This document shows positions 1 to 43,683 of a stretch of 43,683 nucleotides of DNA, one piece after another (the stretch's first letter is position 1; every line of letters starts with the position of its first letter). The translations under genes were made by a program, and so were the position numbers. A model generated the notes under the pieces. That model had not been told where the DNA came from and did no database searches. It worked only from the letters and a program-made list of their open reading frames with translations. The DNA is from a candidate division WOR-3 bacterium (GTDB lineage Bacteria > Hydrothermota > Hydrothermia > LBFQ01 > DSFT01): NCBI GenBank assembly GCA_965649115.1, contig CBFGJN010000010.1, positions 1 through 43,683 of the forward strand, in the 5' to 3' direction.

Positions 1-254
1 TAAATTGAAAGCTTCATAATCACTCTCTATTCCACCAATCCATATATTTGATTTTATTGGTATTATTTTAACTTCATATTCTTTTAATTCATTTATAGGT
101 TCAACTTTAATAATTGAAGTTATTGGAAAGCCATGAAAATAGTAAGCTTTTTGAGTATTAAAACTGAAATTACTTTTAAAAATTTGTGGTCGTAAAAAAA
201 TTATTCCAATTAACGAAAAAATAAAAAATTTTAAAAAAAATTTTTAAATTTCAT
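1..254 (-). CDS. Hypothetical exported/membrane protein, 5' part only (runs off window); apparent 1-nt frameshift in a T8 run just after the start
   Basis: ATG 254-252 overlaps the upstream TGA (ATGA) but hits TAA after 7 codons. One extra T in 233-240 gives MKFKNFFLKFFIFSLIGIIFLRPQ...GGIESDYEAFNL, open to base 1. Confidence 0.55.
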
Positions 255-2117
255 GGAATTAGAACTTTATGTGAAATTTTTCCAGATTTTATTATATAAA
301 TTCCACTTTTGATTTTATAAGCTTCGTTTTCTCTTAAATGATAAATTTTTCTACCATTTATACTATAAATTGTTCCATCTCTTTTATCTCTCCAAATGAT
401 TGTATTCTTTTTAATTTCAAATTTTAAAACTTCTTTATATTTTTCATTATAACTGGTTGTTTTATATTTTATTCTACATTCAGAACGATAATTTAAATTA
501 TTTGAGTTTATAATATAATTCTTTAATGCATGAAAAACATTTAAATTGGTAGTTTCAACAGATATTATGTTCGGTGTTAGTAAGCTTGAAACATATAAAG
601 TATATATGCTTCCTGCAACTGCTGTGTCTAGTAATTCTAAAAATATAATTATTTCTATATTTTACCCACCCACCCTAAATTCAAGGCTTCGCCTTTAAAA
701 TACCCATATTTCGGCTATGGGGGGCTCCGCCCCCCTTAAAACCCCCACCAAAATTAATAATTTTCTTAAAATTTTTATAAGTTATTGATAATCAAAGACT
801 TAACAATAATTACTAGACAAAGCATCCTGCAACTTTATATATTTGTGATGTATCAATGGAAATATCCGAAACTTCCATTGGAACATTTGGAGTAAATTGA
901 TATGTAAATCCTGATACTTGAACAATAGGAATAGAACCTCTTATAAGTTGAGCAAATCCAATAACATTATATATATCAGCACCTTTTATAGTAATTTTGT
1001 AAATTCTTGAATTATAAGCATTTTGATTATCAAATCCATAAGGCATTACTTGGAATATATCATCTGATGTAATTTTTCCTTTATATAATGGATAGACAAG
1101 AACATCTGTTTCAATTACTGCTAAATCGGAATTTGTTTGAAATCGCATAGCATCCGCTACTAAATTACCAGTAGGAATATCTATACATCCAATAGAATCA
1201 GGTGAATTTGATATAGTCTTATCTATTGATTTTATTGAGTCATCATATATGTTTCCAAACTTTGAATAGATTTGAGTTTTTATATTGTTCAATGTATCAA
1301 TCATATATTGACTTATATTTGAGCTATTTAAAACATCAATTAGTTTATAATCAATAGGTTTATTATTATTTAAATTCCATAGAATTTTCCCAACAACTTT
1401 AAAGTGCTCATATGCTTGAACAACATATGTCGTATCATTATTTGAATTTCTAAACTTCCAAATTGTATCTATTCTTGTGTGTGAATGACCACCAATTATT
1501 AAATGATAATTCGTGCTTTTAGCTAAGGTTGTATCTAAGTAAGCTCCAAGGTGAGAAAGAATAATTTTTAAATGACAATTTAAGTTATTGAAAGTATCTT
1601 GATATATTTGTGCTGTTTGAATAGGATCCTTAAATTTTATTGGTTTTTGATATGGATTAATATCATTAAATTCCGTAGTTGTTAAACCAAGAACGCAAAT
1701 TTTTTTTGAATTTATATTAAATATATCATAAGGCTTTATTCTTGTTTTTAGGATATGACTTGTAGTATCAATATTAGCAGATAGTAAATAAACATTTTCA
1801 CTTAATAAAGCATTATATAAACTATCAGGTCCTGCGTCAAATTCATGATTTCCAAGAGTAATAGCATTTACTCCAAGCAATTTTAAAATTTTTAAATCAA
1901 TTCTTCCAACACTTGCATTAAATGGAAAGTCTCCACTTGAATAATCACCTGCATGAAAGAATAAATGTTTTGGATATAAATTTTTTAAGCTGTCAGTAAT
2001 GTAAGCAAGTCTTATAACAGATGGATAAAATCTCTTATTATCATTTGTCCAAGGTCCAAAAGGAAAAATTCTTGAATGACTATCATTTAAATGTAAAATT
2101 AATAGTGTATCTATCAT
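251..2117 (-). pseudogene. Bifunctional metallophosphatase/5'-nucleotidase with T9SS-type C-terminal domain, interrupted by a MITE (restored length 550 aa)
   Basis: Motifs HLNDSH, AGD, GNHEFD, GGHSH, GNLVADAMR. Removing 620-824 plus one 9-bp duplication joins ...IYKVAG to SIYTLY...IYSINGRKIY...SGIYIIKSGKISHKVLIP* in frame (stop 253-251). Confidence 0.9.
620..824 (+). mobile_element. MITE, full-length copy (205 bp)
   Basis: Terminal inverted repeats TGCTGTGTCTAGTAATT / AATTACTAGACAAAGCA (16/17). 9-bp target duplication TCCTGCAAC at 611-619 and 825-833. No transposase ORF. Confidence 0.95.
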
Positions 2118-4099
2118 TTTATCCCCCTTGCTTCAAGTTGTTGTATTCTTGCTTGACTTATACTTTGAATTTGTGGATTTTGAGATTCTATTGCTTTCTT
2201 ATAATAATTATAAGCATCTTTTAATTTATTCATTCCAAGTAAAGCTTCTGCCTTTATAAATGCTATTTCTGGTGTTTCCTTTGAAATTTTTGAAGCATTT
2301 ATATAAGCATTTTGATAATCTTTTATTTTCAAATAACTTTGTGCTTTAAGAAGGAGTGCTTGATCAGAATTATCATTAGCAAGTAAATTTATAACCTCAT
2401 TATATGAGCCTCTTTTGTATAAATCATATATTTTCTGATATTCCTTTTCTTTCAATAATGCTTGACTCTTTATATTTAAAGAAAATAATTCGGGTTTATC
2501 AGACAATAACATTTTTGAAACTGATAAAGCCTTATCATAAAATTGACTATTTGGATAGTTTGCTAAAAGTTCGTCCCAATATTCAAGAGCTTCTCCTGGA
2601 TAATTTAAGTAATAAGCGCTAACACCTGCCATGTATAAAATAATATCTTTATCTGATTTATAACCCTTACTTATATACTGCTTTGCATATTTTAAAGTTC
2701 TATTGTAGTCCTTTTTCTTGTAGCTTAAATCAATTATTGATAAAAGGACAATTGAATCATTCGGATTGTTAAGTAAGTACTTTTCAAGATTATTTATAGC
2801 ACTTAAAGTGTCACCAGATTTTAATGAAGCAATAGCAGATATTCTATTATATAAAGGATGGTTTGAGGGTAAGTAATTTACATACTCGGGATATTGGTTT
2901 AAAATAGCTATTAATTTTTGTTCTGCCTCCTTTGAAAATTTTTGTGAATTCAATAATTTTGAATAATAATTTGCTGAATTTGAAAAATCAGAAATTCCCA
3001 GATAGGCGTTTGCCAAGAAGTAATAAGCAAGTTCTTGATTATCCCTATCTAAATTATTTAAATTTACTTTCTTTAAAACATTTATAGCATTTTGATAATC
3101 TTTTTCATCAAGATAAATTGCAGAAAGTGGTATAGCAACTTTTTGAGCTAAGGTATCATTTGGATAAAATTCTATAAACTTTTCAAGAAGGGGTTTTGCA
3201 GTAAAGTAATCTTTACTTTGATAGGCTTTTATTCCTGGATTATATAATATAAAAATTGCAGCAGTTCTACTTTTTCTTAGTAAATTTTCATTTGTTATAA
3301 GCCTGCTTCTATATTGTTCAGCTATTTGAGCAATTCTTGCTTCTGCTTGCTTTGATATTTCAGAATTAGGGGCATTATCTATAACTTTTGTAAGAGCTTC
3401 AATAGCATCATCAACTTTGTTTGAATTCATATAAATATCATATAAAATTAATGATGCTTGACCAATAACTTCTTCATCTTTTGCTTTTTCAATAACTTTA
3501 TTTAGATATTCAATTGCTTTTTCCTGTTCTCCTGATTGAAGGTAGGCTTTCGCAAGAACCAAAAGACTTTTCTGTCCCCATATTGTATTTGGATAATTAT
3601 TGAAAACTTCATTAAACTTTTGTTCAGCCTTTGCTCTATCACCACTTTCCCAATATATTGCTCCTTCTAAAAAGTTAAGTTCAGCTAATCCTTCTTTGTT
3701 TGTAATATATAAACTTTTAGCAAGTTCTACATTTTGAATTGCTCTATCAAATTTTTTATAAAAGAACCAAACAAAAGCAAGACCAATTTTTATTTCTAAT
3801 TGTTGTTCTGGTGTTTTTGCTAAAACAGAAGCTCTCTCAAAGAAATCACTTGCTTCAAGAAATCTATTTATTCCTATATAGCTCCAAGCAATTCCAGAAA
3901 GAACTCTGAATTTTTGTTCATCAGTATAAGCTCTTTGAAGTTCCTTCTCGTATAAATTGGAGGCTTCTGAAAATCTTCCTTGATAATAGAGTCTATCTAT
4001 TTGAGAATATGGGTTGTTAGGATTTAAATAATTTTCTTTAAAGGGTCTTAAAGGTTCTCTATTCGTGATAATTTGACCTATTAAAAATAGAGAAATCAT
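2114..4099 (-). CDS. Tetratricopeptide-repeat protein (BamD/YbgF-like repeats)
   Basis: 661 aa with repeated TPR patterns such as 'FNEVFNNYPNT', 'FIEFYPND', 'LLANYPNSQF', 'AYYFLANAY'. Confidence 0.85.
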   Translation of the reverse strand: MISLFLIGQIITNREPLRPFKENYLNPNNPYSQIDRLYYQGRFSEASNLYEKELQRAYTDEQKFRVLSGIAWSYIGINRFLEASDFFERASVLAKTPEQQLEIKIGLAFVWFFYKKFDRAIQNVELAKSLYITNKEGLAELNFLEGAIYWESGDRAKAEQKFNEVFNNYPNTIWGQKSLLVLAKAYLQSGEQEKAIEYLNKVIEKAKDEEVIGQASLILYDIYMNSNKVDDAIEALTKVIDNAPNSEISKQAEARIAQIAEQYRSRLITNENLLRKSRTAAIFILYNPGIKAYQSKDYFTAKPLLEKFIEFYPNDTLAQKVAIPLSAIYLDEKDYQNAINVLKKVNLNNLDRDNQELAYYFLANAYLGISDFSNSANYYSKLLNSQKFSKEAEQKLIAILNQYPEYVNYLPSNHPLYNRISAIASLKSGDTLSAINNLEKYLLNNPNDSIVLLSIIDLSYKKKDYNRTLKYAKQYISKGYKSDKDIILYMAGVSAYYLNYPGEALEYWDELLANYPNSQFYDKALSVSKMLLSDKPELFSLNIKSQALLKEKEYQKIYDLYKRGSYNEVINLLANDNSDQALLLKAQSYLKIKDYQNAYINASKISKETPEIAFIKAEALLGMNKLKDAYNYYKKAIESQNPQIQSISQARIQQLEARGIK

Positions 4100-4136
4100 A
4101 GTTTCAAAATTTTAAAGGATTAAAATTGGTGTATCT

Positions 4137-4470
4137 TGCTGTGTCTAGTAATTCTAAAATTATTTATTTTACTATATTTTCCCCACCCACCCTAAATTTA
4201 AGCCTACGGCTTTAAAATGCCCATTTTTCGGCTGTGGGGGGCTTCGCCCCCCATAAAAACATTGGACAAAGCAATAGTGTGTGCTTACTGTGTCCAATAA
4301 TTCTGGAAGTATAATTATTCCCATATTTTTCATATCCACCCTAAAAATAAGCCTTCGGCTTTAAAAACCCTATATTTCGGTAGGGGGCTGTCGCCCCCTT
4401 TCAATAACCCCCATATAAGATCAAATTATATATTTCCCCGCCCACCCTATATTCAAGGCTTCACCTTTTC
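4137..4470 (+). mobile_element. Cluster of MITE copies: internally deleted copy 4137-4273, degenerate copy from 4286, fragment about 4425-4470
   Basis: Same left end TGCTGTGTCTAGTAATTCT, CCCACCCACCCTA, AAGCC-N4-GGCTT-type and G6/C6 hairpins, right end GGACAAAGCA. Confidence 0.88.
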
Positions 4471-4524
4471 TTTATGTCAATTATTTATTGGAAAAAGCAA
4501 AGACAACTTTAAACTTTTAAAACC

Positions 4525-6588
4525 ATGTTAAATTATCTCTTAATTAGTTTTTACTTTTCAAGAAGCGTTTCAGCTGTTGGTGGAACTCAAAGCATATTTA
4601 CAAATCCTGCAGGTTTATCAAACTATTACTCATCTTTCATTTTTTCTTATAATCTAAAAGACTCAACATATTTCTATGGATTGAATTTAAATGGAATAGG
4701 AATTTTTAAAGATAAAATTAGTTCAGTTTTTGCTTTTTCAACTTCATTTAAAGGATTATCCATAGGTTTTGATTACAATGATATTCTGAAAAATTTAAAT
4801 TTTGGACTACTTTATAGACCTTTAAATTTTCTATCTTTTGGATATTACAAAAACATTTATTCACTTACCATTAGACCAATAAATAAAAGCATTATTGAAT
4901 TATCAATTGATGCTTATTATAAAGATACATTTAGTTTAAAGAATGCTTCAATCGGAATAAATTTAAAGAATTTTCTAACTTTTGCTAATTATGAATTTGA
5001 TAGGAAGAATTATTCCTTTGGAATAAGCTTTACACTTGAAAATATATTACTTTCTGCTAAAAATGATAGTAATATCTTATTTGAATTAACATTTGAAAAA
5101 TTACCAAGTTATTTCAAAACAAAACATTATATGAAAATTGATGTAAAAGATTATAAGGAAGATAAAGTTCCATATATAACAAAAAACTTTTATGAATTTA
5201 TTTCGGATTTAAATGAGAAAGTAAAAGACGCTTCAATAAAAGGTTTTATATTGAATTTATCTAACTTAAATTTAAATTTAGCACAAATTGAGGAATTAAG
5301 AGAATTGATAAAGAAATCAAATAAAGAATTCATTTGTTATGCTGACAACTACGATTATAAAAGTTATTATTTGGCAACTTCATGTAATAAAATTCTTATA
5401 AATAGAAATGGAATAATAACATTTTCTGGATTTTATATGAAAAGGACTTATTACAAAGAACTTTTTGATAGTCTTGGAATTATTCCACAATTTGAACATT
5501 ATGAAGAATACAAAAGTGCTATTGAGCCTTATGTTAGAAATAATGCAAGTGAATATGATAGGGAACAAAGAGAAAGAATTTTAAAATTAACTTATGAGAA
5601 AATTAAAAAGGATATTTTAAGTTCAAGAAATATAGAAAATTTAGATAGCTTATTCAATTATGGAATTTTTATAAACTCAGACTTAGCTAAAAAACTAAAA
5701 TTAGTAGATGATATTGTTTATGAAAATGAATTCTTAAAAAATTATAAAATTTCAAAAGAAAAAAATTATATATCTTATGAATGGGAAAATCAATTTAGAC
5801 CAAAAATAGCCCTCGTATTTTTAGAAGGACCAATAATTGATCAGGATATTTATAATGTTTTTGATAAAAGCACAACAATTGGGCTAAATGTAATTAAGCT
5901 TTTTGAAAAAATAAGAAATGATAAATCAATAAAAGCGGTTGTTATAAGAGTAAATAGTCCAGGTGGCTCTGCATTTACAAGTGATTTGATTGCAAATGAA
6001 ATTAAAAAATTAAGTAAAGATAAGCTTGTTATTGTTTCTATGGGAAGGGTTGCTGCAAGTGGAGGATATTATATAAGTGCTTATGCTGATAAAATTTTTG
6101 CTGACAATTTAACAATAACAGGTTCTATTGGTATTCTTGGAGGAATTTTAGCATTAGAACCATTTTATAAAAAGAAATTTCATTTAAATTTTGATGTTTT
6201 TAAAATTTTTGAACATTCCGATGTTTTTAGTGGAAGACCTCTTGATAGTTTAGAATTAAAATTCTTAAAGGAAGAATTAAAATATGGTTATGATAGATTT
6301 TTAAGTGTTGTTTCAGAAGGTAGAAAAATTAGTATTGATTCATTAAAGAAGATAGCGAAAGGTAGAGTTTGGATAGGAATTGATGCAAAGGAAATTGGAA
6401 TTATTGATACAATTGGAGGTTTATTATCAGCTATAAACTATGCTAAAAGTAGATTTAAAAATGCTGAAATTGTTATTTATACAAGGAAATTTAATTTTGA
6501 TTATAATCCTTTTCCATTTTCAATAATTTTTAGAATGCTAAAAGATAAAATTTTATATTACGATGATTGGTTAATTACTGCCCCCTAG
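4525..6588 (+). CDS. sppA: Signal peptide peptidase SppA (protease IV, S49) with N-terminal beta-strand-rich extension
   Basis: YKSAIEP, RVNSPGGS, SMGRVAASGGYY, TGSIG, GRVWIG. Confidence 0.92.
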   Translation: MLNYLLISFYFSRSVSAVGGTQSIFTNPAGLSNYYSSFIFSYNLKDSTYFYGLNLNGIGIFKDKISSVFAFSTSFKGLSIGFDYNDILKNLNFGLLYRPLNFLSFGYYKNIYSLTIRPINKSIIELSIDAYYKDTFSLKNASIGINLKNFLTFANYEFDRKNYSFGISFTLENILLSAKNDSNILFELTFEKLPSYFKTKHYMKIDVKDYKEDKVPYITKNFYEFISDLNEKVKDASIKGFILNLSNLNLNLAQIEELRELIKKSNKEFICYADNYDYKSYYLATSCNKILINRNGIITFSGFYMKRTYYKELFDSLGIIPQFEHYEEYKSAIEPYVRNNASEYDREQRERILKLTYEKIKKDILSSRNIENLDSLFNYGIFINSDLAKKLKLVDDIVYENEFLKNYKISKEKNYISYEWENQFRPKIALVFLEGPIIDQDIYNVFDKSTTIGLNVIKLFEKIRNDKSIKAVVIRVNSPGGSAFTSDLIANEIKKLSKDKLVIVSMGRVAASGGYYISAYADKIFADNLTITGSIGILGGILALEPFYKKKFHLNFDVFKIFEHSDVFSGRPLDSLELKFLKEELKYGYDRFLSVVSEGRKISIDSLKKIAKGRVWIGIDAKEIGIIDTIGGLLSAINYAKSRFKNAEIVIYTRKFNFDYNPFPFSIIFRMLKDKILYYDDWLITAP

Positions 6589-7332
6589 AAAAAGTAAATA
6601 TAATATGTTTAGTATAATATCAGAGGGACAATATGTTCTTCCACTTTCATATCTACATTTAAATAAACCATCTCCTCCAAATCCCAAACCAAAATTAAAA
6701 ACAGGAATAAGTTTTTTATTAGCTTCAAAATAAACAGGTAAAAATCCAACTTCAAAATTAAATCTTAAATCAGGTGTTTTAGACCTTCTTTCAAAATAAA
6801 TGTTTATATTACTTCCAAGACCAATAAAATGATAAAATCCACTTCCTATATTCCCCAAGGGTTTAGGATCTAAGAAATCTTGAAAGTAAGGATGATAATA
6901 TAACTGATAAAATATAAAAGGTTCAAAATATCTGTCTATTTGCCACGAATAAATAGCATCAACTCTCGCTCCTACTGATTTACTAAAAAATGGGTCGTAA
7001 AATAAATAAGGAGCCAATAAAAGTTCATTTTCAACCCCTTTAATTTTCTCTTTATATAAGTCAAACCTTAAAAATGGACCCATTCCTGCACCAAATATAG
7101 CAAATCCAACATCAACACCATTATAAATACCATAAGCAAGCGCAAAGCCAAGATTTGAATATAAAGCATAACCCATTTTTTCAATATCTTGTCTATCATA
7201 TGGATTAGCTGTAAATTGAATAGAAGCACCAACAGACACATCTAAATTGCCTTCTCCAAGCGTTTTTGGTCTTTGATAAATTCCAAAAAAACATCCATTT
7301 GAAAAAATTAAAATGATAAAGATCCTTTTCAT
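6571..7332 (-). CDS. Hypothetical protein, probable lipoprotein/outer-membrane beta-barrel
   Basis: MKRIFIILIFSNGC lipobox-like start, alternating aromatic/Gly strands; ATGA-coupled to paaD. Confidence 0.6.
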   Translation of the reverse strand: MKRIFIILIFSNGCFFGIYQRPKTLGEGNLDVSVGASIQFTANPYDRQDIEKMGYALYSNLGFALAYGIYNGVDVGFAIFGAGMGPFLRFDLYKEKIKGVENELLLAPYLFYDPFFSKSVGARVDAIYSWQIDRYFEPFIFYQLYYHPYFQDFLDPKPLGNIGSGFYHFIGLGSNINIYFERRSKTPDLRFNFEVGFLPVYFEANKKLIPVFNFGLGFGGDGLFKCRYESGRTYCPSDIILNILYLLFLGGSN

Positions 7333-7775
7333 CTTATCTTTTCAAAAGGGTTTTTACAATCATTACAATAATATATCATTCTACACTTGGTAGGTCCAAA
7401 TTCACTTTGTAAAATAACATTTTTTGAATTACAATAGGGGCAAGCTTCTTCATCAGGAGGACATATTCCAGCATCTTTTAAAGCTTTCCTTCCTTTTGGT
7501 GTAATATCGGAACTTTTCCAAGGAGGACTATATATCCATCTTACTTCATAATTTTTTATTCCCATTTCTTTTAAATCATTCTCTATACTTAATTTTATTA
7601 ATTCAAGAGCGGGACAAGAAGAATAAGTTTTCCTTATCTCAATAATAATCTTTTCATTATCAGTTTTTATATCATAAATTAATCCAAGGTCTAAAATTGT
7701 AATAGTTGGAATTTCTGGATCTCTTATCTTTGAAATTTTATCTAATATAATAGACTTTAAATCACCACTTTGCAT
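7329..7775 (-). CDS. paaD: 1,2-phenylacetyl-CoA epoxidase subunit PaaD (formerly PaaJ)
   Basis: DPEIP..ILDLGLI, TYSSCPA, SPPW...ITPKGRKAL...GICPP, CPYC, SEFGPTKC...CNDCKNPFE. Confidence 0.92.
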   Translation of the reverse strand: MQSGDLKSIILDKISKIRDPEIPTITILDLGLIYDIKTDNEKIIIEIRKTYSSCPALELIKLSIENDLKEMGIKNYEVRWIYSPPWKSSDITPKGRKALKDAGICPPDEEACPYCNSKNVILQSEFGPTKCRMIYYCNDCKNPFEKIR

Positions 7776-8493
7776 TTGGCTCTATCCTATAAACTTCTGT
7801 AAATGTGCTATAAAACTTTATAAATTCCTCGCTTTTGTTTCCATTTCTTGAAGATTTTAGATTTTTGACATAATTTAAAATTTCTTCTTTACTTGGAAAA
7901 TTGTAAAAATTAAATTGATTTTTTATGCTTTCGTAAAATTTTTCAAAATGTTCTTCATAACTTATAGGAAATAACGAAGAATTATAAATACTCAAAATAT
8001 TTTCATCTGCTTCAAAAAGACTAAACAAATCAAAAATAAATTTATTTAATGTTTCTGTTAAAATTTCAATTCCTTTTTCTTTTTTTGAAATTCTATCAAT
8101 AAAAACTCTAAAATGTTTTAGGTGATAATTTTCTTCAAGAATAATTTTTTCAGCTCTTGATTTTAATTCATAATTGCTTGAATTTAAAAGTGCTGAAATC
8201 CTAATATAATCAAACTCATCGTAAAACAAATGTCTAATCAATGTAAAAATATAATCATAATTTTCAAGCTCTAATATGTAAGCGTTTCTAAATAAATTTG
8301 GCTCTCTTCTATATACGAAATCATCAGGATTTCCAATAATTTCATAAAACATTGATGCATGTGCAATTTCATCTTGTGCTATTGAAGATAAAGCCAAATC
8401 TTCTTCTAGAAATGGTCCTAAACCAGTCCATTCACAATCTCTATAACCTAAAACTAAATCATCATCTGCTAAATAAAATATAAGATCATTCAC
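7762..8493 (-). CDS. paaC: 1,2-phenylacetyl-CoA epoxidase subunit PaaC
   Basis: LADDDLVLG.R..EW.G.GP.LEEDLAL..IAQDEIAHA and EENYH, ferritin-like fold signature; GTG start. Confidence 0.9.
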   Translation of the reverse strand: MNDLIFYLADDDLVLGYRDCEWTGLGPFLEEDLALSSIAQDEIAHASMFYEIIGNPDDFVYRREPNLFRNAYILELENYDYIFTLIRHLFYDEFDYIRISALLNSSNYELKSRAEKIILEENYHLKHFRVFIDRISKKEKGIEILTETLNKFIFDLFSLFEADENILSIYNSSLFPISYEEHFEKFYESIKNQFNFYNFPSKEEILNYVKNLKSSRNGNKSEEFIKFYSTFTEVYRIEPNAKW

Positions 8494-8521
8494 TTTTAAA
8501 ATTTTAAAGGATAGAAAAATT

Positions 8522-8565
8522 TAGTTTTTTCGGCAAGGGGGTTAACGCCCTTATAAAACCCCTAT
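8522..8565 (+). repeat. Short internal MITE remnant
   Basis: TTTTTCGGCAAGGGGGTTAACGCCC...AAAACCCC matches the hairpin region of the element. Confidence 0.55.
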
Positions 8566-8583
8566 AATTCTAAAACTATTTAA

Positions 8584-9225
8584 TTAAAATTTCATAGCGA
8601 CACTTAAACAAACAATATCATTGTACCCTAATTCATTCAAAACTTTAATAGCACTTATCATTGTTGCTCCCGTTGTGATAACATCATCAATCAAAATAAT
8701 TTGGTAATTTTTATATTCAGGAATATCAATACCTATAAATTTATCCTTTGAGTTTTCCCATCTGTCCTTAACCTTCGTTTGACTGATTTTATAACTTGTA
8801 GAAAACAATAGTTTTTTATATTCTAAATTTGTTAATTTTGATAATTCATTTGCAAGAAAATGCGTGTGGTCAAATCCCCTTTCTCTTATTCTTGCTTTAC
8901 TTGTAGGAATTGGAACAATTATTGCTTTCTCCTTAAATAGATTATTTTTTTGAATTTTATGTGCCATCAATTGAGCAAAAAATTTTCCAACTTTCTGAAA
9001 ACCATTATATTTGAAACTTTCTATAAGTTTCTTTGTTCTGTCAGAATAGACAAAAACAGATATAGCTTTTGTAATTCCAAGACTTTTTGTTCTATCAAAA
9101 TCATTAAAATCTTTACTTAATTCAAAAAAGCATTTATTACAACACAAACCATCAGAAACCTCTTTCTCACAAATTAAACACATCGGTGTTATCATTATAT
9201 CCAAAATCATTTTTATAAAATTCAT
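8584..9225 (-). CDS. comF: ComF family double zinc-ribbon phosphoribosyltransferase-like protein
   Basis: CLIC/CNKC zinc ribbon, IVPIP...RERGF, ILIDDVITTGATM. Confidence 0.92.
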   Translation of the reverse strand: MNFIKMILDIMITPMCLICEKEVSDGLCCNKCFFELSKDFNDFDRTKSLGITKAISVFVYSDRTKKLIESFKYNGFQKVGKFFAQLMAHKIQKNNLFKEKAIIVPIPTSKARIRERGFDHTHFLANELSKLTNLEYKKLLFSTSYKISQTKVKDRWENSKDKFIGIDIPEYKNYQIILIDDVITTGATMISAIKVLNELGYNDIVCLSVAMKF

Positions 9226-9264
9226 ATTTAAAATTATTTTTTAAATTCTTAACAAATTCCAAAC

Positions 9265-9430
9265 GGCTATGTCCAATAATTCTAAAAGTCCTTATTTTTT
9301 CTATATTTTCCCACCCGCCCTATGATTGAGCCTTCGGCTCTACTTACCCATTTTTCGGCTTTTGTGGGGCTGTCCCCCCAATCACCTCCTCATTAAATCA
9401 ATAACTTTATTGAAAATTTTATAAGTCATT
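9265..9430 (+). mobile_element. Degenerate MITE copy lacking the right end
   Basis: GGCTATGTCCAATAATTCT, CCCACCCGCCCTA, GAGCCTTCGGCTC hairpin, G/C hairpin. Confidence 0.85.
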
Positions 9431-9460
9431 AAAATATATAATTTGGGGGCAGAATGAGTT

Positions 9461-10351
9461 TTAAAAAATTTTTTTGAAAAATTCATAAGCATTTCTATAA
9501 AAGAAGTTTTCTATTAATTCGTTTGAAAGATATTTTTTCAATAATTTATATAAATTTTTTAAGTGTTTGGGCTCACTTAAATTTTTAATTTGATTTTCTT
9601 TTGAAACACCAAAAAAATCACTGCCTATACAAATTGTTTTTGGAAATTTTTCAATTAATTTACTTATATATTTAGCAATGTCTTTTAATTTCAAATTTGA
9701 AAGGAAAATATCACCAAAAGCTATTCCAACAATCCCATTAACTTTTGAAATTTCATAAATCATATCCTCATTTAAATTTCGCTTTATATTTTTTAGTTCT
9801 CTTAAACCCGTATGTGAAACAAAAACATTGCTTTTAAACTCACCTATAACATCAAAAAATGTTTTATCGCTACAATGAGCCAAATCAATAGCAATATTTA
9901 ATTTTATTGCTTCATTTATTACATCATATCCTAAATCTGTTAATCCATAATCATTCTTACTATTCCAATGTGAGCATATTAAATTATCCTTATTCCAAAC
10001 AAGTCCTAAACTTCTTATACCAAGTCTATGAATTGTTCTAATTTCATATATTGTTCTAACAAAATAGAGTCCTTCAATTGCTAAAATTATGTTTCCACTC
10101 TTAAAATCATTTTTATTTTTAATAATTTTAAGGTGAAAGTTTCTCTCAATTTCATAAGCAATTTCAATACCCCTTAATGTATAAACTAATGGTTCTTCAA
10201 CATCGTAAAATTCATAAAATCTTCTAAATGGAAATATAGCAAATAGAAACTTTTCTATACCTATTTTTTTATAATTTTTTAGAATTTTGGAATTTTGGGG
10301 ATTCTCAATAATGTAATACAAAACATCTTGATGTAAATCAAAAACTTTCAT
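9461..10351 (-). CDS. Membrane dipeptidase (peptidase M19) family
   Basis: DLHQD, LAIEG, LGIRSLGLVWN, GLTDLG, IDLAH, SHTG, IGSDFFG. Confidence 0.9.
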   Translation of the reverse strand: MKVFDLHQDVLYYIIENPQNSKILKNYKKIGIEKFLFAIFPFRRFYEFYDVEEPLVYTLRGIEIAYEIERNFHLKIIKNKNDFKSGNIILAIEGLYFVRTIYEIRTIHRLGIRSLGLVWNKDNLICSHWNSKNDYGLTDLGYDVINEAIKLNIAIDLAHCSDKTFFDVIGEFKSNVFVSHTGLRELKNIKRNLNEDMIYEISKVNGIVGIAFGDIFLSNLKLKDIAKYISKLIEKFPKTICIGSDFFGVSKENQIKNLSEPKHLKNLYKLLKKYLSNELIENFFYRNAYEFFKKIF

Positions 10352-11214
10352 GCTTGTAAAAACTTAGAATATAATTCTAAAATTTGACTTTTATTAAAAA
10401 GATATGTTTTTTTACAATATCTACAAACAACCTCAATAGAAAAATTTTTATTTAGTTCATTCATAACCTCTTCTTTTGGAATACTAAGAATAGCATTTTT
10501 AACACTATCAATACTACACCAACATTCATACTTTATTTCAGTTTCATCAATCAATTGCCAACTTCTGGTAATTGTAGATATTAAACCGTATTCATCTAAA
10601 TTTGACTCTATAAGCTTTGTAATAGGCATAAGATTTTTAAATTTGTTCTCCATTTCTAAAATTTCATCTTCACTAATGCCAGGTTTTGCATAAACGAATA
10701 ACCCACCTGCATTTTTAATTGAACCATCTTTTTCAACAAGAACACCCAAGGATATAGCACAAGGAACTTGCTCTGAATTATATAAAAAGTTTGCTATATC
10801 TTCTGCTATTTCACCACTTCTAATTTCTGATATACTTTGATAAACCTCATCTTCAAAGAACCTATAGAAGTAAATTAAACCTTTTCCAACAACTTCCCCA
10901 ACAGGTAATTTATTATTTATTATTTTGTAGCTTGGATTTGGATTTCTTATAAATGCTCTAAACTGATTTCTCATATTAGTTTCCACGGTTATTTCAGATA
11001 TTTCCCCTTCAGTTAAAAATTGCATAACAATTTTTTTAATTTTTGTATTTGAAAATGCAGATGATATTAAAATTAAACCTGTTAGTGCTCTTCCAAGAGC
11101 AGCAGAAGCAGGAGGATTCGTTCTATGAGTTTCACAAGCGACTTTTACAATATCAGTAGTTATAGAACTAACAATTATAAAGCTCTTATATTTTGCTCTT
11201 ACTCGCTTTACCAT
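10348..11214 (-). CDS. hslO: Hsp33 redox-regulated chaperone
   Basis: ASAALGRALTG, SGEIAEDIA.F...SEQVP, AGG, zinc ligands CWC and CRYC. Confidence 0.95.
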   Translation of the reverse strand: MVKRVRAKYKSFIIVSSITTDIVKVACETHRTNPPASAALGRALTGLILISSAFSNTKIKKIVMQFLTEGEISEITVETNMRNQFRAFIRNPNPSYKIINNKLPVGEVVGKGLIYFYRFFEDEVYQSISEIRSGEIAEDIANFLYNSEQVPCAISLGVLVEKDGSIKNAGGLFVYAKPGISEDEILEMENKFKNLMPITKLIESNLDEYGLISTITRSWQLIDETEIKYECWCSIDSVKNAILSIPKEEVMNELNKNFSIEVVCRYCKKTYLFNKSQILELYSKFLQA

Positions 11215-11259
11215 ATTTTGAAAATTTTAAAGTTAGTGTAGTGATTTAAAATTTTAAGC

Positions 11260-12012
11260 TTGTTTATAATTCTTTTATCATTTATAAGAGTAGGTGGATT
11301 TTGTGAAGTTGAAGACTATATTTATTTTACAGATATAGGTGAAATAAATGTAAATGATGGAAAAATTTATAGATTTAGAAAAGGAACAAAAAGTATAGAA
11401 CCTATTGATTTTTCTGGACTTCTAATAGACCCAAAAGGTATAAAAAAATTTAGAAATTATTTTATTATTGCTGATGTTAATGGGATATGGAAACTTTCTT
11501 TAAATAATATGTCACTAACAAAAATAATTGATTATAAGGATTTTGAGATTGAACCAAAACTACTATTAGATATTGCTTTAAGTCCTGATGGTATTTTATA
11601 TATTTCTGATGTTTTTTCAGATGCAGTTTATAAATTTAATATATCTGGAAATGTGAAACTTGCTTTTAATGTTAGAAGACCATCAGGATTAGCTATTGAT
11701 AGCTTAGGTAGAATTTATATTTTAACCTTCACAAGTCCTTCAAGTATATATGTTTATGAGAATGATAGTTTAAAATTGTTAATGAAAAGTAATTTAATAA
11801 GAGCAGGCTATGGATTAACAATAAGTGGTAATAAATTATATGCAACTGGTTTATTGTCCGATAATGTTGTAGAAATTGATTTAAATACCTTAAAAGAAAA
11901 AGAGATTTATAAAACAAAAGGACATCCCACTTCAATTTTATTTTCTAATGGGAAATTATATGTAGGATTATCTGATGAAAGCGATTTTGAAATTATTGAA
12001 CTTCAATATTAG
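11260..12012 (+). CDS. SMP-30/gluconolactonase/NHL-like beta-propeller protein
   Basis: DIALSPDGILYISD, PSGLAIDSLGRIY repeats; TTG start. Confidence 0.75.
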   Translation: MFIILLSFIRVGGFCEVEDYIYFTDIGEINVNDGKIYRFRKGTKSIEPIDFSGLLIDPKGIKKFRNYFIIADVNGIWKLSLNNMSLTKIIDYKDFEIEPKLLLDIALSPDGILYISDVFSDAVYKFNISGNVKLAFNVRRPSGLAIDSLGRIYILTFTSPSSIYVYENDSLKLLMKSNLIRAGYGLTISGNKLYATGLLSDNVVEIDLNTLKEKEIYKTKGHPTSILFSNGKLYVGLSDESDFEIIELQY

Positions 12013-13000
12013 CTGTTGTAATTTTATAAATATCGTAATCTGAAAAATTCTCAAATTCTATTCTAATTGTTTTAAATTTTTCATCATTTAAAATTGGATT
12101 ACTTATTACAATAACACCCGAAACAACATAAGCATTATTAGAACTTGAAATTTTAGAACCTTTATCAACAATACTATTTCTAATTTCTTCAAAATCAACA
12201 TCTTTTCTCATAATAATATCAAGTTTTATAACACTTACAAGTTTATTATCAACTAAGTCTTGTCCTATTTGGTTTATTCCAAAACCAATAACTTTGTCCT
12301 TTGAAACTGACTTTAAAATTTCTAAAATTTGAGAAGCTATTCTAACTGTTTTTAGTTCAGGCTTTTTTATTCTTAATTGAGCTAGTAGTGAATCTTCAAG
12401 AAATTTAATGTAACTATCATAAACAATATATCCTTCAATCAATCCTGATAATTTAACATAAATAAGTTTTCCAAGCTGATAATCCATAGCATATATATTT
12501 TCTCTTAATAGAGCATTTTTGATTTTCGTTATATCATCTTGTGAAAATTTATTATTCTTTTGAGGTTTAAAAACGATTTTAAACTCGTAAAAATCTGACT
12601 TCATTTGAAGTTCTTTACTTATTAATTTTCTATCAATTTTAACATTTGTTGAATTTTCAATTATATCCAAGAGAAAATTTAAAATTTTTTCCTCTTTGAA
12701 AATTAAATTTGGTGGAAGAATTTTTATTTTAAAGTTAATAAAAATTGTGTCTTTGTTTGAAAATGTTTTTAATTCTTTTACTTCATTTGATAAAATTTTC
12801 GTCTCAAAACCCAATTTCTTTATGCTCTCATTTATCTTTGACAAATTTTGTTTTTTGTCTAAAATTGTTATTGAAAATTGATATAAATTTATTCCAATTG
12901 TATCAACTTTATATGTTGTTGTTTTAGGATTTAGTTTCAACGATTTTACTACAAAATTATATACACTATCTACATTATTTGATACTAAAAGGAAAATCAT
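11993..13000 (-). CDS. Hypothetical protein
   Basis: 335-aa ORF coupled by ATGA overlap to the upstream small ORF; no recognised motif. Confidence 0.7.
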   Translation of the reverse strand: MIFLLVSNNVDSVYNFVVKSLKLNPKTTTYKVDTIGINLYQFSITILDKKQNLSKINESIKKLGFETKILSNEVKELKTFSNKDTIFINFKIKILPPNLIFKEEKILNFLLDIIENSTNVKIDRKLISKELQMKSDFYEFKIVFKPQKNNKFSQDDITKIKNALLRENIYAMDYQLGKLIYVKLSGLIEGYIVYDSYIKFLEDSLLAQLRIKKPELKTVRIASQILEILKSVSKDKVIGFGINQIGQDLVDNKLVSVIKLDIIMRKDVDFEEIRNSIVDKGSKISSSNNAYVVSGVIVISNPILNDEKFKTIRIEFENFSDYDIYKITTANIEVQ

Positions 13001-13092
13001 TCAAATTTCAACTTCAACAGATAAGCTAAAACTAAAAAAGATAAACTTATTAGGATAACTCCAAAACTATATAGAATTATTCCCTTTATCAT
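12997..13092 (-). CDS. Small single-helix membrane protein, 31 aa (not in ORF track)
   Basis: MIKGIILYSFGVILISLSFLVLAYLLKLKFE*; exact ATGA overlaps with both neighbours. Confidence 0.75.
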   Translation of the reverse strand: MIKGIILYSFGVILISLSFLVLAYLLKLKFE

Positions 13093-13562
13093 TTTCTTTC
13101 GTACGTTCCGAATATCTCACCCTTTGCTATAATTTTACCTTCAATTGCTTTTAAAACCTCCTTTGCACTTGCCCCCTCTTTAAGACCAATTTTCTCAACA
13201 TTTAAAGCATAAATCGTAATGTAATATCTATGTTTTCCATGTCCTCTTGGAGGGCAGGGACCACCATAACCAAGTTTTCCAAAATCATTTTTTCCTTTCA
13301 AGCCAACACTCTCCCCTTCCTTTATTTCATTAACATTTGCAGGGATATCGTACAATATCCAATGATAGAAAGTTCCAATAGGAGCATCAGGATCACTCAT
13401 TATTAGAACAAAACTTTTCGTTTCTTTTGGAAAGTTCTCCCATTTTACATGAACAGATACATTTTCACCTTCACAGGTATATTTTGAAGGTATAGACTCT
13501 GAATTTTTGAAGGAATTACTATAAACTTTTATGTTTTGAATTTCCATAACTAAGAAAATCAT
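13089..13562 (-). CDS. YbhB/YbcL (PEBP/Raf kinase inhibitor-like) protein
   Basis: DPDAP.GTFYHW, GKNDFG..GYGGPCPP..HGKHRY. Confidence 0.93.
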   Translation of the reverse strand: MIFLVMEIQNIKVYSNSFKNSESIPSKYTCEGENVSVHVKWENFPKETKSFVLIMSDPDAPIGTFYHWILYDIPANVNEIKEGESVGLKGKNDFGKLGYGGPCPPRGHGKHRYYITIYALNVEKIGLKEGASAKEVLKAIEGKIIAKGEIFGTYERK

Positions 13563-13592
13563 AACATTTAAAATTTTAAAGCATAAATAAAT

Positions 13593-14474
13593 TGCTGTGT
13601 CTAAGAATTCTGAAAGTATTTATTTTTCTTATTTTGCCCACCCGCCCTGAAATAAAGGCTACGCCTTTAAAATGCCCATTTTTCGGCTGTGGGGGGCTCC
13701 GCCCCCCTAATAATCCCCCCGATAAATCAATAATTTCTTTAAAAATTTTATAAATTATTGATTATCAATCGCTTAGCAATAATTATTGGACAAAGCATAA
13801 ATAAATTGCTGTGTCTAGTAATTCTGAAAATATAATTATTTCTATACTTCTCCCACCCACCCTAAATATAAGCCTTCGGCTTTAACTCCGCCCCCCTTAA
13901 ATTCCCCCCATTATTTCAAGAATTTTAATGAATTTTTAATAAGTTATTGACTATCAAGCACTTAACATTATTTACTGGACAAAGCAATTCTATGTTGCTT
14001 TGTCTAAGAATTCTGAAAGTATTTATTTTTCTTATTTTCCCCACCCACCCTAAATTTAAGCGGACGGCTTTAAAAAACCCCAACTTTTGTTATGGGGGGC
14101 TCCGCCCCCCTGTAATCCCCCCATTACTTCAAGTATTTCAATTAATTCTTAATAAGTTATTGATAATCAATAACTTAACACTATTTACTAGACAAAGCAA
14201 ATTTTTATAAGTTATTGGCTATCAATAATTTAACACCATTTGCTGGACAAAGCATAAATAAATTAGTGTCTTTATTTCCCCATCAGCTCTGAAAATAAGC
14301 GAATGATTTATAAATCTTCGCCCCCTTTAAATTCCCCTTTTTAGGTGCTTTGTCCAAATTTCGGCAAGGGAGCTGTTGCCCCCTTAAATAAACCCCCTTT
14401 AAATCAATAGTTCCCTTAAAAATTTTATAAGTTATTAACAATTAAGGACTTAACATCATTTACTAGACAAAGCA
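13593..14474 (+). mobile_element. Tandem MITE array: 13593-13797, 13807-13986, 13996-14199, right-end fragment to 14254, degenerate piece, 14346-14474
   Basis: Repeated termini TGCT(G/T)TGTC...GACAAAGCA. 9-mer TAAATAAAT at 13584, 13798 and 14255. 9-bp duplication CTTTTTAGG at 14337-14345 and 14475-14483. Confidence 0.95.
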
Positions 14475-14507
14475 CTTTTTAGGCAGTTTCAAGTAGATTT
14501 TTATAAG

Positions 14508-14948
14508 TCATTTTAATTGTTCTAATTTCTTAATAAAGTAATCTAAGGAGCTATTTCTTTGTCTTGCTAAATTAACATCAGAGTTATTAAAATTTATTAG
14601 AATTTCTTGCTTAAATTCAATATCGTTATAATGAGCTTTTTTTCTAATTTCGTCAAATACACTCCTTGTACAAAGAGAAGTATCTCTTAATATATTCGGA
14701 TCTATTGATATTTCTCTGGCAAATTCATCATTAATTAAGGCAAGGTACCAAGACTCTATTTCCTTCTTAACAATAATTATTTTTTCCTTTTCTAATAAGG
14801 TCCTTTGTCAAAATCAGACAAAAAGAAATAATTATGATTGTCTATACTTAATTACTTCATATTCAAGGGGAAATTGAATTTTTCTCAAAAATCTACTTAT
14901 AAAACTCTCATCATCATTACCTTCAACAAAAAACCATATTGTTTTCAT
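14508..14948 (-). pseudogene. Disrupted TOPRIM-like (DUF4276/DUF4435-type) partner of the ATPase
   Basis: ATGA-coupled start MKTIWFFVEGNDDE then early stop. Other frames give FLSDFD and IIIVKKEIESWYLA...ARQRNSSLDYFIKKLEQLK*. Confidence 0.75.
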
Positions 14949-16153
14949 TTCAAGAGATTTCCAACGAGAAGTTCATCAACTCCTATTTCATTCTTTAAAA
15001 AAAATTTTATATCTTCAATTTCACTCAATCTCTTTACAGTTGAAAAACCATCTTCATCTCTTGAAACAACGAGAATATTTTCTAAATCAATATATTTTAA
15101 AAATTCTGGATTATGAGTTGTTATTAAAATTTGCTTTTCTTTTGAGGCTTCTTTAAATAAATCAACTATCCTTGATAATAGATAAGGATGAATGTTTCTT
15201 TCTGGTTCTTCAAAAATTACAAAACTTTTATTCTGAAAATATAAAGCCACTATTACGGCTAAAACTCTGACAGTTCCATCTGATACCAGAAATGAGGGTA
15301 AGTACTTCTCATCAAATTTTTCTTTTAATTCAAAAGAAAAGTAATCAAATATGGACCTTTTAACTTTTACATCTTCTATGAAATCTAAAACATATCCAAT
15401 CAAGTTAAGTAATTTTTTCCTTTTAATTTCATTTGAAAGAATTTTTTCAAGAAAAGCAACTAGATTGGAACCATCACTTTTTAAATCTGATTCATCAAGT
15501 CTAGTGTAGGCTTGCTTCATTGTTTTCGTATCAAAATCATAAATACCAAAATTTCTATCAAAAATTTTTAAATCAAGTAATGGTAAGGAATAATCTAAAA
15601 TAAATTCAAGAACTTTCAAGGTTAACCATCGTGAATTTTTAAATTTTTTTTCTAAACTTTCGAAGGAAATTTTATCAAAGTAGGCTTCCAATTCCAAATT
15701 TCCCTCCCAGATAGGTTTTTCAATATATCTACCAGCTCTATAAATTTCTTCTATAGAAAAATTTTTAATAGTTATTGACGTTTCATTTTCATTGTTTTTT
15801 AGATTATAAGAAAATTGAATTAAACCTGGAAGCCTAACTCTAAACCTTTTAGGGATTTCATCTTCTTCATTATTAAATTCAAACTCTTCTGTTCTACTTT
15901 CCAATGATATTTCCATTTCAATACTAATCCCTTCATCACCATTAGCTTTGAAATTTTTTAAAAAATCAAATCCACCTTCTGATGATAAAGCTTTATCTAA
16001 TCCTTCACTTGCCTTTCTCAAAAATCTAAAAATACTTATAAAATTTGTTTTTCCACCTGCATTAGGGCCAATTAAGACATTTAGATTACCAAGCTCAACT
16101 TCTAAATTTTTGAAACTTTTATAATTTTCTATTTTAATTTTCTTAATCTTCAT
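14945..16153 (-). CDS. ABC-type/AAA_21 ATPase (OLD/AbiEii/RloA-like class)
   Basis: IENYKSF, Walker A GPNAGGKT, signature SDGT, Walker B FEEPE, H-loop TTHN. Confidence 0.9.
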   Translation of the reverse strand: MKIKKIKIENYKSFKNLEVELGNLNVLIGPNAGGKTNFISIFRFLRKASEGLDKALSSEGGFDFLKNFKANGDEGISIEMEISLESRTEEFEFNNEEDEIPKRFRVRLPGLIQFSYNLKNNENETSITIKNFSIEEIYRAGRYIEKPIWEGNLELEAYFDKISFESLEKKFKNSRWLTLKVLEFILDYSLPLLDLKIFDRNFGIYDFDTKTMKQAYTRLDESDLKSDGSNLVAFLEKILSNEIKRKKLLNLIGYVLDFIEDVKVKRSIFDYFSFELKEKFDEKYLPSFLVSDGTVRVLAVIVALYFQNKSFVIFEEPERNIHPYLLSRIVDLFKEASKEKQILITTHNPEFLKYIDLENILVVSRDEDGFSTVKRLSEIEDIKFFLKNEIGVDELLVGNLLK

Positions 16154-16190
16154 AGTAGAAAATTTTAAAGCTTAACTTTAAAATTTTATT

Positions 16191-17678
16191 ATGAAAAGAA
16201 TTTTATCACCATCAGAGATGAAAGAAATTGATAATAGTTCAAAAATTCCACAAATTGTTTTAATGGAAAATGCAGGAAGAGGTGTTGCTAATGAGATTAA
16301 AGATATTTCAAATAGTTTCTTAATTCTTTGTGGAAGCGGTAATAATGGAGGTGATGGTTTTGTAATAGCAAGATGGCTTAAAAAATTCAAAAAAAATGTA
16401 AAAGTTATTATATTTGATGATAATTTTAAAACAAATGAAACAAAAATTAACTTTGAATTATTAAAAGTTTTTGATGTTGAAATTGAAAAATTTGAAAAAC
16501 AAAAATTCTTGGAGAATATAAGAAATTATGAAGTTATTGTAGATGCGATATTTGGAACGGGATTTAAAGGTTCATTAAAAGATGATTATTATGATGCTAT
16601 TGAAATTTCAAATAATTTAAACAAAATAAGAATAGCAGTTGATATACCAAGTGGTGTAAATGGAGAGAATGGATTTATTGAAAATATCGCATTTAAAAGT
16701 GATATAACATTTACATTTGCTTTTGAAAAACTTGGTCATTATTTATTTGAAGGTAAAATTCATAGTGGGAAAATTAAAGTAATTGATATTGGAATTGAGG
16801 AAAAATTAGCAGAAGATAAGGGATTTTTATATCTAGAGCATAGTGATATTCTAAATTTATTGCCAAAATATAAAGGTTATGAAAGTAAGAGAGATAAAGG
16901 AAAGGTTTTGATAATTGGTGGAAGCAAGGATTATACAGGGGCAGTTATTTTAAATGTTATTGGAGCTTTAAGTAGTGGTGTGGGTTTAATTTATTGTGCT
17001 GTTCCAAAAACTATTTACCCTTACACTGTTGGAAAAATTCCAGAAGCAATTTTAATTCCATTAGAAGATGAAAATGGATATTTATGTAAAAAAAGCTTTT
17101 TGGATTTAATTTCAAAAAATTTGAATTTTGATAGTATTGTTGTTGGAAGCGGAATTTCAAGAAAAGAAAGTGTTAGGGAATTTATGAATGAGATATTAAA
17201 TTTGAATTTAAATAAAATTGTAGATGCTGATGGAATATGGGCTATTAGTGAAAAAATTCATTTATTGGATGAAAAAACAATTATAACACCACATGTTGGT
17301 GAAATGAGTTTTATTGTAAAAAAAGAACCAAAATTCATAGATAGAAATAGAATTAACATTGCTCTTGACTTTTCAAAGAATTATAAATGTGTTTTATTAC
17401 TTAAAGGTAATCCGTCTGTTATTGTTCAAAAGAATTTTAGATTTTTAAATATATGGGGTGATGAAAAATTAGCAAGGGGTGGAAGTGGTGATGTTTTAAG
17501 CGGTTTAATTGGAGGATTTTTAGCACAAAATCTAAGTCCAATTTATAGTACTGTCATTTCAGCTTATTTACATTCAAGAAGTTGTGAATTTTTTGATAAA
17601 CTAACATTTAAACCAAGCGATATTCCAAAAGGCATTAGGAAATTATTATCTTATAAAACTTTCCATCAACGCTTATAA
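16191..17678 (+). CDS. nnr: Bifunctional NAD(P)H-hydrate epimerase/dehydratase (YjeF)
   Basis: LMENAG, CGSGNNGGDG, VDAIFGTG, VDIPSG, VDADG, ITPHVGE, GGSGDVLSG. Confidence 0.96.
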   Translation: MKRILSPSEMKEIDNSSKIPQIVLMENAGRGVANEIKDISNSFLILCGSGNNGGDGFVIARWLKKFKKNVKVIIFDDNFKTNETKINFELLKVFDVEIEKFEKQKFLENIRNYEVIVDAIFGTGFKGSLKDDYYDAIEISNNLNKIRIAVDIPSGVNGENGFIENIAFKSDITFTFAFEKLGHYLFEGKIHSGKIKVIDIGIEEKLAEDKGFLYLEHSDILNLLPKYKGYESKRDKGKVLIIGGSKDYTGAVILNVIGALSSGVGLIYCAVPKTIYPYTVGKIPEAILIPLEDENGYLCKKSFLDLISKNLNFDSIVVGSGISRKESVREFMNEILNLNLNKIVDADGIWAISEKIHLLDEKTIITPHVGEMSFIVKKEPKFIDRNRINIALDFSKNYKCVLLLKGNPSVIVQKNFRFLNIWGDEKLARGGSGDVLSGLIGGFLAQNLSPIYSTVISAYLHSRSCEFFDKLTFKPSDIPKGIRKLLSYKTFHQRL

Positions 17679-20193
17679 TGTAAATTCCACCTCTTATGTT
17701 TAAAATCTCATTTCCTACAATTAATTTTCTATATATTAATCGCCCCTGAACATCGTAAATTGAGAAATTATGTTTGTTTTTAGAAGAGATTTCAAGTTTT
17801 CCATTTTTTGATATAATTTCAAAATCACAATCCTTAATAGTTTCAAGATTTGAAATTGGTGTTGTAGAACATCCTTGACTTATATTTAAAGATGGTTGAT
17901 ATGAAGAAAAATATAAGTTATAAATTGGTTCATAACTACTTGATATTGATGGAATTATAGAATATGAAAAAGGATTGAAATTTGAAGATGAAAAATTTAT
18001 ATTCTGTGTACAATAAGATTTTATAACCGCAAAACCACCTACTGCATTTAATTGAGAACCAAGAAAACTTATTAAGAAGAATTTATCATTAGCATAACTT
18101 ATTATTCCTTTTGCTTGATTTGAATTTACATTTAATGGAGGATTTAACCAGGCTTTTGCCCAAATTAAATTTCCATTATTATCTATTTTAATAGCTATTG
18201 GATAAGATGAATTATTATTTGCTCTAACAAAACCTGAAATTAAATAATTATTAGGTGGATAAAAACCATTACAATAATAACTATTTAAATTTTTGAATGT
18301 CCAGTAGGACTGCTTTGGATTATTATTAATATCATAAATACCCCAAGTTTTTAAACTATTATCTACAACAAAATCTTTCAATTGAAACCAAGTAGCAAGT
18401 GCTATTCTACTATCATTATTTAATGTATTAAAGCCTGTTATCATATTATTTGATTGTCCATTTTGTCCTACTACTGATGATTCCCATCCAAATTCCGAAA
18501 CCCAGATTTTCTTATTTGTGTTTTGTCCTTCATGAAAAATTACTTTATTCCAAACAAGATTTACATTATTAATTATTGCACTTGAAATAGCATTAGAATT
18601 TGTAGAATTTAATAAAACATAAATATGCATTCCAATACCATCAAGTGGATAAGAACCTGTTAAACTTTTAATCCAATTCCAATTCCAAACATTCTTTCCG
18701 TACCAATAAGTGCTATCTATGTACTTATCACCTTTGCTTATATCATCAGTTAGAAGTGGTCCAGAAATAAGTTTAACATCATTAACATTATTATTTATTT
18801 TTATATTTTGATATAAATCAGCAAGAATTTTTGAAAACCACTTTGGATGTATCCAATAACTATTTATTTCTGAAATATAACCATTAGGTTCATTTATTGA
18901 TTCAAAAACCTTAATCCTATCTTTGAAATGAAGAACTATACTTGTAAAATTTGAAACATATTCATTTATCCAACTATTAACTGCATTCATATCATTTGGA
19001 TTTTCATAACTTAATAAATACCCTACCCAAGTTTTAACAGCTTCATGACCTATAAGGGCATAAACCTTAACATTATGACTTACAAAATTATTGATTATTT
19101 GATCATAAACATTAAACAAATCGCTTATTGAATTAAATGCTTGGGCATATATAAAATTAACTCTTACACAAGGTGTACAAGTGCTGTATATTTGATTAAA
19201 ATTAACCTTTATTTGTCCTGTTATTGGATCAATTGGTTGTCCAATATCAAGACATTTATTTGGCATTACATCAATTCCTTGATTTTCAATAGTTATATTA
19301 TATCCTCTATCCTCACTACTCCAACCTACTACATTTGAAGAATAAATTTTTGAAAATTTTATATTTCCATTAAAATCAGTTTTTAAAACAATAATGTCAT
19401 CATCTCCAAATTGACTTCCACATAAAGGTCCAGCTGTTAAGCACCTTGTCCCTACTATTGTATATCCATCATTATCAATAATAAAATTTTGTGAAACTTC
19501 ATGAGCATAAAAATCGTATCCTTTCGACCACAAAACATTTCCATTATTATCAATTTTCATCAAAGCAATATCATTATTTTGACCATTATTTCTAATAAGA
19601 AGTGCAACATAACCATTACCATCATATTTAATACTCATTATCTTATCACAAACGCTATTTAAATTATATCGTTTTTGCCATATTAAATTTCCATAAAAAT
19701 CAGTTTTCATAATAATTGAAGAGCAACTATCATCAAATGCTAAAATAAAATTATTTCCATCATAAGTAATACCCATCCCTGGTTCCTCACCTTTTGTTGA
19801 AGCTTTTCTATATTTTGCCCAAAGGAAATTCTTCGTTTTTATATTAAAAAGACCATAAAATGAGCAATTTTGATTAGGACATTGACTTGGATTATCTGAA
19901 TTGTAATTTCTTCCATGACCTCCAATAACAGCAATAAGACTATCATTAATTTTAATAATATCATTTATTCCTAAATTGTCAAGATTGTGATTAAAAGCTC
20001 TATACCATTTTATATTTAATGAACTATCAAAAGCTAAAAGAAATGGTGTTAAATGATAATTATAATGATATGAGCCAACAATAAAAAGTGTATCAGAAAT
20101 TTTAATAGATGGTATTCTATGACAAGTAAAACATCCAAAAGATGAGTAGTTTATCCAAACAACATTGTTTGAGGATATAATCAAGAACAACAT
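17635..20193 (-). CDS. T9SS-CTD protein: beta-propeller with inserted clan GH-A glycoside hydrolase domain
   Basis: KTD..GN..W propeller repeats on both sides of a segment with SINEPN and WVSEFGW; C-terminal IYDVQGRLI...GIYII. Confidence 0.8.
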   Translation of the reverse strand: MLFLIISSNNVVWINYSSFGCFTCHRIPSIKISDTLFIVGSYHYNYHLTPFLLAFDSSLNIKWYRAFNHNLDNLGINDIIKINDSLIAVIGGHGRNYNSDNPSQCPNQNCSFYGLFNIKTKNFLWAKYRKASTKGEEPGMGITYDGNNFILAFDDSCSSIIMKTDFYGNLIWQKRYNLNSVCDKIMSIKYDGNGYVALLIRNNGQNNDIALMKIDNNGNVLWSKGYDFYAHEVSQNFIIDNDGYTIVGTRCLTAGPLCGSQFGDDDIIVLKTDFNGNIKFSKIYSSNVVGWSSEDRGYNITIENQGIDVMPNKCLDIGQPIDPITGQIKVNFNQIYSTCTPCVRVNFIYAQAFNSISDLFNVYDQIINNFVSHNVKVYALIGHEAVKTWVGYLLSYENPNDMNAVNSWINEYVSNFTSIVLHFKDRIKVFESINEPNGYISEINSYWIHPKWFSKILADLYQNIKINNNVNDVKLISGPLLTDDISKGDKYIDSTYWYGKNVWNWNWIKSLTGSYPLDGIGMHIYVLLNSTNSNAISSAIINNVNLVWNKVIFHEGQNTNKKIWVSEFGWESSVVGQNGQSNNMITGFNTLNNDSRIALATWFQLKDFVVDNSLKTWGIYDINNNPKQSYWTFKNLNSYYCNGFYPPNNYLISGFVRANNNSSYPIAIKIDNNGNLIWAKAWLNPPLNVNSNQAKGIISYANDKFFLISFLGSQLNAVGGFAVIKSYCTQNINFSSSNFNPFSYSIIPSISSSYEPIYNLYFSSYQPSLNISQGCSTTPISNLETIKDCDFEIISKNGKLEISSKNKHNFSIYDVQGRLIYRKLIVGNEILNIRGGIYIISVDGKFYKIIIS

Positions 20194-20207
20194 ATTCTCA
20201 CCTCCTT

Positions 20208-21713
20208 TTAATCAATTAAAACTTTTATAACTTTATTTTTAATTTTTAAGAAATAAATACCACTCTGCTCTAAGCGAATAAAATCACTAACACCTTTTTT
20301 AAACAAAGAACCATCAATTTTATAAATTGAATAATCAACAATTTTATTAAATTTAATAGTTTTGTTTAAAATTTCGTACTTAAAATTATCGCTTTCATAA
20401 ACTTCAACAGGTGTAATAGGCTTACAATTATTATCTGAAACATTCGTGGTATTATAATAAACATATAAGCGAGCTGATTGGCCGTTATAAATTCCCGCTA
20501 CAATATCAGGTTTTTTATCAGAATTAACATAACCCACATCAAGTCCATAAATTCCATAAGGACCATTATTACTTTCAATTATACGAACTTGCCAGTTATT
20601 ATTTCCAAGATTTTCAAGCCATCCAAGACCATTATTTGGAACAGGGACATCTGTATATCTTGTTGAATCATATTTAAGGCCAGAAGCCCAAACAATATCA
20701 TTATCACCATCACAATCAATATCTGCTATTTTTAATTCACAAGTTCCAAATTTAACATTAGGTAATAAAACATTAACACTCTGAAAATTCAAAGGATTTC
20801 CGCCTTGATTCATTCTTATTGAAATCAAAGCACTATCATTCCCAAATGATGTACAACTAACTATATCAGGCCTATTGTCATTATTTAAATCTCCTACTGC
20901 TACACCATGATAGTAATAATCAATTGTTAATGAATACTTGTTTGACCAACCATTACCCAAATTTAATCTATAATAAACCGAACCTTGACGAACATAATTT
21001 CCCCTTGAACAAACAAAATCAATTCTTCCATCATTATTTAAATCAGCCAATGAAAGTCCCTCATCACAAGCATAATCTAAATTTACAAGACTATCAACTC
21101 TAACAAGTGTATTTGAAACATAATTATATTTAAACAAAGAATAACCTTCATCTGTAAAGTAAATATCACTACCATAAGCGCTTATATGATTTGGAAAAGT
21201 AAATCTATTATTAGTTATAGTATAATCGCTAAAATTACCATTGCCATTATTAATTAATATATTTAGTGTTCTACTTAAAGCTGAAACGTTTGCTATATCT
21301 ATTTTACCATCATTATTGAAGTCTCCAAGTGTTAAACCATAAGGTAAATATCTTGACTGGCTACCAACAGGCACACAATTGAAATTACCAAGTGATGTTT
21401 GATAAGCTATTCTCACAACTCCAAAAGCATTATTATTACTATCAGCTGTTATAAAAACAATATCATTTAGTCCATTATTATCAATATCTCTTATAAGACC
21501 TTTATCGTTTATTAAAGTGACAAACTTATTGCCAGGAATGAATGGTGATGAACATATTTGAACTTTGTTAAATGTTGCATTTCCATAAACAATAGGAGCA
21601 AGGACAATATCTTCTATCTTTTGAATTTCAGCAACTTTTCTACTATCAATAGCTAATCTAACTATCTTATCATAAAATGGTGAGTCACCTAAGAAACCTA
21701 AAATCCAAAACAT
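20208..21713 (-). CDS. FG-GAP/VCBS repeat protein with T9SS-type CTD
   Basis: DFNNDGKIDI, DLNNDGRIDF, DIDCDGDNDI; IYKIDGSL...GIYFLK. Confidence 0.88.
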   Translation of the reverse strand: MFWILGFLGDSPFYDKIVRLAIDSRKVAEIQKIEDIVLAPIVYGNATFNKVQICSSPFIPGNKFVTLINDKGLIRDIDNNGLNDIVFITADSNNNAFGVVRIAYQTSLGNFNCVPVGSQSRYLPYGLTLGDFNNDGKIDIANVSALSRTLNILINNGNGNFSDYTITNNRFTFPNHISAYGSDIYFTDEGYSLFKYNYVSNTLVRVDSLVNLDYACDEGLSLADLNNDGRIDFVCSRGNYVRQGSVYYRLNLGNGWSNKYSLTIDYYYHGVAVGDLNNDNRPDIVSCTSFGNDSALISIRMNQGGNPLNFQSVNVLLPNVKFGTCELKIADIDCDGDNDIVWASGLKYDSTRYTDVPVPNNGLGWLENLGNNNWQVRIIESNNGPYGIYGLDVGYVNSDKKPDIVAGIYNGQSARLYVYYNTTNVSDNNCKPITPVEVYESDNFKYEILNKTIKFNKIVDYSIYKIDGSLFKKGVSDFIRLEQSGIYFLKIKNKVIKVLID

Positions 21714-21717
21714 ATTC

Positions 21718-23235
21718 TCACCTCCTTATAACAAAAGCCTTTTCAAAAACTGCTGTATTATTATATACTTTCAATAAATATGCTCCCGAAGGTAAGTTGA
21801 ACTGAGTTTTTAAGGATTTTATTGTTCCATCTAAAATTTTTACACCCTGTAAATTGTAAATATCAAATTTTGAATTTAACAGTGAGTTTGAAACTATTAA
21901 ATTTCCTTTAATATCTAATATAATTTTCAAATTTTTATTTTCAAAATTACTTACAGGTGTAACCCCACAATTACCTCCACTTATATTATAAAAAACTCTA
22001 AAAAATGCTAATTCCATTAACCCAACATTTGAAGCACTTAGTACAATATCAGGTCTATTGTCATTATTCAATAATCCTACATTTAGTCCATAATTGCTAT
22101 AATTCTTACTATCAATAATATAATTTGTCCATCCTCCACCACCAATTGTGGGATTATTTATCCAGCCTGCTGAAGGACCTGCATTAGTATAACCTTCTTT
22201 TTTACCCATTCCTCTTATCCAAACAATATCATTATCGCCATCACAATCTAAATCATATACTTTAACTTCGGACGCTTGAAGGTTAGAACCAACGGAGATA
22301 CTTGCTAATAGCGAAAATGTAGGGGGATTACCACCGTTATTTTTATAAACTAAAATAGCATCATTTTGATCATCAGTTATTACAACATCTAATTTACCAT
22401 CATTATCCATATCTGCAACAGCAACACTATGATAATAACCAGGTGTTGTAGTGATATTATATAAACCACTCCAATTAGAGCCTTGTCTAAGCTGAAAAAC
22501 AACATTTCCTGGACCTCTAAAATATCCCTTTGAACAAACAATATCCAATTTACCATCATTGTTTAAATCACCAATTGCTAATCCTTCTGCACAATAATTA
22601 TTTATTTTTGAACTTGAAACACCATTATAAAAATGAACACCTTGATTTGAACCATCACTTTTACCCTCATCTGTAAAAACAATTTCATTTGATGATAAAA
22701 CCGCAATATGATTTATATAATAAAATGTATCACTTATGGTTGAATTATATAACATTTGTTCAGAAAAGTTTTGATTACCATTATTTATAATTTCTCTTAA
22801 TTCTCCACCACCTGAAACCACATAAGCAATATCAATTTTTCCATCATTATTAAAATCATAAGAAGTAATACCATAAGGATTAGAACCATATAATGTATTT
22901 ATTTGTTTTAGGGAGAAATTAAGAGCTGAATTTTGAAAACAAATAGCAACCATTCCAAATCCAGAAACATCGTACTGATAAACACCAGCTATATCATTAT
23001 ATCCATTATTATCAAAGTCTTTAATTAAACTATTAGTAGGAGCTACCAACTTTGTCATATAAGAATATGTTGAACTTATACATACCGAGTCTTCATAGAA
23101 TGTAAGAGGACCTGCTTGGATAAATTTTGAAGAACTATCATTTTTGAGTATCTCATAAGCCTTATTTTCTATATTCTTTTGAAAAAGTGATGTTTGATAA
23201 GGTGTCCAAATTTGGCTTATTAAAAACAAAAACAT
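21718..23235 (-). CDS. FG-GAP/VCBS repeat protein with T9SS-type CTD (paralog of 20208-21713)
   Basis: DFNNDGKIDI, DMDNDGKLDV, DLDCDGDNDIVW; IYNLQGVKI...LPSGAYLLKV. Confidence 0.88.
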   Translation of the reverse strand: MFLFLISQIWTPYQTSLFQKNIENKAYEILKNDSSSKFIQAGPLTFYEDSVCISSTYSYMTKLVAPTNSLIKDFDNNGYNDIAGVYQYDVSGFGMVAICFQNSALNFSLKQINTLYGSNPYGITSYDFNNDGKIDIAYVVSGGGELREIINNGNQNFSEQMLYNSTISDTFYYINHIAVLSSNEIVFTDEGKSDGSNQGVHFYNGVSSSKINNYCAEGLAIGDLNNDGKLDIVCSKGYFRGPGNVVFQLRQGSNWSGLYNITTTPGYYHSVAVADMDNDGKLDVVITDDQNDAILVYKNNGGNPPTFSLLASISVGSNLQASEVKVYDLDCDGDNDIVWIRGMGKKEGYTNAGPSAGWINNPTIGGGGWTNYIIDSKNYSNYGLNVGLLNNDNRPDIVLSASNVGLMELAFFRVFYNISGGNCGVTPVSNFENKNLKIILDIKGNLIVSNSLLNSKFDIYNLQGVKILDGTIKSLKTQFNLPSGAYLLKVYNNTAVFEKAFVIRR

Positions 23236-23239
23236 ATTC

Positions 23240-24895
23240 TCACCCCCTTATAAGAATTTTTCTTTTTATGGTTTTGTTCTCATATTCAAGCCTTAAAATG
23301 TAAAAACCCTCTCTTAAAGACAATTCAAAATTGTTTTGATTAAACTCATTTCTATAAATAAGTGTTCCATCAATTTTATAAATAGTTAAAACTTTCAATG
23401 ATTTTATTTTTGAATTGATTTTCAAAATTTTTCCTTGATTAATAATACTAATTTCACAATCTTGGTAATTTTCAGAATCACTCAAAGGTGTTAATAAACC
23501 GCAAGCAACCTTTTTTGAAACATTAACATTTAATGAAGTGTAATTTACATTAGAAACTAAAACTGGAACATTAGTATATAAATTCCAATTATTTCCATTT
23601 GATAATGTTATACTTTGATTTACATCTGGAATAAAAGTTCTCCAATAACAAGTATCTTGAATACCACTATCTGCTGCCAAAACCCCATCCCAATTACCAT
23701 TTGAAAAATTAGTGTTATTAATCCAACCAACTGCATAAGCAATACCACCCTTTACCGTTATTCCCCTTCCCTCTCCCGTTATTGGAAGCAAATATCTAAT
23801 ACTTATCAAAGAACAATTAGATTTATTAATTTTTGCATAAAATAAATTCCCATAAACTAAACTATTGTCATAATTCAAACCACCAGTAATATAATAATAA
23901 CTTGAACCCTCTTCCACATCAATACCAAAATCATGATTAAGACTACCAAATCGCCTAGCACAAACCAAATTACCGTTTTGGTCAATTTTTAAGAAAAGAA
24001 TATCAGAATTTGAAGCACCTCCATCTATATGTTCCGCTACAATAATACTACCATCTGATGCTAATTTCGCCCATGTTAAACGATTTACACTTCTATTTCT
24101 ATTATAAACCTTTTGCCAAATTAAGTTTCCATTATTTATATTAAACTTTCCAATCCATATATTATTATTTGAAGCTCCAAAAGCAATGATATTTCCATCA
24201 CTACTTTGAAGAACACTATTAATTCCTCTATAAGCAAGAACATTATCCATCGTATCACCTACTGCTCTAATCCAAGTTAAATTTAAGTTTTGGTCAAGTT
24301 TTGCTACAAATCCTTGTGTTGTTGAAATCCAAGCATTATTATAAAACCTTTCATATTGGATTTCACCTCCAATTACAAATCCATTATCAGTTGTCCTTTT
24401 TATACTAAGAATTCTTAACCAATTATTTATAGTTGGATCTCCCCAATTATCATGAAATCTTTTTGCAGTTATAAATGAACCATCGCTGTTATTTAGCTTT
24501 ATTATAAAACCTTCATTTGTCGCACTTGGTAAATTAGTACAAAAATTATAAGAACCACCATCAGGAGTACATGAAATTCCTACAATTACGATATTGCCAT
24601 TATCATCATAATCAAATCTATAAGACCAATCATTCAAATTTGGAACACCAATGACCCGTTCCCATAAGCTTGAACCATAAGGATTTGTTTTAATAATAAT
24701 GAAATCCGAACCCGAAGAATTATCTATTTTATAACTGCCACTTGTTAAGAAGTTGAAAATAATGGAATTACCAGGTGCATAAAAATCAACCCTTTCAAGA
24801 TAATCTAAATTAGAACCTCCATAGGTCCTAAGTCCTGACCAAGCCTGAGCATTCAAAACTCCAAAGAAAAATAAAATCAGATAAAAGCTCCTCAT
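23240..24895 (-). CDS. Secreted beta-propeller protein with T9SS-type CTD
   Basis: Normal signal peptide (MRSF...LNA), TYGG/KLD..G repeats, IYKIDGTLI...GFYILRL. Confidence 0.85.
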   Translation of the reverse strand: MRSFYLILFFFGVLNAQAWSGLRTYGGSNLDYLERVDFYAPGNSIIFNFLTSGSYKIDNSSGSDFIIIKTNPYGSSLWERVIGVPNLNDWSYRFDYDDNGNIVIVGISCTPDGGSYNFCTNLPSATNEGFIIKLNNSDGSFITAKRFHDNWGDPTINNWLRILSIKRTTDNGFVIGGEIQYERFYNNAWISTTQGFVAKLDQNLNLTWIRAVGDTMDNVLAYRGINSVLQSSDGNIIAFGASNNNIWIGKFNINNGNLIWQKVYNRNRSVNRLTWAKLASDGSIIVAEHIDGGASNSDILFLKIDQNGNLVCARRFGSLNHDFGIDVEEGSSYYYITGGLNYDNSLVYGNLFYAKINKSNCSLISIRYLLPITGEGRGITVKGGIAYAVGWINNTNFSNGNWDGVLAADSGIQDTCYWRTFIPDVNQSITLSNGNNWNLYTNVPVLVSNVNYTSLNVNVSKKVACGLLTPLSDSENYQDCEISIINQGKILKINSKIKSLKVLTIYKIDGTLIYRNEFNQNNFELSLREGFYILRLEYENKTIKRKILIRG

Positions 24896-24987
24896 ATTTT
24901 TACCTCCTTTTTATACTTTCCCGACCCAAAAGGGTCGGGAGGGGGGAGGTGAGAGTACGTTATTTTTTTAACGCCATCTGGAAACAT
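24892..24987 (-). CDS. Putative 31-aa leader peptide (not in ORF track)
   Basis: Strong SD AAAGGAGGTGA; MFPDGVKKITYSHLPPPDPFGSGKYKKEVKI*; its TGA overlaps the ATG of the next gene. Confidence 0.55.
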   Translation of the reverse strand: MFPDGVKKITYSHLPPPDPFGSGKYKKEVKI

Positions 24988-25000
24988 ATTCTCACCTCCT
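24900..25000 (-). promoter_or_regulatory. Structured 5' leader: perfect 9-bp GC hairpin and anti-SD segment
   Basis: TCCCGACCC-N4-GGGTCGGGA at 24919-24940; 24945-24961 is complementary to 24983-24999. Confidence 0.65.
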
Positions 25001-25140
25001 TTTCAAAGTTAATCATATAGTATATAAATTATAACTTTCACTTTGATAAAAACTTATTAATTTTTAGCTGAAAGAAAGATAAATTTTTAAAAATTTTTAA
25101 AAATTTTTAAATTAGCTTTATAATTTTCAAACTAAGTAAA

Positions 25141-26919
25141 ATGAAAAATTGTGCCAATAGAAAAGATATTCTTTTAAAGTACAAAATCTACAAGGCATTA
25201 AAAAATAGAATTCCAATTTCAAAAATTTCCAAAATTTATAAAGTTAGCACAAAAACAATAATTGAAATAAAGAAAAATGGATTTTACAAGATTGACAAGA
25301 TAAAACTAATGATAAATGAAATTTTAGAAAAGGAGCCAAAGCTAACACTTTCACAAATAAGACAATTGATAAAACAAAAATATAATATAAATTTATCAAT
25401 ATCAGCAATTCACTATAAACTATCAAAAACGTTGGATAAAAAACTTGTTAAAATTGTGGAACTACTTATTGAAGATGAAGAATATGATGAAGCAGTTAAA
25501 ATTTTATCCCAATTTTTGTACTTATCAGTTGAAAACTTCTACTTATTAGAAAAAATTGAAGATAATTTGTTAAATTATTCATTATTAGCAGATAAGTACT
25601 ACCACCTTCTTTATTCAGGAAAACTTCAAGTTAATGAAAAAATTTTAGAAATGTGTGAAAAATATATGGAAATTTGTAAAAAAAGACAATTGAATTATAG
25701 TTATTACAAGTGGTTAAATCTAAAATTAAGAATTTTACAAGCTCTTGGAGAATACGAGGAAGTTATTAAAAATTTCAATTATAGCGAAATTATTAAACTT
25801 CCATTTAATTTAAAATCTTTCATATTAGCAGTTGTTTGTTCCTGTGGAATTATCTTAAATAATAAAAATGGAATAAAATGTTTAAATTTCTTTAAAAGAA
25901 GGTTTAAAAGTAAGAGAAATCAAATTAAGGAAATAAGTGAGGATTATAAAAGTTTTTTAATGAACCAATATGTTAGTCTTGGAATGCCAAAAATTGCTTA
26001 TCAATATAAAAAATCACCAATTTTAGATGTTTTTATGGGAAATTATAGAAAGTTCTTTAAAATTTACCATACTTTAACCATTGAAATGAAAATTCCAAGC
26101 CAAATTTTAATTAGCTGGTGTTATTTATTTACAAAAAATTTTCTTCTATTTCTAAAAATGGCAAATAAAATACAAAAGAATTTAGAAAAATTTCCATCAT
26201 ATAGAGACAATTTTATTATGACATTAGCATTAAAAGAAATAATATGGGGAAATTATGAAAATGCTAAAAAACTATTAAGCTCTTCTTCACTAAATGCCTT
26301 AAAAGCAATTGCTGAGAATAATCCAAATATTCTTGGAAAATATAGGAAGTATGAATTATTAGCAAAAAATTTAATTAAAGGGAATATAAGAAGGGCAGTT
26401 GAAATAGCAAGAAGATATGGAATTATAACTCATTTAAGAATATATACACTTTTTACAAAAAGATCACCAAAAGTTATTGGAAAATATAAAGAATTAAAAA
26501 TTGTTTCTTATATTTTAAGGAATAGACCAAGACTTTTAAAATTTTACTTTTTAAGAAAAAAACCAATTATAAAAATTGAAAATAAATTAATTAAATCATC
26601 GGGAAGAGAAAACGATCTTTTTGCCCTTCTTTATTATATGGTTCTTGAAAAATCAAATTCAAAAACAGCCAATATATATGAACTTGAAAGGGAAGGCTTC
26701 AAAAACCCCATTTCAAAGGTATATAATATAAATAGAAAAATTGGATATAAAGTTCTTTTTGTTCGCAATAATTATATTTATTTAAATGCTAATGTTTGGA
26801 CGGATATTGACGAATTTTTAAAAACAAAGAATGAAAAATTATATAAATGCTATCCATTTGATAAGTTATCATTTAAATATAGATGGGCTGACTTTTATAG
26901 AGATTTAATAATTATCTAA
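25141..26919 (+). CDS. Putative transcriptional regulator (N-terminal tandem HTH, helical/TPR-like middle, C-terminal winged-helix/BTAD-like region)
   Basis: ISKISKIYKVSTKTI and LTLSQIRQLIKQKYNINLSISAIHYKL HTH-like segments; C-terminal YIYLNANVWTDIDEF; divergent from the T9SS operon. Confidence 0.6.
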   Translation: MKNCANRKDILLKYKIYKALKNRIPISKISKIYKVSTKTIIEIKKNGFYKIDKIKLMINEILEKEPKLTLSQIRQLIKQKYNINLSISAIHYKLSKTLDKKLVKIVELLIEDEEYDEAVKILSQFLYLSVENFYLLEKIEDNLLNYSLLADKYYHLLYSGKLQVNEKILEMCEKYMEICKKRQLNYSYYKWLNLKLRILQALGEYEEVIKNFNYSEIIKLPFNLKSFILAVVCSCGIILNNKNGIKCLNFFKRRFKSKRNQIKEISEDYKSFLMNQYVSLGMPKIAYQYKKSPILDVFMGNYRKFFKIYHTLTIEMKIPSQILISWCYLFTKNFLLFLKMANKIQKNLEKFPSYRDNFIMTLALKEIIWGNYENAKKLLSSSSLNALKAIAENNPNILGKYRKYELLAKNLIKGNIRRAVEIARRYGIITHLRIYTLFTKRSPKVIGKYKELKIVSYILRNRPRLLKFYFLRKKPIIKIENKLIKSSGRENDLFALLYYMVLEKSNSKTANIYELEREGFKNPISKVYNINRKIGYKVLFVRNNYIYLNANVWTDIDEFLKTKNEKLYKCYPFDKLSFKYRWADFYRDLIII

Positions 26920-28009
26920 TTTTTAAAGTAGCAAGTGCTATAATACTAAAAATTGTTGAAATTATTAAAAATCTTGAAACGATTTTAGGTTCTTGCCAAC
27001 CAATTTCTTCAAAATGATGATGAAGTGGAGCTCTTTTAAAAATTCTTTTGCCTTGACCATATTTTCTTTTAGTCCATTTAAAATAACTAACTTGAATAAT
27101 AACTGATAATGCTTCAATTACAAATAATCCTCCCGCTATTGCTAATAAAATCTCTTGCTTTATTAAAATTGCTATAATTCCAAAAGCTCCTCCTAACATT
27201 TGAGAACCTGTATCTCCCATAAAAATTTCAGCAGGATAACTATTGTACCAAAGAAAACCAAGTAATGCCCCAATTATAGAACTACAAATAATTGTAAGCT
27301 CACCTGCTTGTGGAATATGTAATATATTAAGATATTTTGAGAGAACAATATGACTTGTAATATAAGCAATAATTAAAAAGGTAAGAAGTGGTGGAATTGA
27401 ACAAGAACCTGCAAGACCATCAAGACCATCTGTTAAATTTAAAGCATTAGCAGTTCCAACAAAAACAAAAAATATAAAAATTGGATAAAAAATTGAAAAA
27501 TTAATGAAAATGTTTTTAAAAAATAGGAATTGTGTTTTTGTAGCAATTTGAGGTGGATAATAAAAAATAATAAAAATAAAAATAATAATTGCCAAAATTG
27601 ATTGTAATAAAAGCTTAGGTAAGACTTTAAGTCCATCAACCTTAGTTTTAGAAGTCATTTTTTTATAATCATCGTAAAATCCTATTAGTGCCATATATGT
27701 TATTGTAAATAGTGAAATCCAAACGAGTGGATTATCGTACCTAACTAATAATAATGAGCTAATTAAAACTGCTAACAACATAATAATTCCGCCTGCTGTT
27801 GGTGTTCCTTCCTTTTTCTTGTGCCAAGATGGAACATCTTCCTTTATCCTTTCTCTGAATTCCTTGAATTTTCTTATAAAAATAGGCGTTAATACAAAAA
27901 CAATTAAAAAAGAAATAATGCCACTCAAAAATGCCCTGAATGTTATATAATTAAAGAGATTAAATAATATAAAATTTTCAGAAAGTGGTGTTAAAAGATG
28001 ATAAAGCAT
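26912..28009 (-). CDS. mraY: Phospho-N-acetylmuramoyl-pentapeptide transferase
   Basis: YITFRA, KEGTPTAGG, GFYDDY, NLTDGLDGL, IFMGDTGS, APLHHHFE. Likely start is MLYHL at 28009, not 28024. Confidence 0.97.
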   Translation of the reverse strand: MLYHLLTPLSENFILFNLFNYITFRAFLSGIISFLIVFVLTPIFIRKFKEFRERIKEDVPSWHKKKEGTPTAGGIIMLLAVLISSLLLVRYDNPLVWISLFTITYMALIGFYDDYKKMTSKTKVDGLKVLPKLLLQSILAIIIFIFIIFYYPPQIATKTQFLFFKNIFINFSIFYPIFIFFVFVGTANALNLTDGLDGLAGSCSIPPLLTFLIIAYITSHIVLSKYLNILHIPQAGELTIICSSIIGALLGFLWYNSYPAEIFMGDTGSQMLGGAFGIIAILIKQEILLAIAGGLFVIEALSVIIQVSYFKWTKRKYGQGKRIFKRAPLHHHFEEIGWQEPKIVSRFLIISTIFSIIALATLKIR

Positions 28010-28010
28010 T

Positions 28011-29183
28011 TCATTCTTTTTCAAGAACTTTATTTATGGAATTTGAAACATGCTTAAAGCCTCTCGTTGTAAAGAAGATAATAGCACTTGAAATAATTAA
28101 AAAAATTGATATTTCAAAATGATAGTTTTTAAGAGGAAAGGTTATTAAGAAAAACAACAAAATTAAAATTGCTTCAATTATATGAAATCTATCATTTAAA
28201 ATAACCATAACAGCAAATAGTGATAAAGAAACAGTTAAAAGCATTTCAATAACTTGGTTACTATCTAATGGAAAAATAGAGATTGAACCAGCACCTACTG
28301 AAAAAGCAATCGGAATAGCAGCAATTAAAAGTGTTAATTGATTTACTTCTGATGAAATTAATGTTCCAATAGCCCAAGAACCATAACCTTTTAGTGCTAA
28401 AATTAAAACAATTACAAACTCAGGACTTTCACTTGCAAATGGAGCTATCCATTGAATTAGAAAAAATTCATCAATACCTAAATTTTTTCCTATTTCTATT
28501 AAACCCTCTGCAAATGGTTTAGCGGAAAGCAAAATTCCTATACCTGCATAAATGAATAAAAATGTATATGTTAAAATTCTTTTTGTTTTTGGAAGATTTG
28601 TAATTAACTTTTGAACATCCCCTTCAAATTCAGGTTCAATATGTTCTTGCTTGCTTGCTAAATAACTATAAACTAAAAAAATCAAAATAAGAATTATAGC
28701 ATCAAAAACTGTAAGACTTGATTTTATTGTAATGAAAAAACCATAAATAGTAGCTATTAAAAGGAAAATTTTTTCTAAATGAATATCAAGTTCTATTTCA
28801 TAAATTCTTCGTTTAAGTCTTGATAAAACAAAAACAAGAACAACAATAGGCCAAAATGCTCCAACCAATAATCTATTAGCACCCGTCATATTAGCAAGAG
28901 CATAGTGAGCGTATTGAGGGTCTTTACCTCCTTGATATGCTAAGTATATATCAACGGCATATTCAGGAAGTATTGCAACTAATGCTAAAAAAATCGTAGC
29001 AAAACTTCTTGGAATATCCTTTTGAGCAGTTTCAAAAGCCATTGAAAGAATAAATCCAGATGATATAATTGCTATACCTGACAATAATGTTAATAAATAA
29101 ACATTTAAATTCAAACCCAAAATTTTTACAATAATTATTTGTAAAACTCCTAAAATGAAAATCAAAAACAATGGGAAATTCAT
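28011..29183 (-). CDS. Sodium:calcium (CaCA family) antiporter
   Basis: Alpha repeats AILPEYAV...ANMTGAN and ASESPEF; many TM helices. Confidence 0.88.
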   Translation of the reverse strand: MNFPLFLIFILGVLQIIIVKILGLNLNVYLLTLLSGIAIISSGFILSMAFETAQKDIPRSFATIFLALVAILPEYAVDIYLAYQGGKDPQYAHYALANMTGANRLLVGAFWPIVVLVFVLSRLKRRIYEIELDIHLEKIFLLIATIYGFFITIKSSLTVFDAIILILIFLVYSYLASKQEHIEPEFEGDVQKLITNLPKTKRILTYTFLFIYAGIGILLSAKPFAEGLIEIGKNLGIDEFFLIQWIAPFASESPEFVIVLILALKGYGSWAIGTLISSEVNQLTLLIAAIPIAFSVGAGSISIFPLDSNQVIEMLLTVSLSLFAVMVILNDRFHIIEAILILLFFLITFPLKNYHFEISIFLIISSAIIFFTTRGFKHVSNSINKVLEKE

Positions 29184-29213
29184 AAGGTCAAAAAGTTTAA
29201 AGCATAAGTTTAT

Positions 29214-29330
29214 TGCTGTGTATAATAATTCGGCTTCCTGACACCCCCTTTAATAAATCCCCTATATTTTGCCTTTGTATAGTAATTAAGCCTTTCCGCT
29301 TAAAAATGCCTATATTTTTGCTCCCCAATT
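29214..29330 (+). repeat. Degenerate MITE remnants
   Basis: TGCTGTGTATAATAATTC, second left-end-like GCCTTTGTATAGTAATT, AAGCC...GCTTAAAAATGCC. Confidence 0.7.
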
Positions 29331-29373
29331 TGTTATCAATCAATCATTTTTTATAATTAAAGCATTTTACTTT

Positions 29374-30171
29374 TTACTTAATGTACTTTGTCTTTAATGC
29401 TTGATATAATGAATCCATAAATTTTTGCTGTTCTCTTAAAAGAAAAATTTGGAATAAAGCCTGTTTTATTTGAGAGCTTTTAGGATTATCGTCTTTTATA
29501 TCAATAACTTTAATATAACTCAAAGCATTTTGTAATTTATATGGGCCTAGGACATCATTTCTTTGAGCTTTCATCAATGAATTTATAACACTATCTGAAA
29601 AATCAAAACTTGCTATTCCTAAATTCATAGAAATAGGTTGAGCAGTTATAATTCCCTTTTTTGCCATATCATCAAGTTTCTTGCCTGCAATAGGAGTTCT
29701 ATTTAAATCCATTAATAAATCTTTAATTTCTGATTTGAGTGTTGTATCAAAAAATTGAACGATAATTACATCCGCTTTTTTTGAAAATTTAGAAACATTA
29801 GAATTTATATAATTTTCTATTTCAGTTTCACTTGGCATCCTATTACCAAACTTTGCTCTTAAAAATTCCTGCGCTATTATACTTCTTTTAATCCATTCAA
29901 TTTTTAAATTTAAATTACTATTCGTATCAAATTTTTCATCTTTTGCAGCCAAATAAAAAACTGCTGTTTTTATAAGTTCATCTTTTAGAGTTTCTCTCTG
30001 ATCTTTTGTTAGCTCAATGCCGGGAAAATTTTCAAGACCAATTTCTAAATCCCTATTTGTAATTTTTATATCTCCAACCTTAGCAATAACATTCTCATTT
30101 TCTTTTTTTTGATTTTCTACTTTTTTACACGCAAAAAACAAAATCACCCCTAGAATTAACAATCTTTTCAT
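29374..30171 (-). CDS. PrsA/SurA-like peptidylprolyl isomerase-family lipoprotein
   Basis: Lipobox LFFAC; VIAKVGDIKIT; SETEIENY; degenerate rotamase region. Confidence 0.7.
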   Translation of the reverse strand: MKRLLILGVILFFACKKVENQKKENENVIAKVGDIKITNRDLEIGLENFPGIELTKDQRETLKDELIKTAVFYLAAKDEKFDTNSNLNLKIEWIKRSIIAQEFLRAKFGNRMPSETEIENYINSNVSKFSKKADVIIVQFFDTTLKSEIKDLLMDLNRTPIAGKKLDDMAKKGIITAQPISMNLGIASFDFSDSVINSLMKAQRNDVLGPYKLQNALSYIKVIDIKDDNPKSSQIKQALFQIFLLREQQKFMDSLYQALKTKYIK

Positions 30172-30172
30172 T

Positions 30173-32077
30173 TTAGCCTCCTTTTTGATTTTTAAAGCTA
30201 ACTATAAATTTTGTTTCTTTTGATTTATAAAATTTCACTTCATTTGGTTTTAACTCTTCACTTATATTTTCAATAGGTTTTGGTGCATAGTACTCAATAA
30301 CAAACATTTCATTTGGAAACTTGCTGATAAACGATTTTAATTCTTCTAAATTTTTAAATGTGAAAACTTGATTATAATCAACAAGCTTTATATCAATTGT
30401 TGTATCCTTAATTTCATTAATTTCATAATTTATTTCCATAGTTGGACAATTTTCACATGCTATTTTAAATTTATAACTTCCAATTGGTAATTTTAAAAGC
30501 TTTGTAGAATCTTGAAAATTATTTATTAGCTCATTATCTTTATAAACCTCAATAATAGCTTTTTTATCTAAATTTAAATTCACATAAGACAATCTTGGTT
30601 TTAAGTAAATTTTTATTTGATAAGAACTGTCGCCCTTAAAATCAAAAACTTTATAATAATCTTCATAATCAATTGAAAACAATTTTATAGCATAAGTGCC
30701 TTCTGGAATTGTTAAGCTTAAAATTGTAGTTTCCTTCTCAATTGTATCTATTGATATTTTCACGAATGCAGGTTTATTTCTTAAACTATCAAAAACTTCA
30801 ATTAAAACATTTGCCTTTGCTTTTTCTTTTAATTTATATGTAAATTTTTTAGCATTATTCTTAAAAATAATTTTATCTTTAATACTAAAATAATTCCTGC
30901 TTGAAATGCTTAAATTGTAAATTCCATATGGAACTTTAACGATAGCTTTTGAATTGTTAGATTGAAATTCTCCAATTTTATAATTCCAAGTCGTGTCAAA
31001 AACCTCAACTAAAAAATCATTTATCTTATTACCATTAGTATCATAAGCTTCAACAATAAAAAATTTAGATGTATCCGTTTTTAATTTCTTTTTGGATTGA
31101 TAACTTAATTGAAACCTAAAATTAGGTTTAGATTCTCCTTCTTTATTAAATCTATAAATCATTCTATCATCTGAAATATCTAAGCTTAATTCTTGAAATT
31201 TTGCTCCAATTCCAAATGTCGGACCTATTCTATCACCATATAAATCATAAAAATAACCAAATCTTAAAAATATAAAATTTCCTATACCTATCTCTGCGCC
31301 AGCATGTTTAAAAGCTTCATTTATTACCCAATTTAATCCACTATCTGCATAATCTTGAACTATATTAACTAAAATTTTTACAACATCACCAGCAAATCTG
31401 AAACTTAAATTGCCAAATTTATTATAATATCCAATTCCTAATCTTAAAGCTAATGGAAGTGGTTCTGAAACTTCATTTCCAGAATATCTTAGATTTGGTC
31501 CTATATTTTGTAAGGAAATTCCTAAATTTAAATTATAATCTGAATGATACAAAATACCTAAATCCACTGCTGGAACTTGGGCAGTTCCTTTACCTTCAAC
31601 ACCATATACCTTCCTTAAAATATCCTCAGGAACTAAAAAACTATAATAATATTTCACTGCTCCACCAACTTTTAAATTCTTTAATAACTCACTGCCAAAA
31701 CCTAAACTCAAAACAACATCATAAGGAACAAATTTATAAGTATTTCCTTGTTCATCTTGTATTTCAACCTCACCAATTGTTAAATATGTTAAGCTTAAAC
31801 CTATTGTTCCTCTATTTGTCGGATAAACCAAAGAACCAAATTCATAATACGCATCAGGTATTAAACCAAGTAACCAATTTGAATGTTGCCATCCAAATAA
31901 ATTAAAATTTCTTATATTTGCTAAACCTGCTGGATTATAATAAATTGCAGACATATCATCAGAAAAAGCTGTGAAAGCACCACCTAATCCCGTAGCAACT
32001 GCTCCTGGATAAATTGTTAAAACAGGAGCAGAAGCATCTCTTGCTGAGCTTATAATAATGTTTAAAATAAAATTCAT
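30173..32077 (-). CDS. PorV-family beta-barrel protein with C-terminal PEGA/Ig-like extension
   Basis: LTIYPGAVATGLGGAF...AIYYNPAGL, HSNWL, LGISLQNIGP, EPLP..LRLG; then VPYGIYNLSI, IPEGTYAIK, LPIGSYKFKI repeats. Confidence 0.82.
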   Translation of the reverse strand: MNFILNIIISSARDASAPVLTIYPGAVATGLGGAFTAFSDDMSAIYYNPAGLANIRNFNLFGWQHSNWLLGLIPDAYYEFGSLVYPTNRGTIGLSLTYLTIGEVEIQDEQGNTYKFVPYDVVLSLGFGSELLKNLKVGGAVKYYYSFLVPEDILRKVYGVEGKGTAQVPAVDLGILYHSDYNLNLGISLQNIGPNLRYSGNEVSEPLPLALRLGIGYYNKFGNLSFRFAGDVVKILVNIVQDYADSGLNWVINEAFKHAGAEIGIGNFIFLRFGYFYDLYGDRIGPTFGIGAKFQELSLDISDDRMIYRFNKEGESKPNFRFQLSYQSKKKLKTDTSKFFIVEAYDTNGNKINDFLVEVFDTTWNYKIGEFQSNNSKAIVKVPYGIYNLSISSRNYFSIKDKIIFKNNAKKFTYKLKEKAKANVLIEVFDSLRNKPAFVKISIDTIEKETTILSLTIPEGTYAIKLFSIDYEDYYKVFDFKGDSSYQIKIYLKPRLSYVNLNLDKKAIIEVYKDNELINNFQDSTKLLKLPIGSYKFKIACENCPTMEINYEINEIKDTTIDIKLVDYNQVFTFKNLEELKSFISKFPNEMFVIEYYAPKPIENISEELKPNEVKFYKSKETKFIVSFKNQKGG

Positions 32078-32132
32078 TCACACTTTACAACTTGTTAATT
32101 TTGAAATTTTAAAGGATAAAAAATTATTTTGC

Positions 32133-32336
32133 TGCTGTGTCTAAAAATTCTGGAATTATTGATTTTTTTTATTTTTCCCACCCACCCTAATAATAAGCCT
32201 TCGGCTTATAAATGCCCATTTTTAGGCTTTGGGGGGCTTTGCCCCCCATTAGACCTCCCATTAAATCTATAACTTCTTTAAAATTTTTATAAACTATTGA
32301 TAATCAAGGACTTATCATTATTTATTGGACAAAGCA
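32133..32336 (+). mobile_element. MITE, full-length copy (204 bp), no intact target duplication
   Basis: TGCTGTGTCTAAAAATTC ... TTATTGGACAAAGCA with both internal hairpins. Confidence 0.92.
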
Positions 32337-32394
32337 TTAAATTAAAGCAAAATTTAATATGATTATTTCTATTTTTTGCCTGCCTTGAAATTAA

Positions 32395-33265
32395 GCCTTT
32401 ATAATTATAACCATTATAATATCTTGCTCTAAAATAAAAGAAGATAATGAAGACCCTATTTTTAATGAAGCTAAAAATTTTTTTCTCCTCTTCCTGACAC
32501 TTTTCAAAGTCAAGATAATCCAATAACAAAAGAAAAAGTAGAATTAGGTAAAATGCTATTCTTTGAAAGAAGATTATCATTCAATAATATCGCCTGCTCC
32601 CAAGCAAATGGGAGCTTTAGAATTACAGCCAAGAAATGCTCCAACAGTTCTCAACTCAGCAGGACAATTTGTTCAACATTGGATAGGTAATAGAAAAGAT
32701 GTAGAAGACCAGGCATTTAAGTCTTTAACGGGAAGACCAGCATTAGGAAACCCATCAAATGAAGAAGTAGTAAATAAATTAAAGAAAATTCCAGAATATG
32801 TTGAACTTTTCAAAAAAGCTTTTCCTAATGAAAAAGACCCTTATTACTCCTTCAAGATTTGATAAATTTTTAAAAGGAGATAAAAAAGCTTTAACGGAGC
32901 AAGAAAAAAGAGGACTAAAGACATTTATTGAAGTTGGTTGTGTAGCATGTCATAATGGGGTTTTAGTTGGAGGAAATATGTATCAAAAATTTGGTATATT
33001 TGAACCTTATTGGAAATATACAAAAAGCGATAGTATAGATGAAGGAAGATATGTAGAAACCAAAAGAGATGAAGATAAATATGTATTTAAAGTTCCATCT
33101 TTAAGAAATGTAGTAATGACACCACCTTACTTTCATGATGGGTCAAAGGTTCAACTTGGAAAGGATTTAACAAAAGAACAAATAAATGATATAATAAACT
33201 TTCTTAAAACCTTAACAGGTGAAATTCTAGAGGAAGCAAAACAACCTCCTATACTACCCCCTTAA
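32395..33265 (+). pseudogene. Di-heme cytochrome c peroxidase (CcpA/MauG family), frameshifted and deleted
   Basis: Fragments in different frames: IIISC lipobox, NPITKEKVELGKMLFFE, PRNAPTVLNS, CVACHNG, FKVPSLRNV...PYFHDG. First CxxCH is lost. Confidence 0.88.
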
Positions 33266-33276
33266 AATTTTAAAAA

Positions 33277-34461
33277 TTGATTTCATTTCTTCTATCACAA
33301 ATTATATTCCCAGGTGAGGAAAAATTTTTAAGTAATATAAAGCAATTGACATTTTCAGGTGAAAATGCAGAAGCATATTTTTCAAAAGATGGAAAATATA
33401 TAACATTTCAATCAAAAGGTGAAGGTGGAATTTACTTAATAATAGATGGAAATTATCTAAATAAGCTTCAAATGAACTTAAATGAAATGAAAGCTTATGA
33501 TTATGTCCTAAAAAATTTGGGAAATAATAAACTGATGATATTTATAAAAGGTATTTATGACACATTCGGAATTTTAAAAGGCATTAAATATGAGAAAATG
33601 TTTATAAAAAACTATTATGATTGCGATCAAATTTTTCTAATGGATACAAATGGATTTGTTTTTAAACAAATTTCAAAAGGTGGAGCAAATACCTGTTCTT
33701 GGTTCTTAAATGATAGTTTAATTTTGTTTTCAAGTACAATAAAACAAGGAAAAGAATGCCCCAAAAATTTATATGCTGATGAATATATTAAGAAAGGTAT
33801 TTATGTCTGGAAATTATTTAATTATGATTTGCTTGTTTATAATTTAAAAAATGATAGCACTTATGAAATTTATTCAAGTGGTTATTATGATGCAGAAGGT
33901 GAAGGAAACTTTGGAGATAGTATTGTCTTTACATCTTCAAAAGATGGTGATTTAGAATTATATCTTTTGAGTTTAAAAGATAAAAAAATTATTAGAAGAA
34001 TTACAAATTTTTTGGGTTATGATGGTGGTGCGATGTTCTCAAAAAGTGGAAGATATATTGTTTTTAGAGCTAAACATATAAAAGATAGTTTGGAATATAA
34101 GGAATTATTAAGTAAGGGATTAGTTAAACCTGATGAAGTTGAATTATTTATTTATGATTTAAAGAAAGATAGTTTTTGGCAATTAACTTATAGTCCAAAA
34201 GGTGTTTCAAATTTTGCTCCATATTTTCATCCCTCAGAAAAATTTATTATTTTTTCTTCAAATTTACACGCTCCAAATAGCTTTAATTTTGAACTTTATA
34301 AAATAGATATTGATGGGAAAAATCTTGAAAGAATAACATATTCAAATGGTTTTAATTCATTTCCTATGTTTTCAGAAGATGGTAAAAAAATTATTTGGAC
34401 ATCTAATAGAAACGGTAAAAGTAGAAGAGATTTTAATATATTTATAGCAGATTTTAAATGA
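33277..34461 (+). CDS. TolB-like PD40 beta-propeller protein
   Basis: QLTFSGENAEAYFS.DGK, GYDGGAMFS, NFAPYFHP, FPMFSEDGKKIIWTSNR. Confidence 0.88.
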   Translation: MISFLLSQIIFPGEEKFLSNIKQLTFSGENAEAYFSKDGKYITFQSKGEGGIYLIIDGNYLNKLQMNLNEMKAYDYVLKNLGNNKLMIFIKGIYDTFGILKGIKYEKMFIKNYYDCDQIFLMDTNGFVFKQISKGGANTCSWFLNDSLILFSSTIKQGKECPKNLYADEYIKKGIYVWKLFNYDLLVYNLKNDSTYEIYSSGYYDAEGEGNFGDSIVFTSSKDGDLELYLLSLKDKKIIRRITNFLGYDGGAMFSKSGRYIVFRAKHIKDSLEYKELLSKGLVKPDEVELFIYDLKKDSFWQLTYSPKGVSNFAPYFHPSEKFIIFSSNLHAPNSFNFELYKIDIDGKNLERITYSNGFNSFPMFSEDGKKIIWTSNRNGKSRRDFNIFIADFK

Positions 34462-34566
34462 ATGCTTATTTTAAAAGCTCAATTTTTGTGGTGTGCTCAA
34501 AAATTTTAAAATTATTTATTTTTCTCACCTACTAAGCAAAAATTGTTGATTTTTTTGAAATATTGA

Positions 34567-34755
34567 TTAAATAAATGCTCCAAAATTACAAAATGGGCAC
34601 ATAGCTAACCTCCTTTTCATAACGCAATCATAACAAGCAGGTGCTCCACAATAACTACAAGTCCTAATACAAGAATTACAAAATCCTCTTCTACAAAACG
34701 AACATTGAACATAAACTGGATTTATTCTACATCTAAAACAACGTGCAACAAACAT
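34567..34755 (-). CDS. Small Cys-rich zinc-finger protein (six CxxC pairs)
   Basis: 62 aa, 12 Cys; SD AAAAGGAGG directly after the dynamin-WD40 stop. Confidence 0.8.
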   Translation of the reverse strand: MFVARCFRCRINPVYVQCSFCRRGFCNSCIRTCSYCGAPACYDCVMKRRLAMCPFCNFGAFI

Positions 34756-34769
34756 AACCTAACCTCCTT

Positions 34770-37025
34770 TTATATAAACTTTTCTATTATGAACTTTGAA
34801 AGCTCATCGTTCATCTTATAAACTCCTGAAATCAGCTCATTAAGGAAATTATCAATTTCTTGATTTTTGGTTATTGAATTTATTTGTTTTATATAATTTT
34901 CTTCAATCTCCCTACATACATCTTTCCAACCACTTGTTATAATTGAAGGCAAATTGGATGAAATTTCGTTATAAACTTTGTTTCTTATTTCATTGGCCTT
35001 TTTGTTAGCATAAATAAAAAGCAATATTAATAAAATTGAAGAAACGACTATGCCATAAATAGGCTTCGCAAAAATATACTTTACAAGTATTCCTAATACA
35101 ATAGAACCAATTATTCCCAACAAAACTTGGATAAATAGATTAGGGTAATTAGTATCTAATCTATAATCAAATTTCAGATTTGGTTTTTTTTGTTTAAAAT
35201 TTGAATCTAAATCAAAAATTTTAATAATTGAGATATTATTTATCAACATCTTAGCTTTAATAATCATCTCTTTATGAAAAAATTCGCTTATCCCATCAAT
35301 GTCGGCAGAAATTTTATTATTTAGCTTCTCATTTAGGTTACTTATCAACTTCTTAATAACACTTTCTCCTTTTGTAATAATATCAAAATTTGAAATTTTA
35401 TGAAGACCCTTTTTTAAGTTTTCCAAGTAAAAATTTATATAATCTTTATCCCATTTCCTAACCTTAGTCATATTCTCTTCAAAGACTTCAATAAGTTCAT
35501 CTCTTATTATATTTAAATTGGTTTTGAAAGTAGAAACATAAGAAGCAATTATGATAACATTTCGTAAGAACTTAACCAATTTTTCATCATTCTTAAACTT
35601 CTTGGCAGATGCCGGAATATAACCTAAAATTCTGTTCTTTGGATAAATTTGTTCAACCTTTTGCTTTATATAATCTATACGTTCTTGAATTTGATTTTTT
35701 TCTTCACCTTCAAATAAATCTATTTTATTTAATATAAAAAGAATGTAAATTTCCTCACGCTTTGCTCTCTCCTTTACAATCTCTAAAAATTCAGCATCAA
35801 ATTTACTTAAACCTTTTGATACGCCAAGCATCCAAATAATAATGTTATAGTTATTCTTTTTAAGGTAATCACTTAACTCATTATTTATGCTACCATCATA
35901 ACCAGGAAAGTCAGATATTCTAACAAATTTTAAAAATTCTTGCGTTTCAGAATTAAACTCATTTAGATCCCATATCTTAACAGTTTCAGCACTTCCACTT
36001 GCCAAGAACTTTCCATCAGGACTAAATGAAACTGAATTAACACTATCAGAATGTCCTTTTAATGTTTCCATCTCTTTCCAACTCTCAACTTCCCATATCT
36101 TGATTGTTTTATCACGACTTCCACTTGCCAAAAACTTTCCATCAGGACTAAATGAAACTGAATAAACACTATCAGAATGTCCTTTTAATGTTTTTATTTC
36201 TTTCCAAGTTCCAACTTCCCATATTTTGATTGTTTTATCACTACTTCCACTTGCCAAGAACTTTCCATCAGGACTAAATGAAACTGAATAAACACTACCA
36301 GAATGTCCTGTTAATGTTGTTATTTCTTTCCAACTTCCAACTTCCCATATCTTAATTGTTCTATCCCAACTTCCACTTGCTAAATACTTACCATCAGGAC
36401 TGAAAGAAATTGAAAAAACACTATTAGAATGTCCTTTTAATGTTTTTGTTTCTTTCCAAGTTCCAACCTCCCATATCTTGATTGTTTTATCATAACTTCC
36501 ACTTGCTAAAAACTTACCATCAGGACTAAACGAAACTGAAAGAACACTATTAGAATGTCCTGTTAATGTCTTAATTAGCTTCCAACTCTCAACTTCCCAT
36601 ATCTTGATCGTTCCATCCTCACTTCCACTTGCTAAATACTTACCATTAGGACTAAATGAAACTGACACGACATAATCAGAATGTACTTCTAATGTTTTAA
36701 TTAATTTCCAACCTCCAACTTCCCATATCTTGATTGTTTCATCCTCACTTCCACTTGCCAAGAACTTTCCATCAGGACTAAATGAAACTGAATAAACACT
36801 ATCAGAATGTCCTGTTAATGTTGTTATTTCTTTCCAACTTCCAACTTCCCATATCTTTGAGTCACGACTTTCATTGATACCAAGCAAAAGGTTTAGAAAT
36901 GAAGATTTACCAATAAACTTTACACCAAAAGTACACATTTCAGGTCTATTTACAAAGTATTTCTTTCTTTCTTTTATTCTTCTAACCTTGTCTTCAATTT
37001 TCCATAGAATTTCATCTATCATCAC
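34770..37025 (-). CDS. Dynamin-like GTPase with inserted 7-repeat WD40 propeller and two TM helices
   Basis: G1 GVKFIGKSS, WD40 x7, G3 DFPG, G4 NKID, G5 SAK, helical stalk, hydrophobic hairpin. Confidence 0.85.
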   Translation of the reverse strand: MMIDEILWKIEDKVRRIKERKKYFVNRPEMCTFGVKFIGKSSFLNLLLGINESRDSKIWEVGSWKEITTLTGHSDSVYSVSFSPDGKFLASGSEDETIKIWEVGGWKLIKTLEVHSDYVVSVSFSPNGKYLASGSEDGTIKIWEVESWKLIKTLTGHSNSVLSVSFSPDGKFLASGSYDKTIKIWEVGTWKETKTLKGHSNSVFSISFSPDGKYLASGSWDRTIKIWEVGSWKEITTLTGHSGSVYSVSFSPDGKFLASGSSDKTIKIWEVGTWKEIKTLKGHSDSVYSVSFSPDGKFLASGSRDKTIKIWEVESWKEMETLKGHSDSVNSVSFSPDGKFLASGSAETVKIWDLNEFNSETQEFLKFVRISDFPGYDGSINNELSDYLKKNNYNIIIWMLGVSKGLSKFDAEFLEIVKERAKREEIYILFILNKIDLFEGEEKNQIQERIDYIKQKVEQIYPKNRILGYIPASAKKFKNDEKLVKFLRNVIIIASYVSTFKTNLNIIRDELIEVFEENMTKVRKWDKDYINFYLENLKKGLHKISNFDIITKGESVIKKLISNLNEKLNNKISADIDGISEFFHKEMIIKAKMLINNISIIKIFDLDSNFKQKKPNLKFDYRLDTNYPNLFIQVLLGIIGSIVLGILVKYIFAKPIYGIVVSSILLILLFIYANKKANEIRNKVYNEISSNLPSIITSGWKDVCREIEENYIKQINSITKNQEIDNFLNELISGVYKMNDELSKFIIEKFI

Positions 37026-37939
37026 TAACCTCCTTTTTATTATATAAAATTATCTATAATGAATTTTGAAAATTTATCATTCATCTTATAAGCACCTAAA
37101 ATCAGTTCATTAAGGAAGTTTTGGATACTTTTGTTATTGGTTAGCAAGTTTACTTTGTCCTTATAAGTTTCTTCTATTTCTTCACACACATCCTTCCAAC
37201 CACTTTCTATAATACTTGGTAATTTGGTTGAAACTTCATTATAAACTTTGTTTCTTATTTCATTGGCTTTATTATCTGAATCAATAATCGTCCAAATTAA
37301 TGAACCTAAGAAAACAAGCGTTCCAATACCAGGAATAAGTGCTCCCAAAGCAAGTCTTGCAAATATACCAGCACCAATTGAAGTCATAATTTTTCCTAAA
37401 ACTTCACCAAAAAGTTCATTAGAATAACTAGCTTGTTGAACATTGAAATCGGAAAAATCCAAACCTGAAATTCTCTGACTAAAATCATAATTTAAATTCA
37501 AATTTAAAATTTCAATATAGGAAATTGACATACCATTTATTAGCTTTTTAGCTTCATTAATTTCTTTACTTAGAAACTCAGCTATTTTCTCTATATCAGC
37601 ATTTATTTCACTTTCCAATCGCGAATTTAAATCTTCTATTAGTTGTTTAATAACACTTTCTCCTTTTGTAATAATATCAAAATTTGAAATTTTATGAAGA
37701 CCCTTTTTTAAGTTTTCCAAGTAAAAATTTATATAATCTTTATCCCATTTCCTAGCCTTAGTCATATTCTCTTCAAAGACTTCAATAAGTTCATCTCTTA
37801 TTATATTTAAATTGGTTTTGAAGGTAGAAACATAAGAAGCAATTATGATAACATTTCGTAAGAACTTAACCAATTTTTCATCATTCTTAAACTTCTTGGC
37901 AGATGCCGGAACATAACCTAAAATTTTGTTCTTTGGATA
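35353..37939. repeat. Near-identical direct repeat 35353-35645 / 37647-37939
   Basis: Constant offset 2294; encodes the shared G5-stalk segment LGY(I/V)PASAKK...KGESVIK. Confidence 0.95.
35969..36857 (-). repeat. Intragenic tandem array of seven 126-bp WD40 units (last one 123 bp)
   Basis: CCCATAT anchor at 36848, 36722, 36596, 36470, 36344, 36218, 36092 and 35969. Confidence 0.97.
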
Positions 37940-40510
37940 TATTTTTTCAATATCTTGTCTTACTTTATTTATTAGTTCCTCAAAACTTTTCCTATCTTCC
38001 CCTTCATAAATATCTATTTTATTTAAAATAAATAGAACATAGGGTTCTCTTCCTTTTATAATTTCCAAGAAATCACGATTTGTTTTCAATACGCCTTTTG
38101 ATATATCAAGTATATATAGAACAATATCGTAGTCTCCCTCTTTAAGGTAATTTTCAACCTCTTTATCCAAGCTCCCACTATAGCCAGGAATATCTACAAT
38201 ATTTAGAAATGCTAAAAAATCAGAACTCTCATCTTTAAAAGCATAATTTTCCAATTTATTATTTTGCATATTATAAACTTTTACATTTCTGGTTAGTTCT
38301 ATTGTTAGAATTTTATTTTTATAACTTAAAATTTTTCTTGGAAGAATAACCTCAAATTCATCAAGTTTTTCAAAATTTTCATCATAAATTAGAACTTTTT
38401 TATTAAGTGCGATAACAAGAAATCCATTATCAAAATTTAAGCAATTGACTTCTTCATTAAATTTGAATTCGTGAATTTTAGTTTGCTTAGAAATGTTGTA
38501 AATTTCAACAAAATTTTTAAAGCCAATAGCTAAATATTTTCCATTTCTGCTAAACGAAATATCTTCAATATAATTATTATCAGCTTCTCTAATTTCCATA
38601 ATTTCAGGTTTTTCTGATTTATGTTCAAAAATAGGAGTATAATCAATTATAATTACATTACCTTGATTTGTTCCAAGAGCAATTTTGTGATAATAGGATG
38701 AAATTTTGGAAAAGTATAAGGAATCTTCGCCTTCAAAATTTACTATTACTTTTAACTCTTTTATATCTAAGACTTTATATGAGCCATCAACAAAAATAGC
38801 ATAAATAAAATAACCATCAGTTGTTAAATCATGAACAGGAAATTCAAATTCTTTTTCAAGAACAAGTTTAAACTCACCATCCCAAATTTTGATTTTTTTA
38901 TCGTCGCTAGCAGTTACAAGAAGTTCGTCAGCCCAAGCCATACCCCATATAGAAAAATCATGAGCTTTAAAATAATTAAAAATAGAGAAGTCTTTCAAAC
39001 TTATATTATAAATTTTACCTTCATTTGTTCCAATAGTTAAAATATTTTTGTTTTTGTTTATTGCACAAATTTTAAATCCATCTAAAATTTTTTTAATTTT
39101 AAATTCCTTTTCTTCTAACTCGTACTTTGCTAGGACACCATCAAAACTCTTGATTTTTGTGATATTTTTAGTAGTTTCTCCTATTGAAGATTGGAATACA
39201 TTTTTACCCAATAATAAATTCAAGAATGAAGACTTACCAGCTGACATTTCACCAACAGCACATACTGTTGGTTTCCTTATAAAGTAATCTTTTCTTTGTT
39301 CTATTTTACTTATTTTTTCTTCAAGATCTTCAAGAAATATATCAATTTTATTAACCTTCAGTATTTTCATTATCTGTTCAATAGCTCTTATTTGATTTTC
39401 AATCTTTCCTTGAGCATCAGTTGATGATTTCTTATCTAACTCTTCATAAAGTACCTCGCTAGTAATAAATACTACTTTTTGAATATCTCGCTTAATTTTC
39501 TCAAACGAAGAAACTTTAGAAGATAGAAATTCTTTTTGTTTATAATTTATAACATCATTCCAAAATACCCTCTCAAAGTCCTCAAACAATTTCTTGTATC
39601 TTTTTGTTCTTTCATCTATCTCTTCTCCTTTTGCCTGCTTAATAAAACCTTGAAGCGCTAATTTGGCTGAAATGTAAAATAATTGTTCTACATCAATTTT
39701 TTGACTATATCCCTGCTCACTTAAAATATCATTCATCTTATTTATAACACCTTTACCAATTAGGTCAAAATTAGATTCTTCTTCTTCTTCATAAGCATCT
39801 ATCTTATTAAAAACAATATACCTCTTGTCAGGTCTTATCATTGACAATAACCTTGAAAGCTTTTCAATTTCATCTATTGTAATTCCTTGACTTATGTCAA
39901 GTATCGTTATAACAGCATCGCTTAAATTTATAGCACTTTGTATAAATTTCTTCATTAATTCTTCATTCAATGTTCCAAAACCAGGTGTGTCAATTACCTC
40001 TATTCCAGCCTTCAAATTTTCCAAAGGCATATAAATAAATACACTTAATTCATCCTCTGAAATGTTTAAAACCTTTCCCCCTTCCTTACTTTGCTCTGCT
40101 TTTGCTAATGTTTCCTCATTTAATTGCCTTATAAATTCCTTTATCTCCTCTAAATTATTAAATTTCTTTTCTGAATTCTTATATTTTACAGCATAATTTT
40201 CACCATAAGAAATATGATAAAGTCTTGCCGTCGTCTCACCTACTCTTGCTTCAAGAATCCTATCCTTAAATATAAGGGCATTTAGGAATGAAGATTTACC
40301 ATTTGAAACTTCTGCTATTACCGAAACCCTCACTTTATCGTCTATTAAAGACTTTATAACCCCCTCTAATTTTTGTATAGATTCGTCAAAATTTAAAGGT
40401 AAATTCACTGAATTTGAAATCTCTTGACATCTTTTTAAATCACTTATATAACTCTTTATACTTTCTATTATTCTAAACTTCTCTTTGTTATAACTATCTA
40501 AATCAAACAT
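37040..40510 (-). CDS. Double dynamin-like GTPase fusion; second GTPase domain contains a divergent WD40 propeller
   Basis: Domain 1: AEVSNGKSS, ETT, DTPG, NKID, SAK. Domain 2: GEMSAGKSS, ETT, [AHDFSIWGMAW...TASDDKKIKIWD...], DIPG, NKID, SAK. Confidence 0.88.
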   Translation of the reverse strand: MFDLDSYNKEKFRIIESIKSYISDLKRCQEISNSVNLPLNFDESIQKLEGVIKSLIDDKVRVSVIAEVSNGKSSFLNALIFKDRILEARVGETTARLYHISYGENYAVKYKNSEKKFNNLEEIKEFIRQLNEETLAKAEQSKEGGKVLNISEDELSVFIYMPLENLKAGIEVIDTPGFGTLNEELMKKFIQSAINLSDAVITILDISQGITIDEIEKLSRLLSMIRPDKRYIVFNKIDAYEEEEESNFDLIGKGVINKMNDILSEQGYSQKIDVEQLFYISAKLALQGFIKQAKGEEIDERTKRYKKLFEDFERVFWNDVINYKQKEFLSSKVSSFEKIKRDIQKVVFITSEVLYEELDKKSSTDAQGKIENQIRAIEQIMKILKVNKIDIFLEDLEEKISKIEQRKDYFIRKPTVCAVGEMSAGKSSFLNLLLGKNVFQSSIGETTKNITKIKSFDGVLAKYELEEKEFKIKKILDGFKICAINKNKNILTIGTNEGKIYNISLKDFSIFNYFKAHDFSIWGMAWADELLVTASDDKKIKIWDGEFKLVLEKEFEFPVHDLTTDGYFIYAIFVDGSYKVLDIKELKVIVNFEGEDSLYFSKISSYYHKIALGTNQGNVIIIDYTPIFEHKSEKPEIMEIREADNNYIEDISFSRNGKYLAIGFKNFVEIYNISKQTKIHEFKFNEEVNCLNFDNGFLVIALNKKVLIYDENFEKLDEFEVILPRKILSYKNKILTIELTRNVKVYNMQNNKLENYAFKDESSDFLAFLNIVDIPGYSGSLDKEVENYLKEGDYDIVLYILDISKGVLKTNRDFLEIIKGREPYVLFILNKIDIYEGEDRKSFEELINKVRQDIEKIYPKNKILGYVPASAKKFKNDEKLVKFLRNVIIIASYVSTFKTNLNIIRDELIEVFEENMTKARKWDKDYINFYLENLKKGLHKISNFDIITKGESVIKQLIEDLNSRLESEINADIEKIAEFLSKEINEAKKLINGMSISYIEILNLNLNYDFSQRISGLDFSDFNVQQASYSNELFGEVLGKIMTSIGAGIFARLALGALIPGIGTLVFLGSLIWTIIDSDNKANEIRNKVYNEVSTKLPSIIESGWKDVCEEIEETYKDKVNLLTNNKSIQNFLNELILGAYKMNDKFSKFIIDNFI

Positions 40511-40522
40511 ATTCGCCTCCTT

Positions 40523-42082
40523 TTAAATAACCTTACTTTCAAGCATATTTCTTATGTTATTTACAGCACTTTCTATGGCTTTTATTTTGTTTTCGTAAAA
40601 CTTTATTTCATTTTCAATTTCTTCCTTATCCTTTCCAATAAATTCAATACTTTTTTCAACTGAAACTATTTCACTATCCAAATTGGCATATTCTTTAAGT
40701 TTCAACTCCTCAAAATAATAGTTTTTAGAACTTTCTATGGAATAAATAACATTATCTTTAAGTCTATTAAAAATCTTGTTTATATCAGCCTCAATACTGC
40801 CTGTCGCTATTGTTCTTATGAAATTTTGAATAATATCGGTTAAATCAGGTAAATTCAACTCCCTCAATACTGGATCAAATATCTTACCAAGGAAATCTAT
40901 TGATGAAATAATGAACGAAGTAAAGAATGAAGTTGATTCTATTTCAGAAAGTTCTGAAAGATCAAATTCAAGCTCTGACTTATTTATAGCTTCTTTTATG
41001 CTCAATATGAGTAATTGAATTTCATTTCTTAAATTTACAGATAGGTAGGTTTTTAGGTTATCTGGATCTATGCTTTTCACAGTCGTAATAACTTCCATTC
41101 TTTTATTATCAATAAGTGGAATAACTTGGTTTTTTATAATATCTGCAATTTTAGCATCTACTCTTTTTCTTAAATCATTTAGTACATTATCAAGTTCAGA
41201 TTTTTTTGTTTTTAGTTCGGCTAATTTTGCTTTAAGCTCTTCTCTTGTTTTTTGTTTATTTTCAATTAATGAATTTAGCTGTTTTTTTGTAATTTCTTCA
41301 ATTGTTTTCATAATTGAACTTATTCTTGTCTTTATGATTTGAGATTTACTAGTCGCTGAGAGATAATTAAATAACTGATTTTTGAAGTCCAAAAAACCTT
41401 GATCTTTTTCTTTTGCTGAAAATACAAAAACGGCAAAATCTTCCAAATTCTTCTTTATCTTTTGAATTTCATAATCATCAATTTCATCGCTAACTAAATC
41501 AAGTTTATTAAAAACAATAAAAATTTTATCTCTTAAAAATTTAATAATATAATTGTCAAAAAATTCTTTATCTTTTTTCGTTAAGCCTTTGGTAATATCC
41601 AAAACAAATATGACAGCATCAGCAGTAGGAACTCTTGAAAGTGTTAAATTTTCTAAATTTTCTTGTAATTCATCAATTCCAGGTGTATCTACAAAAACCA
41701 CACTTGAAAATGGAAACTCTTTAAGATAAACATTAACAGCTTTTAAATTAGGTTTTTCATTTATAATTTCAAAATTCCTTTCATCAAGTTGATAAATCTC
41801 AGAACTTCCATCTTTATAAATTGCTTCAATTTTATCTTCATCTGACTTTATAACAGTGTTTATTGATTTCGTAACTGTTCCAATTCCCGTAGGCATAATA
41901 TCTTTACCAAGAAGAGCATTCATTATTGTAGTTTTACCCGTTGATAATTTACCTACAAAAACAACCTCTATTTTATCCCTTTTTACAACATCAATAGCAA
42001 CATCACAAAGCTTTTCAAGATATTCGTTCTCCAAAAACGATATATTACTTTTTATAAGTTCAAGTTCCCTTTCCATATTCAA
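40523..42082 (-). CDS. Bacterial dynamin-like protein
   Basis: GKLSTGKTT, VT, DTPG, NKLD, SAK, long coiled coils. Confidence 0.92.
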   Translation of the reverse strand: MNMERELELIKSNISFLENEYLEKLCDVAIDVVKRDKIEVVFVGKLSTGKTTIMNALLGKDIMPTGIGTVTKSINTVIKSDEDKIEAIYKDGSSEIYQLDERNFEIINEKPNLKAVNVYLKEFPFSSVVFVDTPGIDELQENLENLTLSRVPTADAVIFVLDITKGLTKKDKEFFDNYIIKFLRDKIFIVFNKLDLVSDEIDDYEIQKIKKNLEDFAVFVFSAKEKDQGFLDFKNQLFNYLSATSKSQIIKTRISSIMKTIEEITKKQLNSLIENKQKTREELKAKLAELKTKKSELDNVLNDLRKRVDAKIADIIKNQVIPLIDNKRMEVITTVKSIDPDNLKTYLSVNLRNEIQLLILSIKEAINKSELEFDLSELSEIESTSFFTSFIISSIDFLGKIFDPVLRELNLPDLTDIIQNFIRTIATGSIEADINKIFNRLKDNVIYSIESSKNYYFEELKLKEYANLDSEIVSVEKSIEFIGKDKEEIENEIKFYENKIKAIESAVNNIRNMLESKVI

Positions 42083-43683
42083 ACCTCCTCTCTAAGTTTT
42101 GTCTCTAAGAGTTCTGATATGCTTTTTATAGCATTTAATTGGGTTTCAATCTCTTTTATTCTTTCATCTAAATCACCTTTTTCAAGCATTTTAATTATTT
42201 CAGAGCTAATAAACTTAACCTCGTTAAATTTAATTCTAATATTATCTATGAAATCCGTTAAAATATCATTTAATTTATTAATATCTTCCCTTAAATCATA
42301 AAGACTAGTATAGACTCCTTCAATGATTCTTTGTTTTAATTCTTGTTTTTTCTTCTCTACATTTGCCAACAAATCAAAAATTGTCCAAACTAAACCAGCT
42401 AAAATGCCTATTGGACCAGCAATTGCACCAGCAATTGCCTCACTCCCAGCCCAAATAGCAGCATTAGTTCCTATAAATTCTAAAGCAATTGCTCTCACTA
42501 ACATTCCCACAGTAAATCCAGCCATAACTCCGCTTAAAAGAGAACCAAAAATATCACCACTCACAACCTCAATCTGACTTGCAATGTGCTTTTCCTCAAT
42601 TTTCTTTTGCTGATAATCTATCTTAGGAAATCTAAATCTTTCTATATTCATTTTTTCAAGTTCAGAATTAAATTCATCAACACTTTTATTGTAATCTTCA
42701 ACGTACTTTCTAATATTTGAAAAAATAGGTCCATAATAATTTTGAAAAACATCATCCAAAATTTTTCCAATATCTATTTCAGATAATCGTTGATTTATTT
42801 CTTGCTGTATCTCATCCGCGGAAAACAAAGAAGAAAAAACATTATAATTTTCTTCAACATAGCTAATAACTGCTGACTCTTGCAAAATTTTTTCTCCAAC
42901 TTTTTGAATAATTTCATCGGTGTTTAATTTAATACCTTTTAAATTTTCTATATAACCACTGGCTTTTTGTTGAAGAGACTGAGCCATTGTATTAATTTTA
43001 TTTTGTTCTCTTAATATAGATTCTTTTTCAGATTTTAACGATAATAATTGATTACTTAAATTTTTATAAATACTATTGACTTCTTTATTTATAAATTCCT
43101 TTGTTCTTTCAAACGAAGAAACTTTAGAAGATAGAAATTCTTTTTGTTTATAATTTATAACATCATTCCAAAATACCCTCTCAAAGTCCTCAAACAATTT
43201 CTTGTATCTTTTTGTTCTTTCATCTATCTCTTCTCCTTTTGCCTGCTTAATAAAACCTTGAAGCGCTAATTTGGCTGAAATGTAAAATAATTGTTTTACA
43301 TCAATTTTTTGACTATATCCCTGCTCACTTAAAATATCATTCATCTTATTTATAACACCTTTACCAATTAGGTCAAAATTGGATTCTTCTTCTTCATAAG
43401 CATCTATCTTATTAAAAACAATGTACCTCTTGTCAGGTCTTATCATTGACAATAACCTTGAAAATTTTTCACTTTCACCCTTCTTAATTCCTTGACTTAT
43501 GTCAAGTATCGTTATAACAGCATCACTTAAATTTATAGCACTTTGTATAAATTTCATCATTAATTCTTCATTCAATGTTCCAAAACCAGGTGTGTCAATT
43601 ACCTCTATTCCAGCCTTCAAATTTTCCAAAGGCATATAAATAAATACACTTAATTCATCCTCTGAAATGTTTAAAACCTTTCC
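42079..43683 (-). CDS. Bacterial dynamin-like protein, 5' end outside the window
   Basis: Frame is open past 43635 to the edge (GKVLNISEDELSVFIY); DTPG, NKID, SAK; Gly/Ala-rich membrane paddle. Confidence 0.92.
   Translation of the reverse strand, partial: GKVLNISEDELSVFIYMPLENLKAGIEVIDTPGFGTLNEELMMKFIQSAINLSDAVITILDISQGIKKGESEKFSRLLSMIRPDKRYIVFNKIDAYEEEESNFDLIGKGVINKMNDILSEQGYSQKIDVKQLFYISAKLALQGFIKQAKGEEIDERTKRYKKLFEDFERVFWNDVINYKQKEFLSSKVSSFERTKEFINKEVNSIYKNLSNQLLSLKSEKESILREQNKINTMAQSLQQKASGYIENLKGIKLNTDEIIQKVGEKILQESAVISYVEENYNVFSSLFSADEIQQEINQRLSEIDIGKILDDVFQNYYGPIFSNIRKYVEDYNKSVDEFNSELEKMNIERFRFPKIDYQQKKIEEKHIASQIEVVSGDIFGSLLSGVMAGFTVGMLVRAIALEFIGTNAAIWAGSEAIAGAIAGPIGILAGLVWTIFDLLANVEKKKQELKQRIIEGVYTSLYDLREDINKLNDILTDFIDNIRIKFNEVKFISSEIIKMLEKGDLDERIKEIETQLNAIKSISELLETKLREEV

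Follow-up and report, generated by a model that had tools for sequence, protein, structure and literature searches.

The leader of a four-gene operon, analysed within a window of 43,683 nt (the whole stretch of DNA from a candidate division WOR-3 bacterium), looks like a set of recycled boundary pieces of a lost neighbour gene rather than a novel and conserved type of RNA switch. The flagged stretch would be the 5' leader of a T9SS-cargo operon, assembled from gene-boundary modules of this lineage in the following order: an RBS/start cassette; 21 nt further on, an inverted copy of it starting with TAA; a GC hairpin (hairpin 2); and the SD of gene 1 (Table 1). We see about an even chance that what is left is a remnant mini-cistron, with a hairpin that occupies the anti-SD it inherited; the upstream cargo gene would have been deleted from just past its start to just before its stop. 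In the mRNA, the first two modules are predicted to form a very stable hairpin (hairpin 1) that locks SD1 and AUG1 and occupies the anti-SD that otherwise would close SD2. By default SD2 would be open and gene 1 translated from it, the 31-codon ORF would seldom be started, its peptide would probably not be a functional product, and the hairpins may stabilise the 5' end of the message. The element would be kept under constraint, with no switch driven by ligand, temperature or stalling.

Table 1. Features of the leader and its operon in window coordinates; all leader features are given on the minus strand.
Feature	Coordinates	Strand	Remarks
5' arm: RBS cassette including SD1 and start codon, GGAGGTGAGAATATGTT	24999-24983	-	ATG 24987-24985
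Hairpin 1 loop, 21 nt, TCCAGATGGCGTTAAAAAAAT	24982-24962	-	
3' arm: inverted RBS/start cassette copy, AACGTACTCTCACCTCC	24961-24945	-	anti-SD mimic
C tract CCCC between the hairpins	24944-24941	-	source of the small ORF's Pro-Pro-Pro codons
Hairpin 2: perfect 9-bp GC stem, TCCCGACCC-TTTT-GGGTCGGGA	24940-24919	-	UUUU loop, no U tract behind
11-nt spacer AAGTATAAAAA, then SD2 GGAGGT	24902-24918	-	SD2 24907-24902
Gene 1 ATG	begins 24895	-	
31-codon ORF, MFPDGVKKITYSHLPPPDPFGSGKYKKEVKI	24987-24892	-	TGA overlaps gene 1 ATG as ATGA
Conserved block GTTTTTATCAAAGTGAAAGTTATAATTTATATACTATATGA	25013..25053	-	contains TATAAT; candidate operon promoter/operator region
Promoter motif GCTTTATAATTTTCA	25115..25129	+	divergent 592-aa gene 25141-26919; 16.3 bits, genome promoter-motif PWM
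Four-gene secreted-protein operon	17635..24895	-	
Gene 1	23240-24895	-	Por_Secre_tail 18.1 bits, below cut-off 27
Gene 2	21718-23235	-	FG-GAP repeats
Gene 3	20208-21713	-	FG-GAP repeats
Gene 4	17635-20193	-	DUF6383 match, below cut-off

The C-termini of all four operon proteins, judged by eye, resemble T9SS sorting domains. SD1 belongs to the standard RBS cassette of this operon: genes 3 and 4 are both preceded by the identical AGGAGGTGAGAATATGTT, gene 2 by the near-identical AGGGGGTGAGAATATGTT. AAAA upstream of the 5' arm (to 25003) lengthens the complementarity to the 16S rRNA 3' end (...GATCACCTCCTTTT, taken from the reverse complement of contig C47). The genome's usual promoter motif, CTTTAAAATTT, reaches at most 5.6 bits on the operon strand in a PWM scan, with no convincing site, and the conserved block upstream of the leader matches the relative L042 at 39 of 41 positions. 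An earlier sequence-only reading of this stretch had described its features correctly, each of them lying where it had placed it: the pairing of the arms (15 Watson-Crick pairs, one G-U and one A.C mismatch), the perfect hairpin upstream of the gene 1 SD, and the 31-aa leader ORF, whose RBS is perfect and whose stop falls on the start of gene 1.

The 3' arm points to the boundaries of other genes. Reverse-complemented, it reads GGAGGTGAGAGTACGTTA, and it belongs to a recurring motif, TAA-N5-TCTCACC(T/C)CCCC; the form TAA-N5-TCTCACYYCC has 13 matches genus-wide, and most of them turn out to be real starts of the type GGAGGTGAGANNATGTTA read from the other strand, as was checked for the C55 case. 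The 15-mer TACTCTCACCTCCCC of this arm recurs without change in the 3' flank of a cargo gene, G000:C20:7872-9785. Motif and GC hairpin together were found after the true stop of two intact cargo genes (G000:C20 and G001:C33), both with TAA exactly 5 nt ahead of TCTCACC, and the layout in the former is TAA-TTTAC-TCTCACCTCCCC-ACC-GCCCCCGTAAGGGGGC-TTTT. The C tract recurs in varied form in C20, G001 and L042. Since the second and third modules follow the stops of intact cargo genes in the genus, a deleted upstream cargo gene is the likely origin of the leader. In support of this, the gene 1 orthologue of G001 (58%) sits behind such an intact cargo gene, of 746 aa, and that of L044 and L045 also abuts an upstream cargo gene. 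Against an origin by deletion, the upstream gene of G001 does not begin with a similar cassette, with MFPDG or with a like peptide, and the 22-aa frame ending at the vestigial TAA has no Pfam hit. The best relative of this G001 gene in the genome studied here is only 31% identical and lies elsewhere; the 751-aa gene of the window is not related to it.

Folding models give the leader a stable default state. Between 37 and 80 C in the ensemble model, the unpaired fraction does not exceed 0.02 for SD1 and 0.03 for the anti-SD, which pairs with SD1; it is 0.11-0.24 for AUG1 and 0.33-0.76 for SD2. The hairpin 1 stem (16 of 17 pairs) has -22 kcal/mol at 37 C, still has -6.6 at 75 C, and in the prediction remains closed up to 80-85 C both in the window and in the L042 lineage, all these energies being model values extrapolated to high temperature, where nearest-neighbour parameters are unreliable. 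When the SD1 region is blocked in the folding model, ACCUCC pairs with SD2 at P 0.62-0.99. The anti-SD can thus pair with either SD, as had been claimed, but the two folds described as mutually exclusive show no competition at equilibrium.

This default state has a bearing on both functions that had been suggested for the leader. ROSE and fourU elements are RNA thermometers that sequester an SD, and the leader shares with them an SD and a start codon inside a 5' UTR hairpin; its stem, however, is predicted to be closed to 85 C, and the locked SD is not that of the cargo gene. With a lock on SD1 predicted to stay shut from 37 to 80 C, the leader would not behave like a thermometer, within the limits of parameters that are unreliable at such temperatures. 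In erm and cat translational attenuation, a leader peptide acts together with alternative hairpins, the leader SD being open and SD2 sequestered by default. The likeness consists of a short upstream ORF with an SD, a second SD and a segment with more than one pairing partner. The predicted arrangement here, with SD1 locked and SD2 largely open, is nevertheless the opposite of the erm type, no stalling motif is conserved, and an erm/cat-type attenuator was rejected on the grounds that the leader RBS would not be accessible, SD2 would not be sequestered and PPP is not conserved.

The switch first proposed for this leader can be spelled out as a wider scheme: a ribosome at SD1 would free the anti-SD and thereby shut SD2, and its passage or stalling (PPP, EF-P), together with the AUGA overlap, would set the translation of gene 1; in another version, ribosomes covering the C-rich tract would influence Rho-dependent read-through. 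We consider this unlikely. The strength of the predicted anti-SD:SD2 pairing once SD1 is occupied, the perfect extended SD with its ATG and ATGA overlap with gene 1, and the presence of both Rho and EF-P among the encoded proteins are consistent with it, but SD1 and AUG1 are nearly all paired in the ensemble. Among the closest known systems are the leader ORFs of Salmonella mgtCBR and mgtA, which are reported to contain proline codons and to depend on EF-P (PMC3641672, PMC5299641), together with an upstream ORF reported to open a sequestered RBS (PMC8092293). The stretch resembles the Salmonella leaders in having a short ORF with consecutive Pro codons over RNA structures in a genome that encodes EF-P; it differs from them in that its Pro run is encoded by the C tract and missing in the nearest relatives, and in that the gene 1 RBS is predicted not to be sequestered by default. 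Of the features of a coupled upstream ORF, the ATGA overlap is present; among the relatives, the closest lineage alone keeps the ORF, there fused in frame to gene 1.

Comparison with relatives weighs further against such a switch. Its three parts (the SD1/anti-SD hairpin, the GC hairpin and SD2) do not travel together, and the idea of a conserved three-part RNA element fails in L042, L043, G001, L044 and L045, none of which keeps it as a unit. The closest relatives, L042 and L043, whose gene 1 is 81% identical, keep hairpin 1 in tandem duplication, lack the GC hairpin and SD2, and have the small ORF in frame into gene 1. G001, by contrast, has no SD1 and no leader but retains the GC hairpin and SD2 as well as the C-rich motif; its hairpin 2, TCCAGCCC/GGGCTGGA, lies in the same place, 12 nt from GGAGG, both arms being changed with complementarity kept. 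L044 and L045 have none of the three parts. PPP is indeed present in the leader ORF of the window, but the peptide versions of L042, P0003 and P0006 are without it. One low-depth contig of run X2 has unchanged hairpin 2 stems with a GAAA loop, and no contig from runs X2, X3, X4 and X9 bridges 24928-25052, X9 having none that aligns.

The evidence that the small ORF is coding is mixed. Both loop substitutions between the window and L042 are synonymous in its frame, and the indels are multiples of three, which hints at coding and counts against the reading as a remnant; the N-terminus MFPDGV..YSH.P is shared by all three allele types seen. These points favour a switch that works through the leader peptide, but the synonymous/non-synonymous signal is not significant because there are only ~3 independent alleles. 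The 31-aa peptide has no homologue in 40 related genomes, and Pfam gave no match for this ORF.

A different role for the locked start is suggested by the L042 type. SD1/AUG1 may be a real, regulated start, with the hairpin 1 lock yielding to a trans factor (a protein, a helicase or a small RNA), to heat or in the course of transcription, and it would drive an extended gene 1 in the L042 type or a coupled upstream ORF in the window, a proposal that we find doubtful. In L042/L043, P0003, P0005, P0006 and P0009, an open frame runs from the leader ATG into gene 1, and the L042-type gene 1 ATG lacks an SD; the 57-nt duplication in L042 preserves the reading frame. The codon positions 1/2/3 of gene 1 in L042 are 86%, 92% and 71% identical, and the gene is, on this comparison, still under purifying selection in the L042 type. 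As SD2 is missing there and the ORF shares its frame with an intact gene 1, SD1/AUG1 may work in that type, a point against the reading as a remnant. Weighing against this, the lock is predicted to be shut up to 80-85 C in both lineages, no candidate trans factor is known, many genes in this genome start without an SD, which means that gene 1 of L042 may use its own ATG, and gene callers picked gene 1's own ATG for P0007 and P0008.

Hairpin 1 is well preserved, but not more than the DNA around it. Between the window and L042, 45 of 48 ungapped columns of the hairpin are the same, whereas four-fold sites in the flanking genes are 62-74% identical (binomial P 6e-7 against the four-fold identity of gene 1, 62%, and 6e-4 against that of the divergent gene, 74%). 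The 245-nt spacer, however, is 91-100% identical in ungapped columns except for one 13-nt stretch at 77%, and with such near-uniform identity hairpin 1 is no more conserved than its neighbours. Of the three substitutions in the arms, two replace C by U and so preserve pairing, as G.U, in RNA of the operon sense. The loop is ~9 nt shorter in L042, aligned as gaps of 6 and 3.

These figures also bear on the proposal that the stretch has no RNA role at all, being either a functionless relic or a DNA-level inverted repeat that serves as a protein-binding or recombination site. Both arms copy a ubiquitous cassette, so rearrangement alone can make the repeat; the unit is tandemly duplicated in L042; and the C20 gene is flanked by cassette copies in inverted orientation, 13 nt perfect and ~1.9 kb apart. 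Even so, this account appears highly unlikely: the arm spacing differs by ~9 nt between the window and L042, which is hard to fit to a dimeric operator, the pairs preserved at two of the three changed arm positions exist only as G.U in operon-sense RNA, and identity is well above that of four-fold sites.

The structure as a whole is more stable than expected by chance, the 141-nt RNA reaching -43.4 kcal/mol where shuffles give -29.0 +/- 3.6 (z -3.95), with none of 200 shuffles as stable. The 22-nt GC hairpin has no match across 100 shuffles of the window. On the minus strand, 24 stems have at least 16 of 17 pairs around a loop of 3-40 nt, whereas 30 shuffles yield 7.7 on average, and the pair count by itself is unremarkable in such AT-rich DNA; the unusual point is that the paired partner is an RBS. 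Genome-wide, 20 of 4581 GG[AG]GG sites have their own 10-nt complement (at most one mismatch) inside 110 nt; two of these are the flagged locus, on either strand, and the other 18, inspected by eye, resemble MITE hairpins, G-runs or loose matches within other sequence. The description of a GC-rich island is correct in itself (GC 43% at 24892-25000 and 63% at 24919-24961, against 27% for the window), but the island is not special in a genome where perfect GC-rich hairpins number 239, almost all in MITE copies. Membership of the ~205-bp MITE family was considered and rejected: the 119-nt element, compared with its own genome, found only itself and short RBS-like matches.

Searches for known or related elements gave little. 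Rfam has no match in the whole window at gathering thresholds, and in 24500-25500 with E up to 10 all hits are sub-threshold (best E 0.28, with 21.8 bits against a 60-bit cut-off; highest score 23.9 bits against a 50-bit cut-off), from eukaryotic miRNA/snoRNA families or weak leader families; a scan for tRNA and tmRNA found none. At the DNA level, the element has only ~20-nt RBS-like matches and one AT-rich 50-nt match in 40 relatives. The 15-mer TACTCTCACYTCCCC has at least 120 matches in genome contigs, scattered over all phyla, which are chance matches, and the three sequences with motif and hairpin 2, from a genus already fully covered by sequence searches, gave no structural alignment. 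Intrinsic terminators consist of a GC-rich hairpin directly followed by a U tract, and hairpin 2 resembles a terminator or stabiliser hairpin in its GC stem behind a (former) stop and in its C20 counterpart, which has a TTTT tail. It differs in having no U tract here or in G001 and in lying 11-12 nt ahead of an SD; a terminator was rejected, the tail of hairpin 2 being AAGUAUAAAAA and a terminator scan reporting none at the site.

If the leader is indeed a remnant mini-cistron, a regulatory-looking RNA structure has arisen from recycled gene-boundary modules and does not represent a dedicated riboswitch-like family. This calls for caution in sequence-only scans, as an anti-SD-like motif can pair with any nearby SD. 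To our knowledge, nothing is known about post-transcriptional regulation in this uncultured thermophilic phylum. The practical weight of the finding is modest, the element being limited to one genus-level lineage and to one operon without assigned function.

The more interesting by-product is the anti-RBS motif behind cargo-gene stops, seen in three cases in two genomes, which could indicate translational control by pairing of mRNA ends. In G000:C20, the C-rich anti-SD motif CACCUCCCC, which sits right behind cargo-gene stop codons, is a perfect 13-nt complement of the same gene's own RBS; the corresponding motif of the upstream gene in G001 complements its own SD more weakly. The C20 cargo gene has no orthologue in 20 relatives at E up to 1e-20. 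A C-rich anti-SD motif in the 3' UTR of Staphylococcus aureus icaR mRNA is reported to pair with its own SD (PMC3868564), and a related case is the interaction of the 5'- and 3'-UTR of B. subtilis hbs (PMC5737220). To judge by complementarity, the motifs directly behind the cargo-gene stops may be akin to icaR, whereas the partners at the flagged locus lie 21 nt apart in a 5' leader and not at opposite ends of a message. It is conceivable, though we hold it to be quite unlikely, that the inverted RBS/start cassette behind the stop of cargo genes in this hot-spring lineage lets the 3' end of the mRNA gate its own RBS, an icaR-like device in a deep-branching thermophile, or enables inversion of the whole gene, and that the flagged leader is a collapsed device of this kind, in which a locked spare RBS serves as an anti-anti-SD deciding whether SD2 is open.

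The leader of the T9SS-cargo operon is best described as a predicted SD-sequestering hairpin with an upstream ORF, and its features are real: the SD1 arm, its complement, the GC hairpin, gene 1's own SD (SD2) and the 31-codon small ORF claimed by the sequence-only reading are all present (see the table). Hairpin 1, in which the SD1/ATG arm pairs with an anti-SD arm, contains 15 Watson-Crick pairs, one G-U pair and one A.C mismatch, and the folded 141-nt RNA consists of exactly hairpins 1 and 2 at -43.4 kcal/mol (z -3.95; 0 of 200 shuffles as stable). It should be noted that pair count alone is no mark of significance in this 27%-GC DNA, whose minus strand holds 24 comparable stems by that measure versus 7.7 in shuffles. 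What stands out is that the locked pairing partner is a ribosome-binding site: among 4581 SD-like pentamers genome-wide, only the one in this leader is accompanied, no more than 110 nt away, by a complement of itself of 10 nt or longer, the other matches having been discounted by eye as MITE hairpins, G-runs or loose matches.

Elements of the operon leader and of the spacer shared with the divergent gene
Feature	Position	Strand	Remark
5' arm of hairpin 1, GGAGGTGAGAATATGTT	24999-24983	-	ATG at 24987
Loop of hairpin 1	21 nt between the arms	-	
3' arm of hairpin 1, AACGTACTCTCACCTCC	24961-24945	-	
CCCC tract	between 3' arm and hairpin 2	-	
Hairpin 2, perfect, TCCCGACCC-TTTT-GGGTCGGGA	24940-24919	-	
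SD2, GGAGGT	24907-24902	-	11 nt past hairpin 2
Gene 1 ATG	24895	-	
31-codon ORF, MFPDGVKKITYSHLPPPDPFGSGKYKKEVKI	from ATG 24987	-	its TGA overlaps gene 1 ATG
CTTTAAAATTT copy of divergent gene	25115-25129	+	16.3 bits

Modelling of a 153-nt leader from 37 to 80 C predicts a resting state with SD1 locked and SD2 open: the unpaired fraction is at most 0.02 for SD1 and at most 0.03 for the anti-SD at every temperature, 0.33-0.76 for SD2 and about 0.9 for the gene 1 AUG. For hairpin 1 alone the predicted energy rises from -22.2 kcal/mol at 37 C to -6.6 kcal/mol at 75 C. When the SD1 region is made unavailable in the model, the anti-SD pairs with SD2 with a probability of 0.62-0.99, so the mutually exclusive folds proposed earlier are borne out, at least in the model. 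The functions attached to them fare less well: the SD1 hairpin is predicted to stay closed throughout 37-80 C, unlike a thermometer, and none of three defining features of erm/cat translational attenuation that were tested was found. Of the known systems erm/cat is the least similar in working, as the leader here is predicted to lock SD1 and leave SD2 open, the opposite of the erm type. A switch driven by leader translation, as then suggested, is unlikely in our estimate, although the genome has genes for both Rho and EF-P, so that stalling- or Rho-based models can still be entertained. The likeness of the 31-codon ORF to proline-codon leader ORFs (PMC3641672, PMC5299641) is superficial because the proline run is not conserved. 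The leader is recognisable neither as an Rfam family nor as a thermometer, a terminator or a MITE, and nothing here supports a new class of switch.

SD1 is not peculiar to leaders: genes 3 and 4 have AGGAGGTGAGAATATGTT as their RBS/start cassette (the gene 2 counterpart being AGGGGGTGAGAATATGTT), and this sequence is near-perfectly complementary to the 3' end of 16S rRNA. A common cassette, A(G/A)G(G/A)GGTGAGAATATGTT, recurs at junctions 1/2 (23230-23249), 2/3 (21708-21727) and 3/4 (20189-20209); its internal TGA also ends the upstream gene at the first two of them, so that the last residues of the sorting domains (…IRG*, …IRR*) encode the next SD. The 3' arm of hairpin 1 is an inverted cassette (reverse complement GGAGGTGAGAGTACGTTA). 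A search of the genus, which comprised five genomes, gave 13 matches to the motif TAA-N5-TCTCACYYCC, most of them reverse complements of real starts GGAGGTGAGANNATGTTA, an identity verified individually in one case; three orphan matches adjoin a GC hairpin, namely this leader, contig C20 of the same genome and the related genome G001. On C20 the motif follows the stop of an intact 637-aa cargo gene (7872-9785) as TAA-TTTAC-TCTCACCTCCCC-ACC-GCCCCCGTAAGGGGGC-TTTT, a proper terminator; in G001 it lies behind the stop of an intact 746-aa cargo gene immediately upstream of the gene 1 orthologue and reads TAA-AACAG-TCTCACCCCCCC-T-TCCAGCCC-TAATTTAC-GGGCTGGA, then 12 nt and GGAGG. The TAA stands exactly 5 nt ahead of TCTCAC in all three and in the metagenomic locus L042, and the 15-mer TACTCTCACCTCCCC is identical in the leader and C20.

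The RBS of the C20 cargo gene, GGAGGTGAGAGTATG, perfectly complements (13 nt) its post-stop motif some 1.9 kb away, which places this T9SS gene (C20:7840-9810, L226) between an RBS cassette and its perfect inverted copy, followed by the terminator; an orthologue search in 20 relatives found none. Such inverted copies may allow pairing of mRNA ends or gene inversion. The nearest known idea is icaR (PMC3868564), in which a C-rich anti-SD motif 3' of the stop codon pairs with the SD of the same mRNA.

A close gene 1 orthologue (58%) occurs in just one of 40 related genomes, G001; a metagenome scan added L042 and L043 (81%) and L044 and L045 (62%), the remaining 16 loci being at most 28% identical. 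L042 and L043, identical over the 450 nt of upstream sequence compared, have the divergent neighbour and spacer in common with the window and carry the unit GGGAGGTGAAAATATGTTTCCAGATGGAGTAATGTACTCTCACTTCCCC as two tandem copies (period 57 nt). Neither the GC hairpin nor SD2 is present in them, and the ORF from their first ATG runs stop-free into gene 1. The protein collection contains three 588-aa versions, one fragment with a single in-frame copy (MFPDGVIYSHFPQKYRNCMRFF...) and two versions whose start was called at the downstream ATG. The in-frame ORF and missing SD2 of the L042 type favour the view that AUG1 is a real, regulated start site, which we nevertheless regard as improbable. G001 has the C-rich motif, hairpin and SD2 and lacks SD1 and the leader, while L044 and L045 have none of the leader parts, an upstream cargo gene abutting gene 1. 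The SD1 hairpin, GC hairpin and SD2 are so unevenly spread that the proposed three-part element, real in its features, is no conserved unit. Both arms of hairpin 2 differ from the G001 counterpart with complementarity kept, and in run X2, from another hot-spring sample, one low-depth contig has the hairpin 2 stems (24919-24940) with a GAAA loop (mRNA sense) instead of UUUU. At L023-L036 and G000:C1:3530-3810, where gene 1 has paralogues or distant orthologues, a small conserved ORF (MWLII..SQ..., about 95-100 aa) lies ahead of the cargo gene and reaches or overlaps its start.

Against L042, 45 of the 48 ungapped columns in hairpin 1 and the C tract are unchanged (11 gap columns), compared with four-fold-site identities of 62% in gene 1 (88/141; binomial P 6e-7) and 74% in the divergent gene (90/121; P 6e-4). 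The rest of the spacer is as conserved (25/25, 51/56, 39/41 and 10/13 by segment), so the constraint is not hairpin-specific. Two of the three arm substitutions are C-to-U changes that keep G.U pairs and the third makes an A.C mismatch; double compensatory changes are absent between this locus and L042, whose weaker hairpin 1 is also predicted closed. Read in the frame of the small ORF, the two loop substitutions are silent, and the indels measure 6 and 9 nt, a hint of coding from too few events. A neutral relic or DNA-level repeat appears very unlikely.

The reading to which we give about an even chance is that the leader is a remnant mini-cistron. An upstream cargo gene, kept in G001 and L044/L045, would have been lost between its first and last codons, and the deletion would have juxtaposed its RBS cassette with the inverted cassette and hairpin formerly behind the stop codon. 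The resulting hairpin 1 would sequester an anti-SD otherwise able to close SD2, the small ORF probably being translated weakly. A further effect of the hairpin may be a more stable 5' end of the message, and this would account for its being retained.

The leader is followed by four co-directional genes with gaps of 4-14 nt, and by eye the C-termini of all four resemble T9SS sorting domains. In Pfam, Por_Secre_tail matches gene 1 weakly, under the cut-off, DUF6383 matches gene 4 weakly, and genes 2 and 3 contain FG-GAP repeats; a Pfam search with the divergent 592-aa gene upstream of the leader gave no match. In this 1.85-Mb genome (GC 27.6%) the promoter motif derived here is CTTTAAAATTT (CTTTAAAATTT(T); 1147 exact 10-mer cores). 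Of 260 MITE ends examined, 87 are followed by it at a distance of 19 nt; it is also frequent some 8 nt ahead of start codons or tRNA 5' ends, implying many leaderless or near-leaderless mRNAs beside strong-SD genes. A scan of the operon strand for it found no good copy (best 5.6 bits). Three tandem 10-nt units TTAAAAATTT, near-copies of the motif plus one A, occupy 25070-25105 in the divergent spacer and are kept in part in L042.

The genome has 239 perfect GC hairpins, most belonging to the abundant MITE repeat of about 205 bp (core GGGGGGC-NNN-GCCCCCC) and many at contig ends; in the window this repeat lies at about 600-870, 4100-4470, 9246-9430 and 32097-32380, with 4-5 tandem copies at 13557-14520. 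A stretch of contig C66 (about 8380-8470; repeat GTTTCATCTGAACGTAGTGGAATTTAAAC) looks like a CRISPR array, and one of its spacers reads, on the opposite strand, as an RBS-like sequence (AAAAAAGGAGGTGAGAGTAG...). A 751-aa gene contains seven tandem 126-nt repeats (35860-36915), and its ...SVSFSPDGKFLASGS... units, seen by pairwise comparison, are taken for WD40-like repeats. Finally, a duplication of about 600 nt (39471-40078 versus 43079-43683, 96% identical) joins a 1156-aa gene with an ORF running off the window end (frame 42079-43683).

Follow-up and report, generated by a model that had tools for sequence, protein, structure and literature searches.

The window, meaning the whole stretch of DNA that was analyzed, is the entire contig CBFGJN010000010.1 (assembly GCA_965649115.1, 43,683 nt) of a candidate division WOR-3 bacterium, and it breaks off within gene A. 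ORF calls gave five close-packed minus-strand genes at 34567–43683: gene A (42079–43683, running off the contig at its 5′ end), gene B (40523–42082, 519 aa), gene C (37040–40510, 1156 aa), gene D (34770–37025, 751 aa, GTG start), and gene E (34567–34755, 62 aa). B, taken from its listed TTG start, overlaps the stop codon of A by 4 nt, and the remaining intergenic gaps are 12 nt (B–C), 14 nt (C–D), and 14 nt (D–E), in DNA of 27% GC. The original prediction had claimed five dynamin-type G domains; five are indeed counted by motifs, G1 of A lying off the contig and D lacking G2. All features of these genes given below lie on the minus strand.

Gene A carries the G motifs DTPG and NKID, its P-loop falling in an assembly gap, and a hydrophobic hairpin at 42355–42552 (Kyte-Doolittle scan). 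It matches the PADLOC LeoBC profile (E = 1.1e-15, profile positions 123–583 of 601), and it scores only 24 bits against Dynamin_N, under the 27-bit cut-off, because A is truncated in the window; its full-length orthologue on the metagenome contig L028 (667 aa) matches both profiles (LeoBC: E = 1e-19; Dynamin_N: E = 1e-20). Residues 1–46 of A were located at the end of contig C36, where the ORF starts MFDLSSYNKEKF, and about 290 nt, P-loop included, are unassembled; the C36 end matches window positions 40371–40524 at 97%. Gene B has the motifs GKLSTGKT (G1, 41930–41953), DTPG, and NKLD (G4, 41498–41509), and matches Dynamin_N over profile positions 1–165 of 168 (E = 1.3e-22) and PADLOC LeoA (E = 1.2e-15; orthologue in L028: E = 2.2e-18). 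Three of the proteins (A, C, and D) have a predicted hydrophobic hairpin; B has none, a hydropathy scan finding no hydrophobic 19-mer in it. The best solved-structure matches were BDLP 2j68 (E = 1.3e-11), Mfn2, and Cj-DLP1 5owv_A for A, and Mfn1 (E = 9e-12), BDLP (E = 2e-10), and Cj-DLP2 5owv_C (E = 8e-10) for B. Judged by these matches, A is a LeoBC-like dynamin-like protein with a predicted membrane anchor and B a LeoA-like soluble dynamin-like GTPase, which bears out the core dynamin pair predicted originally. The PADLOC evidence consists of profile matches to LeoA and LeoBC; E-values near 1e-15 are weak, and any bacterial dynamin pair might reach them.

A WD40 propeller had been placed between G1/G2 and G3 (DIPG in C, DFPG in D), and Pfam WD40 matches, AlphaFold models, and uninserted homologues agree on that position. 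In the second module of C, the P-loop GEMSAGKS (residues 420–427) and switch I GETT (444–447) occupy 39167–39253 (motifs, homologue alignment), the propeller insert (about residues 473–750) 38261–39094 (AlphaFold model, VIA-align), and the stretch from G3 DIPG (773–776) to G4 NKID (830–833) 38012–38194 (motifs), with the G3-to-G4 columns invariant in alignments A3 and A6. A hydrophobic hairpin, a putative membrane paddle or transmembrane hairpin, follows at 37280–37390 (Kyte-Doolittle scan), and residues 941–1123 match PADLOC LeoBC profile positions 381–553. In the AlphaFold model of the module (mdf961ae207e3, pLDDT 79.2), the hairpin helices span 642–666 and 674–687 in model numbering, and pLDDT is 81–94 on both flanks of the insert in C2. 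The insert is divergent, being 23–26% identical to canonical WD40 arrays and matching Pfam WD40 at E = 5.9e-7 together with weak WD40 families. Its model residues 86–360 align to 3ow8_A (VIA-align: Z = 29.5, rmsd = 2.3, 263 aligned) and, in a fold search of the AlphaFold model, to 49 further WD40 chains; the match list in the fold search of split forms is filled by propellers, so it speaks to the propeller rather than to the G-domain fold. The insert is thus predicted to be a divergent seven-bladed WD40 propeller between β2 and β3 of the G domain.

Gene D shows the same order with a canonical array. Its P-loop GVKFIGKS (residues 34–41) lies at 36903–36926 (motif), an array of seven near-identical WD40 repeats at 35958–36857 (repeat family D1, Pfam, blastn), the stretch from DFPG (372–375) to NKID (433–436) at 35718–35912 (motifs), and a hydrophobic hairpin, more diverged than those of other family members, at 34995–35147 (hydropathy, alignment). 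A motif scan and alignment to homologues found no GETT-type G2 in D, switch I and β2 being absent. Pfam WD40 matches seven stretches (E = 1.9e-105), corresponding to seven 42-aa repeats at residues 72–365, whose 126-nt units are 68–90% identical to the repeat-family reference copy and 78–92% identical to one unit (blastn). The AlphaFold model m99c04b7f5422 (pLDDT 79.3; 87–98 across residue blocks 71–350) has the order β1-α1-propeller-β3-α2-β4-α3-β5-α4-β6-stalk, with the propeller straight after α1, and P0001, from another record, is 99% identical to D. Within the repeats, position 23 has the most residue types (6), followed by positions 7 and 25 (5 each), position 4 having 3; positions 4, 5, 7, 23, and 25 are also the most variable in the repeats of P0162 and P0006. 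Variation is concentrated on the top face of the propeller, the pattern that a binding surface would show. The same pattern at predicted hotspot sites is reported in highly repetitive WD40 proteins (Hu et al. 2017, PMC5587647, in the part available); top-face variability on a conserved scaffold is general to such arrays and is by itself no proof of immune sensing. With G2 lacking and a divergent hairpin, D could be decaying.

The modules of C and D belong to a family of third dynamin-like GTPases with and without the propeller. Uninserted homologues (P0003, P0004, P0005, P0007, and P0008; 471–494 aa) can be aligned to the sequence before and after the insert, which speaks against a chance arrangement, and in P0003, to which the second module of C is 75% identical, the MMR_HSR1 profile runs across the insertion point over 113 of 113 positions (residues 29–158). 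The G motifs flanking the insert thus belong to a single G domain, as had been proposed, and the C2 AlphaFold model orders its secondary structure as a canonical GTPase does, apart from the propeller between β2 and β3. The core of P0004 (484 aa, without WD40) is 97% identical to that of P0162 (772 aa, seven repeats) and 96% identical to that of P0006 (735 aa), and P0159 (486 aa) carries a two-residue ‘WK’ footprint exactly at the insertion site. These four form a clade with 100/100 support, D and C falling outside; P0006, with only six repeats, and P0162, with two identical consecutive repeats, are WD40-inserted forms with intact G2 in another clade. D and P0162 are 47% identical in the core and 79% in the WD40 insert. 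Counting P0001 and P0002, WD40-inserted forms occur in four more protein records from several sources. The WD40 array is gained and lost like a cassette, and our literature searches found no paper on a dynamin with WD40 inside the G domain. Third-dynamin modules score 38–66 bits against Dynamin_N, above the cut-off, with the best stretch covering only the first ∼41–47 of 168 positions, and match MMR_HSR1 over its full length. Their solved-structure profile search ranked EngA and eIF5B (E = 1e-8) above BDLP (E = 9e-4), their C-terminal part matches PADLOC LeoBC 380–555 (E = 1e-6 to 1e-8), and long helices, a predicted stalk, follow β6 in both AlphaFold models (C module and D). The family is tiny (at E ≤ 1e-30, five cluster representatives out of 1.84 billion), with named relatives in Sulfurihydrogenibium subterraneum and Hydrogenobacter thermophilus; family accessions include WP_028950613.1 and WP_340690484.1.

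Gene C is two-headed. By sequence identity, 39501–40524 is a duplicated 5′ part of gene A (G-domain head and first helices) fused in frame, and 39501–40078 is 97.2% identical to 43109–43683 over 578 nt, with 13 mismatches and one gap. The head carries EVSNGKSS, GETT, DTPG, and NKID, and the whole protein matches Dynamin_N in two stretches (E = 7e-35), the head covering profile positions 1–158 of 168. Likeness to A ends at ∼336–340 aa, and a 50-aa linker leads to the second unit. In C, a duplicated A-type G-domain head is thereby connected to a third-dynamin module with a propeller-split G domain, and C is the sole long fused form among the homologues found. A DynA-type fusion of two complete dynamin units was ruled out for C, since the first unit ends at ∼336 residues and there is one hydrophobic hairpin, the first unit having neither stalk nor hairpin of its own.

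The genome is metagenome-assembled (99 contigs), and the contig breaks inside gene A at the 97%-identical repeat of the C head. Contigs from two runs (X1 record 6, X4 record 14) span the junction from the end of B to the start of C, the C-to-D junction is spanned in X4, and X4 record 10 covers the 5′ end of D. Each of the two repeat copies has its own contigs, which are free of errors (X1 record 8; X4 records 12 and 13). Among public contigs there was no independent bridge over the repeat number of D or the repeat/linker junction of C, where (39501) they overlap by k−1 letters only.

The operon recurs on L028, which carries A (58% identical), B (67%), and a third dynamin without insert, followed by an orthologue of E (63 aa, 70% identical), so that conservation is known from two loci; L028 also keeps a divergently placed gene of 452/454 aa (70% identical). 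The original prediction of interchangeable sensor-dynamins holds insofar as WD40 modules are swappable, with cores 96–97% identical with and without them, and is refined in that the propeller genes are no extras beside the core pair but duplicates of the operon's conserved third gene, which is propeller-free in L028. Gene E, predicted as a 12-Cys protein closing the operon, has its cysteines in six CxxC pairs, all 12 invariant in three of three homologues. No Pfam family matched E, which we describe as a putative zinc-finger-like protein and conserved operon member after the third dynamin. With the third-dynamin query P0003, matches at E ≤ 1e-10 were found in two of 272 phylum genomes, G000 included, and the other match was 35% identical; in the six other genomes of the same family (6/6), GTPase matches were all weak (E = 3.6e-4 to 4.7e-8). 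A query with gene B likewise gave matches in 2/272 at E ≤ 1e-15. The system is accessory and patchily distributed, and it was probably acquired horizontally. At the one locus of this genome with readable flanks, neighbors within the window are mostly housekeeping genes or of no assigned function, with no obvious defense island; a HEC-01A/AriA-like ATPase ∼19 kb away is the only clear defense-type gene.

The original prediction did not recognize this architecture as a named system, and our literature searches found no paper on a three-dynamin and zinc-finger operon, which this locus defines. The Campylobacter jejuni DLP1/DLP2 pair and Nostoc BDLP are the best solved matches for A (2j68, 5owv_A) and B (5owv_C, 2j68), and share paired genes in one operon and the order G domain, helical stalk, membrane hairpin, but the E-values are just 1e-7 to 1e-11. 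To our knowledge, the solved pairs lack a third partner, and no domain interrupts their G domains. Whole-domain insertion in a GTPase has a precedent in heterotrimeric G-alpha, where a helical domain is inserted after α1/switch I, and in the interswitch toggle of Arf the β2–β3 interswitch relays information to both switches; these are other GTPase families with other inserted folds and serve as analogy only. That a dynamin-like G domain can house 300 extra residues, a whole domain, within the interswitch is useful for the study of motor allostery and for engineering.

Eleos, the two-gene anti-phage system that includes the ETEC Leo operon, is alike in layout: adjacent, tightly coupled LeoBC-like and LeoA-like genes in the same order, P-loop GTPases, and a hydrophobic hairpin on the LeoBC-like side. 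However, the HMM matches here are weak (E ∼ 1e-15 to 1e-19), WD40 propellers lie within the G domain, no defense-island context was seen at the locus, and there is a third, smaller dynamin-like gene with a 6×CxxC protein, which the available part of Millman et al. (10.1101/2022.05.11.491447) does not mention for Eleos. In that source, a two-gene dynamin system of Bacillus vietnamensis protects against jumbo phages, both P-loops being required, and its defense mechanism is called unknown. Bacillus subtilis DynA, linked to membrane protection and phage defense in the accessible portion of PMC12998192, resembles C in having two G domains per polypeptide; in C, the first unit is a head alone, without stalk or paddle, the second head is propeller-split, and no other such fusion was found. 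STAND/NLR proteins of bacteria and fungi share the logic only, an NTPase switch with highly repetitive WD40 arrays varying at the top face (PMC5587647, in part), whereas here the NTPase is a dynamin-like TRAFAC GTPase rather than a STAND ATPase, the repeats lie inside the NTPase domain rather than C-terminally, and the presumed output is membrane-anchored remodeling rather than an effector domain. No NACHT/NB-ARC Pfam family matched A–E at E ≤ 0.01 (for D, among the best 25 of 61 families, all of them propeller families).

The reading we favor, with a probability of roughly 45%, is an accessory four-component hot-spring membrane GTPase system in which propeller recognition gates the membrane action of A and B. 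Its components are the LeoBC-like A, the LeoA-like B, a small membrane-anchored third dynamin-like GTPase, and the tiny zinc-finger-like E. The third gene has been duplicated here into C and D, each with a seven-bladed propeller in the interswitch, i.e., the loop between switch I/β2 and β3, and C has also captured a duplicate of the G-domain head of A. The propeller may act as a protein-binding module for target recognition or recruitment, whose occupancy the interswitch strands would relay to both switches (I and II). The switches would then control how the G domain pairs, depending on GTP, with those of the partner dynamins, and pairing in turn would gate tethering, sealing, or remodeling of membranes by A/B. 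Lacking the switch I threonine, D would regulate its partners, with little hydrolysis of its own, and would not serve as a motor. We think a response like that of Eleos, to phage or to some other attack on the envelope, the most likely setting; the defense role and the sensor role are both what we infer. In favor of a link to defense are the PADLOC LeoA and LeoBC hits, the jumbo-phage protection by the dynamin pair of Millman et al., and a second gene of this genome with similar WD40 repeats, which lies downstream of an IetA-like AAA+ gene. A bolder version, which we consider less likely, takes the locus for a pattern-recognition receptor on a dynamin chassis: an exchangeable, fast-diversifying WD40 cassette in the interswitch of the membrane-anchored GTPase would sense a foreign (phage or competitor) protein and gate GTPase pairing allosterically, so that the partner dynamins turn recognition directly into sealing or scission of the membrane. 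Such a receptor would follow the logic of NLRs but have a mechanochemical output. D would then be a hydrolysis-dead regulatory head, and C and D two specificities within one operon. For the question of how bacterial dynamins, Eleos included, get switched on, the propeller offers a handle for pull-down of the trigger. The family is also a natural experiment: the same GTPase core occurs bare, with a hypervariable propeller of the canonical type, or with one that is old and divergent.

Membrane maintenance, in housekeeping or under stress, would need no variable sensor: the three dynamins would repair or shape the envelope in the manner of B. subtilis DynA, and the propeller would dock the third dynamin to a fixed partner, for which a division, secretion, or envelope complex is a candidate. 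WD40 domains are generic scaffolds, the neighboring genes are mainly housekeeping, paired dynamin genes are common in bacteria (PMC6104087, in part), and DynA is a housekeeping, membrane-protective gene (10.1101/2022.05.11.491447; PMC12998192; both in part). A constant role of this kind nevertheless fits poorly with the finding that, in 270 of 272 phylum genomes, these queries turned up nothing closely homologous to the third dynamin or to B, with a propeller that comes and goes among proteins with 96–97% identical cores, with variation centered on top-face positions, and with a recent duplication and fusion in this genome, and we consider it rather unlikely.

Less probable still is that C and D are recent duplicates on the way to loss, their WD40 arrays being functionless selfish repeats in a tolerant loop. 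The missing GETT switch I and the divergent hairpin and P-loop of D would suit such debris, as would the solitary fused form of C, the easily lost array (P0159 footprint), and the 78–92% DNA-level repeat identity, which points to a very recent expansion; yet frames of 751 and 1156 aa stay intact in 27% GC DNA, which is prone to stop codons, D retains P-loop, G3, and G4, and another clade (P0006, P0162) has inserted forms whose G2 is intact. The C propeller, strongly diverged yet still predicted to fold with seven blades, argues for long retention. An assembly artefact, i.e., a metagenome chimera across repeats that produced the two-headed C or the D array, is the most improbable of these explanations: the assembly is in 99 contigs with an end inside a 97% repeat, contigs overlap by k−1 at 39501, and P0162 has two identical consecutive repeats and P0006 just six, but the two head copies differ and stand on separate error-free contigs, the joins of B with C (two runs) and of C with D (X4) are spanned, and WD40-inserted forms recur in P0001, P0006, P0162, and P0002. 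The G-domain insertion stands whether or not the fusion is real.

The WD40 propellers of gene C (37040–40510, − strand; ORF of 1156 aa) and gene D (34770–37025, − strand; ORF of 751 aa) were originally predicted to lie between G1/G2 and G3 of one G domain, and comparison with uninserted homologues upheld this placement. The C-terminal 387 residues of D, used as a query against 5.8 billion clusters, matched only seven proteins. The uninserted family members P0003, P0004, P0005, P0007, and P0008 are 471–494 aa long with a contiguous GTPase domain (in P0003, Pfam MMR_HSR1 over residues 29–158, 113 of 113 profile positions); among them are proteins from Sulfurihydrogenibium subterraneum and Hydrogenobacter thermophilus annotated as "dynamin family protein". 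They align with C and D on either side of the propeller, the P-loop and the GETTK switch I preceding it, and FLxFxNIVDIPGY (G3) and NKID (G4) following it. Our strongest control is a comparison within one 90% cluster, where core identity to P0004 (484 aa, without WD40) was 97% for P0162 (772 aa, seven repeats) and 96% for P0006 (735 aa). At the insertion site, the only extra residues of P0159 (486 aa) relative to P0004 are WK, which match the array ends. Near-identical cores with and without the array, together with this WK footprint, indicate on sequence grounds that the insert is a clean in-frame cassette, gained or lost at the loop between β2 and β3.

Structure prediction is consistent with this arrangement. 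AlphaFold models built from 13-row alignments (D in full, C for residues 390–1156 only) had pLDDT values of 79.3 and 79.2, respectively, and the predicted order in D and in the third-dynamin module of C is that of a canonical GTPase around the propeller: β1, P-loop, α1, (β2), propeller, β3, α2, β4, α3, β5, α4, and β6, followed in both models by long stalk helices, a hairpin, and helices. The divergent insert of C matched seven-bladed WD40 propellers with Z = 29.5 in a structure search. When the model of the C module (mdf961ae207e3) was searched, all 50 of the 50 matches listed fell on the propeller, so that this search covered the propeller fold. A full-length alignment of gene C was dropped because MAFFT (alignments A4 and A5) put third-dynamin G domains or A-type sequences on the wrong head.

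The window is one entire contig (C10) of a 1.85-Mb genome (99 contigs, ~27% GC), and the operon on it (34567–43683, − strand) comprises five genes, spaced by 12–14 nt or overlapping by 4 nt, which agrees with the original description of a tight co-oriented row ending in a 12-Cys protein (gene E, 34567–34755, − strand; ORF of 62 aa). Gene A (42079–43683, − strand; ORF open at the contig end) scored E = 1.1e-15 against PADLOC LeoBC, over positions 123–583 of the 601 in that profile, and gene B (40523–42082, − strand; ORF of 519 aa) matched PADLOC LeoA (1.2e-15) and Pfam Dynamin_N (1.3e-22); the pair thus has the gene content of Eleos, at weak PADLOC scores. The closest solved structures were Nostoc BDLP, mitofusin-2, and C. 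jejuni DLP1 for A, and mitofusin-1, BDLP, and Cj-DLP2 for B. A hydrophobic hairpin is present in A, C, and D, and absent from B. Scans for regulatory sites, which have little meaning at 27% GC, returned 50 promoter-like sites vs. 53.9 in shuffles (no excess) and one terminator-like site, on the strand opposite to the operon.

A metagenome contig (L028) has an orthologous operon in which A is 667 aa and B 509 aa long, the third dynamin (484 aa) carries no insert, and a 63-aa protein shares the twelve cysteines of E. The operon is conserved to this extent, and its content indicates a basic system of three dynamin-like proteins plus a Cys protein, relative to which, judging from gene content, the third gene of our genome has been duplicated and elaborated. 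The proposed core pair with interchangeable sensor-dynamins stood in part: the A/B pair and the cassette-like WD40 arrays were recovered, whereas the third dynamin itself, uninserted in L028, belongs to the basic operon. In profile searches, the G domain of this third family is loosely dynamin-like and its C-terminal half LeoBC-like; among 1.84 billion representatives, only five proteins passed E ≤ 1e-30 and 43 passed E ≤ 1e-10. Of the 272 genomes of the phylum, only two were found to have a close match to the third dynamin (E ≤ 1e-10), and likewise only two a close match to B (E ≤ 1e-15), our genome counted each time; the other genomes of the family (six of six) showed weak matches to other GTPases only. 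Such a distribution suggests that the island is accessory and moves laterally. A genome-contig scan with alignment A1 gave a single distant match, in a Vampirovibrionales MAG (29% identity), and a scan of viral contigs yielded no relative among 514 pattern matches. An ESM Atlas search with D showed no cluster combining dynamin and WD40 (top score 0.80, below the useful range). A homologue search with gene E found one candidate (P0175, 94% identity), which says little, small ORFs often being uncalled. For a complex between the Cys protein, three Zn, and the third dynamin without insert (P0004 alignment), prediction gave no answer (score 0.01), which weighs neither way.

The seven repeats of D share 78–92% mutual DNA identity. 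Within the 42-residue unit, diversity is highest at positions 7, 23, and 25 (five to six residue types each), with three types at position 4 and lesser variation at 34, 38, 39, and 42; positions 4, 5, 7, 23, and 25 are also variable in the repeats of P0162 and P0006. By our own reading of canonical WD40 topology, these five positions presumably fall in the D–A loop and B–C turn that form the top face, and we take position 23 to be the residue preceding the conserved Asp of the repeat. Hu et al. (2017; PMC5587647) describe the same variability pattern in highly repetitive WD40 proteins, at sites predicted to be interaction hotspots. These features are signs that the propeller may be a binding module. 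Identity between D and P0162 is 79% in the WD40 insert and only 47% in the core, and inserted forms branch at two or more points of the family tree, the P0004 clade (100/100) excluding D and C. Inserts more similar than cores, and so scattered in the tree, suggest cassette exchange or repeated acquisition; alternatively, strong scaffold constraint could account for the likeness of the two inserts.

In X8, a public metagenome run from another study's hot spring, relatives at 90–95% identity were found across 34500–43683, with very high depth over the WD40 repeats. Joints, among them one from 36828 to 40516 and one from 38218 back to 36089 (sides of 25–41 letters, 90–95% likeness), hint at other arrangements in relatives, namely a D-type gene directly after B and a canonical WD40 array on a C-type core. 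On another contig of our genome (C65, 4336–9569, + strand), a radical-SAM/4Fe-4S protein (weak pVip match), an Hsp70-like ATPase (465 aa), and an AAA+ ATPase (643 aa; PADLOC IetA, 2.8e-32) are encoded in a co-oriented row whose last gene, cut by the contig end, carries C-terminal WD40 repeats with 75% amino acid identity to those of D. This row is possibly a second WD40-armed conflict system.

In Ras-like GTPases, switch I and switch II are linked by β2 and β3, and the Arf interswitch toggle and the helical-domain insertion of Gα are precedents. Because the N- and C-termini of a propeller are adjacent, the tip of the β2–β3 hairpin can accommodate one without breaking the fold. A target bound on the top face would alter the interswitch; this change would control the GTP-dependent pairing of that G domain with a partner, which could be A, B, or the A-type head that C has captured; and the pairing would turn on membrane tethering or sealing at the target's location, with D as a hydrolysis-poor regulatory head. 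Defence would be the most likely, though unproven, setting, favored by the Eleos precedent, the patchy distribution, and the diversifying repeats. In the Eleos preprint (10.1101/2022.05.11.491447), protection depends on both P-loops. We give the whole reading, a propeller-gated membrane dynamin system in a defence setting, a probability of roughly 0.45.

A housekeeping scaffold is less likely, if still a serious alternative. That C and D are decaying paralogues seems improbable. D retains the P-loop GVKFIGKS, DFPG, and NKID and lacks the switch I/GETTK segment and β2, its propeller directly following α1; the missing segment makes normal GTP hydrolysis by D unlikely. Gene C opens with ~336 residues recently duplicated from the gene A head; a linker of ~50 residues comes next, and then a complete third-dynamin module, 75% identical to uninserted P0003. 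C therefore differs from DynA in not being a fusion of two complete units, and a search for longer forms gave no other two-headed fusion, only gene C and one weak match of 1053 aa.

An assembly artefact is a very remote prospect, although the final 575 nt of the window (43109–43683) are 97.2% identical to 39501–40078 within gene C, so that the assembly broke at a repeat and ~290 nt of gene A, including the P-loop, are missing. The end of another contig (C36) matches 40371–40524 at 97% and codes for residues 1–46 of gene A, and its join to the window is supported by synteny, its 452-aa gene being 70% identical to the 454-aa gene divergently upstream of the L028 operon. Among public hot-spring metagenome contigs, the B-to-C junction was bridged in two runs and the C-to-D junction, including the unusual N-terminus of D, in one; for the 39501 repeat/linker boundary and the WD40 array, only short pieces and no independent bridging were seen.

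The operon contains no STAND ATPase, and its resemblance to NLR receptors is therefore one of logic and not of family. A search of the openly available literature and of preprint main texts found no paper in which a WD40 array or other propeller lies within the G domain of a bacterial dynamin, and none on a three-dynamin operon or on the present four-gene operon. This agrees with the original remark that the architecture was not recognised as a named system.

Divergently placed upstream of the operon in both loci, the 452/454-aa protein (C36, 14373–15731, − strand; L028, 4842–6206, − strand) has a weak winged-helix match (HTH_24, E = 0.0013) and may be a regulator of the dynamin system. Between it and gene A, C36 carries at 7832–9678 (+ strand), directly upstream of A, genes missing from L028: ORFs of 211 and 117 aa, a tandem near-identical 80/81-aa pair, and a 109-aa protein with four transmembrane segments that matches PF04020 (Phage_holin_4_2; 29.1 bits vs. 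a cut-off of 28.8) and whose gene stops 8 nt short of gene A. About 19 kb from the operon, an AAA_21/AAA_15 ATPase of 402 aa (14945–16153, − strand; strong PADLOC hits on HEC-01A, E = 2.3e-49, PDC-M07A, and AriA) is a candidate defence gene by its profile matches; between 13562 and 14945 there is no ORF of at least 110 aa. Tandem FG-GAP repeat paralogues of 501 and 505 aa (20208–23235, − strand) are flanked by large ORFs without a Pfam family (17635–20193, 852 aa; 23240–24895, 551 aa), and with a PorV-like protein farther along (30173–32077), the region resembles a gene cluster for the cell surface or for type IX secretion.

Follow-up and report, generated by a model that had tools for sequence, protein, structure and literature searches.

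The tandem repeats of the analysed window (the whole stretch of DNA under study, 43,683 nt) encode a seven-bladed WD40 propeller that is inserted in the G domain of a putatively membrane-anchored dynamin-like GTPase, gene D, and the differences between its blades peak at the top-face hotspots of the WD40 fold. We have little doubt that the insert is a WD40 propeller and that the gene is built as described below. The top-face positions are rather likely to be under diversifying selection, and we lean towards the reading that the propeller is a ligand-specificity module gating a membrane dynamin machine; a foreign ligand or a role in defence is a distinctly more tentative proposal.

The WD40 array and its host gene

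Tandem Repeats Finder reported positions 35991-36857 as one array with a period of 126, 6.9 copies, 86% matches and 0% indels (score 1223). Read in frame on the minus strand, the array consists of seven units of 42 aa (126 nt) and occupies residues 56-349 of the open reading frame 34770..37025. The features of gene D are as follows.

34770..37025, minus strand: gene D, a 751-aa dynamin-like GTPase carrying the array (open reading frame list, paralogy, homologues, model)
36903..36926, minus strand: G1/P-loop GVKFIGKS, residues 34-41 (alignment A1)
36861..36884, minus strand: junction LGINESRD, residues 48-55 (alignment A1)
35979..36860, minus strand: seven WD40 units of 126 nt each (Tandem Repeats Finder, Pfam, translation)
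36735-36860, minus strand: unit 1
36609-36734, minus strand: unit 2
36483-36608, minus strand: unit 3
36357-36482, minus strand: unit 4
36231-36356, minus strand: unit 5
36105-36230, minus strand: unit 6
35979-36104, minus strand: unit 7
35901..35912, minus strand: G3 DFPG, residues 372-375 (D372, P374 and G375 invariant in alignment A2)
35718..35729, minus strand: G4 NKID, residues 433-436 (N433, K434 and D436 invariant in alignment A2)
35352..35651, minus strand: tract of about 300 nt near-identical to gene C (37646-37945) (paralogue comparison)
35007..35138, minus strand: hydrophobic hairpin, a putative membrane paddle, residues 630-673 (alignment, coordinates)

The Pfam WD40 family (PF00400) matches gene D in seven stretches (E = 1.9e-105, 341.3 bits against a cutoff of 27), and the units carry the DHSW tetrad as H18, S36, D40 (E in unit 7) and W4. 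Unit 7 has one codon fewer near its end (ASGSAETVKIWD vs ASGSxDxTIKIWE). The seven 42-aa repeats of the original prediction are therefore real, and the strings that it read after HS (DSVY, DYVV, NSVL, NSVF, GSVY, DSVY, DSVN) and after ASGS (EDE, EDG, YDK, WDR, SDK, RDK, AE) are exact. Its description of the repeats as nearly identical in DNA was too strong: identity between units is 0.76-0.94 with a mean of 0.84 (21 pairs), and synonymous divergence between them is about 0.3.

In the predicted model of gene D (pLDDT 83.2), the insert forms a closed seven-bladed propeller at residues about 64-354, the first strand d completing the last blade, and all 28 propeller strands have pLDDT above 90. 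Foldseek aligned it to the seven-bladed WD40 structures 7big and 5yzv at TM 0.97-0.98 (0.97 to 5yzv). The full-length model leaves the arrangement of the domains uncertain, with a pTM of 0.54.

The insertion site lies after the P-loop helix and before the G3 strand, and the propeller takes the place of the G2/switch-I segment there. That segment, xxFxSxIGETTK, is present in 6/7 aligned members and missing only from gene D (alignment A1); in gene C and in the homologue P0006, the insert lies between GETTK and DxPG (alignment A1). The array of gene D opens with a leftover strand-c fragment, SKIWEV, and pLDDT is low at residues 53-61. Dynamin_N was absent from the best 25 of the 61 Pfam matches of gene D, and the post-propeller part alone stayed below every Pfam cutoff (best GTP_EFTU, 18.5 bits against 26.5). 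The best clusters of an ESM Atlas search with gene D, at 0.78-0.80 (weak), belong to dynamin or MMR_HSR1 families, and WD40 was absent from the common Pfam families of the nine matches listed. The assignment to the dynamin-like proteins comes from the paralogy of gene D with residues 389-1156 of gene C, from its homologues, and from the model, which has the helices of the model of the insert-free homologue P0003 and a hydrophobic hairpin. The array had been likened to that of HET-E. No NACHT, NB-ARC or other STAND domain was found among the best 25 of the 61 Pfam matches (E to about 5e-32), and no NACHT or STAND domain of gene D was listed by PADLOC or NCBIfam, so in this respect the analogy did not carry over: the host is a dynamin-like GTPase with the propeller in its G domain.

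The G domain of gene D is atypical and probably poorly catalytic. Because G2 is lost, and because the protein departs from its family at otherwise invariant sites (MLGVSKG for ILDxSKG) and in the hairpin, which deviates from the family consensus ARLALGALIPGIGT and overlaps a low-confidence region of the model (residues 620-662), gene D could be a redundant, decaying duplicate of the latter half of gene C, its paralogue in the same cluster, with an array that no longer has a function. The rest of the gene speaks against such decay: the frame of 751 codons is intact and preceded by a strong ribosome-binding site (AGGAGG, 5 nt upstream of the GTG-ATG start), G1, G3 and G4 are kept, the scaffold of the repeats has a dN/dS of 0.27-0.30, and the predicted model is confident. 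In addition, a partial homologue from a second assembly (P0001) is identical to gene D at 643/645 residues, and its units 2-7 show no difference. Decay is thus a poor account of gene D, to which we give little credence.

The same homologue bears on the assembly of the array. A short-read metagenome assembly might have collapsed or shuffled the repeats, so that their number and order would be unreal; the window is a whole contig of 43683 nt that ends inside a 96% duplicate, the contig of P0001 breaks inside the array, and P0006 comes from a contig of 2327 nt. However, P0001, assembled independently, has the same order and sequence for units 2-7, the longest exact run that two units have in common measures 55 nt, no break interrupts the frame, and the seven blades close into a propeller in the predicted model, with pLDDT above 90. 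An artefact of this kind therefore seems highly improbable. A promoter and terminator scan of 34300-37200 was uninformative, with 18 promoter-like sites against 15.7 expected and no terminators.

The dynamin-like gene cluster and relatives of gene D

Four dynamin-like genes, which overlap or are 12-14 nt apart, form a cluster that ends with gene D. Upstream of gene D the cluster contains the following features.

37040..40510, minus strand: gene C, a 1156-aa double dynamin-like protein (Dynamin_N, PADLOC, paralogy)
38216-39148, minus strand: diverged propeller of gene C, residues about 455-765 (weak WD40 matches, paralogy)
40523..42082, minus strand: gene B, a 519-aa dynamin-like protein, LeoA-like (Dynamin_N, 1.3e-22)
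42079..43683, minus strand: gene A, dynamin-like, LeoBC-like, its 5' end open as it runs off the window (translation)

Gene C matches Dynamin_N at 7e-35 in two stretches; its residues 1-349 resemble the G domain of gene A and residues 389-1156 resemble gene D. The 43066-43683 part of gene A is 96% identical to gene C at 39465-40078. The PADLOC scores of the cluster genes are 35-56 bits, including LeoA for gene B (1.2e-15, about 56 bits, no cutoff given) and LeoBC for gene A (1.1e-15, about 56 bits, no cutoff given) and gene C (1.6e-9), and the NCBIfam LeoA/HP0731 model gives gene B 20.9 bits against a cutoff of 325. Judged from these sequence matches, the link of the cluster to Eleos (LeoA + LeoBC) is weak. 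The flanking genes are housekeeping-like (PD40/TolB-like, PorV-like, Na/Ca exchanger), the only strong PADLOC match elsewhere in the window is about 19 kb away, and no tRNA genes were found in the 43,683 nt.

The second propeller named in the original prediction is present in gene C, and it is diverged, with weak WD40 matches. From this the two sensors had been proposed to differ in age or origin, which is reasonable; since both inserts occupy the same site of the G domain, however, two origins and a single ancient insertion, with the array later renewed in one of the copies, are equally likely. No exchange was seen between the array of gene D and the propeller of gene C. Further downstream in the two genes, the tract of about 300 nt listed above has 93-100% identity per 60-nt window (98-100% in four of five) against a background of 48-82%, indicating gene conversion between the paralogues.

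The subfamily is tiny: a search of 1.84 billion representatives gave five clusters with an E of at most 1e-30. The homologues P0003-P0007 carry Dynamin_N, with 47.5 bits against a cutoff of 27 in P0003, which lacks the insert and is 58% identical to the C-terminal part of gene D. The predicted model of P0003 (pTM 0.78) was matched by Foldseek to BDLP (2j68, E = 1.5e-10), the Campylobacter DLP pair (5oxf), IniA, Drp1 and MxA, and to LeoA (4aur) at rank 17 (E = 2.3e-7). The full-length TM values of these matches are only 0.2-0.3, which is expected since dynamin-like proteins are hinged. P0006 is 47% identical to gene D and has six WD40 units at the same insertion site. It is nearly the same protein as P0005 (457/480 aligned residues identical, 95%), and a 251-aa insert is found in P0006 only.

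The units of gene D and P0006 are 76% identical while their hosts are 47% identical. A common recent source of the two arrays was considered and is weakened, as an unrelated Planktothrix protein is as close at the array level (69% vs 70%). The c-d loop motif WEVxSWK is specific to the arrays of gene D and P0006, whereas cyanobacterial units read LWDVTTGKE. A search of genome contigs with profile A1 matched 422 stretches, among which one locus was confirmed; it was rejected as a relative, being an Era GTPase (MMR_HSR1 + KH_2) beside ribonucleotide reductase. A tblastn search for P0003 in plasmids and phages gave no match.

Variation, selection and exchange among the repeat units

Variation among the units peaks at columns 21, 23, 39 and 41, which are top-face hotspots of WD40 domains. 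According to the rule in the available text of Wu et al. 2012 (PMC3419727), they are R1-2, R1, D-1 and D+1, and this rule, taken with the DSSP states of the model, maps them to the d-a loop, the start of strand a and the b-c turn. Columns 21 and 23 flank the invariant V22 and columns 39 and 41 the invariant D40, with a spacing of 18 codons between the pairs. The accessible part of Paoletti et al. 2007 (PMC1805685) describes the same layout in HET-E, where codons 7, 9, 25 and 27 are positively selected and flank the purified codons 8 and 26. The proposed equivalence of the hypervariable columns to those of HET-E is thus borne out. Across the seven blades the R1 residues are Y, V, L, F, Y, Y and N and the D-1 residues are E, E, Y, W, S, R and A.

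The original prediction had placed the variation at fixed positions. It is indeed focused: the five columns of that prediction (20, 21, 23, 39 and 41) hold 88.2 of the 183.0 nonsynonymous differences among units 1-6, a share reached by 2 of 100000 random five-column sets. It is not confined to them, as the top face accounts for about half of the nonsynonymous differences; the others are mainly at columns 1, 7, 8, 11-13 and 16, which form the c-d loop and the outer strand d.

The dN/dS check that had been proposed gave values above 1 at the top face. The estimates come from Nei-Gojobori counting among the seven units, not from a site model, and draw on few sites, the totals over pairs that are not independent being 19-40 for synonymous sites and 4.8-10.2 for synonymous differences. 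For columns 21, 23 and 39, a set fixed beforehand from the rule in the text available from PMC3419727, dN/dS is 2.9 among the seven units and 2.79 among units 1-6, while the remaining columns have 0.34 and 0.31, respectively; only 81 of 100000 random three-column sets matched its nonsynonymous differences. The four HET-E-equivalent columns (21, 23, 39 and 41) have a dN/dS of 2.79 (seven units), 3.83 (units 1-6) and 2.07 (the young trio 1/5/6), and the other columns 0.30, 0.27 and 0.49, respectively. At the four columns, dN is 0.80-0.87 and dS 0.21-0.31. Units 1 and 5 differ at 4/12 nt in hotspot codons and at 4/114 elsewhere (Fisher p = 0.0028); the enrichment is weaker in pairs 5-6 (p = 0.56) and 1-6 (p = 0.016).

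If the top face is where every WD40 blade is least constrained, these differences might have accumulated by drift in a recently amplified array, with dN/dS above 1 as noise from very few synonymous sites. The counts are small, columns of the outer rim and c-d loop vary too, and the same pattern is general for the 305 highly repetitive WD40 proteins treated in the portion of Hu et al. 2017 at hand (PMC5587647), all of which would fit relaxed constraint. Neutrality, however, does not predict a dN about threefold dS at four columns, the enrichment is significant against the random column sets given above, and in the independent array of P0006 the same columns vary: those with at least three residue types are only 20, 21, 23, 33, 39 and 41. 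Relaxed constraint is accordingly an improbable explanation, and diversifying selection, as graded at the outset, remains the reading that we adopt.

Exchange between units, another element of the original prediction, fits the structure of unit 6, which is a mosaic of two other units: its nt 1-51 are nearest to unit 4 (3 differences), and its nt 52-126 are nearest to unit 5 (3 differences, compared with 11 to unit 4). In our reading, recent duplication, exchange between units and purifying selection keep the scaffold uniform, while R1-2, R1, D-1 and D+1 of each blade have diverged faster than synonymous sites. A rapidly reprogrammable surface, which had also been proposed, was not demonstrated, since the array of P0001, the sole near-identical strain copy and one too close to gene D to inform, is the same in units 2-7.

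Possible function of the propeller and comparison with known systems

Highly repetitive WD40 proteins are characterized by hotspot diversity on a conserved scaffold, a general feature according to the accessible part of Hu et al. 2017 (Sci Rep, PMC5587647), in which an internal repeat identity of at least 0.7 is the threshold. Gene D belongs with these proteins by a mean pairwise unit identity of 0.78 (seven units; 0.79 for units 1-6), this being a simple mean whose procedure may differ from theirs, and resembles them in its conserved scaffold and its diversity at the predicted R1-2, R1 and D-1 sites. Solved examples are Nostoc 2ymu and T. curvata PkwA 5yzv. The identity of the array to cyanobacterial WD40 proteins of the nSTAND1/NACHT/NB-ARC, caspase and kinase types is 43-69%. 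Highly repetitive arrays form terminal domains of STAND NTPases, kinases and caspases, whereas that of gene D is internal and interrupts a G domain of the dynamin type; neither 'dynamin' nor 'GTPase' is mentioned in the part of PMC5587647 that was available. Fungal and bacterial NLR-like (STAND) proteins are known to use highly repetitive WD40 arrays with variable hotspots as sensor domains. That an array of this type, diversifying at the same four positions, interrupts the catalytic part of a dynamin-like GTPase suggests that such a sensor cassette can be coupled to a quite different molecular motor.

As in the HET-E, HET-D and NWD proteins of Podospora anserina, the same four codon positions vary in gene D with dN/dS above 1, and its units show signs of exchange. 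Unlike those proteins, gene D has no NACHT or HET domain that was found, no repeat-number polymorphism was seen in the one, uninformative, comparison, and unit exchange did not extend to the paralogous propeller. The homogeneity is also weaker than the HET-E-like one that had been claimed, with repeats 76-94% identical in DNA (84% on average) against up to 100% in HET-E, as given in the consulted portion of PMC1805685. The host being a bacterium, RIP does not operate in it.

The G domain, helical stalk and hydrophobic paddle seen in the predicted models of P0003 and gene D are shared with BDLP, DLP1/2 and LeoA, and tandem genes and fused pairs are found among bacterial dynamin-like proteins, including the two-module DynA and Eleos, as in this cluster; gene D differs from all of these by the lack of G2. 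No bacterial dynamin-like protein with a propeller in its G domain was found in the literature searched.

On the favoured reading, the seven blades together would form one composite, largely aromatic/hydrophobic candidate binding face, by which the propeller may bind a protein or peptide ligand. Because the propeller occupies the usual place of switch I, in the interface of the G-domain dimer, a bound ligand would govern how the G domain of gene D pairs with those of its partners, which are complete, and pairing in turn may control the assembly of the partners on the membrane.

Alternatively, the propeller could bind a fixed cellular partner, for example a dynamin-like protein of the cluster, with the blade differences as seven parts of one conserved site that is kept by selection and is not reprogrammed. 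A precedent is yeast Mdv1, the top face of whose WD40 domain binds the dynamin Dnm1 and in which one D-1 residue is essential for binding (PMC3419727, as far as its text was available). This contact, in Mdv1/Caf4, is made in trans, in eukaryotes and without highly repetitive repeats, and the analogy is functional with no homology implied. An adaptor of this kind would agree with the identity of units 2-7 in P0001, with the need of the five dynamin-like modules of the cluster to assemble, and with the blade-specific top-face residues that are found in every WD40 propeller. It is harder to reconcile with units 1 and 5, which over nt 52-126 have 0/60 differences outside the hotspots and all five in hotspot codons; fast change after duplication accounts for this more easily than many short conversion tracts dodging those codons. 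Moreover, P0006 is one blade shorter and differs in its residues at these columns, and the propeller is absent from the close relatives P0003 and P0005, which means that the assembly does not always include it. We therefore regard a fixed partner as an unlikely, though serious, alternative. Even if only a cellular partner is bound, the propeller would be of modest interest as an unusual case of a domain inserted into a protein of a very rare subfamily.

A more speculative version of the ligand-specificity module is a dynamin-based, non-STAND immune receptor, in which an NLR-style sensor with a diversifying top face would have taken the place of switch I within an Eleos-like cluster, and recognition of a phage protein by this propeller would directly license G-domain pairing and membrane action of the partners. 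We consider this rather improbable as it stands. On this view, near-identical proteins such as P0005 and P0006 would gain or lose the insert as a portable cassette, which unit exchange would renew. A Leo-homologous dynamin system of two genes confers protection against jumbo phages, for which both P-loops are required, according to the part of that study available (bioRxiv 10.1101/2022.05.11.491447). If gene D does act as an immune receptor, it would offer a first entry point to the sensing of infection by dynamin-type defence systems. In an Eleos/Leo-like member that carries its own specificity domain, pull-down would allow a direct test of the trigger. The proteins P0005 and P0006 form a pair that provides a natural experiment on what the propeller adds.

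The repeat array and its host protein

The GC content of the window is low (0.21-0.33 per kb), and Tandem Repeats Finder reported one strong array at 35991-36857, with a period of 126 and 6.9 copies (score 1223, 86% matches, no indels). The array lies in gene D of the four-gene dynamin-like cluster (genes A to D), and AGGAGG is found upstream of the GTG-ATG start of the gene.

Gene D and its motifs
34770-37025, minus strand: gene D ORF, 751 aa, harbouring the array
35979-36860, minus strand: seven in-frame 42-aa units (residues 56-349), from the in-frame translation
Residues 34-41: P-loop GVKFIGKS, upstream of the array
Residues 372-375: G3 motif DFPG, downstream of the array
Residues 433-436: G4 motif NKID, downstream of the array
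Residues 630-673: hydrophobic hairpin, after long helices, C-terminal of G4

The Pfam WD40 model matches gene D in seven stretches (E 1.9e-105), and unit 7 is short by one codon close to its end. The translated units reproduce exactly the residue strings listed in the original prediction, in which the units were also described as nearly identical in DNA. Similarity among the units is indeed high; however, pairwise DNA identity ranges from 0.76 to 0.94 (mean 0.84), and therefore 'nearly identical' is too strong a term for the array. Among the units, 1, 5 and 6 stand out as a younger group (90-94% identity).

The array is internal in gene D, at neither end of the protein. A word-indexed search with residues 360-751 as query found seven proteins among 8000 scored candidates. 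They include P0001, a partial protein of 645 aa from a candidate division WOR-3 MAG (99% identical to the query), P0006 (735 aa), which carries WD40 repeats, and P0003, P0004 (a 'dynamin family protein' of Sulfurihydrogenibium subterraneum), P0005 and P0007, which are 471-493 aa long and without WD40; the remaining match was the 1156-aa protein of gene C, encoded in the window itself. In the family alignment, the insert site in P0006 and gene C has the G2 motif GETTK on one side and the DxPG strand on the other, while in gene D the G2 segment is absent and the array begins directly after LLLG-INESRD. The insert-less P0003 matches Dynamin_N with 47.5 bits (cutoff 27), and its structural model (pTM 0.78) has full-length matches to BDLP (2j68, E 1.5e-10), the Campylobacter DLP pair, IniA, Drp1, MxA and OPA1, and also to LeoA (4aur, rank 17). 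The AlphaFold model of gene D, built from a 13-sequence alignment (mean pLDDT 83.2, propeller >90), contains 28 strands making seven blades, with the last blade completed by the first strand d; it matches the seven-bladed WD40 structures 7big and 5yzv with TM 0.97-0.98, and WDR5 with 36-37% identity. Therefore, gene D is a presumably membrane-anchored bacterial dynamin-like protein with a propeller inserted in its G domain, rather than an NLR-type receptor like HET-E. The propeller takes the place of switch I (G2), while the G domain is still recognisable as one of the dynamin type and keeps G1, G3 and G4. In addition, gene D differs at positions that are invariant in the rest of the family (MLGVSKG for ILDxSKG), and the hairpin consensus is altered. 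Its only PADLOC match, HEAT-ARM_XIII (3.6e-27; residues 74-228 against profile positions 126-278 of 1972), runs through the WD40 repeats alone and involves no dynamin model.

Variation and exchange among the units

With the column register begun at (S/I)KIWEV, variability is highest at columns 39 (six residue types), 41 (five) and 23 (five), and three types each occur at columns 8, 12, 13, 16 and 20. According to Wu et al. (2012, PMC3419727), WD40 hotspots follow the fingerprint (V/L/I)-R1-R2-(V/L/I), and D-1 precedes the Asp of the tetrad; applied here, this rule places R1 at column 23, R1-2 at column 21 and D-1 at column 39. According to DSSP on the AlphaFold model, in all seven units columns 17-21 fall in the d-a loop, column 23 is residue 2 of strand a, and the b-c turn holds columns 39-40; in the predicted structure the d-a loop, the start of strand a and the b-c turn make up the top face. 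A second variable class comprises columns 7 and 8 (c-d loop) and 11-13 and 16 (outer strand d). In HET-E, Paoletti et al. (2007, PMC1805685) detected positive selection at codons 7, 9, 25 and 27, which lie on either side of codons 8 and 26, themselves purified. Columns 21, 23, 39 and 41 have the same spacing around V22 and D40, so the HET-E analogy that had been proposed is correct at the level of positions.

Because of the register problem in unit 7, dN/dS values (Nei-Gojobori counts summed over unit pairs) are given with and without this unit.

dN/dS in column sets of the array
Columns 21, 23, 39 (fixed beforehand), 7 units: 2.9 in the set, 0.34 in the rest
Columns 21, 23, 39 (fixed beforehand), units 1-6: 2.79 in the set, 0.31 in the rest
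Columns 21, 23, 39, 41 (HET-E equivalent), 7 units: 2.79 in the set, 0.30 in the rest
Columns 21, 23, 39, 41 (HET-E equivalent), units 1-6: 3.83 in the set, 0.27 in the rest
Columns 21, 23, 39, 41 (HET-E equivalent), units 1, 5, 6: 2.07 in the set, 0.49 in the rest

The ratio for the whole unit was 0.45 (seven units), and the dN/dS comparison suggested at the outset, made here by column set, gave values above 1 at the hotspot columns (2.07-3.83) and of 0.27-0.49 elsewhere, all from few synonymous sites (19-40) and non-independent unit pairs. Only 81 of 100000 random three-column sets matched the nonsynonymous differences of the fixed set (21, 23, 39). Between units 1 and 5, four of 12 nt differ in codons 21, 23, 39 and 41 and four of 114 elsewhere (Fisher p = 0.0028); the enrichment gave p = 0.016 for pair 1-6 and p = 0.56 for pair 5-6. 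Within nt 52-126 of units 1 and 5, all five differences lie in codons 20, 21, 23, 39 and 41, and none in the remaining 60 nt. The top face of the propeller is probably under diversifying pressure, and the scaffold is purified. Unit 6 is closest to unit 4 over nt 1-51 (3 differences) and to unit 5 over nt 52-126 (3 differences, against 11 to unit 4); it is a mosaic, which fits exchange between units of the array.

Highly repetitive WD40 proteins, defined by an internal identity of at least 0.7, number 305, mostly from prokaryotes and fungi, and their hotspot sites stay diverse (Hu et al. 2017, PMC5587647). The gene D array, with an internal identity of 0.78, fits this description, and therefore the phenomenon itself is already known. 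The words 'dynamin' and 'GTPase' are absent from that survey, and among the open-access papers listed by our searches none described a fusion of a bacterial dynamin-like protein with a WD40 or other beta-propeller; it is the host, a bacterial dynamin-like G domain, that seems to be new.

Relatives and the four-gene locus

The dynamin subfamily of gene D is tiny: its family profile, run against 1.84 billion representatives, matched 5 clusters at E <=1e-30 and 89 at <=1e-10, and the matches beyond the closest clusters were generic dynamin-family proteins. P0001 agrees with gene D at 643 of 645 residues and confirms the array independently. Both differences fall in the tract of putative gene conversion described below and none in units 2-7. 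The original prediction is confirmed as an observation and supported in part as an interpretation: it was right about the pattern and its positions and mistaken about the receptor family, and the rapid reprogramming that it proposed is unproven, units 2-7 being identical in the sole close copy, which is nevertheless too close for a test.

Outside the insert, P0006 shares 47% identity with gene D; it has six units at the same site (six Pfam stretches), with three or more residue types only at columns 20, 21, 23, 33, 39 and 41. P0005 and P0006 agree at 457 of 480 aligned residues, but P0005 is without the whole 251-aa insert, the boundary being clean (junctions KER|D and WKR|D); therefore, the six-unit insert was gained or lost recently in this lineage, and the propeller module can be present or absent between relatives. 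Mean unit identity between gene D and P0006 is 76%, and 79-80% within either array. A specific affinity between the two arrays was considered and found less likely, since at the array level a Planktothrix protein that is unrelated comes equally near (69%, against 70% for gene D and P0006); their similarity thus mostly reflects the near-consensus character of such repeats. The loop WEVxSWK is a feature of these two dynamin inserts only. In a search with the propeller region, 7990 of 8000 scored candidates were significant, and the best matches were cyanobacterial nSTAND1/NACHT/NB-ARC-, caspase- and kinase-WD40 proteins, with 42-69% identity among the 120 matches listed.

Genes A to D lie head to tail, with overlaps or gaps of 12-14 nt.

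Other genes of the cluster
42079-43683, minus strand: gene A, running off the window end; PADLOC LeoBC 1.1e-15
40523-42082, minus strand: gene B; Dynamin_N 1.3e-22, PADLOC LeoA 1.2e-15
37040-40510, minus strand: gene C, 1156 aa, two G domains, of which the second contains a diverged propeller; PADLOC LeoBC 1.6e-9
38216-39148, minus strand: diverged second propeller (gene C residues 455-765), at the same G-domain site as that of gene D

Gene D is paralogous to residues 389-1156 of gene C (42% identity). A tract of ~300 nt (35352-35651 in gene D, 37646-37945 in gene C) is 93-100% identical per 60-nt window, and 98-100% in four of the five windows, against a background of 48-82% in the paralogues; at the sequence level this indicates recent gene conversion. 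The first 618 nt of the visible part of gene A (43066-43683) are 96% identical to nt 433-1046 of gene C (39465-40078). Therefore, the contig ends inside a duplication, and gene C has the appearance of a gene-A-type G domain (residues 1-349) fused to a gene-D-type protein. Recombination is thus seen at two places of the locus, the D/C tract and the A/C duplicate. In the length range searched, the gene C propeller had no relative but itself (7 matches among 3753 candidates), the next match being a generic WD40 protein (25% identical).

In B. subtilis, a Leo-homologous two-gene dynamin system, since named Eleos, gives protection from jumbo phages; this requires both P-loops, and the mechanism is described as unknown (10.1101/2022.05.11.491447, 10.1101/2022.12.12.520048). 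The tie of the present cluster to Eleos is only a lead: its PADLOC scores are 35-56 bits, and the NCBIfam LeoA/HP0731 model reaches 20.9 bits against a cutoff of 325. The neighbours of the cluster are housekeeping-like.

Possible working of the propeller and other features of the window

The residues of units 1-7 are Y, V, L, F, Y, Y and N at R1, and E, E, Y, W, S, R and A at D-1, so aromatic and hydrophobic side chains abound on the top face. This composite surface may bind a protein or peptide. Dynamin G domains pair across the nucleotide pocket, the site of switch I. A propeller in the place of switch I could control how gene D pairs with genes A, B and C, whose G domains are complete, and through this pairing assembly on the membrane. 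That the ligand is foreign, which would make gene D a defence sensor, seems to us less likely than not; alternatively, the ligand may be a cellular partner and the propeller an adaptor. A propeller linked to a dynamin has its nearest functional analogy in yeast Mdv1, whose WD40 domain, D-1 residue included, binds the dynamin Dnm1 in trans (PMC3419727).

The only strong defence-type match within the window lies ~19 kb away from the dynamin genes, in an ATPase with a candidate role in defence (AAA_21/AAA_15, 402 aa, 14945-16153; PADLOC HEC-01A 2.3e-49, also AriA, PtuA and GajA-like). Between its gene and a PEBP-family gene, non-coding tandem repeats occur at 13697-14254, one with a unit of 189 nt (2 copies, 76%) and one of 55 nt (2 copies, 83%); their start is C-rich. 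Three successive ORFs of ~500-550 aa occupy 20208-24895, adjoining an 852-aa ORF without a match; two are paralogues with FG-GAP repeats, and the third has no Pfam match. At 32798-33265, a 155-aa ORF with a CxxCH motif (CVACH) and no Pfam match at 1e-5 presumably resembles the C-terminal half of a di-haem cytochrome c peroxidase, and may be a truncated gene. Finally, the 213-aa phosphoribosyltransferase-domain protein at 8584-9225, with weak PADLOC ShosT/PRTase matches (8.2e-11), is probably a housekeeping enzyme.
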